A stretch of 64,000 nucleotides of DNA from Deltaproteobacteria bacterium (GCA_040218735.1 JAVJQW010000057.1:32001-96000); one strand, 5' to 3'. Counted from the first letter of the stretch, positions 1 through 64,000 are shown. Translations and numbers: made by a program. Notes: generated from the letters alone by a model not told the origin.

Positions 1-837
1 ACCTCCCCGGCCGACACGGGCGCCGCGCCCGCCCGTGCCCCGGCCGTGCAGGAGGTCCCCGGGTACGACGTCGCCCAGCTCGAGCCGAGCGTTCGGGCCG
101 ACGCGCTCCGCATCCTCAACGAGACGTACTGCTACTGCGGGTGCCCGCGGACCATCGCCGCGTGCCTCGCGTCGGAGGCCGACTGCTCGTGCGTGCGGTG
201 CTCCAAGCGCATGGCCAGCTTCATCATGAATGAGTACAAGCTGGGATCGTCTACAGAGGACGTGGAGGCACAACTGCTCGGCGGCTTCTCGGAGGGCTTC
301 AACGGCCGCCCGCGCAAGTTCGACCAACCCGACCAACCCCGCAAGGGCCCGGCGGACGCGAAGATCGAGCTCGTCGAGTTCGCCGACTTCCGCTGCCCGC
401 ACTGCGCCGCCGCGTACGACGTCCTCGACCAGGTCGTGAAGTCCAAGAGCGACGTCGCGCTCCGCTACTACTACTTCCCGCTCTCCGGGGGCGGCGAGAC
501 CTCCATCCGCGCGGCGGAAGCCGCCGAGGAGGCACGCGAGCAGGGCAAGTTCTGGGAGATGGCGAGGACGCTGTTCAAGTTCCAGCACGCGCTGGAGGAC
601 AGCGACCTGCGCGGCTACGCCCAGGATGTCGGCCTCGACCTGGCCAAGTACGACGCGGCCATGAAGAGCCGCAAACACAAGGAGAAGGTCCTCGAGGACA
701 AACGTCTCGGGGAGAAGGTCGGGGTGCTCTCGACGCCTTCGATCTACCTGAACGGCCGACCGTTCCAGATGGCCCGGACCATCGAGAACATCGAGCTTCG
801 AATCGAGATGGAGGCCGAACGCGGCCGCTGTGACTGA
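1..837 (+). CDS. DsbA/thioredoxin-fold protein with Cys-rich N-terminal domain (5' partial)
   Basis: Frame is open from base 1. EFADFRCPHC active site, cis-Pro motif STPSIYLNG, upstream CYCGC...C...CSCVRC cluster. Confidence 0.88.
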   Translation, partial: TSPADTGAAPARAPAVQEVPGYDVAQLEPSVRADALRILNETYCYCGCPRTIAACLASEADCSCVRCSKRMASFIMNEYKLGSSTEDVEAQLLGGFSEGFNGRPRKFDQPDQPRKGPADAKIELVEFADFRCPHCAAAYDVLDQVVKSKSDVALRYYYFPLSGGGETSIRAAEAAEEAREQGKFWEMARTLFKFQHALEDSDLRGYAQDVGLDLAKYDAAMKSRKHKEKVLEDKRLGEKVGVLSTPSIYLNGRPFQMARTIENIELRIEMEAERGRCD

Positions 838-850
838 AAGTGAGGACCTG

Positions 851-1408
851 ATGACAAGCTGGTTGCGAGCGTTCGCTGTTGCCCAAGTCGCTCTCTTCTC
901 TTCGACCGCCTTCGCGCAGTTCGCGGACGGGCCGACGGAGAAGGTCGAGAAGAAACCTGAATCACGGAGTTGGACCGTCACGAAGGACGGCTTCTCGATG
1001 AGTTACCTGTTCGTGCCGGGCATCCCGGATCCGAACCAGGTCACCGAGATCGTGATCGTCGCGAGCGCGGTGCCGAAGACCCCGCACCCCCGCTACGGAA
1101 GCCGCGTGCCGCTCGAGAACGCGCGCATCGCGCTGGAGATCACGAACCCGGCCGGCGAGGTCGTGGGTTCGTTCGTCGCGCACGAGCTGCCGCTGACCTC
1201 CGGTAAGTACGGCGTGCACTTCACGGCGCAGCAGGAGGGCATCTACTCGATTCGCCTGAAGGGCAAGACGGCGGACGGCAAGGACATCCGCTCCGACGTG
1301 AAGCTCCCGGTCGCGGTCTGGCCGCTCCCGAAGGAGCTGCAGGGGAGCGGCGACGCCGAGGGAGCACGCACCGCGCGGCGCGTGATCCGCAAGCCGGTGG
1401 GTAAGTGA
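851..1408 (+). CDS. Exported hypothetical protein, Ig-like (YtkA/FixH-like)
   Basis: ATG at 851 after GAGGA. Signal peptide ending STAFA. Beta-rich pattern GKYGVHFTAQQEGIYSIRL. Confidence 0.65.
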   Translation: MTSWLRAFAVAQVALFSSTAFAQFADGPTEKVEKKPESRSWTVTKDGFSMSYLFVPGIPDPNQVTEIVIVASAVPKTPHPRYGSRVPLENARIALEITNPAGEVVGSFVAHELPLTSGKYGVHFTAQQEGIYSIRLKGKTADGKDIRSDVKLPVAVWPLPKELQGSGDAEGARTARRVIRKPVGK

Positions 1409-1418
1409 GGTCCAGGTC

Positions 1419-2288
1419 ATGAAAGTCTCGAAACTCTTCCTCGCCTTCGGCGTCCTCTTCACGACCCACGCGACCGCGTCGGACGACATCCGAACGTTCG
1501 TCGGCGATCCACTGAATGGAAAGAAGCTCTACGACAAGGAGTGCGCTGCTTGCCACGGCAAGAACGGCGACGGCGGTCGTACGAGTGTGTCGCTCACGGA
1601 CTCGGGCCGCATGAACCTGATCCGCGACGACCAGATGTTCTCGATGATCCAGGTCGGGCGCGGGCTGAAGAAGCCGGGCGACCACAGCTTCACGAAGAAG
1701 CTCAAGTTCCTGGAGATCTGGGACGTCATCGCGCACGTGCGCGAGGGCCACATGACGATCGGTGACTTCTTCCCGACCGCGTCCCGTTACGTGAGCAAGA
1801 CCTACGAGATCGACAAGTTCGGCCTCGACCGCATCAAGGAGCGCGCGGGCGTCACGCTGAAGGACAAGAAGGCCGCGGTGTTCACGTTCTTCACGTTCGA
1901 GGGCGAAGAAGGGAACCTGCAGTACATCCCGCAGGACCCGATCAAGCTCGACCACCTGTCGAAGGACAAGAAGTCCGGCTACCTGGTGTTCCTGCCGTTC
2001 GAGCACGCCGGCTTCTCCGGCGAGCTCGGCGTCGCGATGGATCCCGACGGCCAGATCACGAAGCTCCTCGTCCACCGCGGCGCCAAGAACGCGGACCTGC
2101 TGAACAAGGACCTGTCGCGCTTCGAGGGCATGGGTAAGAAGAACCAGGCCGAGCCGTTCAAGGTCGGCGGCGGCAAGAAGATGGACGCCGTCGCGAAGAA
2201 GGTCTTCCCGGTCTTCATGCGCGCGATGGAGACCGTCACCATGTACGACCGCGAAGAGAACGAGCGTACGTGGGCCGACCCGAACTGA
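1419..2288 (+). CDS. Exported c-type cytochrome with C-terminal FMN-bind-like domain
   Basis: Signal peptide; GDPLNGKKLY..CAACHG heme motif; C-terminal GYLVF..GFSGELGVAMDPDGQI pattern. Confidence 0.8.
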   Translation: MKVSKLFLAFGVLFTTHATASDDIRTFVGDPLNGKKLYDKECAACHGKNGDGGRTSVSLTDSGRMNLIRDDQMFSMIQVGRGLKKPGDHSFTKKLKFLEIWDVIAHVREGHMTIGDFFPTASRYVSKTYEIDKFGLDRIKERAGVTLKDKKAAVFTFFTFEGEEGNLQYIPQDPIKLDHLSKDKKSGYLVFLPFEHAGFSGELGVAMDPDGQITKLLVHRGAKNADLLNKDLSRFEGMGKKNQAEPFKVGGGKKMDAVAKKVFPVFMRAMETVTMYDREENERTWADPN

Positions 2289-2294
2289 TTCGGC

Positions 2295-2867
2295 TCAAGC
2301 GGCGAAGCCCCTGAGCATCGCCGAAACCGCCTCCCGCCACGCGCGCTTCGGGCGCGCACCCAACATCCCCGCGAGCTCACACGTCGTCAGCCCGTGCACC
2401 AGCGCGAAGAGCTGTCGGCCCATCGACTCCGCTCCGCGTCGGAACACCCCCGCGCGGACGCCGCGCGCGAACGTCTCGACCACCCGCTCGAAGCCGCGCC
2501 GCGCGAGGGCTACGTCCTCGGGGAGCGGCGCGCCGCCCTTCAACACCATCAGCGGGTAGAGCGTCGGGTGCAGCAGCGCGCTCGCCCGGTAGGCGAGCGC
2601 GAGCGCGAGGAGCTCTTCGGTGACGTCTTCCGAGACCGGCACGGCTTCGTGGTGCGCCGCCATCGCCGCCGCCATCTCGTGGTACATCGCGGCGAGCAGC
2701 CCCTCCTTGCTCTCGAAGAGGCTGTAGATCGCTCGGGTCGTCGTGTCGGCGCGTCGAGCGAGGCGCCGCAGCGACAACCCCTCGACGCCCTCCGCCTCCA
2801 CCAGTGCGCCCGCGACACGCAGCAGACGAGCGCGCGTCGTTTCGTCGTGTTCCCTCGGACGTCCCAT
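2295..2867 (-). CDS. TetR/AcrR family transcriptional regulator
   Basis: MGRPREHD start at 2867 with AGGAG RBS; HTH LSLRRLARRADTTTRAIYSLFESKEGLL; C-terminal ALVHG motif. Confidence 0.92.
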   Translation of the reverse strand: MGRPREHDETTRARLLRVAGALVEAEGVEGLSLRRLARRADTTTRAIYSLFESKEGLLAAMYHEMAAAMAAHHEAVPVSEDVTEELLALALAYRASALLHPTLYPLMVLKGGAPLPEDVALARRGFERVVETFARGVRAGVFRRGAESMGRQLFALVHGLTTCELAGMLGARPKRAWREAVSAMLRGFAA

Positions 2868-2890
2868 GTTGATCTCCTGTTTCGACACAC

Positions 2891-2910
2891 TGTAACGTAA
2901 CGTCGTTGCA
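2891..2910. promoter_or_regulatory. Putative TetR operator
   Basis: TGTAACG-N6-CGTTGCA imperfect dyad in the 70-bp divergent intergenic region. Confidence 0.55.
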
Positions 2911-2937
2911 AAACATCGGACAGACGGGGGTGGGCCC

Positions 2938-4239
2938 GTGAACGATCTCGTTGCAGGAGGGGCCTTCGGGCTCTTGGCCGGGGTGCTGGGGCTCGCCGCG
3001 CTCCGCGCACCCCTACTGGCTTGGGTCGCGCTGGCGCCGCTGGTCTTCGCGGCGGCGACGCTCGGCCCCGCTCCAACGGCCCTGGGCGCCGCCGTGACCG
3101 GAGCGCTGTACGGGTGCTCCGGCCAGTCGACCAAGACGGTGCGACGGCTGCTCCCGATCTCGTGCGGGACCAACGCGCTCGTCTACGCGGCGGGATGGGG
3201 AGCTGCTGCCGCGGTGTGGCCCAGCGACGCCTGGGGTGCGGTGATCGCCCCGGTCACCGCGGTGGCCGTCACCGTTCCGCTCTCGAAGCTCGGCGCCCCA
3301 CGCTACGTGGCGAACCTCCTCGCGCGGACGCAGGAGCCGTGGCTCGCGATCGTACACATCGCCCGGCTCGGCTCGGATCGGTTCGTGTTGCTCGCGATGG
3401 CCTCGGTCTCGACCGCCGTTGCGTTGTCGACGCGCGCGCCGGGTGCGGCCACGGGCGCGGCGTTCGTCGGCCTCGCGCTCGTCGCCTTTGGCGCGTACGC
3501 GTACCGCGCGACGGTTCTGCAGTTGCGCAACGTCCCGCGCCTGCGCATCGCGGCGGTCGTCGCCGACCCGAAGCCTCCCTCCGAAGTCCCCGTCGACGGC
3601 CTCTACCCGCTGCGCGCGCCCGACAACCGCGCGACGGAGGCGCTCCGGCGATACGCCCCACACGTCGAAGCGGCGGCCGACGCGGGCGCACGCATGGTCG
3701 TCCTGCCGGAGATCGCGATGCGGATCGACGACGAGGCTCGCGCGACGTGGACGGACACCATCGCGAGCTGGGCGAGGGACAACGGCGTTACCATCGTCGC
3801 CCCCTACTTCGACGACGACACCCAGACCAACGCGCTGGCGGTGTTCGACGGCGGCGGGTCGATCGTCGCGCGCTACGAAAAGCAGCACCCGGGACCGATC
3901 GAGCCCCCGCGCCACGAACGCACCGCGGCGGGACCGTACGCGGGACCCGACGGCGTCCCGCTGCACGTCGTCATCTGCGTGGACCTCGACTACGCGGACT
4001 TCCTCGCCGGCGTCCGCGTGCACCGCGGGTTACTCGCCGTGCCCGCGAACGACTGGCCGGGGTTCGACGTCGTCCACCACGCGACGAGTGTATGGGCTTG
4101 CGTGATGGCCCGCGTCCCCCTCGTCCGCGCGACGGGTCACGGGATCTCTTCGGTCCGCGACGCGAGCGGCCGCCTCGTCGCCTACCGCGCCGCGACCGCG
4201 GGCGCGGGTACGCTGGTGGCCGACGTCCCGATCCTGTGA
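2938..4239 (+). CDS. Membrane carbon-nitrogen hydrolase (apolipoprotein N-acyltransferase-like)
   Basis: Hydrophobic multi-TM N-terminal half; nitrilase triad in VVLPE, YEKQH and ICVD; VPANDW and RATGHGIS motifs. Confidence 0.85.
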   Translation: MNDLVAGGAFGLLAGVLGLAALRAPLLAWVALAPLVFAAATLGPAPTALGAAVTGALYGCSGQSTKTVRRLLPISCGTNALVYAAGWGAAAAVWPSDAWGAVIAPVTAVAVTVPLSKLGAPRYVANLLARTQEPWLAIVHIARLGSDRFVLLAMASVSTAVALSTRAPGAATGAAFVGLALVAFGAYAYRATVLQLRNVPRLRIAAVVADPKPPSEVPVDGLYPLRAPDNRATEALRRYAPHVEAAADAGARMVVLPEIAMRIDDEARATWTDTIASWARDNGVTIVAPYFDDDTQTNALAVFDGGGSIVARYEKQHPGPIEPPRHERTAAGPYAGPDGVPLHVVICVDLDYADFLAGVRVHRGLLAVPANDWPGFDVVHHATSVWACVMARVPLVRATGHGISSVRDASGRLVAYRAATAGAGTLVADVPIL

Positions 4240-4290
4240 ACGGACCCGACCCGGGTTGCATCCTCACTATCGGCGATCGATGGTGGCGGC

Positions 4291-4644
4291 GTGGGTACGC
4301 CCGAACCCATTCCGTTCGAAGGCCAACACTCCGAAGACGACCTCGAGCTCTTCGGGCCCTACCGCTACCTCTATCCGATCGACGTCGAGGGTGACCGCTT
4401 CCTCGTCCCAGAGCGCAACTACGTGCTGCGCGCGCTGCAGTACGTGGAGATCAAACACCGCGCCGTGCGCCTGCCGTACTGGGACTACTGCTGGAACGAC
4501 ACGGTGGGCTGCTGCGAGATGACGTACCGCGAGTCGCCCGAGGAGCCCGAGCAGATCGGGCGCGCGTGCCGCGTCGAAGTGCAACCTGGCATGCAGATCG
4601 TGAAGCTCCCGAAGGGAGGCCGCCGATGCGCCCCGAAGCGGTGA
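4291..4644 (+). CDS. Small 2Fe-2S ferredoxin-like protein
   Basis: VPERNYVLRALQ, CWNDTVGCC and GRACRVEVQPGMQI resemble the Fer2_4 pattern. Confidence 0.6.
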   Translation: MGTPEPIPFEGQHSEDDLELFGPYRYLYPIDVEGDRFLVPERNYVLRALQYVEIKHRAVRLPYWDYCWNDTVGCCEMTYRESPEEPEQIGRACRVEVQPGMQIVKLPKGGRRCAPKR

Positions 4645-6029
4645 ACGTCACGCGGGCGCGGCGCGCGCTCGAAGACCAACTCTCGACCGAGCAGGTCATC
4701 GCAGACCCGGACCTCCTCGAACGCTACGGCGAGGACTGGTCCGGCGGCGGCGTCCACCTCCCGGACTTCGTCGTGAAGGCAAAGACGGCCGCGGACGTTC
4801 AGGCAGTGCTCGCGGCCGCGACCGAACACGGCGTGCCCGTGACGCCGCGTGGGCTCGGCACCGGAAAGTCGGGCGGCGCGCTGCCCATCTACGGCGGCAT
4901 CGTGTTGTCGACGGAGCTGATGGTCGGCGTCGAAGACGTCCGACGCGACGACATGCTCTGCGTCGCGCAGCCCGGGACCATCACCGCCGACCTCATGAAG
5001 GCGGTCGAGGACGAGGGCCTGTTCTACCCGCCCGACCCCAACAGCCTGAACATCTGCTCGATCGGCGGCAACGTCGCGTGCAATGCCGGCGGCCCGCGCG
5101 CGCTCAAGTATGGGGTCACGCGTCACTACGTCTTGGGCGCGGAGGTCGTGCTCCCCACCGGGGAGCTGATCGAGGTCGGCAAGCGAACGATCAAACACGT
5201 CACCGGCTACGACCTCGCGGGGTTGATCGTCGGGAGCGAAGGGACGCTCGGCGTCATCACGCGGGTCATCCTCCGCGTGATTCCCAACCCGCCGTACGTG
5301 CAGACGGCGCTCGTCTCGTTCCCGAAGCTGTCGCAAGCGTCGGTCGCGCTCACGAAGGTGCTCGCCTCCGGCATCGTGCCGCGGACGCTCGAGCTGCTCG
5401 ATCACCACGCGCTGAACGCGGTCCGCGAGAAGACCCCCGGGCGCTTCCCGGAGGACGCCGGCGCGCTGATCATCCTCGAGACGGACGGCACCACCGAAGC
5501 GCGCGCGTTCGAAGATCTCGAGCGCGCGGGTGAAGTGTGTCTGAACGAAGGCGCGCTCGACGTGCTCGTCGCGCAGGACGCGCAGCAGCGCGAGCGCATC
5601 TGGGAGCCGCGCCGTGTCCTGTCGGTGACGTTGTCCGAGACCGCGGAGAAGAAGATCTCGGAGGACATCGTCGTCCCGCGATCGCTCATCCCCGAGATGC
5701 TCGACCGCGTCCAACGCATCGGCGACACCCACGGCGTGCGGTGTGCGACGTACGGCCACGCCGGCGACGGGAACCTCCATGTGAACGTCCTGTTCGATCG
5801 CGACGCTGAAGATCGCGCGCAAACGGCCGTTTTAGAGGTGATGAAGGCCACGGTGGCCCTCGGGGGTACCATCTCCGGGGAACATGGTATTGGGCTTCTG
5901 AAGCGAGACTTCATGCCCCTCGAACAGTCCCAGTCGATGCTCTCCGTTCAGCGCGCGATCAAACGCACGCTCGACCCGAAGAACATCCTCAACCCCGGCA
6001 AGATCTTGCCGCTGAACGGGGCGGGCTGA
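4626..6029 (+). CDS. glcD: FAD-linked oxidase, GlcD/D-lactate dehydrogenase family
   Basis: PRGLGTGKSGGA, YPPDPNS, IGGNVACNAGG, GSEGTLG, GHAGDGNLH, SGEHGIG, LNPGKI. ATG at 4626 after GGAGG. Confidence 0.92.
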   Translation: MRPEAVNVTRARRALEDQLSTEQVIADPDLLERYGEDWSGGGVHLPDFVVKAKTAADVQAVLAAATEHGVPVTPRGLGTGKSGGALPIYGGIVLSTELMVGVEDVRRDDMLCVAQPGTITADLMKAVEDEGLFYPPDPNSLNICSIGGNVACNAGGPRALKYGVTRHYVLGAEVVLPTGELIEVGKRTIKHVTGYDLAGLIVGSEGTLGVITRVILRVIPNPPYVQTALVSFPKLSQASVALTKVLASGIVPRTLELLDHHALNAVREKTPGRFPEDAGALIILETDGTTEARAFEDLERAGEVCLNEGALDVLVAQDAQQRERIWEPRRVLSVTLSETAEKKISEDIVVPRSLIPEMLDRVQRIGDTHGVRCATYGHAGDGNLHVNVLFDRDAEDRAQTAVLEVMKATVALGGTISGEHGIGLLKRDFMPLEQSQSMLSVQRAIKRTLDPKNILNPGKILPLNGAG

Positions 6030-6731
6030 GTGGGCACCTTCGATCTCGTCCCCGAGGTGCTCCGCGAGGTGCCGGTGTTCCCGCTCCCCGGGACCGTGCT
6101 GCTCCCGCGCACGATGATCTCGCTGCACGTGTTCGAGCCGCGCTACCGCGCGATGATGGAAGCCTGCATCGAAGGCGCGCGCCTCCTCGCCGTCGCGATG
6201 TTCGACGAGACCGGCTCCCCCGACGAACACGGTCGCCCCGCCATTCACCCCGTCGCCGGCATCGGCGCGCTGCGTCGCTCCGCGAAGCTCCCGGACGGCC
6301 GCTACAACATCGTCCTCGAGGGACTCGCGCGCGTCGACATCAGCGAGGAACACCCGCCCACGAAGACCTTCCGCCGCGCGACCGCGCGCGTGCTCGAAGA
6401 CGTCGTCGATGACGATCCGGCCGCCCTCGCCCGCTCGATCGCATCGCTACGCGCGCTCTGCACGCGCGCACTTTCGAAGAGCGAAGGGGACGACGACGGC
6501 GAGCTCCTCGAAGGGCTCGCGCACGTATCCGAGCCCGGAACGCTCGCCGACCTCGTCGCCGCCGCCGCGGTCCAAGACAGCCTCGATCGCCAGCGCGTCC
6601 TCGCGGAGCCCAACGTCCTCGAACGCGTCAACCTCGTGGCCGGCGCGCTCGGCGCACTCCTCCTCACGAACGACACCCCCGGCGGCGAGCCGGAGGCGTT
6701 CGGCTGGGGCATCACGCCCGGCGAAGCCTGA
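6030..6731 (+). CDS. LON peptidase substrate-binding domain protein
   Basis: VPVFPLPGTVLLP..LHVFEPRYRAM and LPDGRYNIVLEG; no AAA+ or protease domain. Confidence 0.9.
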   Translation: MGTFDLVPEVLREVPVFPLPGTVLLPRTMISLHVFEPRYRAMMEACIEGARLLAVAMFDETGSPDEHGRPAIHPVAGIGALRRSAKLPDGRYNIVLEGLARVDISEEHPPTKTFRRATARVLEDVVDDDPAALARSIASLRALCTRALSKSEGDDDGELLEGLAHVSEPGTLADLVAAAAVQDSLDRQRVLAEPNVLERVNLVAGALGALLLTNDTPGGEPEAFGWGITPGEA

Positions 6732-7044
6732 GCCCGCGCGGCACCTCGGAGCACATCCGCCGTGTACGTGGGGGCTGCCCGCGCGGCCGGATCCCGCGTT
6801 GTCACACAATTTGTGTACTCCGGGTGTATCCCAGAGTTCCGGTCGAAGGACGCGACGTAGGCGAGTGCGAGTTTTCAGGCGACTTCAAGCGATCCCCATC
6901 GTTGGAAGGCCTACCAACGGGTCGTGACTCGTCGGGGCGACCGTGACGTGTGCGCGGGCCCCGCGCGCCTTCCCGTACAGGGGGAACCCAACGATCAATG
7001 CGCGCGCGGTCGGGATCCACCTGTCCGCACGACCAGGGAGGAAC

Positions 7045-9189
7045 ATGACGAAACGAATCACGCACGCCCCTACACGCTCGACCGGCGTGGCGATCGCGAG
7101 CCTCGCGATCGCCGCCGTCGGATGTAAATCCGACGAGCCGAGCGCACCCGCCACCGGTGTCCTGGCCCAAGCGGCCCAGGCCGCCCAAGTCTTTCAGGCC
7201 ATCGCGCCGTGTGACCCCGTGACCATCGACCAATCGATGGTCATCCACGACCAGGCCACGCTGTCGCTCGTCGACTTCAGCTTCCTGCGCACCATCGCGG
7301 CCATTCGCGTGTCGAGCGGAGGCGCCACGACGACGGACGCCGACCTCGCCGAGACGATCACCAGCGGGCTCTTGAACACGACGTTCCCGCAGCCCGTGAG
7401 CGGACTGCCCATCCCCGCGACCCCGCGGCCTCCGGAGGCGGCGCTCACCGGCGCTCAGCTCATCGCGCAGATGCAACCCATCGCGCTCTTCAACCGGTTC
7501 GATCTCGCCCCCGCGAACGGCGATCACTGCGGTGAGTACAGAATCGTCTACGGCCGATATCCGAACGCCGTGACGAACCGCTACCTGCTGATCTTCGAAG
7601 CGGCGCTCCCGAACCCAACGCCGTCCTTGGGCATCGAAGGTTGCCGCGACGTCGCCGAGTTCTGGCACGGCCTCTCCGACACCGCGATGACCACCGCCCA
7701 GCGCGCCGCAGCGCTCGAGGACTTCTATTACAACGGTCTGCCGGGGTTCAGCCCGGTCGTCGACCACGCGCACTACGGCGTTCCGTTCGGTCAGGTGCGC
7801 TCCAACATGTTCGTCAACGCGGCCTCGCAGAACTTCACGTGGCAGCTGCGCGAGTGGCGCTCTTCGTTCAACACCGGCGGCCAGCCCGTGTTCACGCCCG
7901 ACACCGTGAAGGACAACCCACTCGTCGAATTCCACGACGAGAACAGCAGCAACCCGAACCCGACGCTGTTCTCCAGCGAGCAGACCGCGTTCGTCTCCCA
8001 CTACACGGGCGGCGCCATGCCCAACCTCCTCGCCTTCGAGCTCAACGGTGGTACCTCGCCGATCGTCGCGTGCCCCGAGGTGAACACGGTCTCGGCCGGC
8101 TTCGACAACCGCTTCAACGAGTTCCAGAGCCACTCCAACGGCCCCGCCCCCGACGATCCGGTCGCCGCCGCGAGCACCGCGTTCCACGGTTCGATCACCA
8201 CCGTGCTCTCCGGAAACACCGCGTTCGCCGGACTGAATTCGACGCACGTGTTGGCGCGCAGCACCGCGATGAGCTGCGCCGGCTGCCACGAGCTGTCGGT
8301 CGGCGACGCGATCTCCCCCTCCGCGACCTGGCCGGCCGTCGCCGCCGGTGGGTTCGTTCACGTCCGCGAGCTCGGCAGCACGCCGCCCGCCGTCACGCCG
8401 CTGTCGCCGGCGCTCAACAACTGCTTCCTCCCCGCCCGCGCGCAGAACCTCGAGTCGTTCGTTTGTAACGCCCCGCCGCCCGACGCCGGGGTGTCCGACT
8501 CCGGGACGCAGCCCGACTCCGGGACGCCCGACTCCGGGACGCCGTCGTCCTGCGGTGGTCCCTACGACCCGCCGTGCTCTCCGTACGAGTACTGCGAGTT
8601 CGGTCCGTACAACATCTGCGGTGCGCAGGGCTCCGGGACGTGCCAGCCGCGACCGACCGGCTGCGGCTACGGCGGACCTCAGGTCTGCGGCTGCGACGGG
8701 AACACGTACCCGAACGCATGCACCGCGCAGGCGTCCGGCACGGACGTCGCGAGCACCGGCGCGTGCGGCTGCAACCTCACCGCCCCCAACGGGTGCTGCT
8801 ACGACGACGAGGTCTGCGCGAAGACGATCCGCGGCGGCGAGTGCATCGGTGCGGCGTGCAGCAAGGCGCAGCCCGGCGTCTGCAAGGCCCCGCCTCCCGC
8901 TGGATACTGTTGGGAGAACGAGGACTGCGGGTCCGGCCAGATCTGCAGCGGCGCGAGCATCTGCCCGTGCGGCGCGCAGTGCATCAAGGCCGACGCACCG
9001 GGCGTCTGCAAGACGCTGTCGGACACGTCGAAGAGCGAGGTGACGACCGCGAAGGCAGGCTTGCTCTCAGCGACCAACAGCACGGAAGCCGAGCGCGCCA
9101 AGGCCGACTTCGACGAAGCGGTCGAGGCGGCCCGCGAAGCGGAGCGAGCGCAGCCCGGCGCGTTCGTTCCGCAGCGTCGTACGCACTGA
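7045..9189 (+). CDS. Lipoprotein with single CxxCH motif, Kazal-like domain and Cys-rich C-terminus
   Basis: GGAGG RBS before ATG 7045; lipobox AVGC; MSCAGCH; Kazal-like QVCGCDGNTYPNAC. Confidence 0.75.
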   Translation: MTKRITHAPTRSTGVAIASLAIAAVGCKSDEPSAPATGVLAQAAQAAQVFQAIAPCDPVTIDQSMVIHDQATLSLVDFSFLRTIAAIRVSSGGATTTDADLAETITSGLLNTTFPQPVSGLPIPATPRPPEAALTGAQLIAQMQPIALFNRFDLAPANGDHCGEYRIVYGRYPNAVTNRYLLIFEAALPNPTPSLGIEGCRDVAEFWHGLSDTAMTTAQRAAALEDFYYNGLPGFSPVVDHAHYGVPFGQVRSNMFVNAASQNFTWQLREWRSSFNTGGQPVFTPDTVKDNPLVEFHDENSSNPNPTLFSSEQTAFVSHYTGGAMPNLLAFELNGGTSPIVACPEVNTVSAGFDNRFNEFQSHSNGPAPDDPVAAASTAFHGSITTVLSGNTAFAGLNSTHVLARSTAMSCAGCHELSVGDAISPSATWPAVAAGGFVHVRELGSTPPAVTPLSPALNNCFLPARAQNLESFVCNAPPPDAGVSDSGTQPDSGTPDSGTPSSCGGPYDPPCSPYEYCEFGPYNICGAQGSGTCQPRPTGCGYGGPQVCGCDGNTYPNACTAQASGTDVASTGACGCNLTAPNGCCYDDEVCAKTIRGGECIGAACSKAQPGVCKAPPPAGYCWENEDCGSGQICSGASICPCGAQCIKADAPGVCKTLSDTSKSEVTTAKAGLLSATNSTEAERAKADFDEAVEAAREAERAQPGAFVPQRRTH
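8495..8541 (+). repeat. Intragenic tandem repeat (3 x CCGACTCCGGGACG) encoding a DSGT linker
   Basis: Copies at 8495-8508, 8513-8526 and 8528-8541. Confidence 0.85.
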
Positions 9190-9199
9190 GATCGTGCTC

Positions 9200-9228
9200 C
9201 GCCTCCGCGCGCTTGGCGCGCGGGGGCG
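9200..9228. terminator. GC-rich hairpin between convergent genes, possible terminator
   Basis: CGCCTCCGCGCGC-TTG-GCGCGCGGGGGCG, 13-bp stem with one G-U pair; no U-tract. Confidence 0.5.
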
Positions 9229-9234
9229 CCCTCC

Positions 9235-10017
9235 TCAGCGGACGAGGCCCTCGAGCACGGCCTTCACGCGCTCCGGCTCGAACGGTTTGTCGCAGATGTC
9301 CGAGACCCCCGCGTCGCGCACGGCGGCGAGGCGCACCGCGTCGCGCTCGCTGGTCACCATCATCACCGGGATGCTGCGCTGACTGCTCTCGTTGCGGATG
9401 TGCTCGAGGAGGCCCTGCCCGTCGAGGTTGGGCATGTTGTAGTCGGTGATCACCACGTCGAAGAACGCGCTCGAGAGGTGCTCAACCGCCTCGCGGCCGT
9501 CCTGCGCCTCCGTGATGTGGCAGACGCCGAGCCCCGCGAGGACCTTCGCCATGTAGCGCCGCGCGGCGGCGCTGTCGTCGACGAGCAGGACGTGCATCGA
9601 CTCGAGATCGGGCAGCTGCGGCTCCACGGTGGGATCGAGGATCTCCATGACGCGCACCAGGGCCCGCTCGAAATCCGAAGGCGCACAGGGCTTCGAGAGC
9701 ATCGCGGTCACGCCGCACTGGCGCACCGGCTCGAGCAAACGCACGTCGCGCTCGCTCGAGAGGAGCACGAAGGGGACGTCGCGATAGCGCTCGTCCTGCC
9801 GCATGCGAACGACGAGATCCGCACCCGACTCGCCCTCCATGTGTAAGGCCGAGACCACGAGGTCCGCGCCGCGATCCGCGAGCTCTCGCATCGCAGCCTC
9901 GCAGCCGTCCGCCGCCTGGACGTTCCACACACCGAGACCTCCGAGCTGCTCGACGAGAATCCGCTGCTGGACGTGAGAGGGCTCCACCAGCAGCACTCGG
10001 AGGTCCGAGAAGTTCAT
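9235..10017 (-). CDS. Response regulator with two receiver domains
   Basis: REC1 RVLLVEPS..DLVVSALHM (acceptor Asp absent); REC2 VLLVDDS..VITDYNMP..KPF (canonical). Start could be 10029. Confidence 0.88.
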   Translation of the reverse strand: MNFSDLRVLLVEPSHVQQRILVEQLGGLGVWNVQAADGCEAAMRELADRGADLVVSALHMEGESGADLVVRMRQDERYRDVPFVLLSSERDVRLLEPVRQCGVTAMLSKPCAPSDFERALVRVMEILDPTVEPQLPDLESMHVLLVDDSAAARRYMAKVLAGLGVCHITEAQDGREAVEHLSSAFFDVVITDYNMPNLDGQGLLEHIRNESSQRSIPVMMVTSERDAVRLAAVRDAGVSDICDKPFEPERVKAVLEGLVR

Positions 10018-10163
10018 GTTTCGTCCCATCGGACGCAGGACGTGCGTACCTAAGCCCCGACCGGAGAAAAGGTAGCGGGTTGTCCCATTTCGGACGTTCC
10101 GAAAACGAACACCGGCCCAGGAGAATACTCCCGAAACCACCGACACCTCCGAAGGGAGGTGAT

Positions 10164-11543
10164 GTGCAGCTTCGCGAACCCACGGAGAGCTTCGTTCCGC
10201 CCGCCACGACGGACCTCGGCACCGCCGACCTCGCCGCGCCCATCTCGGACGATCGCCGCGGCGCCATCGCCGGTGTCTGTCTTCACGCTGTGCTCGCCAC
10301 CGCGGCGGGTCCCTACATCGATCCACAGAAGCTGAGCGCGTTCATCGACGGGCGCCTCGACCAGCTCTACGACGGACGCCACTTCGACTTCGCACCGGTG
10401 CTCCGCGCTCTGCTGAAGATCGAAGGGGTCAGCGAGCACGACCTCTACGTCGGCATCGTGAACCTGATCGGTCAGCTCTCCGCGATGGACGTCATCATGG
10501 AAGAGCCGCGCATGTCGCTCGACGCGGCGACCCGGCGCCGTCTCCTCGACATGGCGCGCGCCGCGACCGAAACCGCGCGCGCGACGTTCGAGCGTCGGAG
10601 GCTCCGCGCCGCCGTCGCCAAGTTGGATCGGAAACGCCTCGGCGACCTCCTCGTCGAAGCGCAGCTGATCGGCACCAACCAACTCGTCGCGGCGCTCGCC
10701 GCGCAGGAGCAACACGGAGGTCGCCTCGGAACGAACCTCATCGAGATGGGCTTCGTCGAGCCGTCGGACCTCGCGCACTTCCTGAGCAGCCAACTCGAGC
10801 TCCCGTGTGTCACGGCCATCGGCCAGATCGAACGCGACGTGCTCGACCTCGTGCCCCCCGAGCTCGCCGCTCGCCACAAGGTGTTCCCGATCGAGCTGAA
10901 GGACGACGCCATCGTCCTCGCGATGGCGGACCCGGCGAACCTCGCCGCCATCGAAGACGTCGAGCGACTCAGCGGACGCGTCGTACGACCGAGCGTGGCA
11001 CCCGAGCTCGTCATCACCTACGCGCTCGCCCGCTACTATCAGCACCGGCAGCCGACGCGCATTCGCGTCCACGCCGTCGCGCCGCGCATCCCCGCGACGC
11101 GCTCGGCGACGGCGTACGGGCTCCACGAGCTGGCCGGCGACTTCGCACGCGCGGACGATCACCTCGACATCCTCGCGATGGCGCAGCGGTACATGATGGA
11201 GCGCTACGCGGCCTCCGCCGTCTTCGACGTCGCGGACGGCGTCGTGCACGGCTTCTCCGCGGCGGGCGTGGAAGGCGCCAACGACATCCGGAGCCGCTTC
11301 GTCGCCAGCGATGGGGAGCTCCCCGAAGACGAGTGGTTCGTCGAGACACTCGGCCTGGACGAAGCGCCGGTGCACGTCATCGGGATCCGATCGGACGAAG
11401 ACGACCTGGTCGCGATCCTCGTCGGCGCACACCCGAACGCGACCATCCCCAGCGTGGAGCTTCATCGACTCGCCGCACTCACCGCGAGCGCGCTGCGCAT
11501 GGTCGAGCTCCGCGAAGCGATATTGATGGTCGCCGACAGCTGA
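10164..11543 (+). CDS. MshEN (GspE N-terminal, c-di-GMP-binding) domain protein without ATPase
   Basis: RLGDLLVEAQLI..QLVAALAAQ..GGRLGTNLIEMG and LAMADP; no Walker A. GTG start after GGAGGTG. Confidence 0.8.
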   Translation: MQLREPTESFVPPATTDLGTADLAAPISDDRRGAIAGVCLHAVLATAAGPYIDPQKLSAFIDGRLDQLYDGRHFDFAPVLRALLKIEGVSEHDLYVGIVNLIGQLSAMDVIMEEPRMSLDAATRRRLLDMARAATETARATFERRRLRAAVAKLDRKRLGDLLVEAQLIGTNQLVAALAAQEQHGGRLGTNLIEMGFVEPSDLAHFLSSQLELPCVTAIGQIERDVLDLVPPELAARHKVFPIELKDDAIVLAMADPANLAAIEDVERLSGRVVRPSVAPELVITYALARYYQHRQPTRIRVHAVAPRIPATRSATAYGLHELAGDFARADDHLDILAMAQRYMMERYAASAVFDVADGVVHGFSAAGVEGANDIRSRFVASDGELPEDEWFVETLGLDEAPVHVIGIRSDEDDLVAILVGAHPNATIPSVELHRLAALTASALRMVELREAILMVADS

Positions 11544-11565
11544 ACGCGCTAACGCTGAGCCCGCG

Positions 11566-12477
11566 GTGAAAGCGGACTGGCCCGAGCTCTCCGACCTGAT
11601 CCTCGACACCGACCCGAGCACACTCGAGCGTCGCCCGGTCGAACGCGCCCACGTCGAGTCGGTCCTCGCCACCCACGGCATGGGGAGCGCCCGCCGCGTC
11701 CTCGACCGCATCGGCGGCGGCGACACCCTCGACCCCGCCGAGGTCGATCAGATCCTCGTCCGCTCCCACGCCGAGCTGCAGCGACTCGCGTTCGAGTTCC
11801 GCAACGGCCACCGGCTGCTCATGCTCATGCGACCGCTGCTGGACGTCCTCGCGCAGACGACCGAGCACCTGCGCGTCGTCGACATCGGCTGCGGGATGGG
11901 CTTCCTGCTCCGGTGGGTCGCAGCGCACGGGCGCCTCGGGCCGAACGTGGAGCTCGTCGGCTGTGACTTCAATCCGACGCTCATCCGCGCCGCGCAGGCG
12001 CTCGCCGAAGAGGAGCGATTGGCGTGTGAGTTCCGCGTCGCGAACGCCTTCACGCTGGAGCGCTCCGCGGACATCTACATCTCGAGCGGCGTCCTCCACC
12101 ACTTCCGCGGCGAAGACCTCGATCGGTTCTTTGCCATGCAGGCCAAGGCCGGCGCGCGCGCGATGCTCCACCTCGACATCAAGGCGTCGTGGGCCGCGCC
12201 CATCGGCGCGTGGATCTTTCACCGCGCGCGAATGCGCGAGCCGCTCGCCCAACACGACGGCGTGCTCTCCGCGGTGCGCGCCCACCCCCGCGACGCGCTG
12301 CTCACCGCCTCGAGGAACGCCGGGCGACCGCTGCGTTACACATTGTTCGACGGGCGCCCTTCGCCGCTCCCCATCCTCCGAACGCTGAACGTCGTCGTGG
12401 GGATCGCACCCGAGCTCGAGGGCCCGTACGTCGAGGCGCTCGGTCCGCTCGCGAAGCGACTGGAGGCGTTCGGATGA
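11566..12477 (+). CDS. Class I SAM-dependent methyltransferase
   Basis: VVDIGCGMG, LVGCD, SGVLHHF, HDGVLSAVRA. Confidence 0.88.
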   Translation: MKADWPELSDLILDTDPSTLERRPVERAHVESVLATHGMGSARRVLDRIGGGDTLDPAEVDQILVRSHAELQRLAFEFRNGHRLLMLMRPLLDVLAQTTEHLRVVDIGCGMGFLLRWVAAHGRLGPNVELVGCDFNPTLIRAAQALAEEERLACEFRVANAFTLERSADIYISSGVLHHFRGEDLDRFFAMQAKAGARAMLHLDIKASWAAPIGAWIFHRARMREPLAQHDGVLSAVRAHPRDALLTASRNAGRPLRYTLFDGRPSPLPILRTLNVVVGIAPELEGPYVEALGPLAKRLEAFG

Positions 12478-12986
12478 TCCTCGTCCTCCTCGGCGTGCTC
12501 GCGCTGGTCGACGGCGCCTTCTGCGGCTTCCGCGCGTCGGCCGGCCGCAACCCGCGCATCTTCCTGTGGCCCTACTACGCGACCGCGATGCGCCGCGGGC
12601 TCGCGTTCGCCGCCGTCTTCGTCGTCGTGTTCCTCGGCGCAGGGCTCGCGGTTCGGTTCGGCGTCTCGCAGGCGACGTGGAACGCGCTCGAGATCGCCGC
12701 GTCCTCGATGGTGCAAGTGTACGGCGTCTACGCGACGCTCGTCCTCGCGGCGCTCGCGCTCTACGGCTTCGGTGCGTTCGACCTCTCGGTGCTCGCGACC
12801 GTCATCGTGCTCGGGCCCTTTACGCTCATTCGCCCGCTCGTGATCCTCGGCGGCGCGATCTACGGCGCATCACGAACGGACGACCCGATCGTGTGGCTCT
12901 TCGCGATCGCGGCGGCGTTCGTGATGATGTCGTTCGAACGCATCATCGCGCTGGGGCGCCCGCCCTGGCACGACACGATGCCCTGA
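12474..12986 (+). CDS. Hypothetical integral membrane protein
   Basis: ATGA overlap with the methyltransferase stop; about 4-5 hydrophobic segments; GGAGG RBS. Confidence 0.75.
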   Translation: MILVLLGVLALVDGAFCGFRASAGRNPRIFLWPYYATAMRRGLAFAAVFVVVFLGAGLAVRFGVSQATWNALEIAASSMVQVYGVYATLVLAALALYGFGAFDLSVLATVIVLGPFTLIRPLVILGGAIYGASRTDDPIVWLFAIAAAFVMMSFERIIALGRPPWHDTMP

Positions 12987-12988
12987 GC

Positions 12989-14425
12989 TCACCGTCGCCA
13001 CTGTCGAGGCAGCGGTCGCTCCTCCACCTCGAGCGCGGTCGTCGTCGAGGTCGTGACGTTCAGCCAGGGCCGCGTCGCCCAGGCGTTGCTCGCGTGCTCC
13101 TCCACGAAGCGCACGCGCGCGCCTTCGTCGACGACGAGGGTCGCCGTCGGCTCCAGCCGGCGTCGCCCCAGGTGAAGCGCCGGCAACACCGCGACGCGCC
13201 GGGTGCGCACTTCGAACTCGATCGGCTCGGGCAGCGTCACGGACACGCGGCCGACGTGCACGGCGTTCAGTCGGTAGTGCCCCGGCTCGACGAGCATCGG
13301 GCCCGTCTGCACGTGGTGGTACTTCACATCGAACCCGAACTGCGTCTCGGTCAGCTCCACGGTGACCGGCTCGACGGGGACGGAGGTCGTGGAGCTGTCG
13401 ACGCGGAGCACCACGAGCCCATCGCCGGGCGAGTGGCGCGTCGAACGCGGCGACGCTTCGCCGCGGCGCCCTCCGGTTCCGAGCGTCCACACCGAGTCCT
13501 CACGCGCCACCTCGGGTGGCGCTTCGAACTGGGCGTCGCGAAAGCCCCCCCTGGCGTGGATCGCCACGAGGAATCGTCCGTCCGCGCGTGCGCCGGAGCC
13601 GACGCCGCCGTGCGCCACGGGGACCTCGTAGCCCGCAGTCAGCCCGAGCGCTTCGTACCAGTCGTGGTCTGCGTTCTCGCCGCGTCGGTATGTCGTGATC
13701 GTCGCGCCGAACACAGCGACCATCTGACGGCTCGCACCCGCGTAGGAGATCGTGCTGCGCACCGAGCTCTCCACCGTCGGCACCACGTGAAGTGCGCGGT
13801 CCGGCGACACCGCGAAGAGCTCGACCGGCGCCGCGACGAGCGCGTCGCCCCACAGCGCGCCGTCGACCGGGTTGACGTTCACCGGGTCGACGTAGGTCCA
13901 CGCTTCACCGCCCAAGGACGCCGTCCAGAGCAGCGGCCCGACGTCACCGCGGGCCGCGATCCCCGCGGTCGCGCCGTACGTGCTCGGCGCGTAGAGCGAC
14001 AGGTCGTGATCGAAGGCCAGCGCAACGCGCGACCCATCGCCGGACGTGTTCGCACGTACCCCGGCGAGCCACCCGAACGTGAAGTGCTCGCTGTCGTAGA
14101 GGACCCCCTGCGTCTCGAGCCCAACCGCGTCGAGCCCCGTGCCGAACAGCTCGTGCTCGGACCCGATCGTGAAGCCGAGCACCAGCTCGACGAACAGGAG
14201 ATCGAAGCGATATTCGCCGAGCATCGCGGTCGGCCCCTCGACCCCGATGTTCCGCCCGAAGCCGAGCCGCATCCCGACCTCGGGTGCGAGGACACGCGCG
14301 TGCAGCGGGGCGACGAGGCCGATGCGATCGAAGTTGCGTCCCTCGGTCTTCCGCGTGAAGGACGGCTCCGCCGAGACCGTCGCGGTCTGGGCGCAGAGCA
14401 AGGCGGCGACGAGCGCCTCCATCAA
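12989..14425 (-). CDS. Exported hypothetical protein, beta-rich (possibly outer membrane)
   Basis: Short signal-like N-terminus; alternating hydrophobic strands; 4-bp overlap with the upstream gene. Confidence 0.6.
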   Translation of the reverse strand: MMEALVAALLCAQTATVSAEPSFTRKTEGRNFDRIGLVAPLHARVLAPEVGMRLGFGRNIGVEGPTAMLGEYRFDLLFVELVLGFTIGSEHELFGTGLDAVGLETQGVLYDSEHFTFGWLAGVRANTSGDGSRVALAFDHDLSLYAPSTYGATAGIAARGDVGPLLWTASLGGEAWTYVDPVNVNPVDGALWGDALVAAPVELFAVSPDRALHVVPTVESSVRSTISYAGASRQMVAVFGATITTYRRGENADHDWYEALGLTAGYEVPVAHGGVGSGARADGRFLVAIHARGGFRDAQFEAPPEVAREDSVWTLGTGGRRGEASPRSTRHSPGDGLVVLRVDSSTTSVPVEPVTVELTETQFGFDVKYHHVQTGPMLVEPGHYRLNAVHVGRVSVTLPEPIEFEVRTRRVAVLPALHLGRRRLEPTATLVVDEGARVRFVEEHASNAWATRPWLNVTTSTTTALEVEERPLPRQWRR

Positions 14426-15474
14426 AACTCCATGATCGCCGACGCGCGGTCCGTCGCGAGGTCGTAACGAATGTACGGTTGATCGTCACGGTCCGAGCGC
14501 CAGACCACGTGACCACCGTCGGTGACGAAGCCGCCGAGCATCTCCGACTCGAGCTCGGTGCGCCGCTCACCGGTGCGGAGGTGTGTCGCGCTCAGCTTGT
14601 CGTCGTCCGCGACGACGAGCCACCCCGCTTCGACTTCGAACTGCGCGTCGACGGGGAGCACCGCCGTGGGTTCCTCCGAGGTCAGCGCGGTCGTCGCGGA
14701 CGTGACGAAGACCTCCTGGCGATCGGTGTAGTAGTACGCCCAGCCGAGGTTGTCGCCCTGCGGCGACGGGTGAAAGATCGCCGCCGTGCCGGACCACACC
14801 CGGGACACGCTGCGGTCCACGGTGTCGACGACCATCAGGTCGGAGGGGCACAAGACGTCGAGGCCGAGCGGCTCGCCCTCCGTCCAACAATTACGCGGTG
14901 AGCGCATCACATCGACGAAGAGCACCCGTGTGCCGTCGGTCGCGAGGGAGCGGAAGAACCGTCCGCGGGCGGCGACGGTGGAGCGGGTCGTCAGGCGGAC
15001 CTCCTCCTGAGCATCGAGGTCGTAGCCGTACAGGTCGACGGCACAGTCCGGGTCCTGATCGGAGCCGAAGCACGCACCGTCGGAGTCGTGGCGCCGGTCG
15101 AGCCATACGAGCATGCGACCGGCGACCTCCAGGTCGCTGCGCGGTTGGGCGTCGTCGAGGAGCGTCGTCGCTTCACCCGAGTCCGGGTCGACCGCGACCA
15201 GCGCCGAACAATCCGTCGGGCAGTCCCGCCGCACGAGCGCCCACACGCCGTCCGCGTTGGCGATCCAGTCCCTGCCCGGCAGCGGCACCCGTCGGCATTC
15301 CCACGGCTGATGGAAGCTCGGCGTGCCGATGAAGGCATCGGTCGACTCGGTGCAGAGCGCGAGCTCCTCGCCCCGCCGCATCTGCATGGTCGCATCGCGA
15401 TAGCGGAAGGAGCCTCCGTTGACCCCGCACGCGGCGACGCAGGCGAGCAGCGGGAGCCATGCACGTGCGCTCAC
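14422..15474 (-). CDS. Lipoprotein, probable beta-propeller
   Basis: Lipobox VAAC; repeated blade-like motifs LVWLDRRH, DLYGYDL, VLFVD, VVWRS. Confidence 0.65.
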   Translation of the reverse strand: MSARAWLPLLACVAACGVNGGSFRYRDATMQMRRGEELALCTESTDAFIGTPSFHQPWECRRVPLPGRDWIANADGVWALVRRDCPTDCSALVAVDPDSGEATTLLDDAQPRSDLEVAGRMLVWLDRRHDSDGACFGSDQDPDCAVDLYGYDLDAQEEVRLTTRSTVAARGRFFRSLATDGTRVLFVDVMRSPRNCWTEGEPLGLDVLCPSDLMVVDTVDRSVSRVWSGTAAIFHPSPQGDNLGWAYYYTDRQEVFVTSATTALTSEEPTAVLPVDAQFEVEAGWLVVADDDKLSATHLRTGERRTELESEMLGGFVTDGGHVVWRSDRDDQPYIRYDLATDRASAIMEF

Positions 15475-15523
15475 GCTTCATGAGTGCCGCGTCGGACCCG
15501 GTTTTATCCAGGAAAGTTTCGAG

Positions 15524-16162
15524 TCAGCGCAGCAGGTGCCCGAGTCGGGCGCGCTTCGCGTCGAGGTAGCCCTTCGCGTGTTCGTTGACCTCGACCACGA
15601 CGGGCTCGCGGCGCACGACCTCGATGCCGTGGTCCTCGAGCCCCTTCACCTTGTCCGGGTTGTTGGTCATCAGCGCGACGCTCTCGACGCCGAGGTCCGC
15701 GAACATCGCGGCGGCGATGTCGTAGGTTCGAAGGTCCGTCTCGAAGCCGAGCTGGTGGTTGGCGTCGACGGTGTCCGCGCCCTGCTCCTGCAGCGCGTAC
15801 GCGCGGATCTTGTTGCCCAGGCCGATACCCCGGCCCTCTTGCCGCAGGTAGACCAGGATGCCCGCGCCGGCCGCCTGGATGCGGTCGAGCGCGAAGTGGA
15901 GCTGATCGTCGCAGTCACACTTGAGCGAGCCGAAGACCTCGGAGGTCACACACTCGCTGTGCACCCGCGTGAGGACGTCGCGGGGCCCCGGGTCGCCGAA
16001 GACCAGCGCCACGTGCTCCATGCGTTCGTCCACCTCGCCATCGACCGACTCGCGGTACACGACGAAGCGCGCCTCGCCGTGGTGGGTGGGCACGTTCGCC
16101 TCCGCGAAACGTACCACTGTGCGCCCGGCGGGAGCGGCGGCCCTTTTGGATGGCAGGATCAT
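15524..16162 (-). CDS. ribA: GTP cyclohydrolase II
   Basis: RVHSECVTSEVFGSLKCDC, YLRQEGRGIGL, LMTNNPDK. Confidence 0.96.
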   Translation of the reverse strand: MILPSKRAAAPAGRTVVRFAEANVPTHHGEARFVVYRESVDGEVDERMEHVALVFGDPGPRDVLTRVHSECVTSEVFGSLKCDCDDQLHFALDRIQAAGAGILVYLRQEGRGIGLGNKIRAYALQEQGADTVDANHQLGFETDLRTYDIAAAMFADLGVESVALMTNNPDKVKGLEDHGIEVVRREPVVVEVNEHAKGYLDAKRARLGHLLR

Positions 16163-16275
16163 GGGACGGCGGAGTTGGGTAGGAGCGGCTGCTCTCGTTA
16201 GTGACGCTGTCAAGGGTACTCCAGGTTGTCAACGACGCTTGACCGCGGGGCCTACGACGAGGTTGTTCGAATCGC

Positions 16276-16896
16276 GTGCCGCAACAAAGCGACAACTCGA
16301 ATCCTTCCCGCACCGGGACGGTCGATCTGTCGGCGGCCCAGGAAGCCATCCGGGCGCTGCTCGTCGCGCTCGGATTCGATCCGTCTGAACCGGCGCTCAG
16401 TACGACCCCGGCCCGCGCGAGCGAAGCCTTCGTCGAGGCGCTCACCCGCGGTTACGCGCAGGACCCCGTCGAAGCGCTCGGCAGGGGATTTCCGACGACC
16501 GCGAGCGGCCCGGTGATCGCGGCCGGCATACCGCTGTTGTTCGTGTGCCCGCACCACCTGATGCCGGCGCGCGGCGTGGCCCACCTCGGCTTCGTCCCGA
16601 CGGGGCGCGCGCCGGGCCTGTCGCGGATCACGCGGATGGTCGACGTGCTGTCGCGGCGCCTGGTCCTGCAGGAAGACCTGACCGAACAGCTCGCGGCGAC
16701 GTTGTCGGAAGGCCTCGACGCGAAGGCGACGATCGCGATCGTCGAAGCCCAACACGGGTGCGTCGCGCTCGAAGACTTCGCGCAGCGAGACACGTGTTTC
16801 ATGACGCGCGCGGAGCGCGGCGACGCGGCGCTCGTGCGTTCGATGGCCGACCAGATCGGTGCTAGGTTGAAGTCGTGCGGGACGTCTGCCTTCTAG
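16276..16896 (+). CDS. folE: GTP cyclohydrolase I (divergent)
   Basis: TTPAR, CPHH, GLSRITRMVD, LQEDLT, AQHGC; Zn ligands retained. Confidence 0.85.
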   Translation: MPQQSDNSNPSRTGTVDLSAAQEAIRALLVALGFDPSEPALSTTPARASEAFVEALTRGYAQDPVEALGRGFPTTASGPVIAAGIPLLFVCPHHLMPARGVAHLGFVPTGRAPGLSRITRMVDVLSRRLVLQEDLTEQLAATLSEGLDAKATIAIVEAQHGCVALEDFAQRDTCFMTRAERGDAALVRSMADQIGARLKSCGTSAF

Positions 16897-17768
16897 CGAG
16901 CGACCGGCGCGCGCGCCTGGAGATCGCCATCGCGGTCACGACCGAAGTCGGCCGCGCCGCGCAGCGCGCCCACGGCTTCGGGACGACGTCGGCGATCGGG
17001 CTCGGACGCCTCCTCACCGCCACCGGGCTCCTCGCGCTGACGTCGAAGCGCCCGGGCACGACGAGCGTGCAGATCCTCGCGAAGGGTCGCGTCGGTCAGC
17101 TCTACGCGGACGCCACGGAGAACGGCGAGGTCCGCGGCTACAGCCGTAAGCCCAAGCTGATGTACCCGCTCATCGCAAAGGACCAACGCCTGGAGCGCGC
17201 ATCGATCGGCGCGATGGTCATGCCCGGTACGGTGTCGGTCGTGCGCTCGAACGCGAAGGGTGAGTACGTGCAGAGCGCGTCCCCCCTCACGAGCGGAGAG
17301 ATCGACCGCGACGTCGAGTCGTTCATCGCGCAATCCGAGCAGATCCCCACGGTCGTCGCGTGTGAGACGCTCCTCGACGGCGAGGGCGACGTGTTCGTCG
17401 CGGGCGGCGTGCTCGTGCGCGCGATGCCCGACAGTGACCTCGAAGCGCTCTACGACCTCCGCGACCGACTCGTGGACGGCGCGCTCGCGAAGCTCCTCGT
17501 GTCGAGCGAGGACATCGCGACACTCTTCGCTGCGGTCGCGCCCGGCGCCGAGCTCGTGGAGCCCGAGACGAAGATCGTCTGGAAGTGTCGTTGTTCGTTC
17601 GAGCGGGTGCTCGGCGCGTTCGAGCTGCTCGGACCGGAAGACCTCGCGGACATGGCGTCGAAGAACGAACCCACGGGTGTGGACTGTGACTTCTGCGGCC
17701 AGCACTACGAGGTGACGTCGGCGCAGGTGATGGAGATCTTCAAGTCGAAGATTCAGGCGCACGGATGA
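16875..17768 (+). CDS. hslO: Hsp33 redox-regulated chaperone
   Basis: LGRLLTA, SGEI..D, QSEQIPT and the C-terminal CRC...CDFC zinc switch. Confidence 0.93.
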   Translation: MRDVCLLASDRRARLEIAIAVTTEVGRAAQRAHGFGTTSAIGLGRLLTATGLLALTSKRPGTTSVQILAKGRVGQLYADATENGEVRGYSRKPKLMYPLIAKDQRLERASIGAMVMPGTVSVVRSNAKGEYVQSASPLTSGEIDRDVESFIAQSEQIPTVVACETLLDGEGDVFVAGGVLVRAMPDSDLEALYDLRDRLVDGALAKLLVSSEDIATLFAAVAPGAELVEPETKIVWKCRCSFERVLGAFELLGPEDLADMASKNEPTGVDCDFCGQHYEVTSAQVMEIFKSKIQAHG

Positions 17769-20700
17769 GCTCGTTCCATCGGCGCGCGACCGGCGCGCTG
17801 CTCCTCACGTTGCTGGCGGCCCCCGTCGAGGCCGCGAACATCTACGACCCCGAGGTCCCGTACTTCACGCTCGAGACGCCGCACTTCTACGTCATGTACC
17901 CCGAGGGGTACGGGCACATCGCGCTGCGCACCGCCGAGATCGCGGAGGCGGCGCGGCCGTACCTCGTGCGTCGTTACGAGTGGGAGCCGGCGGGCCGCAT
18001 CTCGATCGTCATCAACGACCAGACCGACTACGCCAACGGCAGCGCGACGATCGTCCCGCTCAAACTCATCACCCTCTTCGTCACCGCGCCCACGCGCATC
18101 TCGGGGCTCGAGGAGTACGACGACTGGTTGTCGACGGTGCTCGTCCACGAGATGGCGCACATCTTCCACCTCGACATGGCGTACGGGCTCCCGTGGATCG
18201 GCCGGCAGATCTTCGGGAAGTACGTCGCGATGAACCAGTACTACCCGGCGTGGAGCACCGAGGGGCTCGCGGTCTACGAGGAGACGGTGTCGTCGGGCGC
18301 AGGGCGCGGGCGCAGCACTTACGTGGACATGGTCGTGCGCGCCGCCGCGCTCGAAGATCGTTTCCCGCCGATCGACCAGGGCTACCGCGGTTATCCGAAC
18401 TGGCCGTTCTCGAACGTGGCGTACTTCTTCGGCGGGCGCTTCCAGCTGTGGCTGCGTGAGAAGTTCGGGGAGGAGGCGCTCCTCGACTACCACCAGACGA
18501 ACGCCGCGAACCCCATCCCTTACGTCACGTACATCAGCGCGAAGATGAACTTCGACACGAGCCTGGAGTCGCTGTGGCTCGGCTTCGAAGACGAGATGAA
18601 GGCGAAGTCCGCGCGCGACGTCGAGCTGATCGCGTCGGCGACGATCGCGGTGAGCCAGCCGGAGCGCCTCACGCGTCACGGTGGTGAGTCGGTCGGCCCG
18701 CGGTTCACGCCGGACGGCGCGCAGATCATCTTCTCGACGTCGTCGCCGGTGGACGGTCCGCGCGTGCGCCGAATGCCGGCGGAAGGTGGCGCGGACGAAG
18801 TGCTGCTGAACGACACGCTCAGCCAGGCGATCACGTTCGGACCGAAGGGGCGCGCGTTCTACTTTCAGCAGACGGAGATCAACCAGCGCTTCTACGCGCA
18901 CAACAGCATCTACCGCTACGACCAGGACAAGGACGCCTTCGACAAGGTGAAGCTCGCGGACGCGAAGAGGGACAAGAGCTTCCTCGCGCCGTCGGGCTCG
19001 CTGCGCGCGCGCGACCCGGACGTTTCGGCGGACGGCCAACACATCGTGTTCGTGCAGACGCCGAACGGCGCGAACCGGCTCGTGTACGCGAAGCTCGACG
19101 ACGACGGCATCTCGATTCATCCCAAGGAGATCGTCCCGGCGCTTCCCGGCGTGCAGCTCGCCGCGCCGCGCTTCGCGCCCGACGGCAACACGATCGCAGT
19201 GACGCGCTACGTGAAGGGCCGGCGCGACATCGTCGTCTACGACACGTCCGGCAAGCTCGTGCGGCAGGTGACGGACGACCGCGCGCAGGACACGGACCCG
19301 ACGTTCACGGACGACGGGCGGTACCTCGTCTTCAGCTCGGATCGCTCCGGCGTCTACAACCTCTACGCGTACGAGCTCGCGACCGAGCGGCTCGTGCAGC
19401 TGACGAACCTGATCACCGGGGCGTTCCAACCCGACATCTCCCCCGACGGATCGACGATGATCTTTCGCGGGTACTCGGCGGACGGCTTCGACGTGTACCG
19501 GCTGCCGTTCGATCCGGACGCGGGCGTGGAGGTCGCGCTGGAGCCCGAGCCCGAGACGTTCCTCCCGGTGGACACCACGGCGCGGCGTTGGCCGCCGCAG
19601 AACGAAGGGGCGCCGCCCATCCCGCCCCCGGCGCCGTCAGCGGACGTGCCGATGCCGAGCACGCTCCCCGACACGTGGTCGATCCACGACTACTCGGCGC
19701 TCGATACGATCCTCCCCTTCAACGACAACTGGAACCTGTTCCCGTCGGCGGGCGCGAACGAGCGCGAGATCTTCGGATCCCTTTCGCACTTCGGCGTCGA
19801 CGCGCGGCAGACGCACTACTACGGGCTGCAGGTCACCTACGGGACGTTCACGAACTTCGTGGGCGGGTCGGCGGTCTACGTGAACGACGTGCTGGAGCCG
19901 ACGTTCACGTTCTTCGGATCGGCGGACGCGGTGACGTACCGGAACAGCTCGCTGCTGGTGGACAGCGATCCGACGCGCCCCTGTGCGTTCGGCGACGAAC
20001 CCCTGGACCTCGACGACGGGCGCCGCATCTGCAACGGCGGCAACCCGCTCGGGGTCTACGCGGAGCGGCGGCTCGCGGTCGGCGCTTCGATCGGGCTGCC
20101 GCTCCTGCAGCGGCACTTCCTGTCGATCGGGTACATCTTCGAGCGTCGCGACCCGCTCGACGCGCTCCCCGCGAACACGATCACCTCGATCCTCCCCGCC
20201 GCGGGCAACTTCGCGCGCGTGCGGCTCGGGTACACGTACGCCAACGTCCGCGCGTTCCCGCACAGCATCTCGCTCGAGCGCGGTCCGTCGTTCGGCGTGG
20301 CGCTGTCGGCGCTGTCGAAGGGGCTCGGGTCGGACTACGAGCAGTTCGTCCTCACGTCGGAGGGGCGTTACTACTGGTCGATGCCGTGGACGACGCCCGG
20401 CTTCACGAACCACGTGCTCGCGACGCGGCTCGGGCTGGGGATCGGCATCGGCCGCGATCGTGCGACGCAGTTCCGGCTCGGCGGCGTCGCGGGGGCCAGC
20501 GCGATCACCACGACCACCGAAGACTTCTACGGGCTGCGCGGGCTGGGGACCTCCGTCCTCCAGGGCAGCGGCGTCATCTCCGGATCGACCGAGTACCGCG
20601 CGCCGCTGTTTCGCGTGGACCGGGGCGTCGGCACCCTCCCCTTCACGCTCCGGGTCGTGCACGCCGCGGTGTTCACGGACTACGGCCGGGTCGTGGACGA

Positions 20701-20911
20701 CGTCGCGCGGCTGCACGAGGACTTCGGCGGTCCCTGGGCGGTCAGCGTCGGCGCCGAGGTCCGGGCCGACGTCATCCTGTTCTACGGCCTGCCGCTCACG
20801 CTGAGACTGGGGTACGGACATGTGGTGAAGACTCCGCAGCTCGACGGCGTCGACGGGGCGACGCTGCTCGCGGACAACGCCCTGTACTTCCAGATCGGCT
20901 CGACCTACTGA
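17765..20911 (+). CDS. Omp85-family protein with N-terminal metallopeptidase-like domain and PD40/TolB-like propeller
   Basis: Signal peptide; HEMAH..WSTEGLAVY; repeats PRFTPDG, PDVSADG, PDISPDG; barrel with FRLGG..GLRG, STEYRAPL and terminal YFQIGSTY. Confidence 0.85.
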   Translation: MSSFHRRATGALLLTLLAAPVEAANIYDPEVPYFTLETPHFYVMYPEGYGHIALRTAEIAEAARPYLVRRYEWEPAGRISIVINDQTDYANGSATIVPLKLITLFVTAPTRISGLEEYDDWLSTVLVHEMAHIFHLDMAYGLPWIGRQIFGKYVAMNQYYPAWSTEGLAVYEETVSSGAGRGRSTYVDMVVRAAALEDRFPPIDQGYRGYPNWPFSNVAYFFGGRFQLWLREKFGEEALLDYHQTNAANPIPYVTYISAKMNFDTSLESLWLGFEDEMKAKSARDVELIASATIAVSQPERLTRHGGESVGPRFTPDGAQIIFSTSSPVDGPRVRRMPAEGGADEVLLNDTLSQAITFGPKGRAFYFQQTEINQRFYAHNSIYRYDQDKDAFDKVKLADAKRDKSFLAPSGSLRARDPDVSADGQHIVFVQTPNGANRLVYAKLDDDGISIHPKEIVPALPGVQLAAPRFAPDGNTIAVTRYVKGRRDIVVYDTSGKLVRQVTDDRAQDTDPTFTDDGRYLVFSSDRSGVYNLYAYELATERLVQLTNLITGAFQPDISPDGSTMIFRGYSADGFDVYRLPFDPDAGVEVALEPEPETFLPVDTTARRWPPQNEGAPPIPPPAPSADVPMPSTLPDTWSIHDYSALDTILPFNDNWNLFPSAGANEREIFGSLSHFGVDARQTHYYGLQVTYGTFTNFVGGSAVYVNDVLEPTFTFFGSADAVTYRNSSLLVDSDPTRPCAFGDEPLDLDDGRRICNGGNPLGVYAERRLAVGASIGLPLLQRHFLSIGYIFERRDPLDALPANTITSILPAAGNFARVRLGYTYANVRAFPHSISLERGPSFGVALSALSKGLGSDYEQFVLTSEGRYYWSMPWTTPGFTNHVLATRLGLGIGIGRDRATQFRLGGVAGASAITTTTEDFYGLRGLGTSVLQGSGVISGSTEYRAPLFRVDRGVGTLPFTLRVVHAAVFTDYGRVVDDVARLHEDFGGPWAVSVGAEVRADVILFYGLPLTLRLGYGHVVKTPQLDGVDGATLLADNALYFQIGSTY

Positions 20912-21043
20912 GTCACCCACACACCTACATCGGCGACAAATCTGTCATCGCCGTGTAAGCGAACGTCTCGAAACGATCCGGATCCTGGGAGGATGGCGAA
21001 GGAAATTGCGGGCCAGGGGCCCCGATGTCGAGGGCACGAAGGT

Positions 21044-21059
21044 AGGAACCGACATTGCA
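21044..21059 (+). promoter_or_regulatory. Putative sigma54 -24/-12 promoter of the pilY1-like gene
   Basis: AGGAACCGACATTGCA = GG-N10-GC with TTGCA, 50 bp upstream of the ATG; GACA-N4-TGTC dyad at 20935-20946. Confidence 0.5.
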
Positions 21060-21109
21060 CCGCGCCCGGGGGCCGGGTGAAGATTCATTCGCTCGTTCGG
21101 GGAGGTCTC

Positions 21110-24100
21110 ATGGGACGAATCAACAAGCTCCAGGTGCTGGTCGCCGTGGTCGGGATCGGGTGGCCCGCCGTCGGATCCGCGCAGCTCTACCAACCGTTGG
21201 ACACCGTGCCCAAGCCGAACCTGGTGGTCGGCTTCGACACATCGGTGACGATGCGGATCAACTCGGGGTGCACGAGCTGCCACTGGTCGACGACGTCCCG
21301 TCTCGACGAGGCGAAGGCCGACATCCTGACGACCCTCCCCATCTTCGATCCCTACTTCGACTACGGCTACTTCGAGTACCGCGGTTGCGGGACGGCCCAC
21401 ACGCAGAATCATGTTCAGCCGCGGGGCGACGGCACGTCGAACCTCGGCACGATCATGGGCCTCATCGGCGGGGCCTCGGCGTGTAACAGCAAGGAGCGGC
21501 GCCTCCCCGGCGTCGCCGCCGGCACCTGCCTCACGCCCGGCTGCCTCGCGACGGACTTCCCCGTGCTGAACGCGATGGCGACCAACCAGCTCAACGGCTT
21601 CAACCCGTTCTCCCCGTTCATCCACATGGGCTGCGCCTTCAACCCGACCTCCGTGGGCAACCCGTGTCAGAGCGGCGGCACCGACGTCGACGAGACCGTG
21701 ACCCTGCAGGCGGTCGGCACCGGCGCCGGCGGCCTCGGCTGCTTCCACCACACCAACTTCGGCAGCACGAACACCTGCAACCTCGCGGGCGCGCAGGCGG
21801 CGTTCATCGCCTCGCTCGCGACCTTCAACTGGCCGCGCTGGGAGCCCAGCTCGATGGACCCGAACCGCGTCCGCGTCGAGTTCTGCAACCCGATGCGCAA
21901 CGCCGCGCAGGCGGCGTGGGCCGCGCTGCAGAGCTGCTTCGCGTCGTTCGGGGAGTCGGTCCCGCAGATCACCAACGGCGACGTGATGAGCGCGATCAAC
22001 TCCAACACGTTCTGCGACCACAACCAGATCGCGGCGACCGGCTGTCAGCCCGGCAGCCCGCTGTTCAACACGTGTGTCTGTGACGACACGATCCCCGGCT
22101 GTGAGATCGGCGCCGGCGTCTCCGCGTGCAACACGACCCTCACTTGGAAGGCGCGCCAGCAGGTCGCGGTCTGCGAGCTCCGCCGCGACACGGGCGGGAA
22201 CAGCACGTTCTACGACTTCTACCAGAGCCAGCCGGACAACGTCGTCAACGCGGGTTGCCGCGAGAACGCCGGCCTCCTCTTCACGGACGGCTACATGGGT
22301 CACACGCCGGGCACGATCGTCGAGTCGGCGCTCGCGCTGCCGCACTACATCTCGTCGAACCCGATCGGGAACCTCGCGGTGTTCCGCATCTCGAGTGTCT
22401 TCGCGAGCTCGGCGAACACGATGATGGGCGCGCTGACGAACGGCGTCCTCGGCACCGCGTACGACGCGACCAACCTCGGCAACATGCAGGAGGCCTTCGC
22501 CTCGCTGCTGAACCGCATGTACCAGGGCAACTACACCGGCGCGGCGATGACGATGGACACGTACGGCAACGTCGCGGTCACGACCTCGTTCAGCGTGCCC
22601 GGCTACCGCGGCTTCTCGCAGCCGACCGACACGTACCTCGGCTGGCCGCAGCGCGTGGCGATGCACTCCGTGAACCCGACGACCGGCGCGATCGGGCCGG
22701 CGCTGTGGGAGTCGGACTGGTCGTCGAAGGCCAGCTCGCAGCTCGGCTGTTACTCGCAGTTCTACGGCCCGAGCCAAACGCCGATCACGAACGGCAGCTG
22801 GATCACCGCCAACCGTGGCCCGGACGACGCGTTCTCGAACGGCGTCAACCGCAGCGTGAACGTCGCGGGCGGGACCTTCGAGCGTGACAACTTCGGCGGG
22901 ACGAACCCGGCGGCGCTCCGCTTCGGACGTATGTATGGCACCGCGACGACGCGGCCGGTGATCGTGGAGCGCGGCTCCTCCGACGTCGGCGGGCTCCGCT
23001 CGGCGCTCTACCGCGCGCACCTCACGGCCATCCAGAACCGCCCCCGCATGATCTACACGATGGGCGGCGGCTACGTGTACGCGATCCACGGCGGCGACGC
23101 GCAGATCACGGCGAGCAACCAGCAGCGCATCACGTACAACGCGGTCTCGGCGAACGCCGGCCGCGAGGTGTTCCGGTACTCGCCGGAGTTCGTCGACCAG
23201 GGGCGCGGTTACAGCCCGAGCGGCACGTACAACCCCGGCGCGAACTCGACCGGCAACGTGATCAGCTACGACCCGAACGTGAACCCGATCGTCCCGCAGC
23301 CGATGACGACCGGTCAGCTCACGGCCCGCGAGGTCCTGATCGACGTCCAGAACAACAACCAGCCGGTGTTCCGCACGATCCTCGTCGGCGCGCAGGGCGG
23401 CGCCGGGCGCGGCTTCTTCGCGATGGACGTCACGGACCCGTGTACGCCGGACGTGCTCGCCGAGTGGGCGCTCCCGAACGGCTCCGCGACCAACGAGCCC
23501 ATGATCTACGAGTTCCCGCGCGACCCGCTCGCGCCGGCTCCGACGAACGGCGTCTCCGAGTACTTCTCGCAGCCCGCGGTCGTCGTGACCGACGGCCTCG
23601 GCTCGACCGCGCCGCGGATCTACGCGTTCAACCCGGCCACCGGCGGCATCCTCTCCGCGCGGGCGCTCCCGGGCGGGACGGACTACCCGACCGAGCCGGT
23701 CTGCGTGGACGTCGTGGGCAACGGCTACGTCACGCACTGCTACGTCGTCGCGCAGAACGGCACGCTCGTTCGTGTCGGCATCGACGGGACGACCGGGCAG
23801 TTCACCTCCTCGACGGACATCACGCCGGCGACGGTCGACCGGTCGCAGACCTACTCGACCCGCCCCGCCGTGTTCTTCGGCGTCGACGGTGCGGTCAACG
23901 TGCTCTACGGCTCGGGCGACTTCGCCAACCTGAACAACCCGGCCGGTGGCAACGCGGTCTACAAGGCGATCGACACCGACAGCCGCCTCGCCTCGATCAG
24001 CACCGCGCCCGCGGACGCGACGCGCGCATGCGACAACGCGCTCGTGCCGAACGGCGTGTTGAACATCGGGACCGAACGTGTGCTCGCGCCGCCGATGATC

Positions 24101-24430
24101 ACGAAGGGCGTCGTCGCCTGGACGACGTACGAGCCGGGCACCAACGGCTGCATCGCCGGTCAGGGCCGCCTCTACGCCATGGACTTCGCGACCTGCCGCG
24201 ACGCGATCGACCCGACACCGGCGACACCGCAGGCGCCTGCGGGTCAGGGGGTCGGCGACGGCATCCCGACCGCCCCGGTGCTGCACAGCAAGTCGGCGTC
24301 GCTCGTCGCGTCCACCTCGGTGGTCGTCGAGGGCAGCCAGGCCACGACGGTCAACAACGTGCGCACCAAGGGCCTGCAGGCTCCGGCCGTCCGGCGCTTG
24401 TACTGGAAGCTCGAACGGCCTAACCCTTGA
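21110..24430 (+). CDS. pilY1: PilY1/PilC-like type IV pilus tip adhesin with vWA-like and Cys-rich N-terminal region
   Basis: GGAGG RBS; signal peptide; KPNLVVGFDTSVTM and LLFTDG (MIDAS-like); PilY1 propeller motifs RTILVGAQGGAGRGFFAMDVTDP, YGSGD, GRLYAMDF. Confidence 0.8.
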   Translation: MGRINKLQVLVAVVGIGWPAVGSAQLYQPLDTVPKPNLVVGFDTSVTMRINSGCTSCHWSTTSRLDEAKADILTTLPIFDPYFDYGYFEYRGCGTAHTQNHVQPRGDGTSNLGTIMGLIGGASACNSKERRLPGVAAGTCLTPGCLATDFPVLNAMATNQLNGFNPFSPFIHMGCAFNPTSVGNPCQSGGTDVDETVTLQAVGTGAGGLGCFHHTNFGSTNTCNLAGAQAAFIASLATFNWPRWEPSSMDPNRVRVEFCNPMRNAAQAAWAALQSCFASFGESVPQITNGDVMSAINSNTFCDHNQIAATGCQPGSPLFNTCVCDDTIPGCEIGAGVSACNTTLTWKARQQVAVCELRRDTGGNSTFYDFYQSQPDNVVNAGCRENAGLLFTDGYMGHTPGTIVESALALPHYISSNPIGNLAVFRISSVFASSANTMMGALTNGVLGTAYDATNLGNMQEAFASLLNRMYQGNYTGAAMTMDTYGNVAVTTSFSVPGYRGFSQPTDTYLGWPQRVAMHSVNPTTGAIGPALWESDWSSKASSQLGCYSQFYGPSQTPITNGSWITANRGPDDAFSNGVNRSVNVAGGTFERDNFGGTNPAALRFGRMYGTATTRPVIVERGSSDVGGLRSALYRAHLTAIQNRPRMIYTMGGGYVYAIHGGDAQITASNQQRITYNAVSANAGREVFRYSPEFVDQGRGYSPSGTYNPGANSTGNVISYDPNVNPIVPQPMTTGQLTAREVLIDVQNNNQPVFRTILVGAQGGAGRGFFAMDVTDPCTPDVLAEWALPNGSATNEPMIYEFPRDPLAPAPTNGVSEYFSQPAVVVTDGLGSTAPRIYAFNPATGGILSARALPGGTDYPTEPVCVDVVGNGYVTHCYVVAQNGTLVRVGIDGTTGQFTSSTDITPATVDRSQTYSTRPAVFFGVDGAVNVLYGSGDFANLNNPAGGNAVYKAIDTDSRLASISTAPADATRACDNALVPNGVLNIGTERVLAPPMITKGVVAWTTYEPGTNGCIAGQGRLYAMDFATCRDAIDPTPATPQAPAGQGVGDGIPTAPVLHSKSASLVASTSVVVEGSQATTVNNVRTKGLQAPAVRRLYWKLERPNP

Positions 24431-24433
24431 TGC

Positions 24434-25558
24434 ATGGCTAAACGTCCGCGGCAGCCCGGGGATCGACTCGGGGGCGGCAACGTCCCCGAGGACGAATTCG
24501 ACGAGGGGCCGGACACCAACGTCGATGAGCGGCCGGCGGTTCAACTGTCGCCGCTCGAACCCGACGGTCACGGCGACACCACCGTCGACCAGGCCCCCAC
24601 GATCGATCCGACGACGCGCCGCCCGGTGGGCGCTCGCCTGACGCGACCGATCCGCGAACGCCAAGCACCTTCTCGACCAGCCGCGGCGCCGCCGCCGCCG
24701 CCGCCCAAGAAGCCCGACAAGAACCGACTGCGCCTCCCCCTCCCCGCGGGGATGGGCGGCGCGCCAGCCGACGACGACGCCGACACCCCCGTGCCGGCGC
24801 TCGTCAGCCCCTCCTCATCGCCGAGCGCCGCGCCGCCGCGCGAACCTTCGAAGCCGGGGTCGCCGGTACCGGTGATGCCGGGTGTCGAGCGGCGTCGCGC
24901 CCAGTGGCCGATCGTCGCGGCGGTCGCAGCGGTCGCGGTCATCGCCGTCGCGTTCCTCGTCGCCTCGGACAACACCGACGGGACGGGATCGATCGCGACG
25001 CTCGGGCCGAACGCCACGGCCGATGCTCGGCAGGCGGAGCTGCTTCGTCGTGCGCGGGAAGGCGGCAACGTCCACCCCGACGGGTCGGGCGCGACGGGAC
25101 TCTCCCGCCAGCGCCCCGTGATCAAAGGCGCCGTCGTCAGCCGCAAGACACCGTCGGTGAAGCCACGTCGGCCGGCACCGGCGCGCCCCGAAAAGCGCCC
25201 CGTCGGACAGTCGCTCCTCGGCCACGCGCCGTCGACGGACGACTACCCCAAGTACCCGGATGACGTCGCGCCGCCCGAGACACGAACGATCCTGTTGGTG
25301 CAGTCGGACCCGACCGGTGTCGTCGTGCGGCTCGACGGGATGCTGATCGGCAACACGCCAGTGATGCTCCCGCTCACCGAGGACCGCAAGGGCGGCGCGA
25401 TCGAGTACACGCTGCCCGGTCTGAAGACGAAGACCGTGAACTTCACGGTCGAGGGTCCCGGGTTGATGGAGATCTTCGAGAAGCTCGAGGTCGACGAGAT
25501 CTACATGGCGAAGAAGCGCGCGCGCGCGGCGCAGATGAAGAACAACCCGCTCGAGTAG
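24434..25558 (+). CDS. Pro-rich single-pass membrane protein with PEGA domain
   Basis: TM WPIVAAVAAVAVIAVAFLVA; PEGA LLVQSDPTGVVVRLDGMLIGNTP. Confidence 0.75.
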   Translation: MAKRPRQPGDRLGGGNVPEDEFDEGPDTNVDERPAVQLSPLEPDGHGDTTVDQAPTIDPTTRRPVGARLTRPIRERQAPSRPAAAPPPPPPKKPDKNRLRLPLPAGMGGAPADDDADTPVPALVSPSSSPSAAPPREPSKPGSPVPVMPGVERRRAQWPIVAAVAAVAVIAVAFLVASDNTDGTGSIATLGPNATADARQAELLRRAREGGNVHPDGSGATGLSRQRPVIKGAVVSRKTPSVKPRRPAPARPEKRPVGQSLLGHAPSTDDYPKYPDDVAPPETRTILLVQSDPTGVVVRLDGMLIGNTPVMLPLTEDRKGGAIEYTLPGLKTKTVNFTVEGPGLMEIFEKLEVDEIYMAKKRARAAQMKNNPLE

Positions 25559-25565
25559 GCGTCGC

Positions 25566-26336
25566 TCAGTCGAACGCCAAGGTCACGGCGGCGGCACCGA
25601 ACAACACGCCCGACGTCGCAAACGCCGCGATCGATCCGGTGTGAAGCGCCTTCGCAGACCCGAATCGCTCCTCACCGGTCACCGGATCCGCCGCACCGAA
25701 CGCGTCACTCGACGCCGACGAGGCGAGCGCCGCGAGCGTGATCGCCGAGATCAACGCGACGGCCCCCGCCCCACCCGTCACCCAGGTCGCGGTCGGGAGG
25801 CCTTCGTCGGTGCCGGTGGTCAGGTTCGTTCGCGTGACGGGGCCCGGCCCCGGAGGCGGCGCGGCCCGGGGCCGACTGTCCGGCGTCTGATCCGCGAGCG
25901 CCGCACGCTGCTGCGAGTCGAGCGGCTGCAGGAGGTTGGGGTTGGTCTTCGGTGGGGGCGGAGGTGGCGCCGTCGTTCGCCGCCGGGTCTTGCGGACCCG
26001 GGTCTTGATGCCGAGGCGTTCGCGCACCTGCACGAACAGCGCGGTGGCCGCCTTCGACGCCCGGGCCGGCAACCTGAGGCGCGGCGCGAGGCGGAGCGCG
26101 AGCTCGAAGGAGGCGTCCGCGTCCTTCACCGAGCCAGCCTCGTGCTGGATGAGCCCGATGAACAGCCGCGCCCGACCCCGCTCCGCCCGACTGCCCTTCG
26201 CATCCAGCGCAGCCAGGAGAAACCCCAGAGCGGCTTGGTTGTTGCCGGCCTCGTACTGCTCGACGCCCGCCCGGAGGTGCTGACCGGCCGTCGCGGCGGT
26301 CAGGGTCAGTCCCAAGATCAAGGCCGCCGCGCCCAT
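25566..26336 (-). CDS. TPR-containing exported protein with C-terminal hydrophobic hairpin
   Basis: Signal-like N-terminus; TPR-like helices (GVEQYEAGNNQAAL, ARLFIGLI, FELALRLAP); two C-terminal hydrophobic segments. Confidence 0.72.
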   Translation of the reverse strand: MGAAALILGLTLTAATAGQHLRAGVEQYEAGNNQAALGFLLAALDAKGSRAERGRARLFIGLIQHEAGSVKDADASFELALRLAPRLRLPARASKAATALFVQVRERLGIKTRVRKTRRRTTAPPPPPPKTNPNLLQPLDSQQRAALADQTPDSRPRAAPPPGPGPVTRTNLTTGTDEGLPTATWVTGGAGAVALISAITLAALASSASSDAFGAADPVTGEERFGSAKALHTGSIAAFATSGVLFGAAAVTLAFD

Positions 26337-26434
26337 CGGCGAAGGATAACCCAATTTGCCCCCGCGCGGCGCCCCCTCGGATCCGCCGAGCGGCGCATTG
26401 CCGCTCGTGACCCGCCTGCGCTAGGTCCTTCGCC

Positions 26435-28201
26435 GTGCGTTGGACCATCCTCTGCCTCGCCCTTGGCGCCGTCGCGTGCCGCTCCGAGTCGCCGGCTCCG
26501 CTGGTCCAGGTCGCCGCCGAGGCGGCCGCGCTCGATCCGACGCGGGTCGAGATCACGTTCACGCACGCGATTGATGCGGCGGGGTTCGACCCGTCGTCGA
26601 TCACCGTCGTCGCGCCCTTCGAACGTCCCGCGCAGACCCTTGCGGTCACGAACGTAACTCTAGATGGAGCGACGCTCGTTCTCACCACTGCGCAACAGAT
26701 CGGTGGCGCGCTCTACGCAATCGACTTGGGCGAGGTGACGTTCGATGGCCTCGAGCGCGTCGACGCCCCATCCCAGATCAACTTCCGCGGTTACGGGCTC
26801 GCGTCCGTCACGTTGCGCCTGGCCACGGATGGGTTCGTGGTGCCCAGCGGTATCGACGCGCTCGTCACGATCGATACGAGCGGCGAGTACACCGCCGCGC
26901 TCGTCCGCATGCCGATGACGCAGGTGGAGGTCGGCGTGTTCGAGGCGACGATCTCGGCGCGCATCGATCCGAGCCGTCTGCACGCAGCGCGGGCGGTGAC
27001 ATCCGAGGGCATCGAGGCCGCCCAGCTCGTCACGTTCGACGTCGCGAGCGCGGACCCGGTGCTCGTCGGGATGACACCGCTCCTCGAGATGCTGCCGGAG
27101 TTCGACGCCCCGGTGGACGCGACGCCGGGTGATGGGCGCGCGCCGGTGCGGCTGATCTTCGACGATCGCTACGCACGGGCGCTCGTCGATCCGAAGGTGC
27201 GTCTTTCGGTCGACGCGGGGGGCGCGTTCGACGCCGGGAGCACGCGCGTCGACGGACTGACACGCGTCGCCGGCGAAGCGCGCGTGTTCGAGCGTGTCGT
27301 CGAGGTGGAGGTGGATCCGAACCGCACGCAGGAGGGGACGACGGCCGACACGTTCCCGTACGTCGCGTTCCTCGTGGAGGGGAACGAGGACATCCCACAG
27401 CGCGGGACGACGTTCGTGATGCCGACGGAGCGACCGCAGGTCATCGTCATCCCGATCGGCAACCCGGCGATGGTGCCGGTGACCTTCCGCGTCGACGTCG
27501 GGAGCGCGTTTGTCACGCCCGACGGGACGACGCGCGGTCACTACCCGGGTGAAGGCATCTTCCTCACCGGCGAGCTGCCGAGCGCGGAAGACGGCCTCGG
27601 TCGCCTCGCCGCCGACGCGTTCACGGGCGGCGAGCGCGCGACGCTACAGATGGCGGAGCGCCCCGACGCCCCGGGGGTCTTCGAGAAGACGATCTTCCTC
27701 CCGAGGAACCGCCCTTACGGGTGGAAGGTCGTGCGGTGCCCGACCGGCCGTGGATGCGCGGAGCTGAACCGTCACGTGGTGTCGTCCGGCCGTGCGTTCC
27801 CGACGGTGATGAAGAACCTCGTCACCGTGAACCAGGACGCCGCGCAGCTCGACAGCGTTCGACTCGTGGACCCGGCGAACCTCGACGCCGTCCCCCTCCC
27901 CGGCGGGGGCACGGAGGACTACTCGCAGGCCAACGTATCCCTCGACGGAATGGAGAGCGAGGGCACCTCGATCATGTTCAAGCAGGAGGCACCCGACCTC
28001 GTGGTCACCGTCGCGGAGGAGCCGGTCTTCACGCCGATCTACGTGGTGGGGACGTGGCGTGACGTGAACATCGAACAGACGCCCACCGAAATCATCGCGG
28101 CCGGCGGCACGCTGGAGCTCTCGCCGTACGACTACGACGACGGCACGCAGGGCCGGCTACCGATCCTCAGGGACCTGGAGCTACCGGCCGACCCGCCCTA
28201 A
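26435..28201 (+). CDS. Lipoprotein with multiple Ig-like domains (possible CBM20-like module)
   Basis: Lipobox AVAC; Ig-like N-terminus; VPVTFRVD..GEGIFLTGE segment. Confidence 0.7.
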   Translation: MRWTILCLALGAVACRSESPAPLVQVAAEAAALDPTRVEITFTHAIDAAGFDPSSITVVAPFERPAQTLAVTNVTLDGATLVLTTAQQIGGALYAIDLGEVTFDGLERVDAPSQINFRGYGLASVTLRLATDGFVVPSGIDALVTIDTSGEYTAALVRMPMTQVEVGVFEATISARIDPSRLHAARAVTSEGIEAAQLVTFDVASADPVLVGMTPLLEMLPEFDAPVDATPGDGRAPVRLIFDDRYARALVDPKVRLSVDAGGAFDAGSTRVDGLTRVAGEARVFERVVEVEVDPNRTQEGTTADTFPYVAFLVEGNEDIPQRGTTFVMPTERPQVIVIPIGNPAMVPVTFRVDVGSAFVTPDGTTRGHYPGEGIFLTGELPSAEDGLGRLAADAFTGGERATLQMAERPDAPGVFEKTIFLPRNRPYGWKVVRCPTGRGCAELNRHVVSSGRAFPTVMKNLVTVNQDAAQLDSVRLVDPANLDAVPLPGGGTEDYSQANVSLDGMESEGTSIMFKQEAPDLVVTVAEEPVFTPIYVVGTWRDVNIEQTPTEIIAAGGTLELSPYDYDDGTQGRLPILRDLELPADPP

Positions 28202-28213
28202 TATCCCGGCGAG

Positions 28214-29557
28214 GTGCAGTTTCCGGCGAAGACCAACGCACCCGCGAAGGGTGATGTGATCGGCCCCGTCGAGCTCGTCGAGCGCATCGGGGTCGGTGGG
28301 TTCGGTTCGGTGTGGCGCGTTTGTCACCTGAGGACCCGCGAGACACTCGCGCTCAAGGTTCTGCACCCATCGCTCTACGAAGAAGTCCCCGGCGCGGGGC
28401 CCTCCGTGGTCGACCGGTTTCTGCGCGAGGCGCGCATCCTCCAGAACCTCCGCCACCCGGGCGTCATCCGAATCCTCGATGTCATCGAGGAACCGCAAAA
28501 GGGACTCATCGCCTATCTGATGGAGCTCCTCGAGGGGCGTGATCTCAGCACCTACGCGTTGAAGACCGACCTCCCGAGCGTGCTCGAGATCTTCGCGCGA
28601 ACCGCGCGAACACTCGTCGCGGTGCACGAGAAGGGCCTCCTGCACCGCGACATCAAACTCACCAACATCTTCGTGTGTAATCAGCTCGGGGGTGATGGGT
28701 TCCCGGTCGTCAAACTCATCGACTTCGGAATTGCCAAGGACCTCGAGACGAGCTCGCTCGCGCACCGGACGGCGGCGGGTCACTACGTGGGTACGCTGGA
28801 GAGCATGGCGCCGGAGTGTTACGAGCGTCTGCTCGGCACGGCGGTCACGCTGACCCCCGCGGTCGATCAGTGGAGCCTGGGGGTCTCGCTCTACCACGCG
28901 GTGAGCGGTCGGGTTCCGTTCAAGGCGACCAACGAAGCACAGTCCGCGCTGATCCAGCTCCAGCTCCGAATCTGCAACGACAAGCCGCCGCCGCTCGGAC
29001 TCCTCCGACATTATGGCCTCGCGGCGGTCCCCGACGGGCTTGAGGCGATCGTCCGCCGCTGCCTGGAGAAGAAGCCCGAGGATCGCTACCCGACGCTGGG
29101 GGCGCTCGCGGATGACTTGAGCAGCGTCTTCGCGGAGCAGACCGACGAGAACACCGCCGTGAGCTCGTGGGAGCCGACGTCACCGACGCTGGTGCCCTCG
29201 CAGAAGACCGTGGACGGCGCCACCGACGACATCCCGGCCTACGACGATCGGACATCGCGCACCGCCCAGGGCGCGCTGTCGGAGTCCGAGGAGTACGCCG
29301 AGACGGCAATCGACGATCCCCACGCGCTGCAGACGGCGGTGGGCACGCTCCGCGACGTACCGGATCGACCTTCGACGACCGCGCCGTTGACCAAGACGAA
29401 GCTCATCGACACGCCCGGACCGCCGCTGGTGCGCCCGGTCTCGGAGTCCTCGCTCGCGGCGCCGCAAAAGCGAACGTGGGGGCTGTCGCTCGGGTGGACG
29501 ATGCTGCTGATCGTGGCGGCCGCCGCCCTCTCGTTCCTCGTCGGCCTCTACGGATGA
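28214..29557 (+). CDS. Hanks-type Ser/Thr protein kinase
   Basis: IGVGGFGSVW, ALKVL, HRDIKLTN, DFG, MAPE; C-terminal TM. Confidence 0.95.
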   Translation: MQFPAKTNAPAKGDVIGPVELVERIGVGGFGSVWRVCHLRTRETLALKVLHPSLYEEVPGAGPSVVDRFLREARILQNLRHPGVIRILDVIEEPQKGLIAYLMELLEGRDLSTYALKTDLPSVLEIFARTARTLVAVHEKGLLHRDIKLTNIFVCNQLGGDGFPVVKLIDFGIAKDLETSSLAHRTAAGHYVGTLESMAPECYERLLGTAVTLTPAVDQWSLGVSLYHAVSGRVPFKATNEAQSALIQLQLRICNDKPPPLGLLRHYGLAAVPDGLEAIVRRCLEKKPEDRYPTLGALADDLSSVFAEQTDENTAVSSWEPTSPTLVPSQKTVDGATDDIPAYDDRTSRTAQGALSESEEYAETAIDDPHALQTAVGTLRDVPDRPSTTAPLTKTKLIDTPGPPLVRPVSESSLAAPQKRTWGLSLGWTMLLIVAAAALSFLVGLYG

Positions 29558-29577
29558 CGCGTGCCCCCGAGCGGCCT

Positions 29578-30102
29578 TCAGAGCTCGGTCGTCCAACAGC
29601 TCGACATCGCCTCCATCTGCGCGAGCACGTCCTCGACACGCGCGCGGGAGGCTTCGTCGTCGTCGGTGCGGACGAAGCGGAGCACCGTGAGCTGCGCGAG
29701 TGTCTCTTCGAGGAGCGCGAGGCCATCGTCGACCTCGACCGCGGCGCGCTCCTCGATCGGCGCGAGGCGCTCGAGCAGGGTCGGACGGGCGTCGTGTGCG
29801 GCGCGCGCGACCTCGGCGCGGCGCGCTTCGGCCACCAGGAGGCGACGCACGTACGCGCGCATCACCTCCGCGCCGCCGAGGTCGACGTGACGCCACGCCT
29901 CGTCGAGCTCCACGGCGATCGCGGTGAGGCGACCGGAGCGATCCGACGCCGGCGGCGTCGACACGAAGAACACCACCGGGACCAGGAAGGGCCACAGCAC
30001 CACCATGACCACGACCTCCGCCACCGAAGCGCGGCGCCGACGGACGAGCGCCGCCGCGGCGCCGCAGCCGACCACGAGATAGACGACGACGAAGGTGTTC
30101 AT
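29578..30102 (-). CDS. Membrane-anchored helical/coiled-coil hypothetical protein
   Basis: ATG at 30102 overlaps the upstream stop; two N-terminal TM segments, then amphipathic helices. Confidence 0.7.
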   Translation of the reverse strand: MNTFVVVYLVVGCGAAAALVRRRRASVAEVVVMVVLWPFLVPVVFFVSTPPASDRSGRLTAIAVELDEAWRHVDLGGAEVMRAYVRRLLVAEARRAEVARAAHDARPTLLERLAPIEERAAVEVDDGLALLEETLAQLTVLRFVRTDDDEASRARVEDVLAQMEAMSSCWTTEL

Positions 30103-30788
30103 AGCAGCACGTCGAAGCCCCAGAGCGCGAGCGCGACGTTCGCGCCGACGATCACCGACGCGAGGCGCGCGAGCACTCGGACCCGCGCCAGCTCGTCGTC
30201 GTCGAGCGCAGCGCCCTTCGCGTCCGTCGCGAACAACACGAGCGTCGCATGGAGGCGAACGCCGGTCGCGCCCCCCGCCAGCCCGAACGCCGCCACGAGG
30301 CCCACCGGCCCGAGCCACATGCGGTCGAGCGACAACAAGAACCACGGCGCCGGCGAGGCGGCGAGCAAGACCATCGCCCCGGCCGCCGTACTGCACAGGA
30401 GGATGACGACGAGGCGCGCGAGCGGCACACGCGCGGCGAGGACGATCGACGCCGCGTACACCGGACCGATCGACGCGGCGAGCGCGAGGAGGAGGTTCTG
30501 CGCGAGGAGCGCCGCACTCCGCGCCGCGTCGATCGGGTCGCCACGCACGACGACGAACGCCACCACGGCCGCGCACACGACGAGCGTCGCGAGCGCCGCG
30601 AGCACCACGCGCTGGACATCCGCCGGGGCGTCCATCTTCGCGAGCACACGGTGCGGGTCGCGGAGGATCTCCAACACCAGCGGCGGACGACGGCGACGCG
30701 CCGCCAGGAGCACCGGTGCGGCCGGCGCACCGAGGAACGGAGAGGTCGGCTCGACGAGCCGACGAGGCGCGACTTCTACGGCGGTCAT
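30099..30788 (-). CDS. Multi-pass membrane protein (Yip1-like)
   Basis: Start MTAVEVAPRR coupled to the upstream stop; EILRDP motif followed by about 5 TM segments. Confidence 0.65.
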   Translation of the reverse strand: MTAVEVAPRRLVEPTSPFLGAPAAPVLLAARRRRPPLVLEILRDPHRVLAKMDAPADVQRVVLAALATLVVCAAVVAFVVVRGDPIDAARSAALLAQNLLLALAASIGPVYAASIVLAARVPLARLVVILLCSTAAGAMVLLAASPAPWFLLSLDRMWLGPVGLVAAFGLAGGATGVRLHATLVLFATDAKGAALDDDELARVRVLARLASVIVGANVALALWGFDVLL

Positions 30789-31351
30789 CAGCCAACACCT
30801 CCGTGCCCGCCGAGGAACATCGCGACCGCGAGCGCCAGGACTGCGCCGTCGACGAGTCGTTTGTTCTCGGCGCCGACCTGGAAAGCGCGACCGACGCGCG
30901 TGAACATCACCAGGAACGTCACACTCGCCGTGCCGACGGGGACGAACCCGATCAGCCGCCCCGCGCCGGTCTGATCCATCAGCTGGAAGTAGGTCACGAG
31001 CGGCAACGTCGCCATCGCGACGACCCCGCTCACCACCAACACCGTCCCGGTCGTGCCGAGCAGCGCCGCCGCATCGACCTCCGCGTCGATGTACGTGAAG
31101 TAGAGCATCAGGCTCGGGAGGACGATGGCGATCCCGGCGAGCGCGCCGCGTCCGAAGCGCACCGGGGAGGACGTGAGCACATCCGCGTTGGTGACGAGCG
31201 CCGCGCCGCCGAGCGTCGCGAGCGCCGCCAACGTGGCGCCGCACAGGGCGAGGCCGAGGGACTTGAACGCCGACTCACCGGCGAGGCGCGCGGCGGTTCG
31301 GGCTGGGGTGTCGAGGAGCTCGAAGAGCGGGGACAGGGTCGATGTGGACAT
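30788..31351 (-). CDS. Multi-pass membrane protein (Yip1-like)
   Basis: ELLDTP motif followed by about 5 TM segments; layout resembles the downstream gene. Confidence 0.65.
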   Translation of the reverse strand: MSTSTLSPLFELLDTPARTAARLAGESAFKSLGLALCGATLAALATLGGAALVTNADVLTSSPVRFGRGALAGIAIVLPSLMLYFTYIDAEVDAAALLGTTGTVLVVSGVVAMATLPLVTYFQLMDQTGAGRLIGFVPVGTASVTFLVMFTRVGRAFQVGAENKRLVDGAVLALAVAMFLGGHGGVG

Positions 31352-31364
31352 GCCGCGGCGACTT

Positions 31365-31380
31365 CGCAAGCGGCGTGCCC
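31365..31380 (-). promoter_or_regulatory. Sigma54 -24/-12 promoter
   Basis: Minus strand GGGCACGCCGCTTGCG matches GGCACG-N4-TTGC; directly downstream of a sigma54 activator gene. Confidence 0.8.
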
Positions 31381-31420
31381 GCCCCTCGGCGCGTTCGTGG
31401 CGCGGGCGGGGCGCGTCGGA

Positions 31421-31440
31421 CTGGGTAACGCGTTACCCAG
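31421..31440. promoter_or_regulatory. Perfect 20-bp palindrome, putative activator-binding site
   Basis: CTGGGTAACGCGTTACCCAG is its own reverse complement; 40 bp upstream of the -24 element. Confidence 0.6.
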
Positions 31441-31445
31441 CGACG

Positions 31446-32831
31446 TCAATCGATGCGCAGGTCTTCCTTGATGTCGTGTTCGTGGATCTTGTTGAAGAGC
31501 GTCTTGTAGCTGATGCCGAGCAGGCGAGCGGCGGCGGCCTTGTTCCCGCGCGCGTGCCGCAGCGCCTGCACCACGGCCTTGCGCTCTGCGGCGCGCACCG
31601 CCCGGCGGATCGTCTGCACCGGCGCGTCGGGCTCCGCAGGGGCCTCCTCGATCGGCGCAATGCGCTTCGGGGTGACGACCGCCCACGCCGAGAAGTCGAA
31701 CGCCCCCAGGATCACTGCGCGCTCCACGAAGTTCTCCAGCTCGCGCACGTTCCCCGGCCATGTGTGCTGGGCGAGGCGCGCCTGCGTCGCGTCGTCGATC
31801 GCGGGGGCGTCCAGGCCGTGGTGCGCGGCGTGTTTCGTGAGGAAGTGATCGATGAGGCCCGGGATGTCCTGGCGACGCTCGCGTAGCGGCGGCAACCGAA
31901 TCGGCACCACGTTCAGACGGTGGAACAGGTCCAGGCGAAACGCACCGGACTCGACGAGCTCGGGCATGTTCCGGTGGGTCGCCGCGACGACACGCACGTC
32001 GACCGCGACCGGCGCGCGGCCCCCGACTCGGGTGATCTCGCGCTCCTGCAAGACCCGCAACAAACGCGACTGCGCGTCGAGCGGCATGTCACCGATCTCG
32101 TCGAGGAAGAGCGTGCCCCCGTTCGCGGACTCGATGAGCCCCTTCTTCTGCGCGTGGGCGCCGGTGAACGCGCCGCGCTCGAAGCCGAACAGCTCGGACT
32201 CGATCAACGTCGGTGCGATCGCCGAGCAGTCGATCGAGACGAACGGCTCGTCGAGCCGCGGCGAGCTGTCGTGCAGCGCCCGCGCGACGAGCTCCTTGCC
32301 AGTGCCCGACTCACCCTGAATGAGCACGGTGGCGTCGAGCGAAGCGACCCGCCGCAGCAACCGGACAACGTCCGCCAGCCCACCCGACGCGCCGATCAGC
32401 GGACGCGATGCGTCCGACTCCTCGACGACCCCCGCCGACAGCGCGACGTCCTCCATTCGACGGCCCGCCGCGATCGCCCCCGCGACCGCGCCGCGCAGAC
32501 GCTCGTTGTCGAACGGCTTCACCAGGAAGTCGGACGCCCCCGCGCGCATCGCCTGGACCGCACGATCGACGGTGCCGAACGCGGTGATCACGATCGCCGG
32601 GGTCTCGTTGCCTTCGTCGCGCAAGCCATCGAGGAACGTGAGGCCATCGCCGTCGGGGAGCTTCACGTCGAGCAGCATCAAACTCGGCGCGCGACGCGCG
32701 AGGAAGGCGCGCGCTGCGTCGAGGTTCTCGGCGACGTGGACTTCGAGGCCGTCGTCGCCGAGGACGTCGCGCACCAGCTCGCGCACGTTGGGTTCGTCCT
32801 CCACGATCAGGACTTCGTCGCGTTCCGTCAC
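31446..32831 (-). CDS. Sigma54-dependent response regulator (REC-AAA+-Fis HTH)
   Basis: LLDVKLPDGDG, GESGTGKE, GAFTGA, FLDEIG, WPGNVREL, GNKAAAARLLGIS. Confidence 0.97.
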   Translation of the reverse strand: MTERDEVLIVEDEPNVRELVRDVLGDDGLEVHVAENLDAARAFLARRAPSLMLLDVKLPDGDGLTFLDGLRDEGNETPAIVITAFGTVDRAVQAMRAGASDFLVKPFDNERLRGAVAGAIAAGRRMEDVALSAGVVEESDASRPLIGASGGLADVVRLLRRVASLDATVLIQGESGTGKELVARALHDSSPRLDEPFVSIDCSAIAPTLIESELFGFERGAFTGAHAQKKGLIESANGGTLFLDEIGDMPLDAQSRLLRVLQEREITRVGGRAPVAVDVRVVAATHRNMPELVESGAFRLDLFHRLNVVPIRLPPLRERRQDIPGLIDHFLTKHAAHHGLDAPAIDDATQARLAQHTWPGNVRELENFVERAVILGAFDFSAWAVVTPKRIAPIEEAPAEPDAPVQTIRRAVRAAERKAVVQALRHARGNKAAAARLLGISYKTLFNKIHEHDIKEDLRID

Positions 32832-34441
32832 GGCCTCTCCTCCTCGGGCACGAGGTCCAGCACGATGCGGGCCACCGCGCCGCGGCGGTCCTCGCGCGAC
32901 GTGAGCGTCAACGTCCCGCCCGCCGCCTCGATCGCCGACCGGGCGATCGCGAGGCCCAGCCCGGTGCCGGCGGCCTTCGTGGTGAAGAACGCGCCGAAGA
33001 CGAGATCGGCGGTCTCCTCGGGGACGCCGGGACCTTCGTCGATGACCTCGACAATCGCATGCACGCCGTTCCGCGTCGTCACGACGTCGACGCGCTGCCC
33101 GTCGGTGTCGACCATCGCCTCCGCGGCGTTCTTCATCAGGTTGAGGAGCGCGCCGCGGACCTCGTCCGCGTCACCCACGACGCGATCGATCCGCGTATCG
33201 AGCTTGCAGACGAGGCGTCCGAGGCCGGGCTCGCCCTCCGCGACGGCGGCGGCCTCGGTCACCACGTCGTTGAGCACCAGCGTCGCGTCGCTCGAGACCC
33301 CCTCCTTGTCACCGCGCGCGATCGCGAGGAGCTCCTGGATGCGCTGGTCGATGCGCTCGGTCTCGGTCTGGATGATCGACAGCCCCTTCTCGAACTGCGC
33401 GCGCTCACCTTCGTCGACCGCTTCGATGCGCCCGCGGAGCATCTGGGCGTACCCGCGGATCGGCGCCAGCGGGTTCTTGATCTCGTGCGCGACCGAGGCG
33501 GCGAGCTCACCGGCGATCGCGAGTTTCTCCACCCGTTCGAGGCGACGCCGCATCGCACGCACCTCGCCGTGTGACGCGGCGAGCGCACGCTCCATACGGC
33601 GTCGCGCCGGGAAGAAGAAGAACTCGACGCGACGCGCGACCTGATCGCCGAACACCGTGAACGTCGCCGCGGCGCCGAGCGCGACCGCGACGGTGACGGA
33701 GACGATGACCGCGTCGAGCTCGTAGCCGAGCTGCGCGTACGCGATCGACGCCGCCGCCGCGATCAGGACCGCGAGGCCGACGTAGGTGACGGCCCGCGCG
33801 AACAACACGTGCACGGAGACCCGGCCGAGCAACACGTAGACCAACGCGAGCACCTCGGCGAGGAGCACCACGAACAGCATCGTGTCGACGATCGTCCGGT
33901 CGGAGAGGACCGCGACGAGGAAGAAGCCGACGAACGCGAGCCCCGTTCCGACGACGGCCGCGATCGACCAGCGGACGATCCGTGGGTCGCCCGTTCGCCA
34001 TGACAGTACGTTCGCCGCGAACAACAGGACGACGAGAGCCAACGCCACCACGCGACCCCCGAGGCGAATCGAGGAGATCTCGTATTCGGTCGAGAACACC
34101 GCGTAGACGACGGCCGTCCCCGCAACGCCCGCGACGACAGCGATCGCGACCGCTATCCCGCGACGCTTCGCGTCGAGGTCGACGAGCGCGTCCCCGGCGA
34201 AGCCCCCGATCGCGAAGATGCCGCCGACGGTCCCCACGACCTGCATCGTCGCGAGCGCGTCGGGGTTGAACACCGACACGAACCACGCGACGGCCCACAC
34301 GCCGACGCCGCCCGGTCCCAGGAAGAAGAGGCGCCGCCTTCCTTCCTGTAGGCCGACGGTGAGCGCGTAACCCGCGACGAGCAGGTTCAGCGCCGCGACG
34401 ACGAGCGGAATGACCGCCGACGCGATGAGCTCCCAGGACAC
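32828..34441 (-). CDS. Multi-TM sensor histidine kinase
   Basis: Polytopic N-terminus; HEIKNPL, NLMKNA, DEGPG, FFTTK, GTGLGL. Confidence 0.95.
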   Translation of the reverse strand: MSWELIASAVIPLVVAALNLLVAGYALTVGLQEGRRRLFFLGPGGVGVWAVAWFVSVFNPDALATMQVVGTVGGIFAIGGFAGDALVDLDAKRRGIAVAIAVVAGVAGTAVVYAVFSTEYEISSIRLGGRVVALALVVLLFAANVLSWRTGDPRIVRWSIAAVVGTGLAFVGFFLVAVLSDRTIVDTMLFVVLLAEVLALVYVLLGRVSVHVLFARAVTYVGLAVLIAAAASIAYAQLGYELDAVIVSVTVAVALGAAATFTVFGDQVARRVEFFFFPARRRMERALAASHGEVRAMRRRLERVEKLAIAGELAASVAHEIKNPLAPIRGYAQMLRGRIEAVDEGERAQFEKGLSIIQTETERIDQRIQELLAIARGDKEGVSSDATLVLNDVVTEAAAVAEGEPGLGRLVCKLDTRIDRVVGDADEVRGALLNLMKNAAEAMVDTDGQRVDVVTTRNGVHAIVEVIDEGPGVPEETADLVFGAFFTTKAAGTGLGLAIARSAIEAAGGTLTLTSREDRRGAVARIVLDLVPEEERP

Positions 34442-34503
34442 CGGCGAACGGGATCGTACACGAATCGTTGGCAGGAAAGCAGGATTGGACTAATCAGGCC
34501 GCC

Positions 34504-35490
34504 ATGTCGCTTCCCCTCCTCGCGCTGCGGAGCGCGATCGGTGGTGTCCTCATGGGCCTCGCCAACCTCGTGCCCGGCATCAGCGGCGGCACGATGCTCC
34601 TCGCCGCGGGTGTCTATCCGCGCTTCATCCAGGCGATCGCGGACGTGTCGACGCTGAAGTTCAAGAAGGAGTCGATCGTCGTGCTCGCCGTCGTCGTGAT
34701 GGCGGCCGGGATCTCGATCGTCGCCCTCGCCGGCCCGGTGAAGACACTCGTCGTCGAGCACCGGTGGGTCATGTACAGCATCTTCATCGGCCTTACGCTC
34801 GGCGGCGTCCCGGTGGTGTGGGCGATGGCCAAACCCGCCACGCCCCAGCTGTGGATGGGCGCCGTCGGTGGGTTCATCGCGATGGCGCTGATCGCCGTCG
34901 CGCAGTCCTCGGGCGACGCGGGCGGCGGCAGCAACGACGGTCCGATGCTCATGTTCCTCGCGGGCGTCGCCGGGGCGAGCGCGATGATCCTCCCGGGGAT
35001 CAGCGGCGGCTATCTCCTCCTCGTGCTCGGCGTGTACGTCCCGATCCTCGGCGGCATCGACGCACTGAAGAACGCGCTCAAGGCCGGCTCGATCGACGCC
35101 GCCATGGATCCGGCGCTGTCGATCGTGCTCCCCGTCGGGGTCGGCGTGGTCATCGGCGTGCTCGTGGTGAGCAACGTGCTGAAGGTGCTCCTCGCCAAGT
35201 TCGAAAAACCCACGCTCGGCGCGCTCCTCGGGTTCCTCGTCGGCGCGGTCGTCGGCCTGTGGCCGTTCCAGCAGGGCGTCGCGCCGAAGATCGGCGACAC
35301 CTTCAAAGGTCGCGTCGTGACCGAGGAGATCCTCGCAAAGCTGACGCCGGACAAGTACCCGACCGAGACCTTCGATCCGACGGGCGGTCAGATCGGCGGC
35401 GCCATCGCGCTGATCGTCGCGGGCTTCGCGGTCACCGCGCTCATCGCTCGGTTCGGCAAGGAGAAGAAGGCGGCCACCGCCTCAGAGTGA
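34504..35490 (+). CDS. DUF368 membrane protein (undecaprenyl-phosphate translocase family)
   Basis: Duplicated PGISGG motifs (ANLVPGISGGT and AMILPGISGG). Confidence 0.92.
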   Translation: MSLPLLALRSAIGGVLMGLANLVPGISGGTMLLAAGVYPRFIQAIADVSTLKFKKESIVVLAVVVMAAGISIVALAGPVKTLVVEHRWVMYSIFIGLTLGGVPVVWAMAKPATPQLWMGAVGGFIAMALIAVAQSSGDAGGGSNDGPMLMFLAGVAGASAMILPGISGGYLLLVLGVYVPILGGIDALKNALKAGSIDAAMDPALSIVLPVGVGVVIGVLVVSNVLKVLLAKFEKPTLGALLGFLVGAVVGLWPFQQGVAPKIGDTFKGRVVTEEILAKLTPDKYPTETFDPTGGQIGGAIALIVAGFAVTALIARFGKEKKAATASE

Positions 35491-36960
35491 GTCCGTTCCG
35501 CGCAAGACCTCGTGATAGAACATCACGGTCTTCGCGTAGTCCTCGACCCGCACCCGTTCGTTCGTCCCGTGCACGCGCGCGAGGTCTTCCGCTTCCATTC
35601 GATTGAATAGAAAGCGGTAGACGTTCTTCGACAGCCCCGTGAAGTACCGCGAGTCCGTCGCGCCCACCACGAGGTACGGCGCGACCACGAGCCCTTCGGT
35701 CTGCGCGACCGACAGCACGCTCCGCTCGATCAGCGCGAACGCCGGCCCGTCGATGTCGGAGGTCGGCGAAGGATCGTTGCCGAACGACTCCCCCTCGCTC
35801 AGCAGCTCCACCTGCACACGCTCGTCCGCGACCTTCTCGATCACCGCCGCCTTCACGGTCTGCACCGTCTCGCCGGGGTAGATGCGGAAGTTCACGATCG
35901 CGCGCGCCTCGGTGGGCAACACGTTCGCCTTCACGCCGCCTTCGATCATCGTGACGGCGGTGGTGGTTCGAATCGAAGCCGACATCGGTGGCTTGCTCGA
36001 CAACACCGAAGTGATCACCGGCGCGAACAACCACAGGTTCGCGAACGGGATGCGATTCAGGAACGGCATCTTCGGCGCGACGTACCTGAAGAAGCGCCCC
36101 GAGTACTTCAGCGTCGGCTCGAACGGTTGGTCTTCGAGGCGCTTCACCGCGGAGGAGAGGACGCCGATCGCGGTGTGCTCGGGCGGCATCGACGAGTGAC
36201 CACCCTTCCCCTTCACGGTGAGCGACAGCGACACGTAACCCTTCTCCGCGATGCCGACCATCGCGATGGGTTCCTTCACGCCGGGCACGACGCCGGAGAC
36301 GATCGCGCCGCCTTCGTCGAGCACCATGTCGAGCTTTACGCCGTCGGCTTCGAGCTTCTTCGCGATGACCTGCGCGCCCGCCTTGCCGCCGACCTCTTCG
36401 TCGTGCCCGAACGCGAAGTAGATCGTTCGCCGCGGCGCGAAGCCGGCGTCGACGAGGAGCTCGGCGGCTTCGAGGAGACCGACCACGCCCGACTTCACGT
36501 CGAGCGTGCCGCGGCCCCAGATGTACCCGTCTGCGATCGCGCCGGAGAACGCGGGGTGCACCCAGTCGTCCATGGTGCCGGGCGCGACGGGGACCACGTC
36601 GAGGTGGGCCATGAAGAGCACGGCCGGCAGCTCGGGCTCCGAGCCGCGCCACGTGTAGAGGAGGCTGAGGTCGTTGACGACCTCGCGACCGAGGACACGA
36701 TGCGCGTCGGGAAAGCTCCGCTCGAGGTAGGCGTGCAGACCGAGGAAGGCGTCTTCGTCGATGCGTGCGGGATCTTGGTGGCTGATCGTCGGGATGCGAA
36801 TCGCTCCCGCGAGGCGCGCGGCGGCCGAAGACGTGTCGACGGTCACGGTCGGCGCGGGCGGGATGGGTTGAGGGATGGGGTCGAAGGTCGCCGTTCGGCC
36901 GAGGAGCACCACGACCAGCCCGAGGAGGAGAACGCCGATGACCCGCAACGCGCGTTTCAT
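35482..36960 (-). CDS. M20 family peptidase (carboxypeptidase S/PM20D1-like)
   Basis: AHLDVVP, GRGTLDVK, GHDEE, LDEGG, AEKG, GGHSSMPP, GATDSR, HGTNE. Confidence 0.94.
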   Translation of the reverse strand: MKRALRVIGVLLLGLVVVLLGRTATFDPIPQPIPPAPTVTVDTSSAAARLAGAIRIPTISHQDPARIDEDAFLGLHAYLERSFPDAHRVLGREVVNDLSLLYTWRGSEPELPAVLFMAHLDVVPVAPGTMDDWVHPAFSGAIADGYIWGRGTLDVKSGVVGLLEAAELLVDAGFAPRRTIYFAFGHDEEVGGKAGAQVIAKKLEADGVKLDMVLDEGGAIVSGVVPGVKEPIAMVGIAEKGYVSLSLTVKGKGGHSSMPPEHTAIGVLSSAVKRLEDQPFEPTLKYSGRFFRYVAPKMPFLNRIPFANLWLFAPVITSVLSSKPPMSASIRTTTAVTMIEGGVKANVLPTEARAIVNFRIYPGETVQTVKAAVIEKVADERVQVELLSEGESFGNDPSPTSDIDGPAFALIERSVLSVAQTEGLVVAPYLVVGATDSRYFTGLSKNVYRFLFNRMEAEDLARVHGTNERVRVEDYAKTVMFYHEVLRGTDSL

Positions 36961-37114
36961 GGGTGTCGAATCCCCCCCCCGAGACTGCGAGTCAATCGCA
37001 CGGGGGTGGCGAGACCTACGACATGGGGTTTCGGGAGAACGTACCGAGTCGACACGAGACGGCTTGAATCCGTCATGCGGGCTCCGATAGCGTCGATTTC
37101 AGGAACGACGTTCC

Positions 37115-38791
37115 ATGCGCCGCCCGATCGCATCGTTCATCGCCGTCGCTCTTCTCGCTCTGGGATGCCAGGGGAAGATCGGCGAGCTGCCGTACTTGGA
37201 AGGCAAGGCCGAGCGCGAGCGCCCGCCGACGCCGCCCAAGTGCGACGACCCGGGCATCAAACCGAGCGACGTGCCCATTCGCCGCATCACGGACGTCCAG
37301 TACAACAACACCATCGCCGCGCTCTTCAACGGGCGTATCCAACCGAGTACGAAATTTCCGCGCACGACCAAGGTCGCCGGTTACTCGACCGCGCCCGAAG
37401 CCAACGTCGTCACGGCGCTCGGCGCCGAGGAGATCATGCGCGCCGCCGAAGACGTCGCGGCGCAGGCGATCGTGTTCCTCCCGGAGTTCTTGCCCTGCGC
37501 TCCCGACGCCAACGAAGCGTGCGCCCAGCAGTTCGTCACCGACTTCGGCCGACGTGTGTTCCGGCGACCGCTGCGCAGCGAGGAACAGACGCTGCTGATG
37601 GGGCTCTATCGTGACGTCGCGGCGGACACCGAGTTCCGCGTGAGCATCGCGGTCGTACTCTCCGCGATGCTGCAGATGCCCGCGTTCCTCTACCTCGTCG
37701 AGGAGGGCCGCCCGAACGTCGAGGTCGAGCCCGGCATCATTCCACTCAGTGGATTCGAGGTCGCCAACCGCCTCGCCTTCCTCTTCACCGCCAGGCCGCC
37801 GGACGGCACGTTGCTCGCGGCGGCGGAGGCCGGGGAGCTCGACACCGTCCAAGGCGTGGAAGCCCACGCGCGGCGGCTGTTGTCGGACCCGGCGGCCATC
37901 GAGGTCATCAGCGGTTTCTCGCGGGAGTGGATGCAGGTCGACGAGTTCCAGGTGAGCGACAAGGACGCGACGCTGTTCACGGAGTACGACGCCACGTTGG
38001 CGGCGTCGATGTCCGACGAGGTCGATCGCTACGTCGCCCACGTGATGCGTGACCTCGGGGGCTCGCTCTCGGCGCTCCTCACCGCGCAGACGACGATGGT
38101 CGACCAACCGCTCGCGCGCCTGTACGGGCTCGGCGATCAGGTCAGCTCCGGACCGGGCGACTGGCGCGTCGTCTCGCTCGATCGCGCGCAGCGCTCCGGG
38201 CTGCTCTCGCGCGCGTCGGTCGTCGCGCGACACGCGCACGCCGCGAACACCTCCCCCGTGAAACGCGGCAACCTCGTGCGCACGCGTTTCCTCTGCAACG
38301 AGCTCCCAGCGCCGCCGCCCGGAGCACAGACCAACGTCCCCGAGTTCCCGCCGAACCCGACCGAGCGGGACAAGTCGGCGGTGATGGTCGCCTCCGAGGA
38401 CTGCGGCGGCTGCCACCTCCTGCTGAACCCGATCGGAATCGGCTTCGAGAACTTCGACGCCCTCGGGCGCTGGCGCGACCAGCTCGACGACGGCCGGGCG
38501 ATCGACGCGAGCGGCGTCGTCGAGGGTTCGCCGATCGGCGCGTTCGACGGCGTCGCGGACCTCAGCCAGGCGCTCTCCGAGAGCCCCGCGGTGCACGCCT
38601 GCTACGCGGAGCAGTGGTTCCAGTACGCGTTCGGTCGGGCGAAGGAGCTTCAGGACCGATGTACGGTCGCGTCGGTCGAAGAGCGCTTCGTCGAGACGGG
38701 ACTCAGCATCCCCGAGCTGCTCGTGCAGCTCACGAAGACGGACGCCTTCAGGTACCGACGCACCGTCGAGATGCAAAACCGCGTTCCTTGA
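37115..38791 (+). CDS. DUF1592/DUF1588-family (PSD/PSCyt) lipoprotein with CxxCH
   Basis: Lipobox ALGC; IRRITDVQYNNT, FGRRVFRRPL, PAFLY, TSPVKRG, CGGCH, GFENFDALGRWR. Confidence 0.92.
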   Translation: MRRPIASFIAVALLALGCQGKIGELPYLEGKAERERPPTPPKCDDPGIKPSDVPIRRITDVQYNNTIAALFNGRIQPSTKFPRTTKVAGYSTAPEANVVTALGAEEIMRAAEDVAAQAIVFLPEFLPCAPDANEACAQQFVTDFGRRVFRRPLRSEEQTLLMGLYRDVAADTEFRVSIAVVLSAMLQMPAFLYLVEEGRPNVEVEPGIIPLSGFEVANRLAFLFTARPPDGTLLAAAEAGELDTVQGVEAHARRLLSDPAAIEVISGFSREWMQVDEFQVSDKDATLFTEYDATLAASMSDEVDRYVAHVMRDLGGSLSALLTAQTTMVDQPLARLYGLGDQVSSGPGDWRVVSLDRAQRSGLLSRASVVARHAHAANTSPVKRGNLVRTRFLCNELPAPPPGAQTNVPEFPPNPTERDKSAVMVASEDCGGCHLLLNPIGIGFENFDALGRWRDQLDDGRAIDASGVVEGSPIGAFDGVADLSQALSESPAVHACYAEQWFQYAFGRAKELQDRCTVASVEERFVETGLSIPELLVQLTKTDAFRYRRTVEMQNRVP

Positions 38792-38811
38792 GTCATCCTC
38801 GGGGCGTGCGA

Positions 38812-40215
38812 ATGCTCCGCTCCCTGCTCGGCCTCTCCTGCGCACTGGCCGCCTGCTCCGGTTCCACGAACGACGACGGCTCGGATGACGACGTCATCCT
38901 CGGTCGCGACGGCGGTAGCTCGGTCGTCACACCCCGCGACGCGGGCGCCGACCGGGACGCCTCGACCAACCCCCCGCTGACCTCGATGCGCGTGCTCCTC
39001 GGGACGCGCGACATGCTCGGGCGCGCGGCGCCGCTCGACGTCGGGCGTCGCTTCGTCGGCGACCGCGAAGCCGCCACACCGTTCACGATCCGTAACGAGA
39101 GCCCGAACATGTTGACGCTCAACGCGTCGACCCCGGTGAGCCTCGCCGGCGACAGCGGTGAGTTCCTGGTGACGAACCCGGCCTCCACCACGCTCGGTCC
39201 GGGCGAGGCCACGACCTTCACCGTGGAGTTCGCACCGACGCGCCCCGGCCCCGCTCAGGTCGACGTCCGCGTGCATCACGCCGACGGCGCGATCGGCGCG
39301 AGCGCATTTACGATGCGCGGCTACGGCCACGCCACCGGCGGACAGCCGCTCTACCTCGGCGGCGGCGGCGCGTACTACCGGCTGCGGACGCCGTCCGGAG
39401 AGCCCAACACGTGGGAGCAGCAGACGGACCGCCTCGACACTTCGCTCTGCGACGGGCTCGGCCCCGACCACCCGCGTGATCTCATTCGTGGGTTCGGCTA
39501 CGGCGACGGCACGTTCGTCGTCGCGGGCGGCTCGTGCGACGGGATGCTCGGCATGACCCGCGACGGCGTGAACTGGACGACGCAGATCCTCGGGATGCCG
39601 TACGCCGGCTTCTACCAGGACGTCGCGTGGCAGGAGGGGCTCTTCGTCGCCGTCGGAGGGCTCGGCGGCCGTGCGTACTCGAACGATCGCGCGGCGAGCT
39701 GGGTCGTCACCGGTGACTACAGCAAGTGCCAGCTCCGACGCGTCGCCGCGGGCAACGGTCGCTTCGTCGCGGTGGGCAACCTCTTCGATCGCGGCTGCAT
39801 CACGACCACCACCGACGGCGAGACGTGGACCCCGATCACCGACGAGCCCGACCTGCTCGACAGCGTCGCCTTCGGCAACGGCGTGTTCGTGGCGATCGGC
39901 CCGACGCGCTGCCAATGGTCGGAGGACGGCCTGACGTGGAACACGTGCACGGGCCAGGTGCAGTCGACGCGGAAGGTGTTCTTCGCGAACGGCGAGTTCC
40001 TGGTGTTCGGTCCGGAGGGGGTGTCGCGCTCCGTCGACGGCAACGCGTGGACGACCGCGCCGGGACCTTGGCTCGAGGGCGTCGCGTACGGACAGGGGCG
40101 GTACGTCGGCGTCGCCGTCCAGATGCGGGGCTACGGAACGACGGTCGAAGGGATGACGCTCGAGAACGTCCCCTCCGACGTCGCCGAGTGGCACTTCGGC
40201 TACGTGTACCCCTAG
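38812..40215 (+). CDS. Lipoprotein with Ig-like (ASH-like) domain and BNR-type beta-propeller
   Basis: Lipobox LAAC; TLGPGEATTFTVEFAP; repeated VAxGNGxFVAVG and S/TxDGxxW motifs. Confidence 0.8.
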   Translation: MLRSLLGLSCALAACSGSTNDDGSDDDVILGRDGGSSVVTPRDAGADRDASTNPPLTSMRVLLGTRDMLGRAAPLDVGRRFVGDREAATPFTIRNESPNMLTLNASTPVSLAGDSGEFLVTNPASTTLGPGEATTFTVEFAPTRPGPAQVDVRVHHADGAIGASAFTMRGYGHATGGQPLYLGGGGAYYRLRTPSGEPNTWEQQTDRLDTSLCDGLGPDHPRDLIRGFGYGDGTFVVAGGSCDGMLGMTRDGVNWTTQILGMPYAGFYQDVAWQEGLFVAVGGLGGRAYSNDRAASWVVTGDYSKCQLRRVAAGNGRFVAVGNLFDRGCITTTTDGETWTPITDEPDLLDSVAFGNGVFVAIGPTRCQWSEDGLTWNTCTGQVQSTRKVFFANGEFLVFGPEGVSRSVDGNAWTTAPGPWLEGVAYGQGRYVGVAVQMRGYGTTVEGMTLENVPSDVAEWHFGYVYP

Positions 40216-40227
40216 TGTACCGGCACA

Positions 40228-41250
40228 CTAGCGACGAGGAATGAGGCGCGCCTCGGGTTCGAGCGCGACGCCGAACACCTCACGCACGCGCGACTGAATC
40301 CGAGCCGCGAGCGCGCGCAGCGCGGCGGTCGTGCCGTCGCCCAGGTTCACCAACGCGAGCGTGTGTTTCGTGGAGACACCGACGCCGTCGCCGCGGGTGC
40401 CTCGCTCGATGCCCGCGTTCTCGATGAGCCACGCGGCGGAGAGCTTCGTCTGGCCTTCGCCGGCGGGGTAACGCGGGACGTTCGGGTGGAGCTTCGCGAT
40501 GTCTTCCGCGACGGCGACGTCGACGATGGGGTTCGTGAAGAACGACCCCACGCTGCGGCGGTTCTCGTCGTCCGGATCGATCACCATCGACTTCTTGCGG
40601 CGGAGCGCAAGCACGGCGTCCTTCACCGCGACGAGGGTCCGGGGTGTGTCGCCGAGTGAACGATCGAGCTCGGCGTAGCGGACGGTGGGTGCACCGCCGG
40701 GACGCAGCTGGAACGTGACGTCGAGGACTACGTAGCGGTTGGCCATTCGTTTGAATAGACTGTCGCGGTAGCCGAACCCACAGCCTTCGGCGTCGAAGAC
40801 GACGACGCCGTCCGCCTCGCGGTCGTACACACGCACCGCGGTGACGACCTCGCTGACCTCCTGTCCGTAGGCGCCGACGTTCTGAATCGGTGTAGCGCCC
40901 GCCGAGCCCGGGATGCCGGCGAGGCACTCGACCCCGGCGAGGTCGCGCGCGACGGCGCGTTCGACGAACGGCCACCACGGCATGCCGGCGCCGACGGACA
41001 CGGTGCCGTCGGCCTCGAAGCGCTCGGCGTCGAGCGCGACGCGGAGGACGAGGCCGTCGAAGCCGTCGTCGTCGAACACGACGTTCGAGCCGCCGCCCAG
41101 GACACACACCGGGATACGACGCCGGTCCGCTTCACGCAGTGCGTCGATCAGCGCGGCTTCGTCGCGGGCTTCGTAGTACCAGCGGGCGGGGCCGCCCAGC
41201 TCGATCGTGGTGAGGGGCGCGAGCGGCTGCGACCGAGCCCAAGACGCCAT
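40228..41250 (-). CDS. murB: UDP-N-acetylmuramate dehydrogenase
   Basis: LGGGSNV, GIPGSAGATPIQNVGAYG, FGYRDSLFK, GSFFTNP, KHTLALVN. Confidence 0.97.
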   Translation of the reverse strand: MASWARSQPLAPLTTIELGGPARWYYEARDEAALIDALREADRRRIPVCVLGGGSNVVFDDDGFDGLVLRVALDAERFEADGTVSVGAGMPWWPFVERAVARDLAGVECLAGIPGSAGATPIQNVGAYGQEVSEVVTAVRVYDREADGVVVFDAEGCGFGYRDSLFKRMANRYVVLDVTFQLRPGGAPTVRYAELDRSLGDTPRTLVAVKDAVLALRRKKSMVIDPDDENRRSVGSFFTNPIVDVAVAEDIAKLHPNVPRYPAGEGQTKLSAAWLIENAGIERGTRGDGVGVSTKHTLALVNLGDGTTAALRALAARIQSRVREVFGVALEPEARLIPRR

Positions 41251-41321
41251 GGCGCACGCTACCACGCTTGCGCCGATCACGGGCTTGACCGCGTCCGGCC
41301 GAGGTGGAACCTGTTTTCATC

Positions 41322-41942
41322 ATGCAGCGCTTGGTTCTCTGTCTCTCCTTGCTCTCGGCGATGGCCTGCTCTTCCGGCGACGACGACACCGACATCGTCA
41401 TGATTCGCGACGGCGGCGTGCGCGACGGCGGCGTGCGCGACGGCGGCCGAGACGGCGGCACGCAGGCCGTCGAGGTGCGGAGCTTCACCGCGACCTTCGA
41501 GACGCAGGGGTGTCAGGTGCCGTGCGTCATCGCGACGTACAACCTGAACCTGCAGCTCGGGAACACGTCGGAGTTCTTCAAGGTCTCGAAGATCACCGAG
41601 TTCCGCGTGCAGATCGGGACGTTCGACATCAACATGAGCAACCGCGACTGCACGGGCGCGTGGTGGCAGGTCCCGACGCGCGGCATGACGACCATTCAGC
41701 AGATCCCCGTCGAGCTGTTCGACGTCGCGGAGGACGACATGGCGCGCAACGACAACGCGGCGCTGCGCTTCGACTGCAACGGCAACGAGGACGTCGTCAT
41801 CAACCTGCAGTACATGCCGGACCAGCGCCCCCAACGCAGCGAGATGGTCTCGATGGTCATGCGCGGCGAGCTCGAGGACGGCACGCCGTGGGAGGTCGCC
41901 GCGGACGCCACCGCCACCTGCTCCGACGTCCCCTGCCTGTAG
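41322..41942 (+). CDS. Hypothetical lipoprotein
   Basis: Lipobox AMAC; RDGG repeat linker; beta-rich domain with several Cys. Confidence 0.75.
   Translation: MQRLVLCLSLLSAMACSSGDDDTDIVMIRDGGVRDGGVRDGGRDGGTQAVEVRSFTATFETQGCQVPCVIATYNLNLQLGNTSEFFKVSKITEFRVQIGTFDINMSNRDCTGAWWQVPTRGMTTIQQIPVELFDVAEDDMARNDNAALRFDCNGNEDVVINLQYMPDQRPQRSEMVSMVMRGELEDGTPWEVAADATATCSDVPCL
41406..41459 (+). repeat. Intragenic tandem repeat (CGCGACGGCGGCGTG) encoding RDGGV/RDGG
   Basis: Two perfect 15-bp copies at 41406-41435 plus two partial copies. Confidence 0.85.
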
Positions 41943-42061
41943 TACAAACCCTCCATCGAGCCCCTGGGCTCTGGTCCGGACCCGCGCGTTTCTCCCGACA
42001 TCGGCGCGCATGTGTGCAGATGTCGCAACAATCTTACAGTTAAAGCGATAACCGGAGTGGC

Positions 42062-45000
42062 ATGCCTGTCACGACTGGTTCTCGCAACGCAGCGCGTCCT
42101 TCGGCCCCCTCGGTCGCACCTCGTCGGCCCCAGGGGGGCCCGAGCGGGCGAACGATCGAGCTGGTGAAGCTCGACAAGCTCGAGCGCACCGACAGCGCCG
42201 AGCTGGGTAAGACCACCGCGACCAAGCTCCTCGGCACCATCACCGAGCTCAAGGACGTCACCGGCACTGGGCAGGAGAGCGCGGCGAAGGGTGACCCGCG
42301 GGTGACGCTGCGGCGCCGCCTGGTGGCGACGCTGCTCGCCGACCGGTCCGGCTTCGTGAAGCGCGACGAGCTCGAGGCCCTCGGCGACAACGTGAAGGCC
42401 GACATCAAGTGGCTGCTCGACGCCGAGCGCCGCGAGTACACGGCCGACGGGACGAACCAGTTCAGCTGGGCGCAGTCGGTGATGTCCAGCGGCTCGACGA
42501 TCGAGAGCTACTTCAAGAAGCGCGTGAAGTCGCAGCGCGAGCACGCCGAGCGGATCGAGGCGGGCACCGACAAGTTCTTCAAGGCGGACGAAGGTAGCGT
42601 CGTCGGTCTGTCGTTCATCGAGGGCGACGACCTGCGCGCGGGCTCGATCGTCGACGCCCTCCTCCAGTTCCGCGCGAACACCAAGAGCACCAGCAGCAAC
42701 AACCGCGCGGACAAGGTCGGCCCTTCGCTGCTCGCCGAGCAGCGCATCCTCCTCGCGAACAGCGACATCTCGGATCTGTCCGACCCCACGGAGCGCCGGG
42801 AGCTCGGGCTGCTGCGCGCGATGATCGCGTCGCACCCGAACAACTCGATGAACGCGATCTTCGAGGCGCGGAACGCGGTCGCCGCGATCTTCCTCGACGG
42901 CGAGGACGCGGGCGCCGTCTATTCGGACCGCCGCAACGGCAACGCCGACTTCGCGACGAGCTGGATCATCCGCGAGAAGCCGCCGGGCGCCGACGTGTCG
43001 CCCTACTCCGCGATTCACCACAACTTCTCGACGAGCACGCCCAAGGTCATCGCGTCGATGGTCGACAACTGGCTGCTCCCGATCGGCGAGGAGTCGGTGC
43101 GCAGCACGGCGTTCCTGACCGCCGCCGACGTCCTCGAAGCCGCCCAAGAGGGCGACCGCGAAGGCGCCGTGAAGATCCTCGAAGGCCTCGAAGGCGACGT
43201 CGCCGCGACGCTCGCCGACCTGAAGAAGGTCGTCGACTCGGCGCCGGCCGGCGAGCTCGAGCAGAAGGTCGTCGACTACCTGCAGTCGGTGTCGACGAAG
43301 GACTACGGCGCGAACAAGGCCGGCAACATCCATATGGCGGCGGAGCTGTACCGCCACGTCTGCGACGACCGCCCCTCGCGTGAAGGCCTCTCGGAGAAGT
43401 TGTTCCGCGCCGGCGACGCCTGGCCGGAGGTCGCCGAGGTCCTGTTCGCGATCGACAAGGAAGACGACAACATGATCCTGCGCGAGCTGGGTGAGGCGCG
43501 CATCGCGCTCCGCAACGGCATCGCGACGGTGCGTTCGGGGTTCGAGCGGCAAGAGCTCATCCTCCTCGACGCAGACCTCGACCGCATGGTCCTCGAGGAG
43601 CTGGGCTCCGCGGTCACGCGCGTCGGTCGCCACGAGACGGACGAGCAGAAGACGGAGGCGCTCTGGGCGCTGTCCGCCGCGCTGCGGAGCGCCGTGGCGA
43701 GTGGCCTCGACGTGATGCACGGCGAAGACTCGACGATGGCCGATCGCAAGGGCCTCGACGAGCTGCGGCTCGAAGTGAAGAACGTCCTCAAGGAGGGCAA
43801 GATCGACGAGGGTGACTACCGCCGCTTGATGGCGGAGGTCCGGCTCGCGATCACCGGCACCATCCAGGACATCCGTTCGTACTTCGACGAGCGGGCCGCG
43901 GAGGTCGCGACGGGCGGCGTCGAGCTCGACCCCGAGTTCCACGACCAGTTCATCAAGCAGAGCGCCCTGCACTACGCGACGGCGATCGCAGACGTGGGCA
44001 TGACGGTCGGCCTGAAGGAGGAGATCTCCGCGGACCGCATCGCGAACGTCGAGGGGATGCGCATCCTCAACAGCATCGGTCGCGTCGTGTTCTCGAACGT
44101 CGTCGCGGCGGAGAACACGAAGGAGCTCGCCGAGCTCAAGCCGGAGAAGGACGCGCTCTCCGTCGTCTACGCGCTCAACGAGAAGAAGATGGTCGCGGTC
44201 GGCGGGCTGATCGTCGACACCGAGCACGCCCCCGGCGGCAACAGCCACCTCAACATGTACGCGATGAACAACGGCATCGCGGTGCTCGCGCTCCCCGAGC
44301 TGCGCACCAAGTACGCCGAGTTCTTCGAGACCGCGTCGAAGCCCGAGTCGGAGGGTGGCGGCGGCATCTACATGTCCGAGGACAACGGCGAGTTCCAGAT
44401 GCTCACCGTCGCGCGCGCCAAGGCCGAGGGCCTGCTGAAGGCCGACGAGGTCGACGAGCTGCGCCCCGGTCTGAACCGTCGCATCGAGTATCTGAAGTCG
44501 AACGCAACCGGCGACGCGTTCGAGGTCGTCGCCAAACACGCCGCGATCATCTCGCCGGAGCGCCGCACTCGGGACGTGCAGCTGTACATCCCGATGGACG
44601 AGGTGAAGGGCCTCGGCAAGCGGTGCCTCTCGTTCGACGAGATCGCGACGCTCGGCACACACGCGCGGCACCTCGTCGGTGAGAAGACCGCAGTGCTCGC
44701 GCTGATGCGCGCGAACCCGAAGCTGCGGAAGTTCATTCCGCCGGGGTCAGGCGTGACGACCGGCCGCATCCGCGAGCTGCTCAAGGAGGCGAAGGCGCCG
44801 ACGGCCGACAACGCCGACCGCACGCTGAACGACCTGTGGAAGCAGCCGTGGCTCGACGACCCCAAGGTGGGCACCGTCGACGACACGAACATCTACGAGT
44901 CGGCGTTCTACACGGACAAGGACTACCGCGCCGACATGCGGAACGAGCTGCAGCACACCACGAAGGAAGCGCTGACGAACCTGCTCATCGCGACCGACGG

Positions 45001-45655
45001 CAACGGCGACAAGAAGCTCACCGACGCCGGTCAGAAGCTCTACGACGAGCTGTTCGGCAACCCGGAGCTGGCGGACAAGCCGCTGTGGATCACGCGCTCG
45101 AGCTTCACGGGCGAGGACCGCCCCGGCAAGAGCGGCGCGGGTCAGTACGAGTCGCCGGTGCTGCTGGGCGACGCCATCTCACGCGTCGAAGGCCTCATCA
45201 CCGTCATCGAGAGCACGTGGATGCCGGAGCCGATCGAGAACAACGTCGCGGACGAGATCGACCTCCGCTACATCATGCCGTCCATCGGCGTGCAGGAGTG
45301 CCTCGATCCTCAGTACTCGGGCGTGATGATCTCGCGCGACATCCAGCACGGCACCCGCAACAAGGTGACGTACCAGCTGGTGAAGGGCTTCGGCGGCGGC
45401 GTCGAAGGCGGCAAGACCGAAGAGGGTGTCATCAACGCCCACGGTCACCACGTCAGCGTCGAGTACCCCGGTGAGCCGGACGGCCTCGTGGACGCGGCGG
45501 CGCTCAAGGAGCTGCGCGAGATCATCCTCGAGATCGAGAAGATGTTCCACGAGACGATCGAGCCCGGGAAGGGCTACGCCGTGGACTGCGAAGTGTGCCG
45601 AGTGGACGACGAGTGGAAGGTCGTCCAGGCGCGCGTGATCTTGATGGACAAGTAG
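42062..45655 (+). CDS. Large dikinase with glucan water dikinase-like architecture (helical domain, phospho-His domain, C-terminal nucleotide-binding domain)
   Basis: PGGNSHLNMYAMNNGI (His729); VGEKTAVL, RSSFTGED..SGAGQYES, GVQECL..YSGVM, VDCE..VVQAR; no PEP-binding barrel. Confidence 0.85.
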   Translation: MPVTTGSRNAARPSAPSVAPRRPQGGPSGRTIELVKLDKLERTDSAELGKTTATKLLGTITELKDVTGTGQESAAKGDPRVTLRRRLVATLLADRSGFVKRDELEALGDNVKADIKWLLDAERREYTADGTNQFSWAQSVMSSGSTIESYFKKRVKSQREHAERIEAGTDKFFKADEGSVVGLSFIEGDDLRAGSIVDALLQFRANTKSTSSNNRADKVGPSLLAEQRILLANSDISDLSDPTERRELGLLRAMIASHPNNSMNAIFEARNAVAAIFLDGEDAGAVYSDRRNGNADFATSWIIREKPPGADVSPYSAIHHNFSTSTPKVIASMVDNWLLPIGEESVRSTAFLTAADVLEAAQEGDREGAVKILEGLEGDVAATLADLKKVVDSAPAGELEQKVVDYLQSVSTKDYGANKAGNIHMAAELYRHVCDDRPSREGLSEKLFRAGDAWPEVAEVLFAIDKEDDNMILRELGEARIALRNGIATVRSGFERQELILLDADLDRMVLEELGSAVTRVGRHETDEQKTEALWALSAALRSAVASGLDVMHGEDSTMADRKGLDELRLEVKNVLKEGKIDEGDYRRLMAEVRLAITGTIQDIRSYFDERAAEVATGGVELDPEFHDQFIKQSALHYATAIADVGMTVGLKEEISADRIANVEGMRILNSIGRVVFSNVVAAENTKELAELKPEKDALSVVYALNEKKMVAVGGLIVDTEHAPGGNSHLNMYAMNNGIAVLALPELRTKYAEFFETASKPESEGGGGIYMSEDNGEFQMLTVARAKAEGLLKADEVDELRPGLNRRIEYLKSNATGDAFEVVAKHAAIISPERRTRDVQLYIPMDEVKGLGKRCLSFDEIATLGTHARHLVGEKTAVLALMRANPKLRKFIPPGSGVTTGRIRELLKEAKAPTADNADRTLNDLWKQPWLDDPKVGTVDDTNIYESAFYTDKDYRADMRNELQHTTKEALTNLLIATDGNGDKKLTDAGQKLYDELFGNPELADKPLWITRSSFTGEDRPGKSGAGQYESPVLLGDAISRVEGLITVIESTWMPEPIENNVADEIDLRYIMPSIGVQECLDPQYSGVMISRDIQHGTRNKVTYQLVKGFGGGVEGGKTEEGVINAHGHHVSVEYPGEPDGLVDAAALKELREIILEIEKMFHETIEPGKGYAVDCEVCRVDDEWKVVQARVILMDK

Positions 45656-45668
45656 GGAGGGAGCTTCG

Positions 45669-45992
45669 ATGCCTTACACCACCACCGCCGAGCAGTTCCT
45701 CGACGAGAAACTCCCCGCCGCGCTGTGCGACGGCAGCCCGCTGCGTGGCCAACCGTACCTCGTGAAGTTCGTCATCGAGGGCGTGGGTACCTGGTTCGCG
45801 GACTTCGCGACCGGATCCGTGGCGCGCGAGGGCGGCCTCGTCGACGTCATCGTCCGCGCACGCCCGCGTGACTTCATGGCGGTCATCGAGGGGCGCATGA
45901 GCCCGCAAGATGGCTTGCTCACCGGCCGCCTGCACCTCGCCGGTGCGGTCTCGAAGATCTCTGCCCTGATGAAGGTGCTGCGTCATGCCTGA
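45669..45992 (+). CDS. SCP2 sterol-binding domain protein
   Basis: GVGTWFADF..DFMAVIEGRMSPQDGLLTGRLHLAG; GGAGG RBS. Confidence 0.85.
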   Translation: MPYTTTAEQFLDEKLPAALCDGSPLRGQPYLVKFVIEGVGTWFADFATGSVAREGGLVDVIVRARPRDFMAVIEGRMSPQDGLLTGRLHLAGAVSKISALMKVLRHA

Positions 45993-46206
45993 GGAGACGA
46001 GCACCGGCCTCTGGGCCATCCACTCCACCAAGGACCACAAGCCGCTCATGCGCGGCTGGGCGAACAGCAAAGGCGAAGCCGAGGCGATCCTCACGCAGCT
46101 GAAGGCGTCCGACCCGGAGCCCGAGGACGAGTACTGGATCCTCGAGATGTCCGAGGTCGAGGCGGACAACTTCCGCCTCACCGAGCTGCTCCACGACTTC
46201 GTCTGA
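45985..46206 (+). CDS. Small acidic hypothetical protein (73 aa)
   Basis: Overlaps the SCP2 stop; GC3-rich codons; fills the gap in the operon. Confidence 0.7.
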   Translation: MPEETSTGLWAIHSTKDHKPLMRGWANSKGEAEAILTQLKASDPEPEDEYWILEMSEVEADNFRLTELLHDFV

Positions 46207-46236
46207 TTTCGATCGAACTAGGAAGGAACCCAAGTC

Positions 46237-47847
46237 ATGCCGACCAACATCCAAGACCGCGGACTCAAGCGCGCCCTGCAGCAGGTCATCTCCGACCGCA
46301 CCGCTGGTGCGCCGACGCTCAAGATCAACGAAGAGATGATGAACAACATCATCCTCGAGGTCGCGGACTCGCCGTTTGCCACGCGCGGTCAGGTCGAGAA
46401 GCGCCTCGCCGACGCCGGCACGCCCGCCGAGCGCCTCGCGGTCGTGCAGAAGGGCCTCGATGACGGCGAAGCGAAGGACATCGCGAAGATGCTCGCGCAC
46501 CCGTCCTTCGCCCGGATGCTCGAGCCCGCCGCCGAGAACTTCCTCAAGGCGGTCATTGGCGCCGAGCCGCTGAACCCGAGCCTGTTCGGTACGAACGGCG
46601 CCGCGCCGGTGTCGTCGCCGACGATCACGCCCGAGGCGAAGGCCGCCGTCGCCGAGATGAAGGGCCTGATTCAGTCCCGCCAGCTGCAGAAGTACTACGA
46701 CGCGGCGATCGGCATCGGCGACGCGTCGCTGAAGGACAAGGCGATCAAGCTCTTCGAGGCGCTCCCGACCGTGCACTCCGCGACGACCGCGGACGAGATG
46801 GTCGCGCTTGGGCTGTGGACGACCAAGCCGCGCGGCATCGAGGCGATGCAGACCTCGGCGCGTTACCTCCCGGGCCGTCAGCTCGTCGTCCCGGCGAAGG
46901 TGAACACCGACCTGCGCTCCGGCCGTGACTTCCTCGCGTGGGACGACAACGGCGTCGAGGCCCTCACCTACCGCGCTACGCTGGTGAGCGAGGACGGCGA
47001 CAACTTCATGGTGAAGATCGACGGCAAGGACGACCCGATCGCCGTGCCGAAGGAGACGGTCTACAAGCGCAACCAGCCGCACATCATCGAGGGCAAGAAC
47101 GTCCGCATCGGTTCGAAGCAGGCCAACTACGAGGACAAGTTCCTCAAGGCGAAGGTCTGCGAGGCCGCGCTCCGCATGGACGAGCTCGTCGGTCGCCTCG
47201 ACTTCACGAAGCTCCAGGCGTCGCCGCAGGGCGGCGGCCTGCTGTCCGTGTTCGGCGGGCGCGGCAACTCCGGCGAAGACATCTCGGCGATCCAGCGCAA
47301 GTGCGTCGGCATCATCCACGACGTCATCGACATGAAGTACCGCACGTCCAACGCCCGCAGCGATCCGGGCCGCGCCGACACCAACGACGCGGGTCGCCTC
47401 GCGGTGAAGGGCATCGGTGTCTGCAACGAGCAGGCGGCGGTGATGGGCGCGATGCTCACCCCGTTCCAGGACCTCATCGGGTTCGACTTCGCGATGATGT
47501 CGGGCGGCGTGTACCGCAACACGAACCGCAGCGGCTCGATGCAGGATCAGTACAGCACCTTCCGGCGTCCGGCCCACGGCTGGATCCAGGTCACATACCG
47601 CCCCTCGATGGAGATGCGGATCATCGACCGCACCTGGCAGCAGAAGGACAAGCCCGCCGACCTCGCGTACTCACCGGGCGGCGACCGCTTCCCGAGCGGC
47701 TACCAGGGCGGCATCCCGGTCGCGGCGATCGAGTCGACCGACGTGGTCATGGACGGCTCCGTCACCGTCGACACGTACGACCGTCAGTTCGGTACGGCCG
47801 GCGTCGACGACCGCACGAACCACATGTCGAATCGCGACGACCACTAA
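46237..47847 (+). CDS. Transglutaminase-like (Cys-His-Asp) domain protein
   Basis: GIGVCNEQA, HGWIQV and IIDRTW in the expected order; no signal peptide. Confidence 0.8.
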   Translation: MPTNIQDRGLKRALQQVISDRTAGAPTLKINEEMMNNIILEVADSPFATRGQVEKRLADAGTPAERLAVVQKGLDDGEAKDIAKMLAHPSFARMLEPAAENFLKAVIGAEPLNPSLFGTNGAAPVSSPTITPEAKAAVAEMKGLIQSRQLQKYYDAAIGIGDASLKDKAIKLFEALPTVHSATTADEMVALGLWTTKPRGIEAMQTSARYLPGRQLVVPAKVNTDLRSGRDFLAWDDNGVEALTYRATLVSEDGDNFMVKIDGKDDPIAVPKETVYKRNQPHIIEGKNVRIGSKQANYEDKFLKAKVCEAALRMDELVGRLDFTKLQASPQGGGLLSVFGGRGNSGEDISAIQRKCVGIIHDVIDMKYRTSNARSDPGRADTNDAGRLAVKGIGVCNEQAAVMGAMLTPFQDLIGFDFAMMSGGVYRNTNRSGSMQDQYSTFRRPAHGWIQVTYRPSMEMRIIDRTWQQKDKPADLAYSPGGDRFPSGYQGGIPVAAIESTDVVMDGSVTVDTYDRQFGTAGVDDRTNHMSNRDDH

Positions 47848-49277
47848 TACTGCGGCGGGGCTGCCGCGTCGGTCGCGAGGCTGGCGCGGAAGCTCTCCCA
47901 CGCGGTGGTCTCGATCAACCGCCACGCCTCCTCGTTCCAACCACCACCGACCTGACGCTGCGCTTCTTCGCGCAGGTCCCGCATCTGGTAGCCGAAGTCG
48001 GTCTCCGCCTCGTCCATCACGCGCTGCATCTCGGTCGGGAGGCGACCGAGCTGGCGGTCGACGTGCGCCCAGACCTCCTCGGTGTCCGAGAGGTGACCGT
48101 CACTCATCATGTCGCCGATCGCGAAGACGTCGTTGATGATCGTCATCGCCTGGTAATGCGGGTCCCGGCGCCCCGCGCGCAGGCCGTAGGGATCGGCCGC
48201 GGCCTCCCGGAACGCCGGGCCGTAGTAGTCGACCATCTTGCCTTCGAGGACCTCCAGGTTCTCGGTCAGCGTGAGGCCCTCGACGAAGTCCGTGCCGCCG
48301 TCGATGTTCGGCACGTCGGCGTCGTGGGTGGTGCGGAGGATGTCGCGCGCGCCGGGGGCCGCGGCTTCGAAGCTCTCCTCCATCTCCGCCGCCTCGGCTT
48401 CGTTGACGAACATCAGGCCCGCACCGACGCCCAACCCGGCGCCGATGCGCTCCACCGGGAACACCGTGTGAAAGTGCGCCGCCGCGCCGTTGCCCTCCGC
48501 CGCGGTGGTGAAGACGACGCGCGCCGACGACGTCGGCGTCTCGTAGCGCCCCGTCGCGATCCCCTCCGGGATCGTGCCGACCTGTTTGCCGAGGTCGGCC
48601 TCCATCGCGACGGTGTAGCCCGCCTCGCGCCCAGGCCCCCCGCGCTTCGACCAGCGGACCGCGAAGCGACCGTCGTTGGACACCGCGGTGACGCCGCGCT
48701 CCGTCGCCTCGCGCACGGTGAAGTCGCGCATCCCGGCGCTTTGGAGGTAACGCGTCGCGCCCTCCACGCCCTCCTCGGCCGCGTCGAGCACGGACCGCGG
48801 CGACACGTTGCCGACGCCGCGTTCGATCGCCTGGGACGAGACGTCCTTGATCGCCTCCTTCGCCGCCGCGCGCGACTTGAAGAAGCTCTTGCGGTTCATC
48901 TTCCCCATCACCTGCCGGATGGAGGCCTGCTCCGCTTCGTCGGCGGCCGACAACGCGCCGCGCTGCCCGAGCGCGCGCAGCTCGTCGTAGCGACGGAGCA
49001 GCGCGCTCGACACCTGGTTCCGATACCCCGCGACGTGGAAAGACTCGCGCACGACGTGTTTGCCGAGGCGGCGGACGCTCCCCCTCGCGAGGCGCTGCAG
49101 CACGCGGAGGATCGGGTTGGCCGCGGAGGTGTCCTCGGCGAACGCGCTACGATCGATCGCGACCCGTTCGAAGCCGGAGCCGCGCTCCAGAGTGCGTGGC
49201 GTGTCGCGCAACCGAGCTGCGGTCGTCGTATCGAAACGCGTGAGGTCGAACTGGGTGCGAGGGGCGGTGATCTCCAT
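47844..49277 (-). CDS. Hypothetical protein, possible nuclease toxin domain followed by a Gly-rich hydrophobic segment
   Basis: ATG 49277 after GGAG; motifs LGKHV, KSFF..AAAKEAI, GKQVG, ARVVF, HTVFP; then IGAGLGVGAGLMFV. Confidence 0.6.
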   Translation of the reverse strand: MEITAPRTQFDLTRFDTTTAARLRDTPRTLERGSGFERVAIDRSAFAEDTSAANPILRVLQRLARGSVRRLGKHVVRESFHVAGYRNQVSSALLRRYDELRALGQRGALSAADEAEQASIRQVMGKMNRKSFFKSRAAAKEAIKDVSSQAIERGVGNVSPRSVLDAAEEGVEGATRYLQSAGMRDFTVREATERGVTAVSNDGRFAVRWSKRGGPGREAGYTVAMEADLGKQVGTIPEGIATGRYETPTSSARVVFTTAAEGNGAAAHFHTVFPVERIGAGLGVGAGLMFVNEAEAAEMEESFEAAAPGARDILRTTHDADVPNIDGGTDFVEGLTLTENLEVLEGKMVDYYGPAFREAAADPYGLRAGRRDPHYQAMTIINDVFAIGDMMSDGHLSDTEEVWAHVDRQLGRLPTEMQRVMDEAETDFGYQMRDLREEAQRQVGGGWNEEAWRLIETTAWESFRASLATDAAAPPQY

Positions 49278-49429
49278 GGCTCCACTCTCGCGATCGATGG
49301 CCGCAGAGTCACTTGCCGCCGATCGCAAGCGAAGCGTGCCCTACACCACGGACGGACGGCCCAGCCCATCGGTGCCCCCCCGAACGGCCGGCCTTTGAGG
49401 CGACCCTCCGGGTCTGGTACCCCGTGCCC

Positions 49430-50386
49430 ATGTCCGAAATCACGTACGAACGCATTCAACCGCTGATCGCCGCCACCGAGCAGCGCGGCAGCTCCATGCA
49501 CGCGACCTTCACGTGCCCGGTCACCGGCGTCTCCGTCGCCTCGACCGCGTCCATCCAACGCGGCAAGGGACTCGTGGACGTCGCCAAGCAGTCCGCGAAG
49601 AAAAACGTCATGTGGAGCATCCGAAGCTCCGTCGCACGCACGGTTCGGAGCGTCCTCGGCTCCGGCATCCTCGGGCGGGTCGGCACCGACATGGCGCGCG
49701 AGGTCATGAAGAACGTCGAACAGGGCGCGAAGGACAGCTTCTCCGACGACGAGAAGAACGCCGCCGTCGTGCAGGCGTTCGAGGCCGTCGCCTCCACGTT
49801 CGTCTGGGATCCCAAACGCGGTCAGTTCGTCGGCGCGTCGGCGACCGAGCAGAGCGGCTTCGACGCCCAGCTCGCCAACGCACCCGTCACCGAGAAGTTC
49901 GATCGCGGCGTGCTCGCGCGCCTCCTCGTGGAGATCGCCGCGGCCGACGGCAAGGTCGACGACGACGAACGCGCGTTCCTCGAAAACTTCGTGACCCCCG
50001 ACGTCGGCACCGTCGACGCGCTCCTCACCCGCGGCGCGCTGTCGGGCGCGGACCTCGGCGAGACCGCGCAGGGCGCGTCACGCGAGACGATGATCATGCT
50101 CGCGTGGGCCGTGGCCTTCGCGGACGAGGAGCTCGAGATGAGCGAGACCCGCCGCATCGTCGACGCCGCCCAGCACCTCGGCGTCGGCGGCGACCGGGTC
50201 GACACCCTCAAACACGAAGCGCAGCTGCACCTGTACGATCAGGCGCTCGGCAACGTGTACGCCTCGGGCAGCCAGGACACACGCGCCAAGGCCGACGCCG
50301 ACGCCTTCGCCGGCCGAATCGGGATGAGCGCGGAAGACATCGAGCGCGCCGACGCACGCTACCGCCGCCGCCACGGCCTCGTCTAA
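49430..50386 (+). CDS. TerB-like domain protein
   Basis: IAAADGKVDDDERAFL and AVAFADEELEMSE metal-binding motifs. Confidence 0.8.
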   Translation: MSEITYERIQPLIAATEQRGSSMHATFTCPVTGVSVASTASIQRGKGLVDVAKQSAKKNVMWSIRSSVARTVRSVLGSGILGRVGTDMAREVMKNVEQGAKDSFSDDEKNAAVVQAFEAVASTFVWDPKRGQFVGASATEQSGFDAQLANAPVTEKFDRGVLARLLVEIAAADGKVDDDERAFLENFVTPDVGTVDALLTRGALSGADLGETAQGASRETMIMLAWAVAFADEELEMSETRRIVDAAQHLGVGGDRVDTLKHEAQLHLYDQALGNVYASGSQDTRAKADADAFAGRIGMSAEDIERADARYRRRHGLV

Positions 50387-51237
50387 GCGGAGGTCGACGT
50401 CTTCACGGGCGCCGAGTCGATCGCCGACTCGGCGTCCTCGAGCTCGTCCGACTGCGGGAACTTCTCGCGCATCTGTTTCAGCGCGCTCCGCGCCTTCTCG
50501 AGCTCACCGAGCTTCACCCACGCTTCGACGATCTCCGCGAGCAGCTCGTCGTCGAGCCCTACGTCCTCGAACTCGCGGCGGATGACCTCCAGCCGACCGA
50601 CGTACGCGCGGTCGCGCTCTAGGTTCTTGTAGAAGTCCGCCACGTAGCGCTCGTGCGCCATCAGGCGGCGGCGCACGTCGTCGAGCACCTTCTTCGCCTC
50701 GGTGATGTTCTCGTCGTCCGGGAAGCGCGAGACGTAGTCGCCGAGCGCGCGCGCGGCGTCACGCACCGCGCTCTGGTCCTTCTCGTGCGCGGGCGGGAGC
50801 AGGAAGAAGTTGCTCGGGATCTGCTCGAAGTACGCCATCCCCACCTTGTAGAGCGCGTACGGGACCTTCTCGTGCGTGGGGTGCAGCCGGACGAAGTTCT
50901 GGTAGCTGTCGATCGCCTCGATGTGGCGACCGCGCTGGAACTGGCAGTCGGCGATGCGGAGCTCCGACTTCACCGCGTAACGCGAGTAGGGAAACTTGGT
51001 GCGGATGTACCCGAAGTACCGCTGCGCGCCGAGGTACTCCTCGCGCTGGAACGCGTCCTCGCCCTTGATCCAGTTGCCCTCGGCCGTGCGCTCGTACCGC
51101 ACCGTCGGTGCCGCCTCGCCGCGCCCCGGCGCGTAGGAGGCGTTGTCGACCTCCGGCTCCTCCTCCCCGCCCTGGTTGGACGAGGCACACGCCGCGAGCG
51201 TCAACGCCAACAGGCCCGCCCAGAGTCGTCGGTCCAT
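50383..51237 (-). CDS. bamD: Outer membrane protein assembly factor BamD
   Basis: Lipobox LAAC; FPYSRYA, FVRLHPTH, YALYKVG, DQS, HERYVADFY. Confidence 0.93.
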   Translation of the reverse strand: MDRRLWAGLLALTLAACASSNQGGEEEPEVDNASYAPGRGEAAPTVRYERTAEGNWIKGEDAFQREEYLGAQRYFGYIRTKFPYSRYAVKSELRIADCQFQRGRHIEAIDSYQNFVRLHPTHEKVPYALYKVGMAYFEQIPSNFFLLPPAHEKDQSAVRDAARALGDYVSRFPDDENITEAKKVLDDVRRRLMAHERYVADFYKNLERDRAYVGRLEVIRREFEDVGLDDELLAEIVEAWVKLGELEKARSALKQMREKFPQSDELEDAESAIDSAPVKTSTSA

Positions 51238-51421
51238 CGCCGCCCCGCTTAACACACCTGGTCGCGAGCGGGCGACACTTCGCGCCGGGTGGGGACAATC
51301 ACGCCTTTCGGGTGTCGGGCCTCCGTCCGTTCGACGCTTCACAAACACCGTGCGGACCGAAGATCCTAGGCGGACCTTGGCCGTCGACCGCACCGCGCCT
51401 CGCTTCATGTGGCGCCCGCTG

Positions 51422-53230
51422 ATGGGCATGCTCGACGCCGTCGAGGCCCCCGTCGACACCCCGGACGACACGCCGATCCTGCTCCTCGTCAGCCCCGGCA
51501 AGAAGGGCCTCGACGCACACGGCGTCGCCCCCGAACCCCTCACGGACGGCGAGCGACAGGTCCTCACCGAGTGCCCCGAACCGATCCCCCTCTCGGCGCT
51601 CCCGGACCCCCTCCGCGTCAGCCTGTGGGGAACGCTGGGGCCCGGCTTCGAGCCCGCGCTCCTCACGCAGGTCCACCCGGGCGTCATGAACCCGTTCGAC
51701 ATGCGCGCGCTCGCGAACCTCGACGCCGCGTCGCGCAGCACCCTCGAGGCCTACCTCGATCCCGACTTCGTCCGACGCCCCGTCGCCGAAAAAGCCGAGG
51801 TGCTCGAGGCCCTCGGTCCGTTGCTCGCGCCCGGGCACGCCGAGCGCCTCGCCGACGTGCACCTCCCGCTGCCGTTCGTCTCCTCGTCGGGTCGCACCAT
51901 GACCTTCGCCTTCGAACGCGAAGCTGTCCTCCTGCACAACCCGCTGGTCCTCGACTACTACGCACCCGATCCCAGCGGCGCGCTGAACCCCGCGGCGCTC
52001 GAGCCGCGCACCCAGCGGGTCGAGGGCTTCCTGTCCTCCCTGCGTGAGCTCGTCGCGGACGGCGTGGTGCTTCCGCAGTTCGAGCGGCTGTCGGACGAAG
52101 CCAAGCTCGGCGCGCTGCGATGGAAGGACCTCAACGTCGCGGGTCGGCTCGTGTACCTCGACCTCATCGCCGAGAACGTCGACAGCAACGTCGCCCTCTA
52201 CCGGATCGACGACCCGAAGCAGACGCCCAAGAAGGAGACCGCGCCGCCGACGGTCGCGAAGCGACTCCTCTGGGAGGGCCCGCCGCTCGGGGTCTACGAA
52301 GTCACCACCGAGAAGGGCGGATACGACACCCTCGACGTCCTCTTCGCGGACCGCGCGTTCATCCTGCGGATGGTCGAAGCCGGCAACGGACACGTGCACC
52401 GCGTCGTCGATCTCCCGACGCCCGACGACGTGAAGACGCTCGGCCCGAAGCTCGTCACGCACTTCGCCTACGAAGATCTCTTCCTCATGACCTCGGCGTG
52501 GGCGCGCGGGCTCCCGACGCTCCACCACACGAAGCTCAAAGTGCACCGAGCCACGATGCTTCAACGCACGATCGACAAGATGCGGACCGGCAGCATCACC
52601 CACTTCGACCTGTGTGACCTCAAGGCGTACGGCACCGGCATCCGCTCCAGTCAGACCTACGACGGCGACGGGTCCCTGTTCGGAGGAGAGCTGCGAAACC
52701 TCGGCGCGGGCGGTGAGCTCTGGTTGCAGTCGACCGTCCTGCGCAGCGCCAAGATCCTCTCCACGGGTGCCTTCGAGAAGTACGAACCGCTCCCCGCGGC
52801 CTGGAACGCCGGGGACCCGTCTGTGCTCACCGCCGCGCTCGACGCCGCGAAGAAGGACGGCGCGCTGCAGAAGATCGCCGAGGACGTGGACATCGACTTC
52901 GCGACGCTCCTGAACCTGTCGACGAAGGCCGCGAAACGTGGCGAGCTGACGGAGCCCTACCAGCTCGCGTCGCCGCTGTGGGCGTGGGACGCGCTCCCGA
53001 GCGTCACCCCCGAGCAGGCGACGGACATCGCCAAGAAACAGAAGGCATTCACGAAGCGGCTCCTCGAGCTCGCGCGCGGCGTCTCGCGCGCGAAGAAGAA
53101 CAACCGCCCGATCGACCACGGCAAGCTCCGCACGAAGATCGTCGAGGCCGTCATGCAGTTCCACGCCGAGGTCCGCACGGACCAGATCGTCGAAGAGATC
53201 TTCGACGCGGCGTTGAGGCAAGACGCGTGA
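51422..53230 (+). CDS. Hypothetical protein with putative amidoligase/glutamine synthetase-fold motifs
   Basis: Ordered motifs GVYEV, GHVH, KAYGTGIR, GGELR. Start uncertain (51407, 51422 or 51428). Confidence 0.6.
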   Translation: MGMLDAVEAPVDTPDDTPILLLVSPGKKGLDAHGVAPEPLTDGERQVLTECPEPIPLSALPDPLRVSLWGTLGPGFEPALLTQVHPGVMNPFDMRALANLDAASRSTLEAYLDPDFVRRPVAEKAEVLEALGPLLAPGHAERLADVHLPLPFVSSSGRTMTFAFEREAVLLHNPLVLDYYAPDPSGALNPAALEPRTQRVEGFLSSLRELVADGVVLPQFERLSDEAKLGALRWKDLNVAGRLVYLDLIAENVDSNVALYRIDDPKQTPKKETAPPTVAKRLLWEGPPLGVYEVTTEKGGYDTLDVLFADRAFILRMVEAGNGHVHRVVDLPTPDDVKTLGPKLVTHFAYEDLFLMTSAWARGLPTLHHTKLKVHRATMLQRTIDKMRTGSITHFDLCDLKAYGTGIRSSQTYDGDGSLFGGELRNLGAGGELWLQSTVLRSAKILSTGAFEKYEPLPAAWNAGDPSVLTAALDAAKKDGALQKIAEDVDIDFATLLNLSTKAAKRGELTEPYQLASPLWAWDALPSVTPEQATDIAKKQKAFTKRLLELARGVSRAKKNNRPIDHGKLRTKIVEAVMQFHAEVRTDQIVEEIFDAALRQDA

Positions 53231-53712
53231 CCGACCGCCTCGAAGCGGTGCGTGACGGCGACCGCGATGCGTTCGTCGCGATGGTCGAAGCGCACGGCGG
53301 CGCCCTCGAAGCGCTGCTCGAAGCGCTCGACGCCCCCGTGACCGACGAGGCCCGCGTACGCGCGTGCGCCGCCGTGTGGCGCGCGGCCGCGTTGGCCGAG
53401 GACGTCCCAGAGCGTGCCTTCGTCGTCTCGACCGCCGGCGCCGCGCTGTTCACGCTCGAACAGGATCCGGCCGCGGTCGGCACACTCGCCGCCCTCCCCA
53501 TCGACGTCGAGCCAATCGTCGAGTGGACCGCGTCCGTCGCCGCGAACACCGCGAACGACTTCCAGCGGCGCGCCCTCGAGAACGCTCGCGCGACGCTCCC
53601 CGCGCACGCGAACAAGCAGCTCGACGCGCTCCACCGCGCGGTAGCCCACGCGGTCGGCGTCGAAGGATCCGCCGCGCTCGGCGACGCAGCGCGCGCCGCC
53701 GTCGCGGACTGA
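53227..53712 (+). CDS. Hypothetical helical protein
   Basis: GTGA overlap with the upstream stop; Ala/acidic-rich. Confidence 0.65.
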   Translation: MTDRLEAVRDGDRDAFVAMVEAHGGALEALLEALDAPVTDEARVRACAAVWRAAALAEDVPERAFVVSTAGAALFTLEQDPAAVGTLAALPIDVEPIVEWTASVAANTANDFQRRALENARATLPAHANKQLDALHRAVAHAVGVEGSAALGDAARAAVAD

Positions 53713-53714
53713 CC

Positions 53715-56700
53715 TCAGCCTTCGGTGATGTCCTTGAACTCGCGCTCGAAGGCGGCGAGGAAGTCGTCCTCTTCACCTTCACCGCCGGACGACGGCTTCG
53801 GCCGACGGCCCGACGTCGCGGGGCGCGGACGGCTCGACGCCTGCTTCACCGTGGGCGGACCGACGTGCGTCGGGTCGTCCTCGTCCTTGTCCACCGGGAC
53901 CGCCGCGCCGACGGCGAGATCCGCGGCGGGGTTCGGCGGGGCGTCGAGGTTCGGCATCGTGCGCTCCGCCGGGTCCAGGTCTTCGCCCTTCGGCGACACG
54001 GCCTCGGTCTTCGCGGTGGTCGCGCCCGGCAGGGGCGGCAGCGCGTTGCCCTTCGCGGCGCGCTTGGGGCGCTGCGAGTTCTCGGCCGGCGGCGGCACCG
54101 GGAGCGACGACGAGTCGGAGATCTGCGCGATCAGCGACTCGAAGTTCGCCTCGGCGTCGCTCTGCCGCGGCCGCTCGGTCTCCAGCTTCTGGATGCGGTC
54201 CGTCAGGCGCTGCGCGGCGAGCTGCGACGTCTTGAGCTGACGCTTCGCCTCGATCGCGGCCTTGCGCAGATCCTCGACCTCCTTGGCGTGCGCTTCGTCC
54301 TTCGTGCGCGCCTTCCCCATGTACTCCTCGTGCAGGTCCTCCAGCTCGCGGACGTACCGGTTCTCGACGTCGTCGCGCTCGTTCTGCGCCTGCTCGATCT
54401 GCGAGCGCAGGCCGTCCGCCTGCTTCGACGCGGAGCGCAGATCCTCGTGGCGCGCTTCGAGGTCCTTGCGGAGCTCGGCGATCGTGCCCTGCGCGTCGGC
54501 GAGCTCGGCGTTCTTCGCCTCTTCGAACGCCGCCTTCTCGGACGCGAGCGCCGAAGCGCGCGCCGTGGCCTCTTCGAGGCGGTCCGACAACCCACGCGCG
54601 TCGTTCTGCATCCGCAGCGACTCGTTCTCGAACCGCGACTTCTCCTCGGCGAGCGTCGCTTCCAAGCTCGCGACCTGGCCCTCGCGCTCCGTGAGCTCCG
54701 CCTCCAGATCCGACCGCGCCTGCTCGGACTGCGCGACCGCCGACTCGTACCGGTTCGTCGTGTCCGCGAGGGTCTGCTCCAGGCCCTGCACCTTCGCCGC
54801 CGCTTCACCCGCGGCGTGCTGCGACTGCGTGCGCAGGTCTTCGAGCTGCCGTTCCAGCGTCTCGATCTCCTGCGACGCCGCCTGCATCCCCTGGCGTTCG
54901 GCTTCGAGTTTGTGCTGCGTGCTGTCGAGCTGACCGTCGAGGTCCGAGATCTGCTCGTTGGCGCGCGCGAGCATGCCCTCGAGCTCCGCCTTGTGCTCGG
55001 CCGCAGCGGCCTCGATCTGTTCGATGCGCGCCCCGAGGTTCGCCTTCTCGGTGGCGTCCATCTGCGCGCGCGCGTTGGCCTGCTCCTCGAACAACGCCTT
55101 GGCGCCCTTGATGGCGTCGCGCTCGTCGCGCGTCTCGTCGAGCGCCGCGCCGAGCTCCTTCATCCGGGTCTTCAGCGCGTCGCGCTCGCCGACCAGCTCC
55201 TGCCGTGCGCCCTGCCACTCGACCCGCGCGCGCTCCAGCTCCGCGCTCGTCCGGTCGACCGCCTCCTCCGCGCGGGCCAGCCGCTGCGACAGCTCCAGCC
55301 GCGCGGCGTCGAGGTCCGTCGCCTGCTGCTGCGAGGTCGCGAGCTGCCGCTCCAGCAGATCGATCCGCCCGCCGCGCGAGTCGACTTCGGCCTCCAGCTC
55401 GTCGCCGCGGTCCTTCGCCGCCTCCAGCTCCGACGAGAGCTGCTGCGCGCGCTGGTTCATCGCGTCGAGGTCCGACGTCAGGCGCTCGCGATCCCGCGTG
55501 AGCCCGTCGCGCTCGCCGATCAGCTTCTCGCGGACGTCCGAAAGCTCGGCGACCTGGTTCCGCAACCCGGTCACTTCGCGCTCGCGCTCCGCGATGATCT
55601 GCGCCGACTCCTCCAGACGCTGCTTGCGCTCGCTCGCCTCGGCCCGCGCCGTCGCGAGATCCGACTGGCGCTCACCCAGCTCCGTGCGTGTCTTCTCGAG
55701 CTCGTCCTCGAGCTCCGCCGACTCGATCTTCAGCGAGTCGACGGTCTCGGTGAGCATCGCGACCCGGCTCTCCAGCCGACCGACCTCCGAGCCACGCGCG
55801 TCGAACTGCTGGTTGAGGTCGCGCAAGGCACCTTGCGCAGCCTCGTGCTCCATCTGCTCGTTCTTGAGCGCTTCCTGCAGCTCGGACAGCCGACCCTCAC
55901 GCAGCGCCAAGGTCTCGCGGACCTGGTTGAGGTCCTTCTCCGTCTGCCGCAGCTGCGTCGTGGTCTCGGTGAGGTTCGACTTCGTCTCGTCGAGGACGTT
56001 CGAGAGCTCCTCACCGCGACGCTCCGCCTGCTGGCGCTCACGCTGCTCACCCTCGAGCCAGCGCTGCGTCTCGTCGAGCTGGTCGCCGCGCGCCGCGAGG
56101 TCCGTGCCGAGCCGAATGATCTGCTCGCGCAGATCGGTCTCCAGCGTCTCCGCCTGGTCCTTGGTCTCCGCGAGCTCACCGGACAGCCGCGCGATCTCCG
56201 TGCGCAGGTTCGACGCCTCGTCCGACGTCTTGCGCTCCAGCGCTTCGTACTGCTCCTGCCGGTCCGCGATCTCCGCTTCCAGGCTCGCCCCGCGATCGTT
56301 GGCGCCCTGCAGCTCGTTGCGGGTGTCGGCGAGGCTCGCCTCCAGCCGCTCGATCGCCGAGTCGCGATCCACGATCGACGCCTCACGCGCCGCGACCGTC
56401 TCGAGCAGCTCCGCCTCACGGTCCGCGAGGGCCTGCTCGATCGACATCCGCGCGCTGTCGAGCCGATCGATCTGATCCGAGAGATCCGACTCCTTCGCCG
56501 CGCGCTCCACGCGCTCGTCGTCGAGCGACTGCTCGAGGCTCGCGATCGCCCCCTCGCGCTCCGCGACCACCGACCGAAGCTCGGCCTCCGTCGCGTCCAA
56601 CGACGCGATGCGATCCGTGGCGACGCTCAGCTCACCGCTCAGCGAGCGCTCCGACTCGGCGCGCTCCGCCCGCTCGCTCTCCAGCTCGTTCTCGGTGTTG

Positions 56701-58142
56701 GTGAGGCGCTCGCGCAGGTCCGACTCGGTCGTCGCCGCTTCGTCGCGCGTGCGCTCCAGCTCCTCGGTGAGTGCCTGCGCCCGCGCCGTCTCGGCTTCGA
56801 GCGACGCGTGCTCCTGCTCGAGGTCGACGCGCAGCCCCTCGATCGAGGCTTCGAACGAAGCCTTGTCGTCGTCGTACCGCGCACGCATCGCGTCGAGGTC
56901 GGCGCGCATGCCGACCACGACTTGGTGGTTCGCGGCGAGCTCGTAGCTCTGGCGGCGCACGGCCTCGTCGAGCGTCTCGCGTGCGTCCGCGAGGTCCTGG
57001 CGCAGCTCGAGGATCATCTCCTCGAGCTGGAAGCGACGTTCCGCCGCCTCCGCGATCTTCTCGGCCTGCCCCTCGACCTGCTTCTGCAGGTCGGCTTCGC
57101 GGCCCTTGCTCTCTTCGAGCTGCGTCTCGAGGTCGCCGATCGACGCGTCCCGCGACGTGATCGTGTCGTCGAGCCCGCGGACCTTCTCTTCGATCTCCTC
57201 GATGCGTTTCTTCGCTTCGTCGAGCGAGCGCTCCGTGCGCGTGAGGTCGCCCTGGGTCTCGGCGAGGTCGCGCTCCTTGCCCGCGACGATCTGAATCAGC
57301 TCGTTCTCGCGCGTGATCTTCTCTTCGAGGAGCTGCTCGAACGACGCGTTGAACTCGGAGGTGCGCCGGTCCAGCTCTTCGCGCCGCGACTCGCTGGTGC
57401 TCGACACCTCTTCGAGCGACATGCGCAGCGACTGCGCCTCCACGTCCTTCTCGACGAGCCGCTCGTTCCACTCGTGGTACTCGCGCTCCTTCGCGCGGTA
57501 CATCTCCATCACCTTCGCCAGCTCGTTCTCGCGCTGGCGGAGCTTCTGGCGGAGCATGTCGAGCTTCGCGTCGGCGGTCGTGCGCCGGCCGATCATCGAT
57601 CCTTCACGACGGATCGGCGGGCTCGACTGCACCTCGTCCTCGCTCGAGACGAGCGAGTCCATGACCTTCTCGATGAACGCGTTGTCCTCTTCGGTGACCG
57701 GCGCCGGCTCCTTGGTCGGCGGCGCCGGGAGCGGCGGCGGACGCTCGCCGTCCGACGTGAACAGCACACCCTTCACCCGCTCGCGCAGCTCTTCGAACGG
57801 GTACGGCGGCGCCTCCGGGAAACGGAGGTAGTCGTCCGCGCCCGACTTGCCGCTCTTGTGGTTGTCGATCGTCTGTTCGTTGGCCTCGGACGTGTAGACG
57901 AAGACCGGCATCGAAGAGAGGCGGCGGTTCGTCTTCACCCGAGAACACAGCGCGAAGCCGGACTCTTCTTCGCCCTCGGCGCGCATGAGGACGATGTCGG
58001 GGCGCTCGATCTTGATCTCGTCGATCGGGTCGCGGTCGCCCTCCGATATCGAGACCTTGAGGCCGTCGGACCGCAGCGCGGCCGCCACCATGAGCGCGAA
58101 TTCGCGGTCTTGGTCGATGATGAACGCGTTCTTCTGCGGCAC
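53715..58142 (-). CDS. aglZ: AglZ-like gliding motility protein (pseudo-receiver plus long coiled coil)
   Basis: EFALMVA..RPDIVLMRAE..SGFALC pseudo-receiver (acceptor Asp replaced by Arg); TEEDNAF and EKDVE motifs as recalled for M. xanthus AglZ; over 1100 aa of heptads. GTG start at 58142. Confidence 0.82.
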   Translation of the reverse strand: MPQKNAFIIDQDREFALMVAAALRSDGLKVSISEGDRDPIDEIKIERPDIVLMRAEGEEESGFALCSRVKTNRRLSSMPVFVYTSEANEQTIDNHKSGKSGADDYLRFPEAPPYPFEELRERVKGVLFTSDGERPPPLPAPPTKEPAPVTEEDNAFIEKVMDSLVSSEDEVQSSPPIRREGSMIGRRTTADAKLDMLRQKLRQRENELAKVMEMYRAKEREYHEWNERLVEKDVEAQSLRMSLEEVSSTSESRREELDRRTSEFNASFEQLLEEKITRENELIQIVAGKERDLAETQGDLTRTERSLDEAKKRIEEIEEKVRGLDDTITSRDASIGDLETQLEESKGREADLQKQVEGQAEKIAEAAERRFQLEEMILELRQDLADARETLDEAVRRQSYELAANHQVVVGMRADLDAMRARYDDDKASFEASIEGLRVDLEQEHASLEAETARAQALTEELERTRDEAATTESDLRERLTNTENELESERAERAESERSLSGELSVATDRIASLDATEAELRSVVAEREGAIASLEQSLDDERVERAAKESDLSDQIDRLDSARMSIEQALADREAELLETVAAREASIVDRDSAIERLEASLADTRNELQGANDRGASLEAEIADRQEQYEALERKTSDEASNLRTEIARLSGELAETKDQAETLETDLREQIIRLGTDLAARGDQLDETQRWLEGEQRERQQAERRGEELSNVLDETKSNLTETTTQLRQTEKDLNQVRETLALREGRLSELQEALKNEQMEHEAAQGALRDLNQQFDARGSEVGRLESRVAMLTETVDSLKIESAELEDELEKTRTELGERQSDLATARAEASERKQRLEESAQIIAEREREVTGLRNQVAELSDVREKLIGERDGLTRDRERLTSDLDAMNQRAQQLSSELEAAKDRGDELEAEVDSRGGRIDLLERQLATSQQQATDLDAARLELSQRLARAEEAVDRTSAELERARVEWQGARQELVGERDALKTRMKELGAALDETRDERDAIKGAKALFEEQANARAQMDATEKANLGARIEQIEAAAAEHKAELEGMLARANEQISDLDGQLDSTQHKLEAERQGMQAASQEIETLERQLEDLRTQSQHAAGEAAAKVQGLEQTLADTTNRYESAVAQSEQARSDLEAELTEREGQVASLEATLAEEKSRFENESLRMQNDARGLSDRLEEATARASALASEKAAFEEAKNAELADAQGTIAELRKDLEARHEDLRSASKQADGLRSQIEQAQNERDDVENRYVRELEDLHEEYMGKARTKDEAHAKEVEDLRKAAIEAKRQLKTSQLAAQRLTDRIQKLETERPRQSDAEANFESLIAQISDSSSLPVPPPAENSQRPKRAAKGNALPPLPGATTAKTEAVSPKGEDLDPAERTMPNLDAPPNPAADLAVGAAVPVDKDEDDPTHVGPPTVKQASSRPRPATSGRRPKPSSGGEGEEDDFLAAFEREFKDITEG

Positions 58143-58296
58143 GGGACCTAGGACGCTAGCGGGCTGCCTCACCACGATCAATGGAGGCCCCGAACAAACC
58201 GCCCAACGCCCGACGGGGACGTCCTGAGGCCCCGATCGCGCATGACGGCGCCCGCGTCGTCTGGCCCAACCCGGGGCGAAGGTAGTATACGGCGCC

Positions 58297-61200
58297 ATGC
58301 GGAGCGCGTGCGGAGCCCTCCTCGCCCTCGTGGTCGCTGCGGGCTGCGCCGAAGACCGCGCGCCGCGCATCGTGTCGACGGCCCTGGTCCGACCCACGGC
58401 CGACGCCTTCGGGCCCTACCACGTCGTCGCGAAGATCGTGGACGAGCGCCGCGGCGTCGACGCGCGCATCTACTACGTCGCGACGTCGACCTCCTCCACC
58501 GTCTCGGCCGACGCCGAGTCGATCGCGATGACGCGCACCGACGAAGCGACGTACGAGGCCGACTTCCCGGGGCTCCCGTTCGGCACCGTCGTCAGCTACG
58601 TCGTCGCCGCCGAGGACGACCGCGGGCAGCAGGCGGTCGCGCCGTCCTTCGAGACCCCGCACGTCTTCACGGTCGGCAACGTCCCGTCCGAGCCCGAGCT
58701 CCTGACGCTGTGGCCGAACGAAGGCCCGGCGACCGGCGGCACGGAGGTCATCCTCATCGGACACGACTTCCGCGCGGGGCTCGTCGCCTTCTTCGGCGCC
58801 AACCCCGCGCTCACGCTCGAGGTCCTGTCGCGAACCCAGGCCCGGGTCGAGAACCCGCCCGGCGCGCCCGGCGTGGTGGACGTGACGGTCGTGAACGCCG
58901 ACGGTGGCCGCGTCACGCTCGAGGACGCGTTCACGTATTTCCCGACGCCCGAGATCTTCGAAGTGCGGCCGCCCTCCGGCCCCGTGCGCGGCGGGACGTT
59001 CGTCGAGATCTTCGGCGCGCGGTTCCAGCCGGGCTCGGACTTCCTGTTCGGCGGCGAGCCCGCGACGGGCGTGACGATCGTCGACGAGGGCTTCGCGACC
59101 GCGGTGACTCCGCCCCACGCGGCGGGCTTCGTCACGGTGCGCGTCGAGCACCCCACGCGCGGCTTCGGCGAAAGGGAGGACGCGTACGAGTACATCCCGC
59201 CGCCGGAGGTGCTGAGCATCGAGCCGGAGCGCGGACCGGATCTCGGCGGCACCCCCGTCACGGTGCGCGGGCGTTTCTTCCGGCCCGGAGCGCGCCTCGA
59301 CTTCGACGGCCTCGAAGCGCTCGACGTGGTGTTCGTCTCCTCCACGGAGCTGAGCGCGCGAACGCCGCCGCACCCGGTCGGGTTCTCCGACGTCCGGGTC
59401 ACGAACACCGACCTGCAGTCCGGCACGCTGCCGAACGGCTTCTTCTTCTTCGGGCCGCCCGAGATCGACGCGGTCGTCCCGCCCTACGCCTCCGTGGACG
59501 GCGGTGCGGTCGTCCGGCTGCGCGGTGCGAACTTCGAGGTCGCGACGGTCGTCGCGTTCACGCTCGCCAACGGGCAGACGATCGCCGTGGTGTGCTCGCT
59601 CGTCTCGGACAGCGAGCTGTCGTGCATGCTCCCCGCCGTCGCCGTCGCGGGGCCCGCGGACGTCACCGTCACCAACTCCGACGGACGCTCCGACCGCCTC
59701 GACGACGGCATCACGTTCTTCGAGCTCCTCTCCGTCACCCCGGATCGCGGCCCTTCCCCGGGCGGGACGAACGTCGTGGTCCGCGGGCGGTTCCTCCCGA
59801 TGAACACCGACATCTTCTTCGGCGACACCCGCGCGACGTGTGTCTGGCAGACGCCGCAGCAGATGCGCTGCGTGACGCCGCCGGGTCCGCAGAACCAGTT
59901 CGTCGACGTGCAGGCGCTCCCGCCGGACGAGGGGCAGACGCCGGCCGTGCTCGAGGACGGCTACTTCTACGTGGCGCCGCCCGAGATCCTCGGCGTGATG
60001 CCCCCCGACGGACCGCTGCGCGGCGGCACGTTCATCACGATCTCCGGCCGCTTCTTCCAGATGGGCGCCACGGTGACGATCCGCGGCGTCCCCTGCACCG
60101 GCGTGACGGTAGTGAGCGCCACGACGATCACTTGCACGGTCCCCGCCGGCGCCGAGGGCGTCGCCGAAGTGCGGGTCGACAACCCCGACGGCCAGTTCGA
60201 CGCGGATCCGACCGGCTACGAGTACATCCCGATCGAAGCGACGCCCGAGTGGGGCCTCGTGGACGGCAACACGAACGTCATCCTCACCGGTCGCGAGTTC
60301 GCGCCGGGCGCCACCGTCACGATGGGTGGCACGGCGATGCTCGACGTCACCTTCATCAGCTCCAGCGAGATACGCGTCCGCACGCCGTCGTTCCCGACCG
60401 CGGGCGGCAAACAGATCGTCGTCGACAACCCCGCCGACCCACCGGAGGTCGGGCCCGACGACTTCTCGGTTCGGACCTATCAGCTCGCGGCGCCCAACGG
60501 CGCCAACGGCACCGGCGAGACGAGCGACCTCATCGCGGGTGACCTCGACAACGACGGCGACACCGACCTCGTGTACATCAACGGCGCGGTCGGGGTGCCG
60601 GCGCGCTCGCAGATCGTCGAGAACCTCGGCGGCGGCGTGAGCTTCTCGGCGAGCCCGATCGGCATGAACGACGTCGCCAACGAGGGCAACGCGTGTGACG
60701 TCAACGGCGACGGGCTCCTCGACTTCACCTACGGCATCAGCGGAGGAAGCGTCCGGGTCTTCATCAACAACGGCGGGCTGAGCTTCTCGTCGCCGATCCT
60801 CCCGACGAACCCGACCGACTCCTTCGAGGCGACCCTGCACGACGTCAGCGGCGACGGCCGGTGTGACTTCATCAACCTCGCCATCTCCACGGAGAACACC
60901 CTCCTCATCAACAACGGCGCCGGCTCCTGGACCGCGGTCGCCAACGCGATCCCGCACGAGATGGGCTTCGTGCACGACCACAAACTCGACGTCGGCGACC
61001 TCGACGGGGACGGCGACATCGACATCGTCGTCGTGGTCGACAACGTGAACTTCGGCTCCCCGCCGACGCAGCGCCACCGCATCTACCTCAACGACGGCAC
61101 GAACCACTTCACCGAAGACCTCGCGAACCAGCCGCTGCTGTTGAGCGTCCTCGGCGACGTCTACGACGTCCGCATCGAGGACATCGACGGCGACGGCGAC

Positions 61201-61566
61201 AACGACATCGTCACCCCGAACTTCAACAACACGCCGGTCGTGCTCCTCAACAACGGCCTCGGCGCCTTCACGCGCGTCACCAACCGCATCCCCAACGTCT
61301 CCCGCCCCGACTCCGCGATGTTCATGGAGGACATCGAGGGCGACGGTGACTTCGACGTGTTCTTCGTGAGCCTCGACAACGGCACGAACCACGCCCTGTT
61401 CCTCAACGACGGCAGCGGCTTCTTCGTCCGCGCGGTCCGCGGCGAACCGCAGAACACCGGCGCGGCCTACCGCGCGACGATGGGGGACATGGACGGCGAC
61501 GGGACGAACGACATCATCCAGGGCACGGTCAACGGCCCCAACCGCATGTGGTTCGCGCGCGAATGA
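58297..61566 (+). CDS. Lipoprotein with 7 IPT/TIG domains and 7 FG-GAP repeats
   Basis: Lipobox AAGC; seven PxxGxxxGGTxVxxxG-type repeats; seven DxxxDGxxD loops. Confidence 0.9.
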   Translation: MRSACGALLALVVAAGCAEDRAPRIVSTALVRPTADAFGPYHVVAKIVDERRGVDARIYYVATSTSSTVSADAESIAMTRTDEATYEADFPGLPFGTVVSYVVAAEDDRGQQAVAPSFETPHVFTVGNVPSEPELLTLWPNEGPATGGTEVILIGHDFRAGLVAFFGANPALTLEVLSRTQARVENPPGAPGVVDVTVVNADGGRVTLEDAFTYFPTPEIFEVRPPSGPVRGGTFVEIFGARFQPGSDFLFGGEPATGVTIVDEGFATAVTPPHAAGFVTVRVEHPTRGFGEREDAYEYIPPPEVLSIEPERGPDLGGTPVTVRGRFFRPGARLDFDGLEALDVVFVSSTELSARTPPHPVGFSDVRVTNTDLQSGTLPNGFFFFGPPEIDAVVPPYASVDGGAVVRLRGANFEVATVVAFTLANGQTIAVVCSLVSDSELSCMLPAVAVAGPADVTVTNSDGRSDRLDDGITFFELLSVTPDRGPSPGGTNVVVRGRFLPMNTDIFFGDTRATCVWQTPQQMRCVTPPGPQNQFVDVQALPPDEGQTPAVLEDGYFYVAPPEILGVMPPDGPLRGGTFITISGRFFQMGATVTIRGVPCTGVTVVSATTITCTVPAGAEGVAEVRVDNPDGQFDADPTGYEYIPIEATPEWGLVDGNTNVILTGREFAPGATVTMGGTAMLDVTFISSSEIRVRTPSFPTAGGKQIVVDNPADPPEVGPDDFSVRTYQLAAPNGANGTGETSDLIAGDLDNDGDTDLVYINGAVGVPARSQIVENLGGGVSFSASPIGMNDVANEGNACDVNGDGLLDFTYGISGGSVRVFINNGGLSFSSPILPTNPTDSFEATLHDVSGDGRCDFINLAISTENTLLINNGAGSWTAVANAIPHEMGFVHDHKLDVGDLDGDGDIDIVVVVDNVNFGSPPTQRHRIYLNDGTNHFTEDLANQPLLLSVLGDVYDVRIEDIDGDGDNDIVTPNFNNTPVVLLNNGLGAFTRVTNRIPNVSRPDSAMFMEDIEGDGDFDVFFVSLDNGTNHALFLNDGSGFFVRAVRGEPQNTGAAYRATMGDMDGDGTNDIIQGTVNGPNRMWFARE

Positions 61567-62174
61567 CGCCGGGCATCCAGCTGTCGACGGTCATCAGCGA
61601 CGGCGTCTTCGCCGCCGTGACGTTCGCCTGTGCGGTGAAGCTGATCTCGAAACGCAACGTCACGCGCACCTTCGGCGCGGCGTGCATGCTGTTCGTGGGG
61701 ATCGCGGCCGCGTTCGGCGCGGCGCGCTACGGCGGCGCGAACGTCGTCGTCTACCACGAGTCCCTGTCGTGGACGGCGCGCATGATCGCCATCCCGGTGA
61801 TGGGCGCGGTGTCATGCGCGCTCGCGTTCGGCTGGCAGCTCCCGCGCTACGGCTGGTACGGCATTGGCCTGGTCTTCGGCGCCGCGGGCTGGTTGCTCCC
61901 GCACCGCTTCGGCGTCCTCCCCTCCGCCGCGGGCATGGCCCTGTTCCTCCTCGGCGCAGCGCGCGTCTCGCGCGTGGACCGCCGCTCGGCGATCTTCGTC
62001 GTGGTCGGCGTCGTGCTCTACCTCGTCGCGGGGTTGGTGGTCGGGACCCACGGAGCGTACGGCCCCGTGCAGCGCGTGGACGTCTTCCACGTCATGCTGA
62101 CGATCGCGCACCCGCTGTTCACGTCCGCGATGATCGCCGCGGACCGCCGAACCGCCTCTTACAGGCTCGGGTAG
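61563..62174 (+). CDS. Multi-pass membrane protein
   Basis: ATGA overlap with the upstream gene; about 7 TM segments; DVFHVML motif. Confidence 0.72.
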   Translation: MTPGIQLSTVISDGVFAAVTFACAVKLISKRNVTRTFGAACMLFVGIAAAFGAARYGGANVVVYHESLSWTARMIAIPVMGAVSCALAFGWQLPRYGWYGIGLVFGAAGWLLPHRFGVLPSAAGMALFLLGAARVSRVDRRSAIFVVVGVVLYLVAGLVVGTHGAYGPVQRVDVFHVMLTIAHPLFTSAMIAADRRTASYRLG

Positions 62175-62479
62175 GTCTTGCTGCTGACCTCGCCGGTCGA
62201 CGCGTCGTAGACGAGGTCCTCCGGGTACGACAGGCCGACGCCCACCGCCGACAGCGACGCCGGTACCACGCCCTCGATCTGCTGGCTTCGCTTCACGGCG
62301 GCGCGGACCGACGCGAGGTCGACCGTGACCCGTGCCTTGTCCGGCTTTTCGAGGTTGGCGGGGGTATCCGGATCCACGGGCATCGTGCGCGCCGCGGGCG
62401 GGGACTCGGCCTTCTTCTCACACCCCGCCGCGAACGGCGGGGCGAGCAGCAGGGCGGCCGTCAGGAGGCCGCCCCGCAC
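62159..62479 (-). CDS. Small lipoprotein
   Basis: GTG at 62479; lipobox AAGC; short pilin-like globular segment (VRAAVKR..GVVPASL..YD). Confidence 0.6.
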   Translation of the reverse strand: MRGGLLTAALLLAPPFAAGCEKKAESPPAARTMPVDPDTPANLEKPDKARVTVDLASVRAAVKRSQQIEGVVPASLSAVGVGLSYPEDLVYDASTGEVSSKTYPSL

Positions 62480-62486
62480 CGATCGA

Positions 62487-63233
62487 TCAAGCGTTGGCCG
62501 TCGCCTGTTCCTCACCGGAGTCCGCTCCATCATCCGAGCCGTTGTCCTCGGTGTCCGCGTCCTCGGCAGCGGCCAATGCGGCGTCATCGGGGGCCTCCTC
62601 GGCCTTGCCTTTGCCGTCCTTCGCCTTCTTGGCCTCCTCTTCGGCGGCCTCCTTGGCGAGCTTCTTCTTGATCGCTTCGACCTTGTTCTTGTCCGGCGCG
62701 AGCACCATCGAGCACTGGCGCCCCGACATCTGCGGCGGCGTCTGCACACGGGCGACGTCGGACAGCGATTCGGCCATCTTCTGGAGGCGCTCGAATCCGA
62801 TCTCGGTGTGCGCCATCTCGCGACCGCGGAAGCGCTGCACCACGATCACCGGGTGCCCATCGAGGATGAACTTGCGGGCCTGTCGTTCGCGGAGCTGGAC
62901 GTCGTGGACGTCGATCTTCACGGAGCGACCGAGGCGTACTTCCTTCGGCTCGTTCTGTGGCTTCGCCTTCGACTGACTCTTCTTCTTGGACTGCTGGTAC
63001 TTGTACTTACCGTAGTCCATGATCTTGCAGAGCGGTGGCCTCGCGTCCGCACGGATCTCGACGAGATCCAGTCCGGCCTCCTCGGCCTTGCGTAGCGCTT
63101 CATCGCGTTCGATGACGCCGATCTGCTGATTGTTCTCATCCACGACGCGCAGCGGCGAAACGCGGATTTCGTGGTTCTTGCGAGGCCCGCGATCACGCGG
63201 CACTCTCCCCACGAACCTCTTCTTCCTTCGGAT
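62487..63233 (-). CDS. infC: Translation initiation factor IF-3 with ATC start and acidic C-terminal extension
   Basis: NHEIR, GLDLVEI, PPLCKIMDYGKYKY, KEVRL, RFRGRE; ATC at 63233-63231, 7 nt after GGGAG. Confidence 0.93.
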   Translation of the reverse strand: MRRKKRFVGRVPRDRGPRKNHEIRVSPLRVVDENNQQIGVIERDEALRKAEEAGLDLVEIRADARPPLCKIMDYGKYKYQQSKKKSQSKAKPQNEPKEVRLGRSVKIDVHDVQLRERQARKFILDGHPVIVVQRFRGREMAHTEIGFERLQKMAESLSDVARVQTPPQMSGRQCSMVLAPDKNKVEAIKKKLAKEAAEEEAKKAKDGKGKAEEAPDDAALAAAEDADTEDNGSDDGADSGEEQATANA

Positions 63234-63396
63234 GGCTCTTCTCCCTTCCTCACGCCACTTGCGTCCGGACGCGAGGGTCTTCGATGCTAACAGAGCCCCC
63301 CGGGTTTGCCTACACCCGGCGGGGGAACGCGGCGCGCAATCGAGCACGACCGCCCCCCTCGTGTAAAGTGCCAAGGGCATGGGAACGCGCGGACGG

Positions 63397-63424
63397 TTGC
63401 TTTACGAGGTCGTTGCGCTAGCAT
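63397..63424 (+). promoter_or_regulatory. Putative sigma70 promoter of the PBP1A gene
   Basis: TTGCTT-N16-TAGCAT, ending 22 nt before ATG 63447. Confidence 0.45.
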
Positions 63425-63446
63425 GGCCGGCGCTTCGGCAATCCCG

Positions 63447-64000
63447 ATGAGTGTCCAATACGAAGGCGAGCGACCACCCCGCTCTTGGATGGTGCGGATC
63501 TTCCGGTTCGTCGTGTTCTCGAGCCTCGTCGCCGGTGTCGTCGGGCTCGTCGTGGGCCTGATCGCCTACGGCATCTTCGCGCAGGAAATCCCGGACTTCG
63601 AGTCGCTCGACGACTACCGACCCAAGCTCGTCACCCAGATCTACGACCAGTCCGGGCAGACGATCGGCGAGGTGTTCAAGGAACGGCGCGTCGTCGTCCC
63701 GTACGACCACCTGCCCCCACGTCTCGTGCAGGCGTTCCTCGCCTCCGAGGACGATCGCTTCTTCGAGCACTCCGGCATCGACTACTGGGGCATCGTCCGC
63801 GCCGCGTGGGCCAACCTCAAGGCCGGCCGCGTCGTGCAGGGCGGCTCGACGGTCACGCAGCAGGTCGCCAAGTCGCTGATCATCTCCGAGGAGGGGTACA
63901 AGGCCGGCTCCGCGAAGAAGCTGTCCCGCAAGATCAAGGAGGCGATCCTCGCGCGGCGCCTGGAGAAGAAGCTCTCCAAGCAGGACATCCTGACGCTCTA
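63447..64000 (+). CDS. mrcA: Class A penicillin-binding protein 1A (3' partial)
   Basis: Translated by hand (absent from the ORF track): N-terminal TM, EDDRFFEHSGID, QGGSTVTQQVAK, RKIKE. Confidence 0.92.
   Translation, partial: MSVQYEGERPPRSWMVRIFRFVVFSSLVAGVVGLVVGLIAYGIFAQEIPDFESLDDYRPKLVTQIYDQSGQTIGEVFKERRVVVPYDHLPPRLVQAFLASEDDRFFEHSGIDYWGIVRAAWANLKAGRVVQGGSTVTQQVAKSLIISEEGYKAGSAKKLSRKIKEAILARRLEKKLSKQDILTL

What the first reader, a model, noticed from the sequence alone, without database searches (positions are those of the whole stretch)
42062..45655. Bacterial homolog of plant alpha-glucan water dikinase (GWD/PWD)
Seen: a large helical region, then phospho-His (NSHL, His729), then a C-terminal nucleotide-binding domain (RSS at 1012), with no PEP-binding barrel. 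Known: this order is that of GWD/PWD; PPDK, PEP synthase and rifampin phosphotransferase carry the ATP domain at the N-terminus. Motifs look collinear with plant GWD as I recall it: LLRAMIAS/LLRMIMST, AIHHNFS/KLHNNTS, HMAAEL/HSGADL, LGEARIALR..ELILLDADLD/LLEARQELR..DLLFLDLALD, VRLAI/SRLAL, FHDQFIK/FTEEIIR, SHLNMYAMN/SHVSVRARN. No CBM or signal peptide is evident and the N-terminus is S/P/R-rich. Inference: polysaccharide phosphorylation in a bacterium, acting on its own glycogen or on prey or host glucan, and relevant to the origin of GWD.
Basis: partly seen in the sequence, partly recalled or inferred. Interest (0 to 1): 0.85.

Follow-up and report, generated by a model that had tools for sequence, protein, structure and literature searches.

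The report
Myxobacterial GWD-ordered dikinase, four-gene module
This gene encodes an uncharacterised phosphate-transferring enzyme whose domains sit in the same order as in the plant starch-phosphorylating enzyme, but its conserved partner genes point to a lipid-like or other unknown target, not stored glucan.

Summary
The ORF 42062-45655 (+), 1197 aa, is real. Its anatomy is as described: a long all-helical region, a swivelling phospho-histidine domain (His729), and a C-terminal PPDK_N ATP-grasp. There is no PEP/pyruvate barrel, no CBM and no signal peptide. This is the domain order published for potato GWD1.

The order is not diagnostic of GWD. The same genome has at least five more proteins with a C-terminal PPDK_N. 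The Pfam GWD1 His-domain model does not hit this family, whose His and ATP domains score closer to rifampin-phosphotransferase/PEP-synthase-like proteins.

The key claim, that the helical region is homologous to the GWD central domain, could not be tested. No GWD sequence was reachable, and no GWD chain appeared in any search.

New here: the gene is the first of a conserved four-gene module, made up of the dikinase, an SCP2 lipid-carrier-like protein, a 73-aa protein and a Cys-His-Asp transglutaminase/NAT-fold protein. SCP2 follows the dikinase in 19 of 22 assessable loci, and one natural fusion joins the transglutaminase-like protein to the dikinase. No glucan-metabolism context is conserved.

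Best reading: a new family of His-swivel dikinase with an unknown, probably hydrophobic or lipid-linked, acceptor. Glucan remains a minority possibility.

The parts
42062..45655 (+). Dikinase gene (DIK), 1197 aa. The start is uncertain: residues 1-28 are disordered, and the ESM Atlas record of this sequence begins at residue 35.
   Evidence: (GC3 0.94)
42194..43999 (+). All-helical region, residues 45-646 (about 29 helices), the presumed acceptor-binding domain. The most conserved polar residues are R480, R496, D503, R611, D628 and K632.
   Evidence: No credible PDB match. No similarity to RPH-like proteins.
44024..44461 (+). Swivelling phospho-histidine domain, residues 655-800. The catalytic His729 codon is 44246-44248.
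44624..45655 (+). C-terminal PPDK_N ATP-grasp nucleotide-binding domain, residues 855-1197. Invariant residues are R869, G873, E874, K875, R1012, E1018, D1019, E1177 and R1191.
45669..45992 (+). SCP2-family protein, 107 aa, starting 13 nt after the DIK stop.
   Evidence: Pfam SCP2 E 1.9e-8. Immediately downstream of DIK in 19 of 22 assessable loci. Complex prediction gave weak support, ipSAE 0.35 against best control 0.00.
45985..46206 (+). Conserved 73-aa protein (SMALL). It overlaps the SCP2 stop by 8 nt and has no Pfam family.
   Evidence: Present in 15 of 27 loci.
46237..47847 (+). 536-aa protein (U536) with an invariant Cys396-His447-Asp464 and a transglutaminase/arylamine-N-acetyltransferase-like fold at the C-terminus.
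   Evidence: Present in 14 of 27 loci. Fused to DIK in P0051.

Best explanation
The gene encodes a member of a small, uncharacterised family of histidine-swivel dikinases. The family is found almost only in Myxococcota-type metagenome genomes.

Inferred mechanism, by homology with PPDK, PEP synthase, RPH and GWD: the C-terminal ATP-grasp binds ATP. His729 on the mobile domain takes the beta-phosphate, and the gamma-phosphate goes to water. The phospho-His domain then swings onto the all-helical N-terminal domain and passes the phosphate to a hydroxyl of an acceptor held there. D628 and K632 on the penultimate helix are candidate acid/base residues. The net reaction would be ATP + acceptor-OH + H2O -> AMP + acceptor-O-phosphate + Pi.

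The domain order (acceptor domain, His, ATP) is the GWD-type circular permutation of the RPH order (ATP, acceptor domain, His).

The enzyme does not work alone. It is the first gene of a conserved module: DIK, SCP2, a 73-aa protein and a Cys-His-Asp transglutaminase/NAT-fold protein. SCP2 is the universal partner.

I therefore infer that the acceptor is hydrophobic or carries a lipid tail, and that the SCP2 protein presents it. It could be a lipid alcohol, a lipid-linked glycan or a hydrophobic metabolite. It is less likely to be a free storage glucan.

Shown: the ORF, the domains, the conserved catalytic residues, the gene module and one fusion.
Inferred: the dikinase chemistry, the role of SCP2 and the class of acceptor.
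For: Domains and catalytic residues.

Family size and range:
- 59 clusters in 5.8 billion proteins.
- 77 hits at E<=1e-3 in 1.84 billion representatives.
- 26 loci in genome contigs. By record title, 23 are named Myxococcota, Myxococcales, Myxococcaceae, Archangium or delta-proteobacteria, 1 Bdellovibrionales, 1 Pseudomonadota and 1 'bacterium'.
- The helical region is found in 26 of 401 sampled genomes of the phylum.

Module:
- SCP2 lies directly downstream in 19 of 22 loci with at least 350 bp of downstream sequence. This includes relatives of only 32-34% identity (L020, L021, L025).
- U536 is in 14 of 27 loci and SMALL in 15 of 27, in changing order and orientation but always adjacent.
- P0051 (2062 aa) is a U536-DIK fusion.
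- In the window the four genes are on one strand, with a 13-nt gap, an 8-nt overlap and a 30-nt gap. No terminator-like site lies between them on the + strand.
- Complex prediction of DIK(30-860) with SCP2 gave weak support. The median score was 0.35 (runs 0.35, 0.41, 0.25) and the best of 3 controls was 0.00. The mark was reached by 58 of 80 solved complexes and 2 of 110 mismatches, but scores of 0.60 or less were seen in only 7 of those 80 and in both mismatches that passed. Partner pLDDT was at least 77 and run agreement at least 45%.

U536: invariant C396, H447 and D464. Best fold matches are arylamine N-acetyltransferases, transglutaminases and Rad4, at E 0.03 or weaker, probability up to 0.98.

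Accessory genes in variants are a Gln_deamidase_2 gene (L001, L002, L014) and a PhyH gene (L005).
Against: Nothing identifies the acceptor. SCP2 adjacency is context, not chemistry, and the complex score is weak.

Three assessable loci lack SCP2 next to DIK: L019, L023 and L024, though L024 has an SCP2-like ORF upstream. The paralogue in this same genome has an FMN-dependent dehydrogenase gene downstream instead.

Pointers towards a glycan acceptor exist:
- A genuine LysM (CBM50) is inserted in an ATP-grasp loop in 5 of 59 homologue clusters.
- A GH57 gene lies two genes upstream in the loci of that same sub-clade (L006, L008, L009).
- The position of D628/K632 resembles that of the published E900/E901/R904 of StGWD1.
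- The ESM Atlas first hit for the whole protein is a plant cluster with PPDK_N + GWD1_pHisD and CBM20 in 12% of members (score 0.94, 201 of 256 features). A bacterial 714-aa cluster scores the same, and the helical part alone gave no usable hit.

The transglutaminase-like and glutamine-deamidase partners would fit a peptide or protein substrate as well.
Confidence: 0.45

Rival explanations
1. It is a true bacterial relative of plant GWD/PWD. On this reading the helical region is homologous to the GWD central domain, and the enzyme phosphorylates an alpha-glucan (the cell's own glycogen or prey glucan).
For: The domain order is the same as in StGWD1, with a very short link between the all-helical domain and the His domain. 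Conserved D628/K632 lie on the penultimate helix 101/97 residues before His729, against the published E900/E901/R904 at 92/91/88 residues before H992. E707 lies 22 residues before the His, against E971 at 21 residues. The Atlas first hit is a plant PPDK_N+GWD1_pHisD cluster. A GH57 gene lies near the module in 3 loci.
Against: PF22973 (GWD1_pHisD) does not hit the protein, and hits 0 of 25 family members at E<=1. There is no CBM45 or CBM20. The His and ATP domains score closer to RPH/PEP-synthase-like proteins (E 3.9e-5 and 3.3e-27) than to the PF22973-positive 724-aa family (E 0.078 and 1.7e-10). No GWD chain appeared in four profile or sequence searches of PDB sequences at E<=10, nor among the 50 rows that Foldseek listed. 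I could not establish whether 9HA9/9QVI are in those copies. The helical part alone gave no Atlas hit. No conserved glucan-metabolism neighbours were found. The literature read states that GWD is not seen in glycogen-accumulating organisms (bioRxiv 10.64898/2026.09.25.754361, passages only). The motif strings are recollections and were chosen after looking at the sequence.
Confidence: 0.17
2. It is a protein- or peptide-modifying module. The dikinase would phosphorylate a Ser, Thr or Tyr, or activate a carboxylate, on a protein or peptide, possibly the 73-aa product. The transglutaminase-like partner would act on a glutamine or amide of the same substrate.
For: A Cys-His-Asp transglutaminase/NAT-fold partner is conserved and in one case fused to DIK. 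A Gln_deamidase_2 gene follows SCP2 in L001, L002 and L014, and within the 8 kb held on each side L014 has no U536. A small conserved protein is always adjacent where U536 is present.
Against: No tool result here points to a protein substrate for this superfamily. To my recollection no member of the PPDK_N/His-swivel superfamily is known to act on one. SMALL looks like a conserved folded protein along its whole length, not a leader-core peptide. SCP2, the most widespread partner, is not explained. SMALL and U536 are missing from the distant subfamilies that keep SCP2.
Confidence: 0.15
3. It is a xenobiotic or antibiotic-inactivating kinase like rifampin phosphotransferase. The NAT-like partner would act as a second inactivating enzyme and SCP2 as a binder of the hydrophobic drug.
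For: The closest solved relatives of the ATP-grasp and His domains are RPH and RPH-like PEP-synthase-family proteins. The best fold matches of U536 are arylamine N-acetyltransferases. The module has a patchy, accessory-like distribution: 26 of 401 genomes and 18 of 154 genera.
Against: The helical domain shows no similarity to RPH-like proteins (hhalign E 0.75). No match was found in 72,556 plasmid records. There are no resistance or efflux neighbours. The U536-NAT match is weak (E 0.03 or weaker).
Confidence: 0.1
4. It is a PEP synthase or pyruvate phosphate dikinase variant acting on pyruvate.
For: NCBIfam gives weak hits to PEP synthase models, restricted to the ATP domain: 28.3 bits against a cut-off of 598.
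Against: There is no PEP/pyruvate-binding barrel, and the protein ends with the ATP-grasp. The domain order is permuted.
Confidence: 0.02

Closest known systems
Plant/algal alpha-glucan, water dikinase GWD1 and phosphoglucan, water dikinase PWD (StGWD1; central-domain crystal structures 9HA9/9QVI, PMC13553574)
   Same: Both have an all-helical acceptor domain, then a His domain, then a C-terminal ATP-grasp. In both, the catalytic His opens a short helix, the helical and His domains are joined by a very short link, and a conserved acidic/basic pair sits on a late helix about 90-100 residues before the His.
   Different: This protein has no CBM45/CBM20 and no hit to PF22973 (GWD1_pHisD). It has about 600 helical residues against 444. 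Homology of the helical domains was not testable here. Its partners are SCP2, a 73-aa protein and a transglutaminase-fold protein, which to my recollection are not GWD partners. It occurs in bacteria with no conserved glucan gene context.
Rifampin phosphotransferase (RPH, Listeria; 5HV1/5HV3/5HV6/5FBS) and RPH-like 'phosphoenolpyruvate synthase' family proteins
   Same: These are the best solved matches for the ATP-grasp (Foldseek E 1e-8 to 1e-9; profile E 2e-16) and for the His domain (hhalign E 3.9e-5). They use the same ATP -> His -> hydroxyl chemistry on a hydrophobic acceptor (mechanism as summarised in PMC13553574 section 14).
   Different: RPH has the order ATP, acceptor domain, His, so this protein is a circular permutation of it. 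The helical domain shows no similarity to RPH-like proteins.
PEP synthase (2OLS, 8A8E, 9DAE) and pyruvate phosphate dikinase (1KBL, 5JVL)
   Same: They share the PPDK_N ATP-grasp and the swivelling His domain.
   Different: This protein has no PEP/pyruvate TIM barrel, and its ATP domain is C-terminal, not N-terminal.
Uncharacterised ~724-aa bacterial family with PF22973 (GWD1_pHisD) followed by PPDK_N (alignment A3; 11 of 401 sampled Myxococcota genomes at E<=1e-3, 4 over the Pfam cut-off)
   Same: The His domain precedes a C-terminal ATP-grasp, and the ATP-grasp is homologous (hhalign E 1.7e-10).
   Different: The region before the His domain is much shorter and unrelated. The His domains align only weakly (E 0.078). 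I did not examine that family's neighbours.
SCP2-domain lipid-presenting accessory proteins such as UbiJ of ubiquinone biosynthesis (recalled, not tested here)
   Same: A small SCP2-fold protein accompanies soluble enzymes that act on a hydrophobic substrate. This is the role I infer for the 107-aa partner (Pfam SCP2).
   Different: No ligand is known for this SCP2 protein, and the analogy is functional only.

Membership tests
GWD/PWD (alpha-glucan / phosphoglucan, water dikinases) | Domain order: central helical domain, then His domain, then C-terminal ATP-binding domain | tested here: met
   AF2 model and Pfam. StGWD1 order taken from PMC13553574 section 6. The order is not exclusive to GWD, because other bacterial families share it.
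GWD/PWD (alpha-glucan / phosphoglucan, water dikinases) | Catalytic histidine exposed at the start of a short helix of a swivelling domain | tested here: met
   His729 is nearly invariant, starts helix 729-737, and aligns to the catalytic His of RPH-like domains.
GWD/PWD (alpha-glucan / phosphoglucan, water dikinases) | His domain recognised by Pfam PF22973 (GWD1_pHisD) | tested here: not met
   No hit at E<=1 for the protein or for any of 25 family members. The genome search at E<=10 found only two faint matches, on contigs C66 and C60, not in this gene.
GWD/PWD (alpha-glucan / phosphoglucan, water dikinases) | N-terminal starch-binding module (CBM45 in GWD1, CBM20 in PWD) | tested here: not met
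   No CBM family in Pfam. Residues 45-646 are helices only.
GWD/PWD (alpha-glucan / phosphoglucan, water dikinases) | Central domain with the StGWD1 fold (20 helices in three clusters, 9HA9/9QVI) or sequence homology to it | tested here: inconclusive
   No GWD chain in PDB sequence searches with A1, A2, A6 or P0090 at E<=10, nor among the 50 rows listed by Foldseek. Whether 9HA9 is in those copies is unknown. VIA-align libraries were absent. No GWD sequence was obtainable.
GWD/PWD (alpha-glucan / phosphoglucan, water dikinases) | Conserved charged residues on the helix facing the catalytic His (E900, E901, R904 in StGWD1) | tested here: inconclusive
   D628 and K632 (spaced i, i+4) are nearly invariant on helix 626-632, 101/97 residues before His729, against 92/88 residues in StGWD1. 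The correspondence rests on position only.
GWD/PWD (alpha-glucan / phosphoglucan, water dikinases) | Transfers the beta-phosphate of ATP to C6 or C3 of glucosyl residues of alpha-glucan | not testable with these tools
   Needs the enzyme assay.
GWD/PWD (alpha-glucan / phosphoglucan, water dikinases) | Association with alpha-glucan metabolism | tested here: not met
   Of 101 non-module ORFs within 5 kb in 21 loci, GH57 occurs in 3, all from one sub-clade. No other glucan family appears among the 25 most frequent families.
PPDK_N / His-swivel dikinase superfamily (PPDK, PEP synthase, RPH, GWD) | PPDK_N ATP-grasp with conserved nucleotide-binding residues, plus a mobile His domain | tested here: met
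   PF01326 at 63.5 bits against a cut-off of 27. Profile hits to PEP synthase/RPH chains at E 2e-16. Foldseek match to 5hv6 with TMt 0.75. hhalign.
PEP synthase / PPDK | C-terminal PEP/pyruvate-binding TIM barrel (PEP-utilizers_C) and an N-terminal ATP-grasp | tested here: not met
   No such Pfam hit, and the protein ends with the ATP-grasp. NCBIfam PEP synthase models score 28 bits against cut-offs of 598-740.
Rifampin phosphotransferase | Order ATP-grasp, rifampin-binding domain, His domain, with a homologous acceptor domain | tested here: not met
   The order is permuted. The helical region compared with RPH-like proteins gives hhalign E 0.75. The NCBIfam RPH model scores 16.5 bits against a cut-off of 999.
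SCP2 sterol/lipid-transfer family (partner gene 45669-45992) | Match to Pfam PF02036 over its cut-off | tested here: met
   35 bits against a cut-off of 21.3. Orthologues score 39.5 and 47.4 bits. The distant L020 copy scores 23.9 bits.
Transglutaminase / papain-like Cys-His-Asp enzymes (partner gene 46237-47847) | Conserved Cys-His-Asp triad on a transglutaminase-like core | tested here: inconclusive
   C396, H447 and D464 are invariant in 10 sequences. Fold matches to NAT, transglutaminase and Rad4 are only at E 0.03 or weaker. No Pfam hit even at E<=10. One NCBI record names a homologue 'transglutaminase domain-containing protein'.

The most novel reading that the evidence does not exclude
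The helical region is the prokaryotic counterpart of the GWD central domain. If so, this Myxococcota family would be the first bacterial lineage carrying the acceptor-His-ATP core of the starch dikinases, and it would bear on where eukaryotes got GWD. Its native job would be to phosphorylate a glycan, not a small molecule, for instance a lipid-linked or GlcNAc-containing glycan. In that picture the SCP2 partner holds the lipid tail, the LysM insert of one sub-clade holds the sugar, and the papain-fold partner acts on an attached peptide.
Probability: 0.2. Interest if true: 0.85.

Novelty: new variant of a known kind. Interest (0 to 1): 0.55.

Why it matters
His-swivel dikinases are a small set of enzymes: PPDK, PEP synthase, phenol and rifampin kinases, and GWD/PWD. 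Each known type has a different acceptor.

This family has a large, conserved acceptor domain with no match to anything solved. It also has a fixed set of partner proteins, so it very likely marks an undescribed phosphorylation reaction in predatory soil and water bacteria.

If its helical domain proves homologous to the recently solved GWD1 central domain, it would give starch-phosphorylation research a prokaryotic relative to compare with, and a handle on the origin of GWD. In the passages I read from two papers, GWD is treated as a eukaryotic hallmark of crystalline starch.

If the domain is not homologous, the GWD-like order arose by independent permutation, which is a useful caution for annotation by domain order.

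Tried and rejected
Attempts to obtain a plant GWD/PWD sequence or structure for a direct test all failed:
- PDB sequence searches with the protein and with profiles A1, A2, A6 and P0090 gave only PEP synthase/RPH chains.
- Foldseek of the whole model listed no GWD entry among its 50 rows.
- ESM Atlas gives names only, and found nothing for the helical part.
- The exhaustive representative search gave 77 hits, all looking bacterial, including the long P0087, P0088, P0116 and P0117 that I inspected.
- Pfam accessions next to PF22973 are unrelated families.
- I ran no further search on GWD, because I estimated that exact 5-mer sharing would be too rare for it to succeed.

Readings I rejected:
- PEP synthase/PPDK function, because there is no barrel.
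- A defence system: PADLOC gave nothing for DIK, SCP2 or the 212-aa upstream ORF, and only a DrmD match at E 0.017 for U536.
- Plasmid carriage.
- Similarity between U536 and DIK. A weak HMM hit in L015 and L022 was not borne out by hhalign (E 0.72).
- MurB as a partner. It lies upstream on the other strand in the window only.
- My first reading of the LysM label in some homologues as a false match was wrong. One search looked at the wrong segment, and searches show a real ~43-aa insert.

Literature:
- A search for SCP2 + dikinase + phosphohistidine + Myxococc found 0 papers.
- PMC7569903 (passages only) has nothing on the central domain or on bacteria.
- For PMC13553574 I read the outline, sections 6, 8, 9, 12, 13, 14 and 36, and searched passages. 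Its supplementary figures (S8-S17), which could show the central-domain topology and conservation, were not available to me.
- For bioRxiv 10.64898/2026.09.25.754361 I read passages only.

Full report
WHAT IS THERE

The ORF at 42062-45655 (+) is the longest in its region, at 1197 aa. It has the third-position GC (0.94) typical of real genes in this 69% GC window.

Pfam finds one credible domain, PPDK_N (PF01326), at residues 870-1120 (E 2.6e-17, 63.5 bits against a cut-off of 27). It finds no PEP-utilizers_C barrel and no carbohydrate-binding module. NCBIfam gives only sub-threshold hits of PEP synthase, rifampin phosphotransferase and PigC models to the same C-terminal part.

An AlphaFold2 model built on 43 family members is confident (mean pLDDT 87.2, pTM 0.79). 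It shows:
- residues 1-28 disordered
- residues 45-646 helices only
- residues 655-800 a beta/alpha domain in which His729 opens a short helix
- three long strands at 805-842
- an ATP-grasp at 855-1197

Foldseek matches the ATP-grasp to the ATP domain of Listeria rifampin phosphotransferase (5hv6, E 1.1e-8, TMt 0.75), to Neisseria PEP synthase and to HpeI. It finds nothing credible for the helical part.

His729 (codon 44246-44248) sits in APGGNSH..A...G. These positions are nearly invariant across the family, as are R1012-S1013-S1014, K875, E1018, D1019, E1177 and R1191 of the nucleotide site. A local hhalign of residues 640-860 against the C-terminal swivel domain of five RPH/PEP-synthase-like proteins puts His729 on their catalytic His (probability 70.5, E 3.9e-5, 57 columns).

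IS THE ORDER GWD-SPECIFIC?

The published description of potato GWD1 gives CBM45, CBM45, an all-helical central domain (aa 483-926, 20 helices), a four-residue link, a His domain (931-1050, H992) and the ATP-binding domain (1069-1387). It notes that PPDK and RPH arrange the same modules differently (PMC13553574, sections 6, 8 and 13). This protein does share the GWD-type order.

The order is not peculiar to GWD, however:
- This genome (11.6 Mb, 70 contigs) carries at least five more proteins of 664-999 aa with PPDK_N at or near the C-terminus. One has a weak PEP-utilizers match before it.
- A ~724-aa family with a His domain followed by PPDK_N occurs in 11 of 401 sampled genomes of the phylum.

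That 724-aa family is hit by Pfam's GWD1_pHisD model (PF22973). The target family is not. There is no hit for the protein, none for any of 25 members at E<=1, and none on this gene in a genome search at E<=10.

By hhalign, the target's His and ATP domains score better against RPH/PEP-synthase-like proteins (E 3.9e-5 and 3.3e-27) than against the PF22973-positive family (E 0.078 and 1.7e-10). The two comparison alignments differ in depth, so this is only indicative.

THE HELICAL REGION AND GWD

This is the crux, and I could not test it. No plant GWD or PWD sequence or model was reachable through any tool:
- Four sequence or profile searches of PDB chains at E<=10 returned no GWD chain.
- None appeared among the 50 rows Foldseek listed.
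- I cannot tell whether the GWD1 central-domain entries 9HA9 and 9QVI are in those copies.
- The VIA-align libraries were not installed.
- The helical part alone gave no usable hit in the ESM Atlas.
- The helical part shows no similarity to RPH-like proteins.

Three things speak weakly for a relationship.

(i) Motif placement. Six of eight then find their best ungapped match in the entire protein at the claimed, collinear place, one of them only as a tie. Only two exceed what shuffled sequence gives at p<0.05, and the strings were chosen after looking at the sequence.

(ii) Published conserved residues. The GWD1 paper names conserved E900, E901 and R904 on the helix facing H992, and E971 in the His domain. 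Here D628 and K632 are nearly invariant even when 22-25%-identical relatives are included. They lie on the penultimate helix 101 and 97 residues before His729, and E707 lies 22 residues before it.

(iii) Atlas first hit. The first Atlas hit for the whole protein is a plant cluster with PPDK_N, GWD1_pHisD and some CBM20. A bacterial cluster scores the same, and all such hits share PPDK_N.

I rate homology of the helical domains as possible but unshown.

THE SURROUNDINGS

This is where the new information lies.

The family is small. There are 59 clusters in the 5.8-billion-protein collection and 77 hits in the 1.84-billion representative set. There are 26 loci in the species-genome collection, nearly all titled Myxococcota or delta-proteobacteria. 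The helical region is found in 26 of 401 sampled genomes of the phylum, and in 17 of 316 high-quality ones.

Comparing the window with those 26 loci shows a conserved module:
- SCP2. An SCP2-family gene (45669-45992 here; Pfam E 1.9e-8) lies directly after the dikinase in 19 of the 22 loci that have at least 350 bp downstream. This includes relatives of 32-34% identity. L019 and L023 lack it, and L024 has an SCP2-like ORF upstream instead.
- SMALL. A 73-aa protein (45985-46206, overlapping the SCP2 stop by 8 nt) is present in 15 of 27 loci.
- U536. A 536-aa protein (46237-47847) is present in 14 of 27 loci.
- SMALL and U536 are always adjacent to the dikinase, but in varying order and orientation.

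U536 has an invariant Cys396, His447 and Asp464. Its model (pLDDT 76) finds arylamine N-acetyltransferases, transglutaminases and Rad4 as best folds, though weakly (E 0.03 or weaker). Its family is as narrow as the dikinase's, with 77 proteins.

One database protein of 2062 aa (P0051) is a fusion of the U536-type protein and the dikinase.

A complex prediction of the dikinase (residues 30-860) with SCP2 gave weak support: median ipSAE 0.35 against a best control of 0.00. The tool's own calibration says that passes this low are more often wrong than right unless the pairing was likely beforehand.

Beyond these four genes nothing is conserved. Among 101 further ORFs within 5 kb in 21 loci, no Pfam family occurs more than three times, and the triples come from close relatives.

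Variants are informative:
- A glutamine-deamidase-type gene follows SCP2 in L001, L002 and L014. Within the 8 kb held on each side, L014 has no U536.
- A PhyH dioxygenase gene follows SCP2 in L005.
- One sub-clade (5 of 59 clusters) carries a genuine LysM inserted in a loop of the ATP-grasp. Its loci have a GH57 gene two genes upstream.
- A paralogue in this same genome (contig C29, 1225 aa) has an FMN-dependent dehydrogenase gene downstream and no SCP2.

HOW IT MOST LIKELY WORKS

By homology with the solved and studied members of the superfamily, the ATP-grasp binds ATP. His729 takes the beta-phosphate while the gamma-phosphate is released as Pi. The His domain then swings to the helical domain and hands the phosphate to a hydroxyl of the bound acceptor. 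This is an inference from conserved residues and fold, not a measurement.

The acceptor is unknown. The one partner kept across the whole family is an SCP2-fold protein, a fold known for holding lipids and other hydrophobic ligands. The cassette has no signal peptides, and glucan genes are not conserved around it. I therefore favour a hydrophobic or lipid-tailed acceptor presented by SCP2, with about one chance in three.

A glycan remains possible, whether alpha-glucan or the GlcNAc-type glycan that the LysM insert suggests. So does a protein or peptide, which the two papain-fold partners suggest.

COMPARISON AND VERDICT

It works like GWD and RPH, and it has GWD's domain order. I do not file it as a GWD/PWD member, because two defining features tested here were not met (the GWD-type His-domain model and a starch-binding module) and the decisive one (the central domain) is untested.

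It is best called a new family within the His-swivel dikinase superfamily, with a new set of partners.

Interest is moderate. This is a well-defined, conserved, unexplained enzyme module. It has a real but unproven chance of being the bacterial relative of the starch dikinases.

Noticed in passing
P0051 (database protein, 2062 aa); compare window 46237-47847 and 42062-45655: P0051 is a natural single-ORF fusion. A U536-type transglutaminase-like protein (residues 458-898, E 6.6e-155) is joined to the dikinase (residues 927-2062). Its first ~450 residues match nothing I tested.
   Followed up: partly
P0091 (database protein, 249 aa): A piece matching dikinase residues 575-701 runs directly into an SCP2 domain (residues 136-248). 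It may be a deletion variant or an assembly artefact.
   Followed up: no
Homologues P0044, P0046, P0049, P0054, P0055; insertion point corresponds to window ~44993-45010 (residues ~978-983): A real LysM domain (PF01476, 25.8 bits against a cut-off of 20.9) of ~43 aa is inserted in a hairpin loop of the ATP-grasp. It occurs in 5 of 59 homologue clusters. It is an unexpected glycan-binding module in a protein with no signal peptide.
   Followed up: partly
L006:2072-4585, L008:2224-4749, L009:2062-4575 (minus strand): A GH57 + DUF3536 gene (alpha-glucan-active family) lies two genes upstream of the module, separated from it by a Pol IV (IMS) gene. This is seen only in three loci of the LysM-bearing sub-clade.
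   Followed up: partly
L001:11755-12483, L002:11776-12507, L014:12433-13335; L005:12136-12885: A Gln_deamidase_2 (PF18626) gene follows SCP2 in three loci. One of them, L014, has no U536 within the 8 kb held on each side. A PhyH-family dioxygenase gene follows SCP2 in L005.
   Followed up: partly
G000 contig C29, L047:8454-12131 (+) and 12141-13223 (+): A second copy of the family (1225 aa; helical-region match E 9.6e-168) lies in the same genome. It is followed by an FMN-dependent dehydrogenase gene (PF01070, E 1.4e-135) and not by SCP2. L023 looks like the same arrangement: a 357-aa ORF follows its dikinase, and an FMN_dh hit appears in the neighbour tally.
   Followed up: partly
G000 loci L029, L031, L032, L033, L034, L036: The genome holds many PPDK_N proteins, eight ORFs in all counting the target. 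L032 is the C29 paralogue. Five others are unrelated at the N-terminus and carry the ATP domain at or near the C-terminus. One has a response-regulator receiver domain (L029), and one has a weak PEP-utilizers match before PPDK_N (L036).
   Followed up: partly
L037-L046 (alignment A3): A ~700-750-aa Myxococcota family has an unknown N-terminal part, a His domain hit by Pfam GWD1_pHisD (up to 30.5 bits in the genome search) and a C-terminal PPDK_N. By the His-domain model it is closer to plant GWD than the target family is.
   Followed up: partly
window 41304-41942 (+): A 212-aa ORF just upstream of the dikinase has a lipoprotein-like N-terminus, DGGVR repeats and no Pfam family. It is not conserved next to the module in other loci.
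   Followed up: partly
window 37115-38791 (+), 40228-41280 (-), 49313-50386 (+), 50383-51741 (-): These are ordinary neighbours: a DUF1592/1588/1585/1595/1587 (PSD-type) protein, MurB, a TerB-like protein and a BamD/YfiO-like lipoprotein. None is conserved with the module.
   Followed up: partly
window 42062-42164: The start codon is uncertain. The first 28 residues are disordered and S/P/R-rich, family conservation begins near residue 45, and the ESM Atlas record of this sequence starts at residue 35.
   Followed up: no
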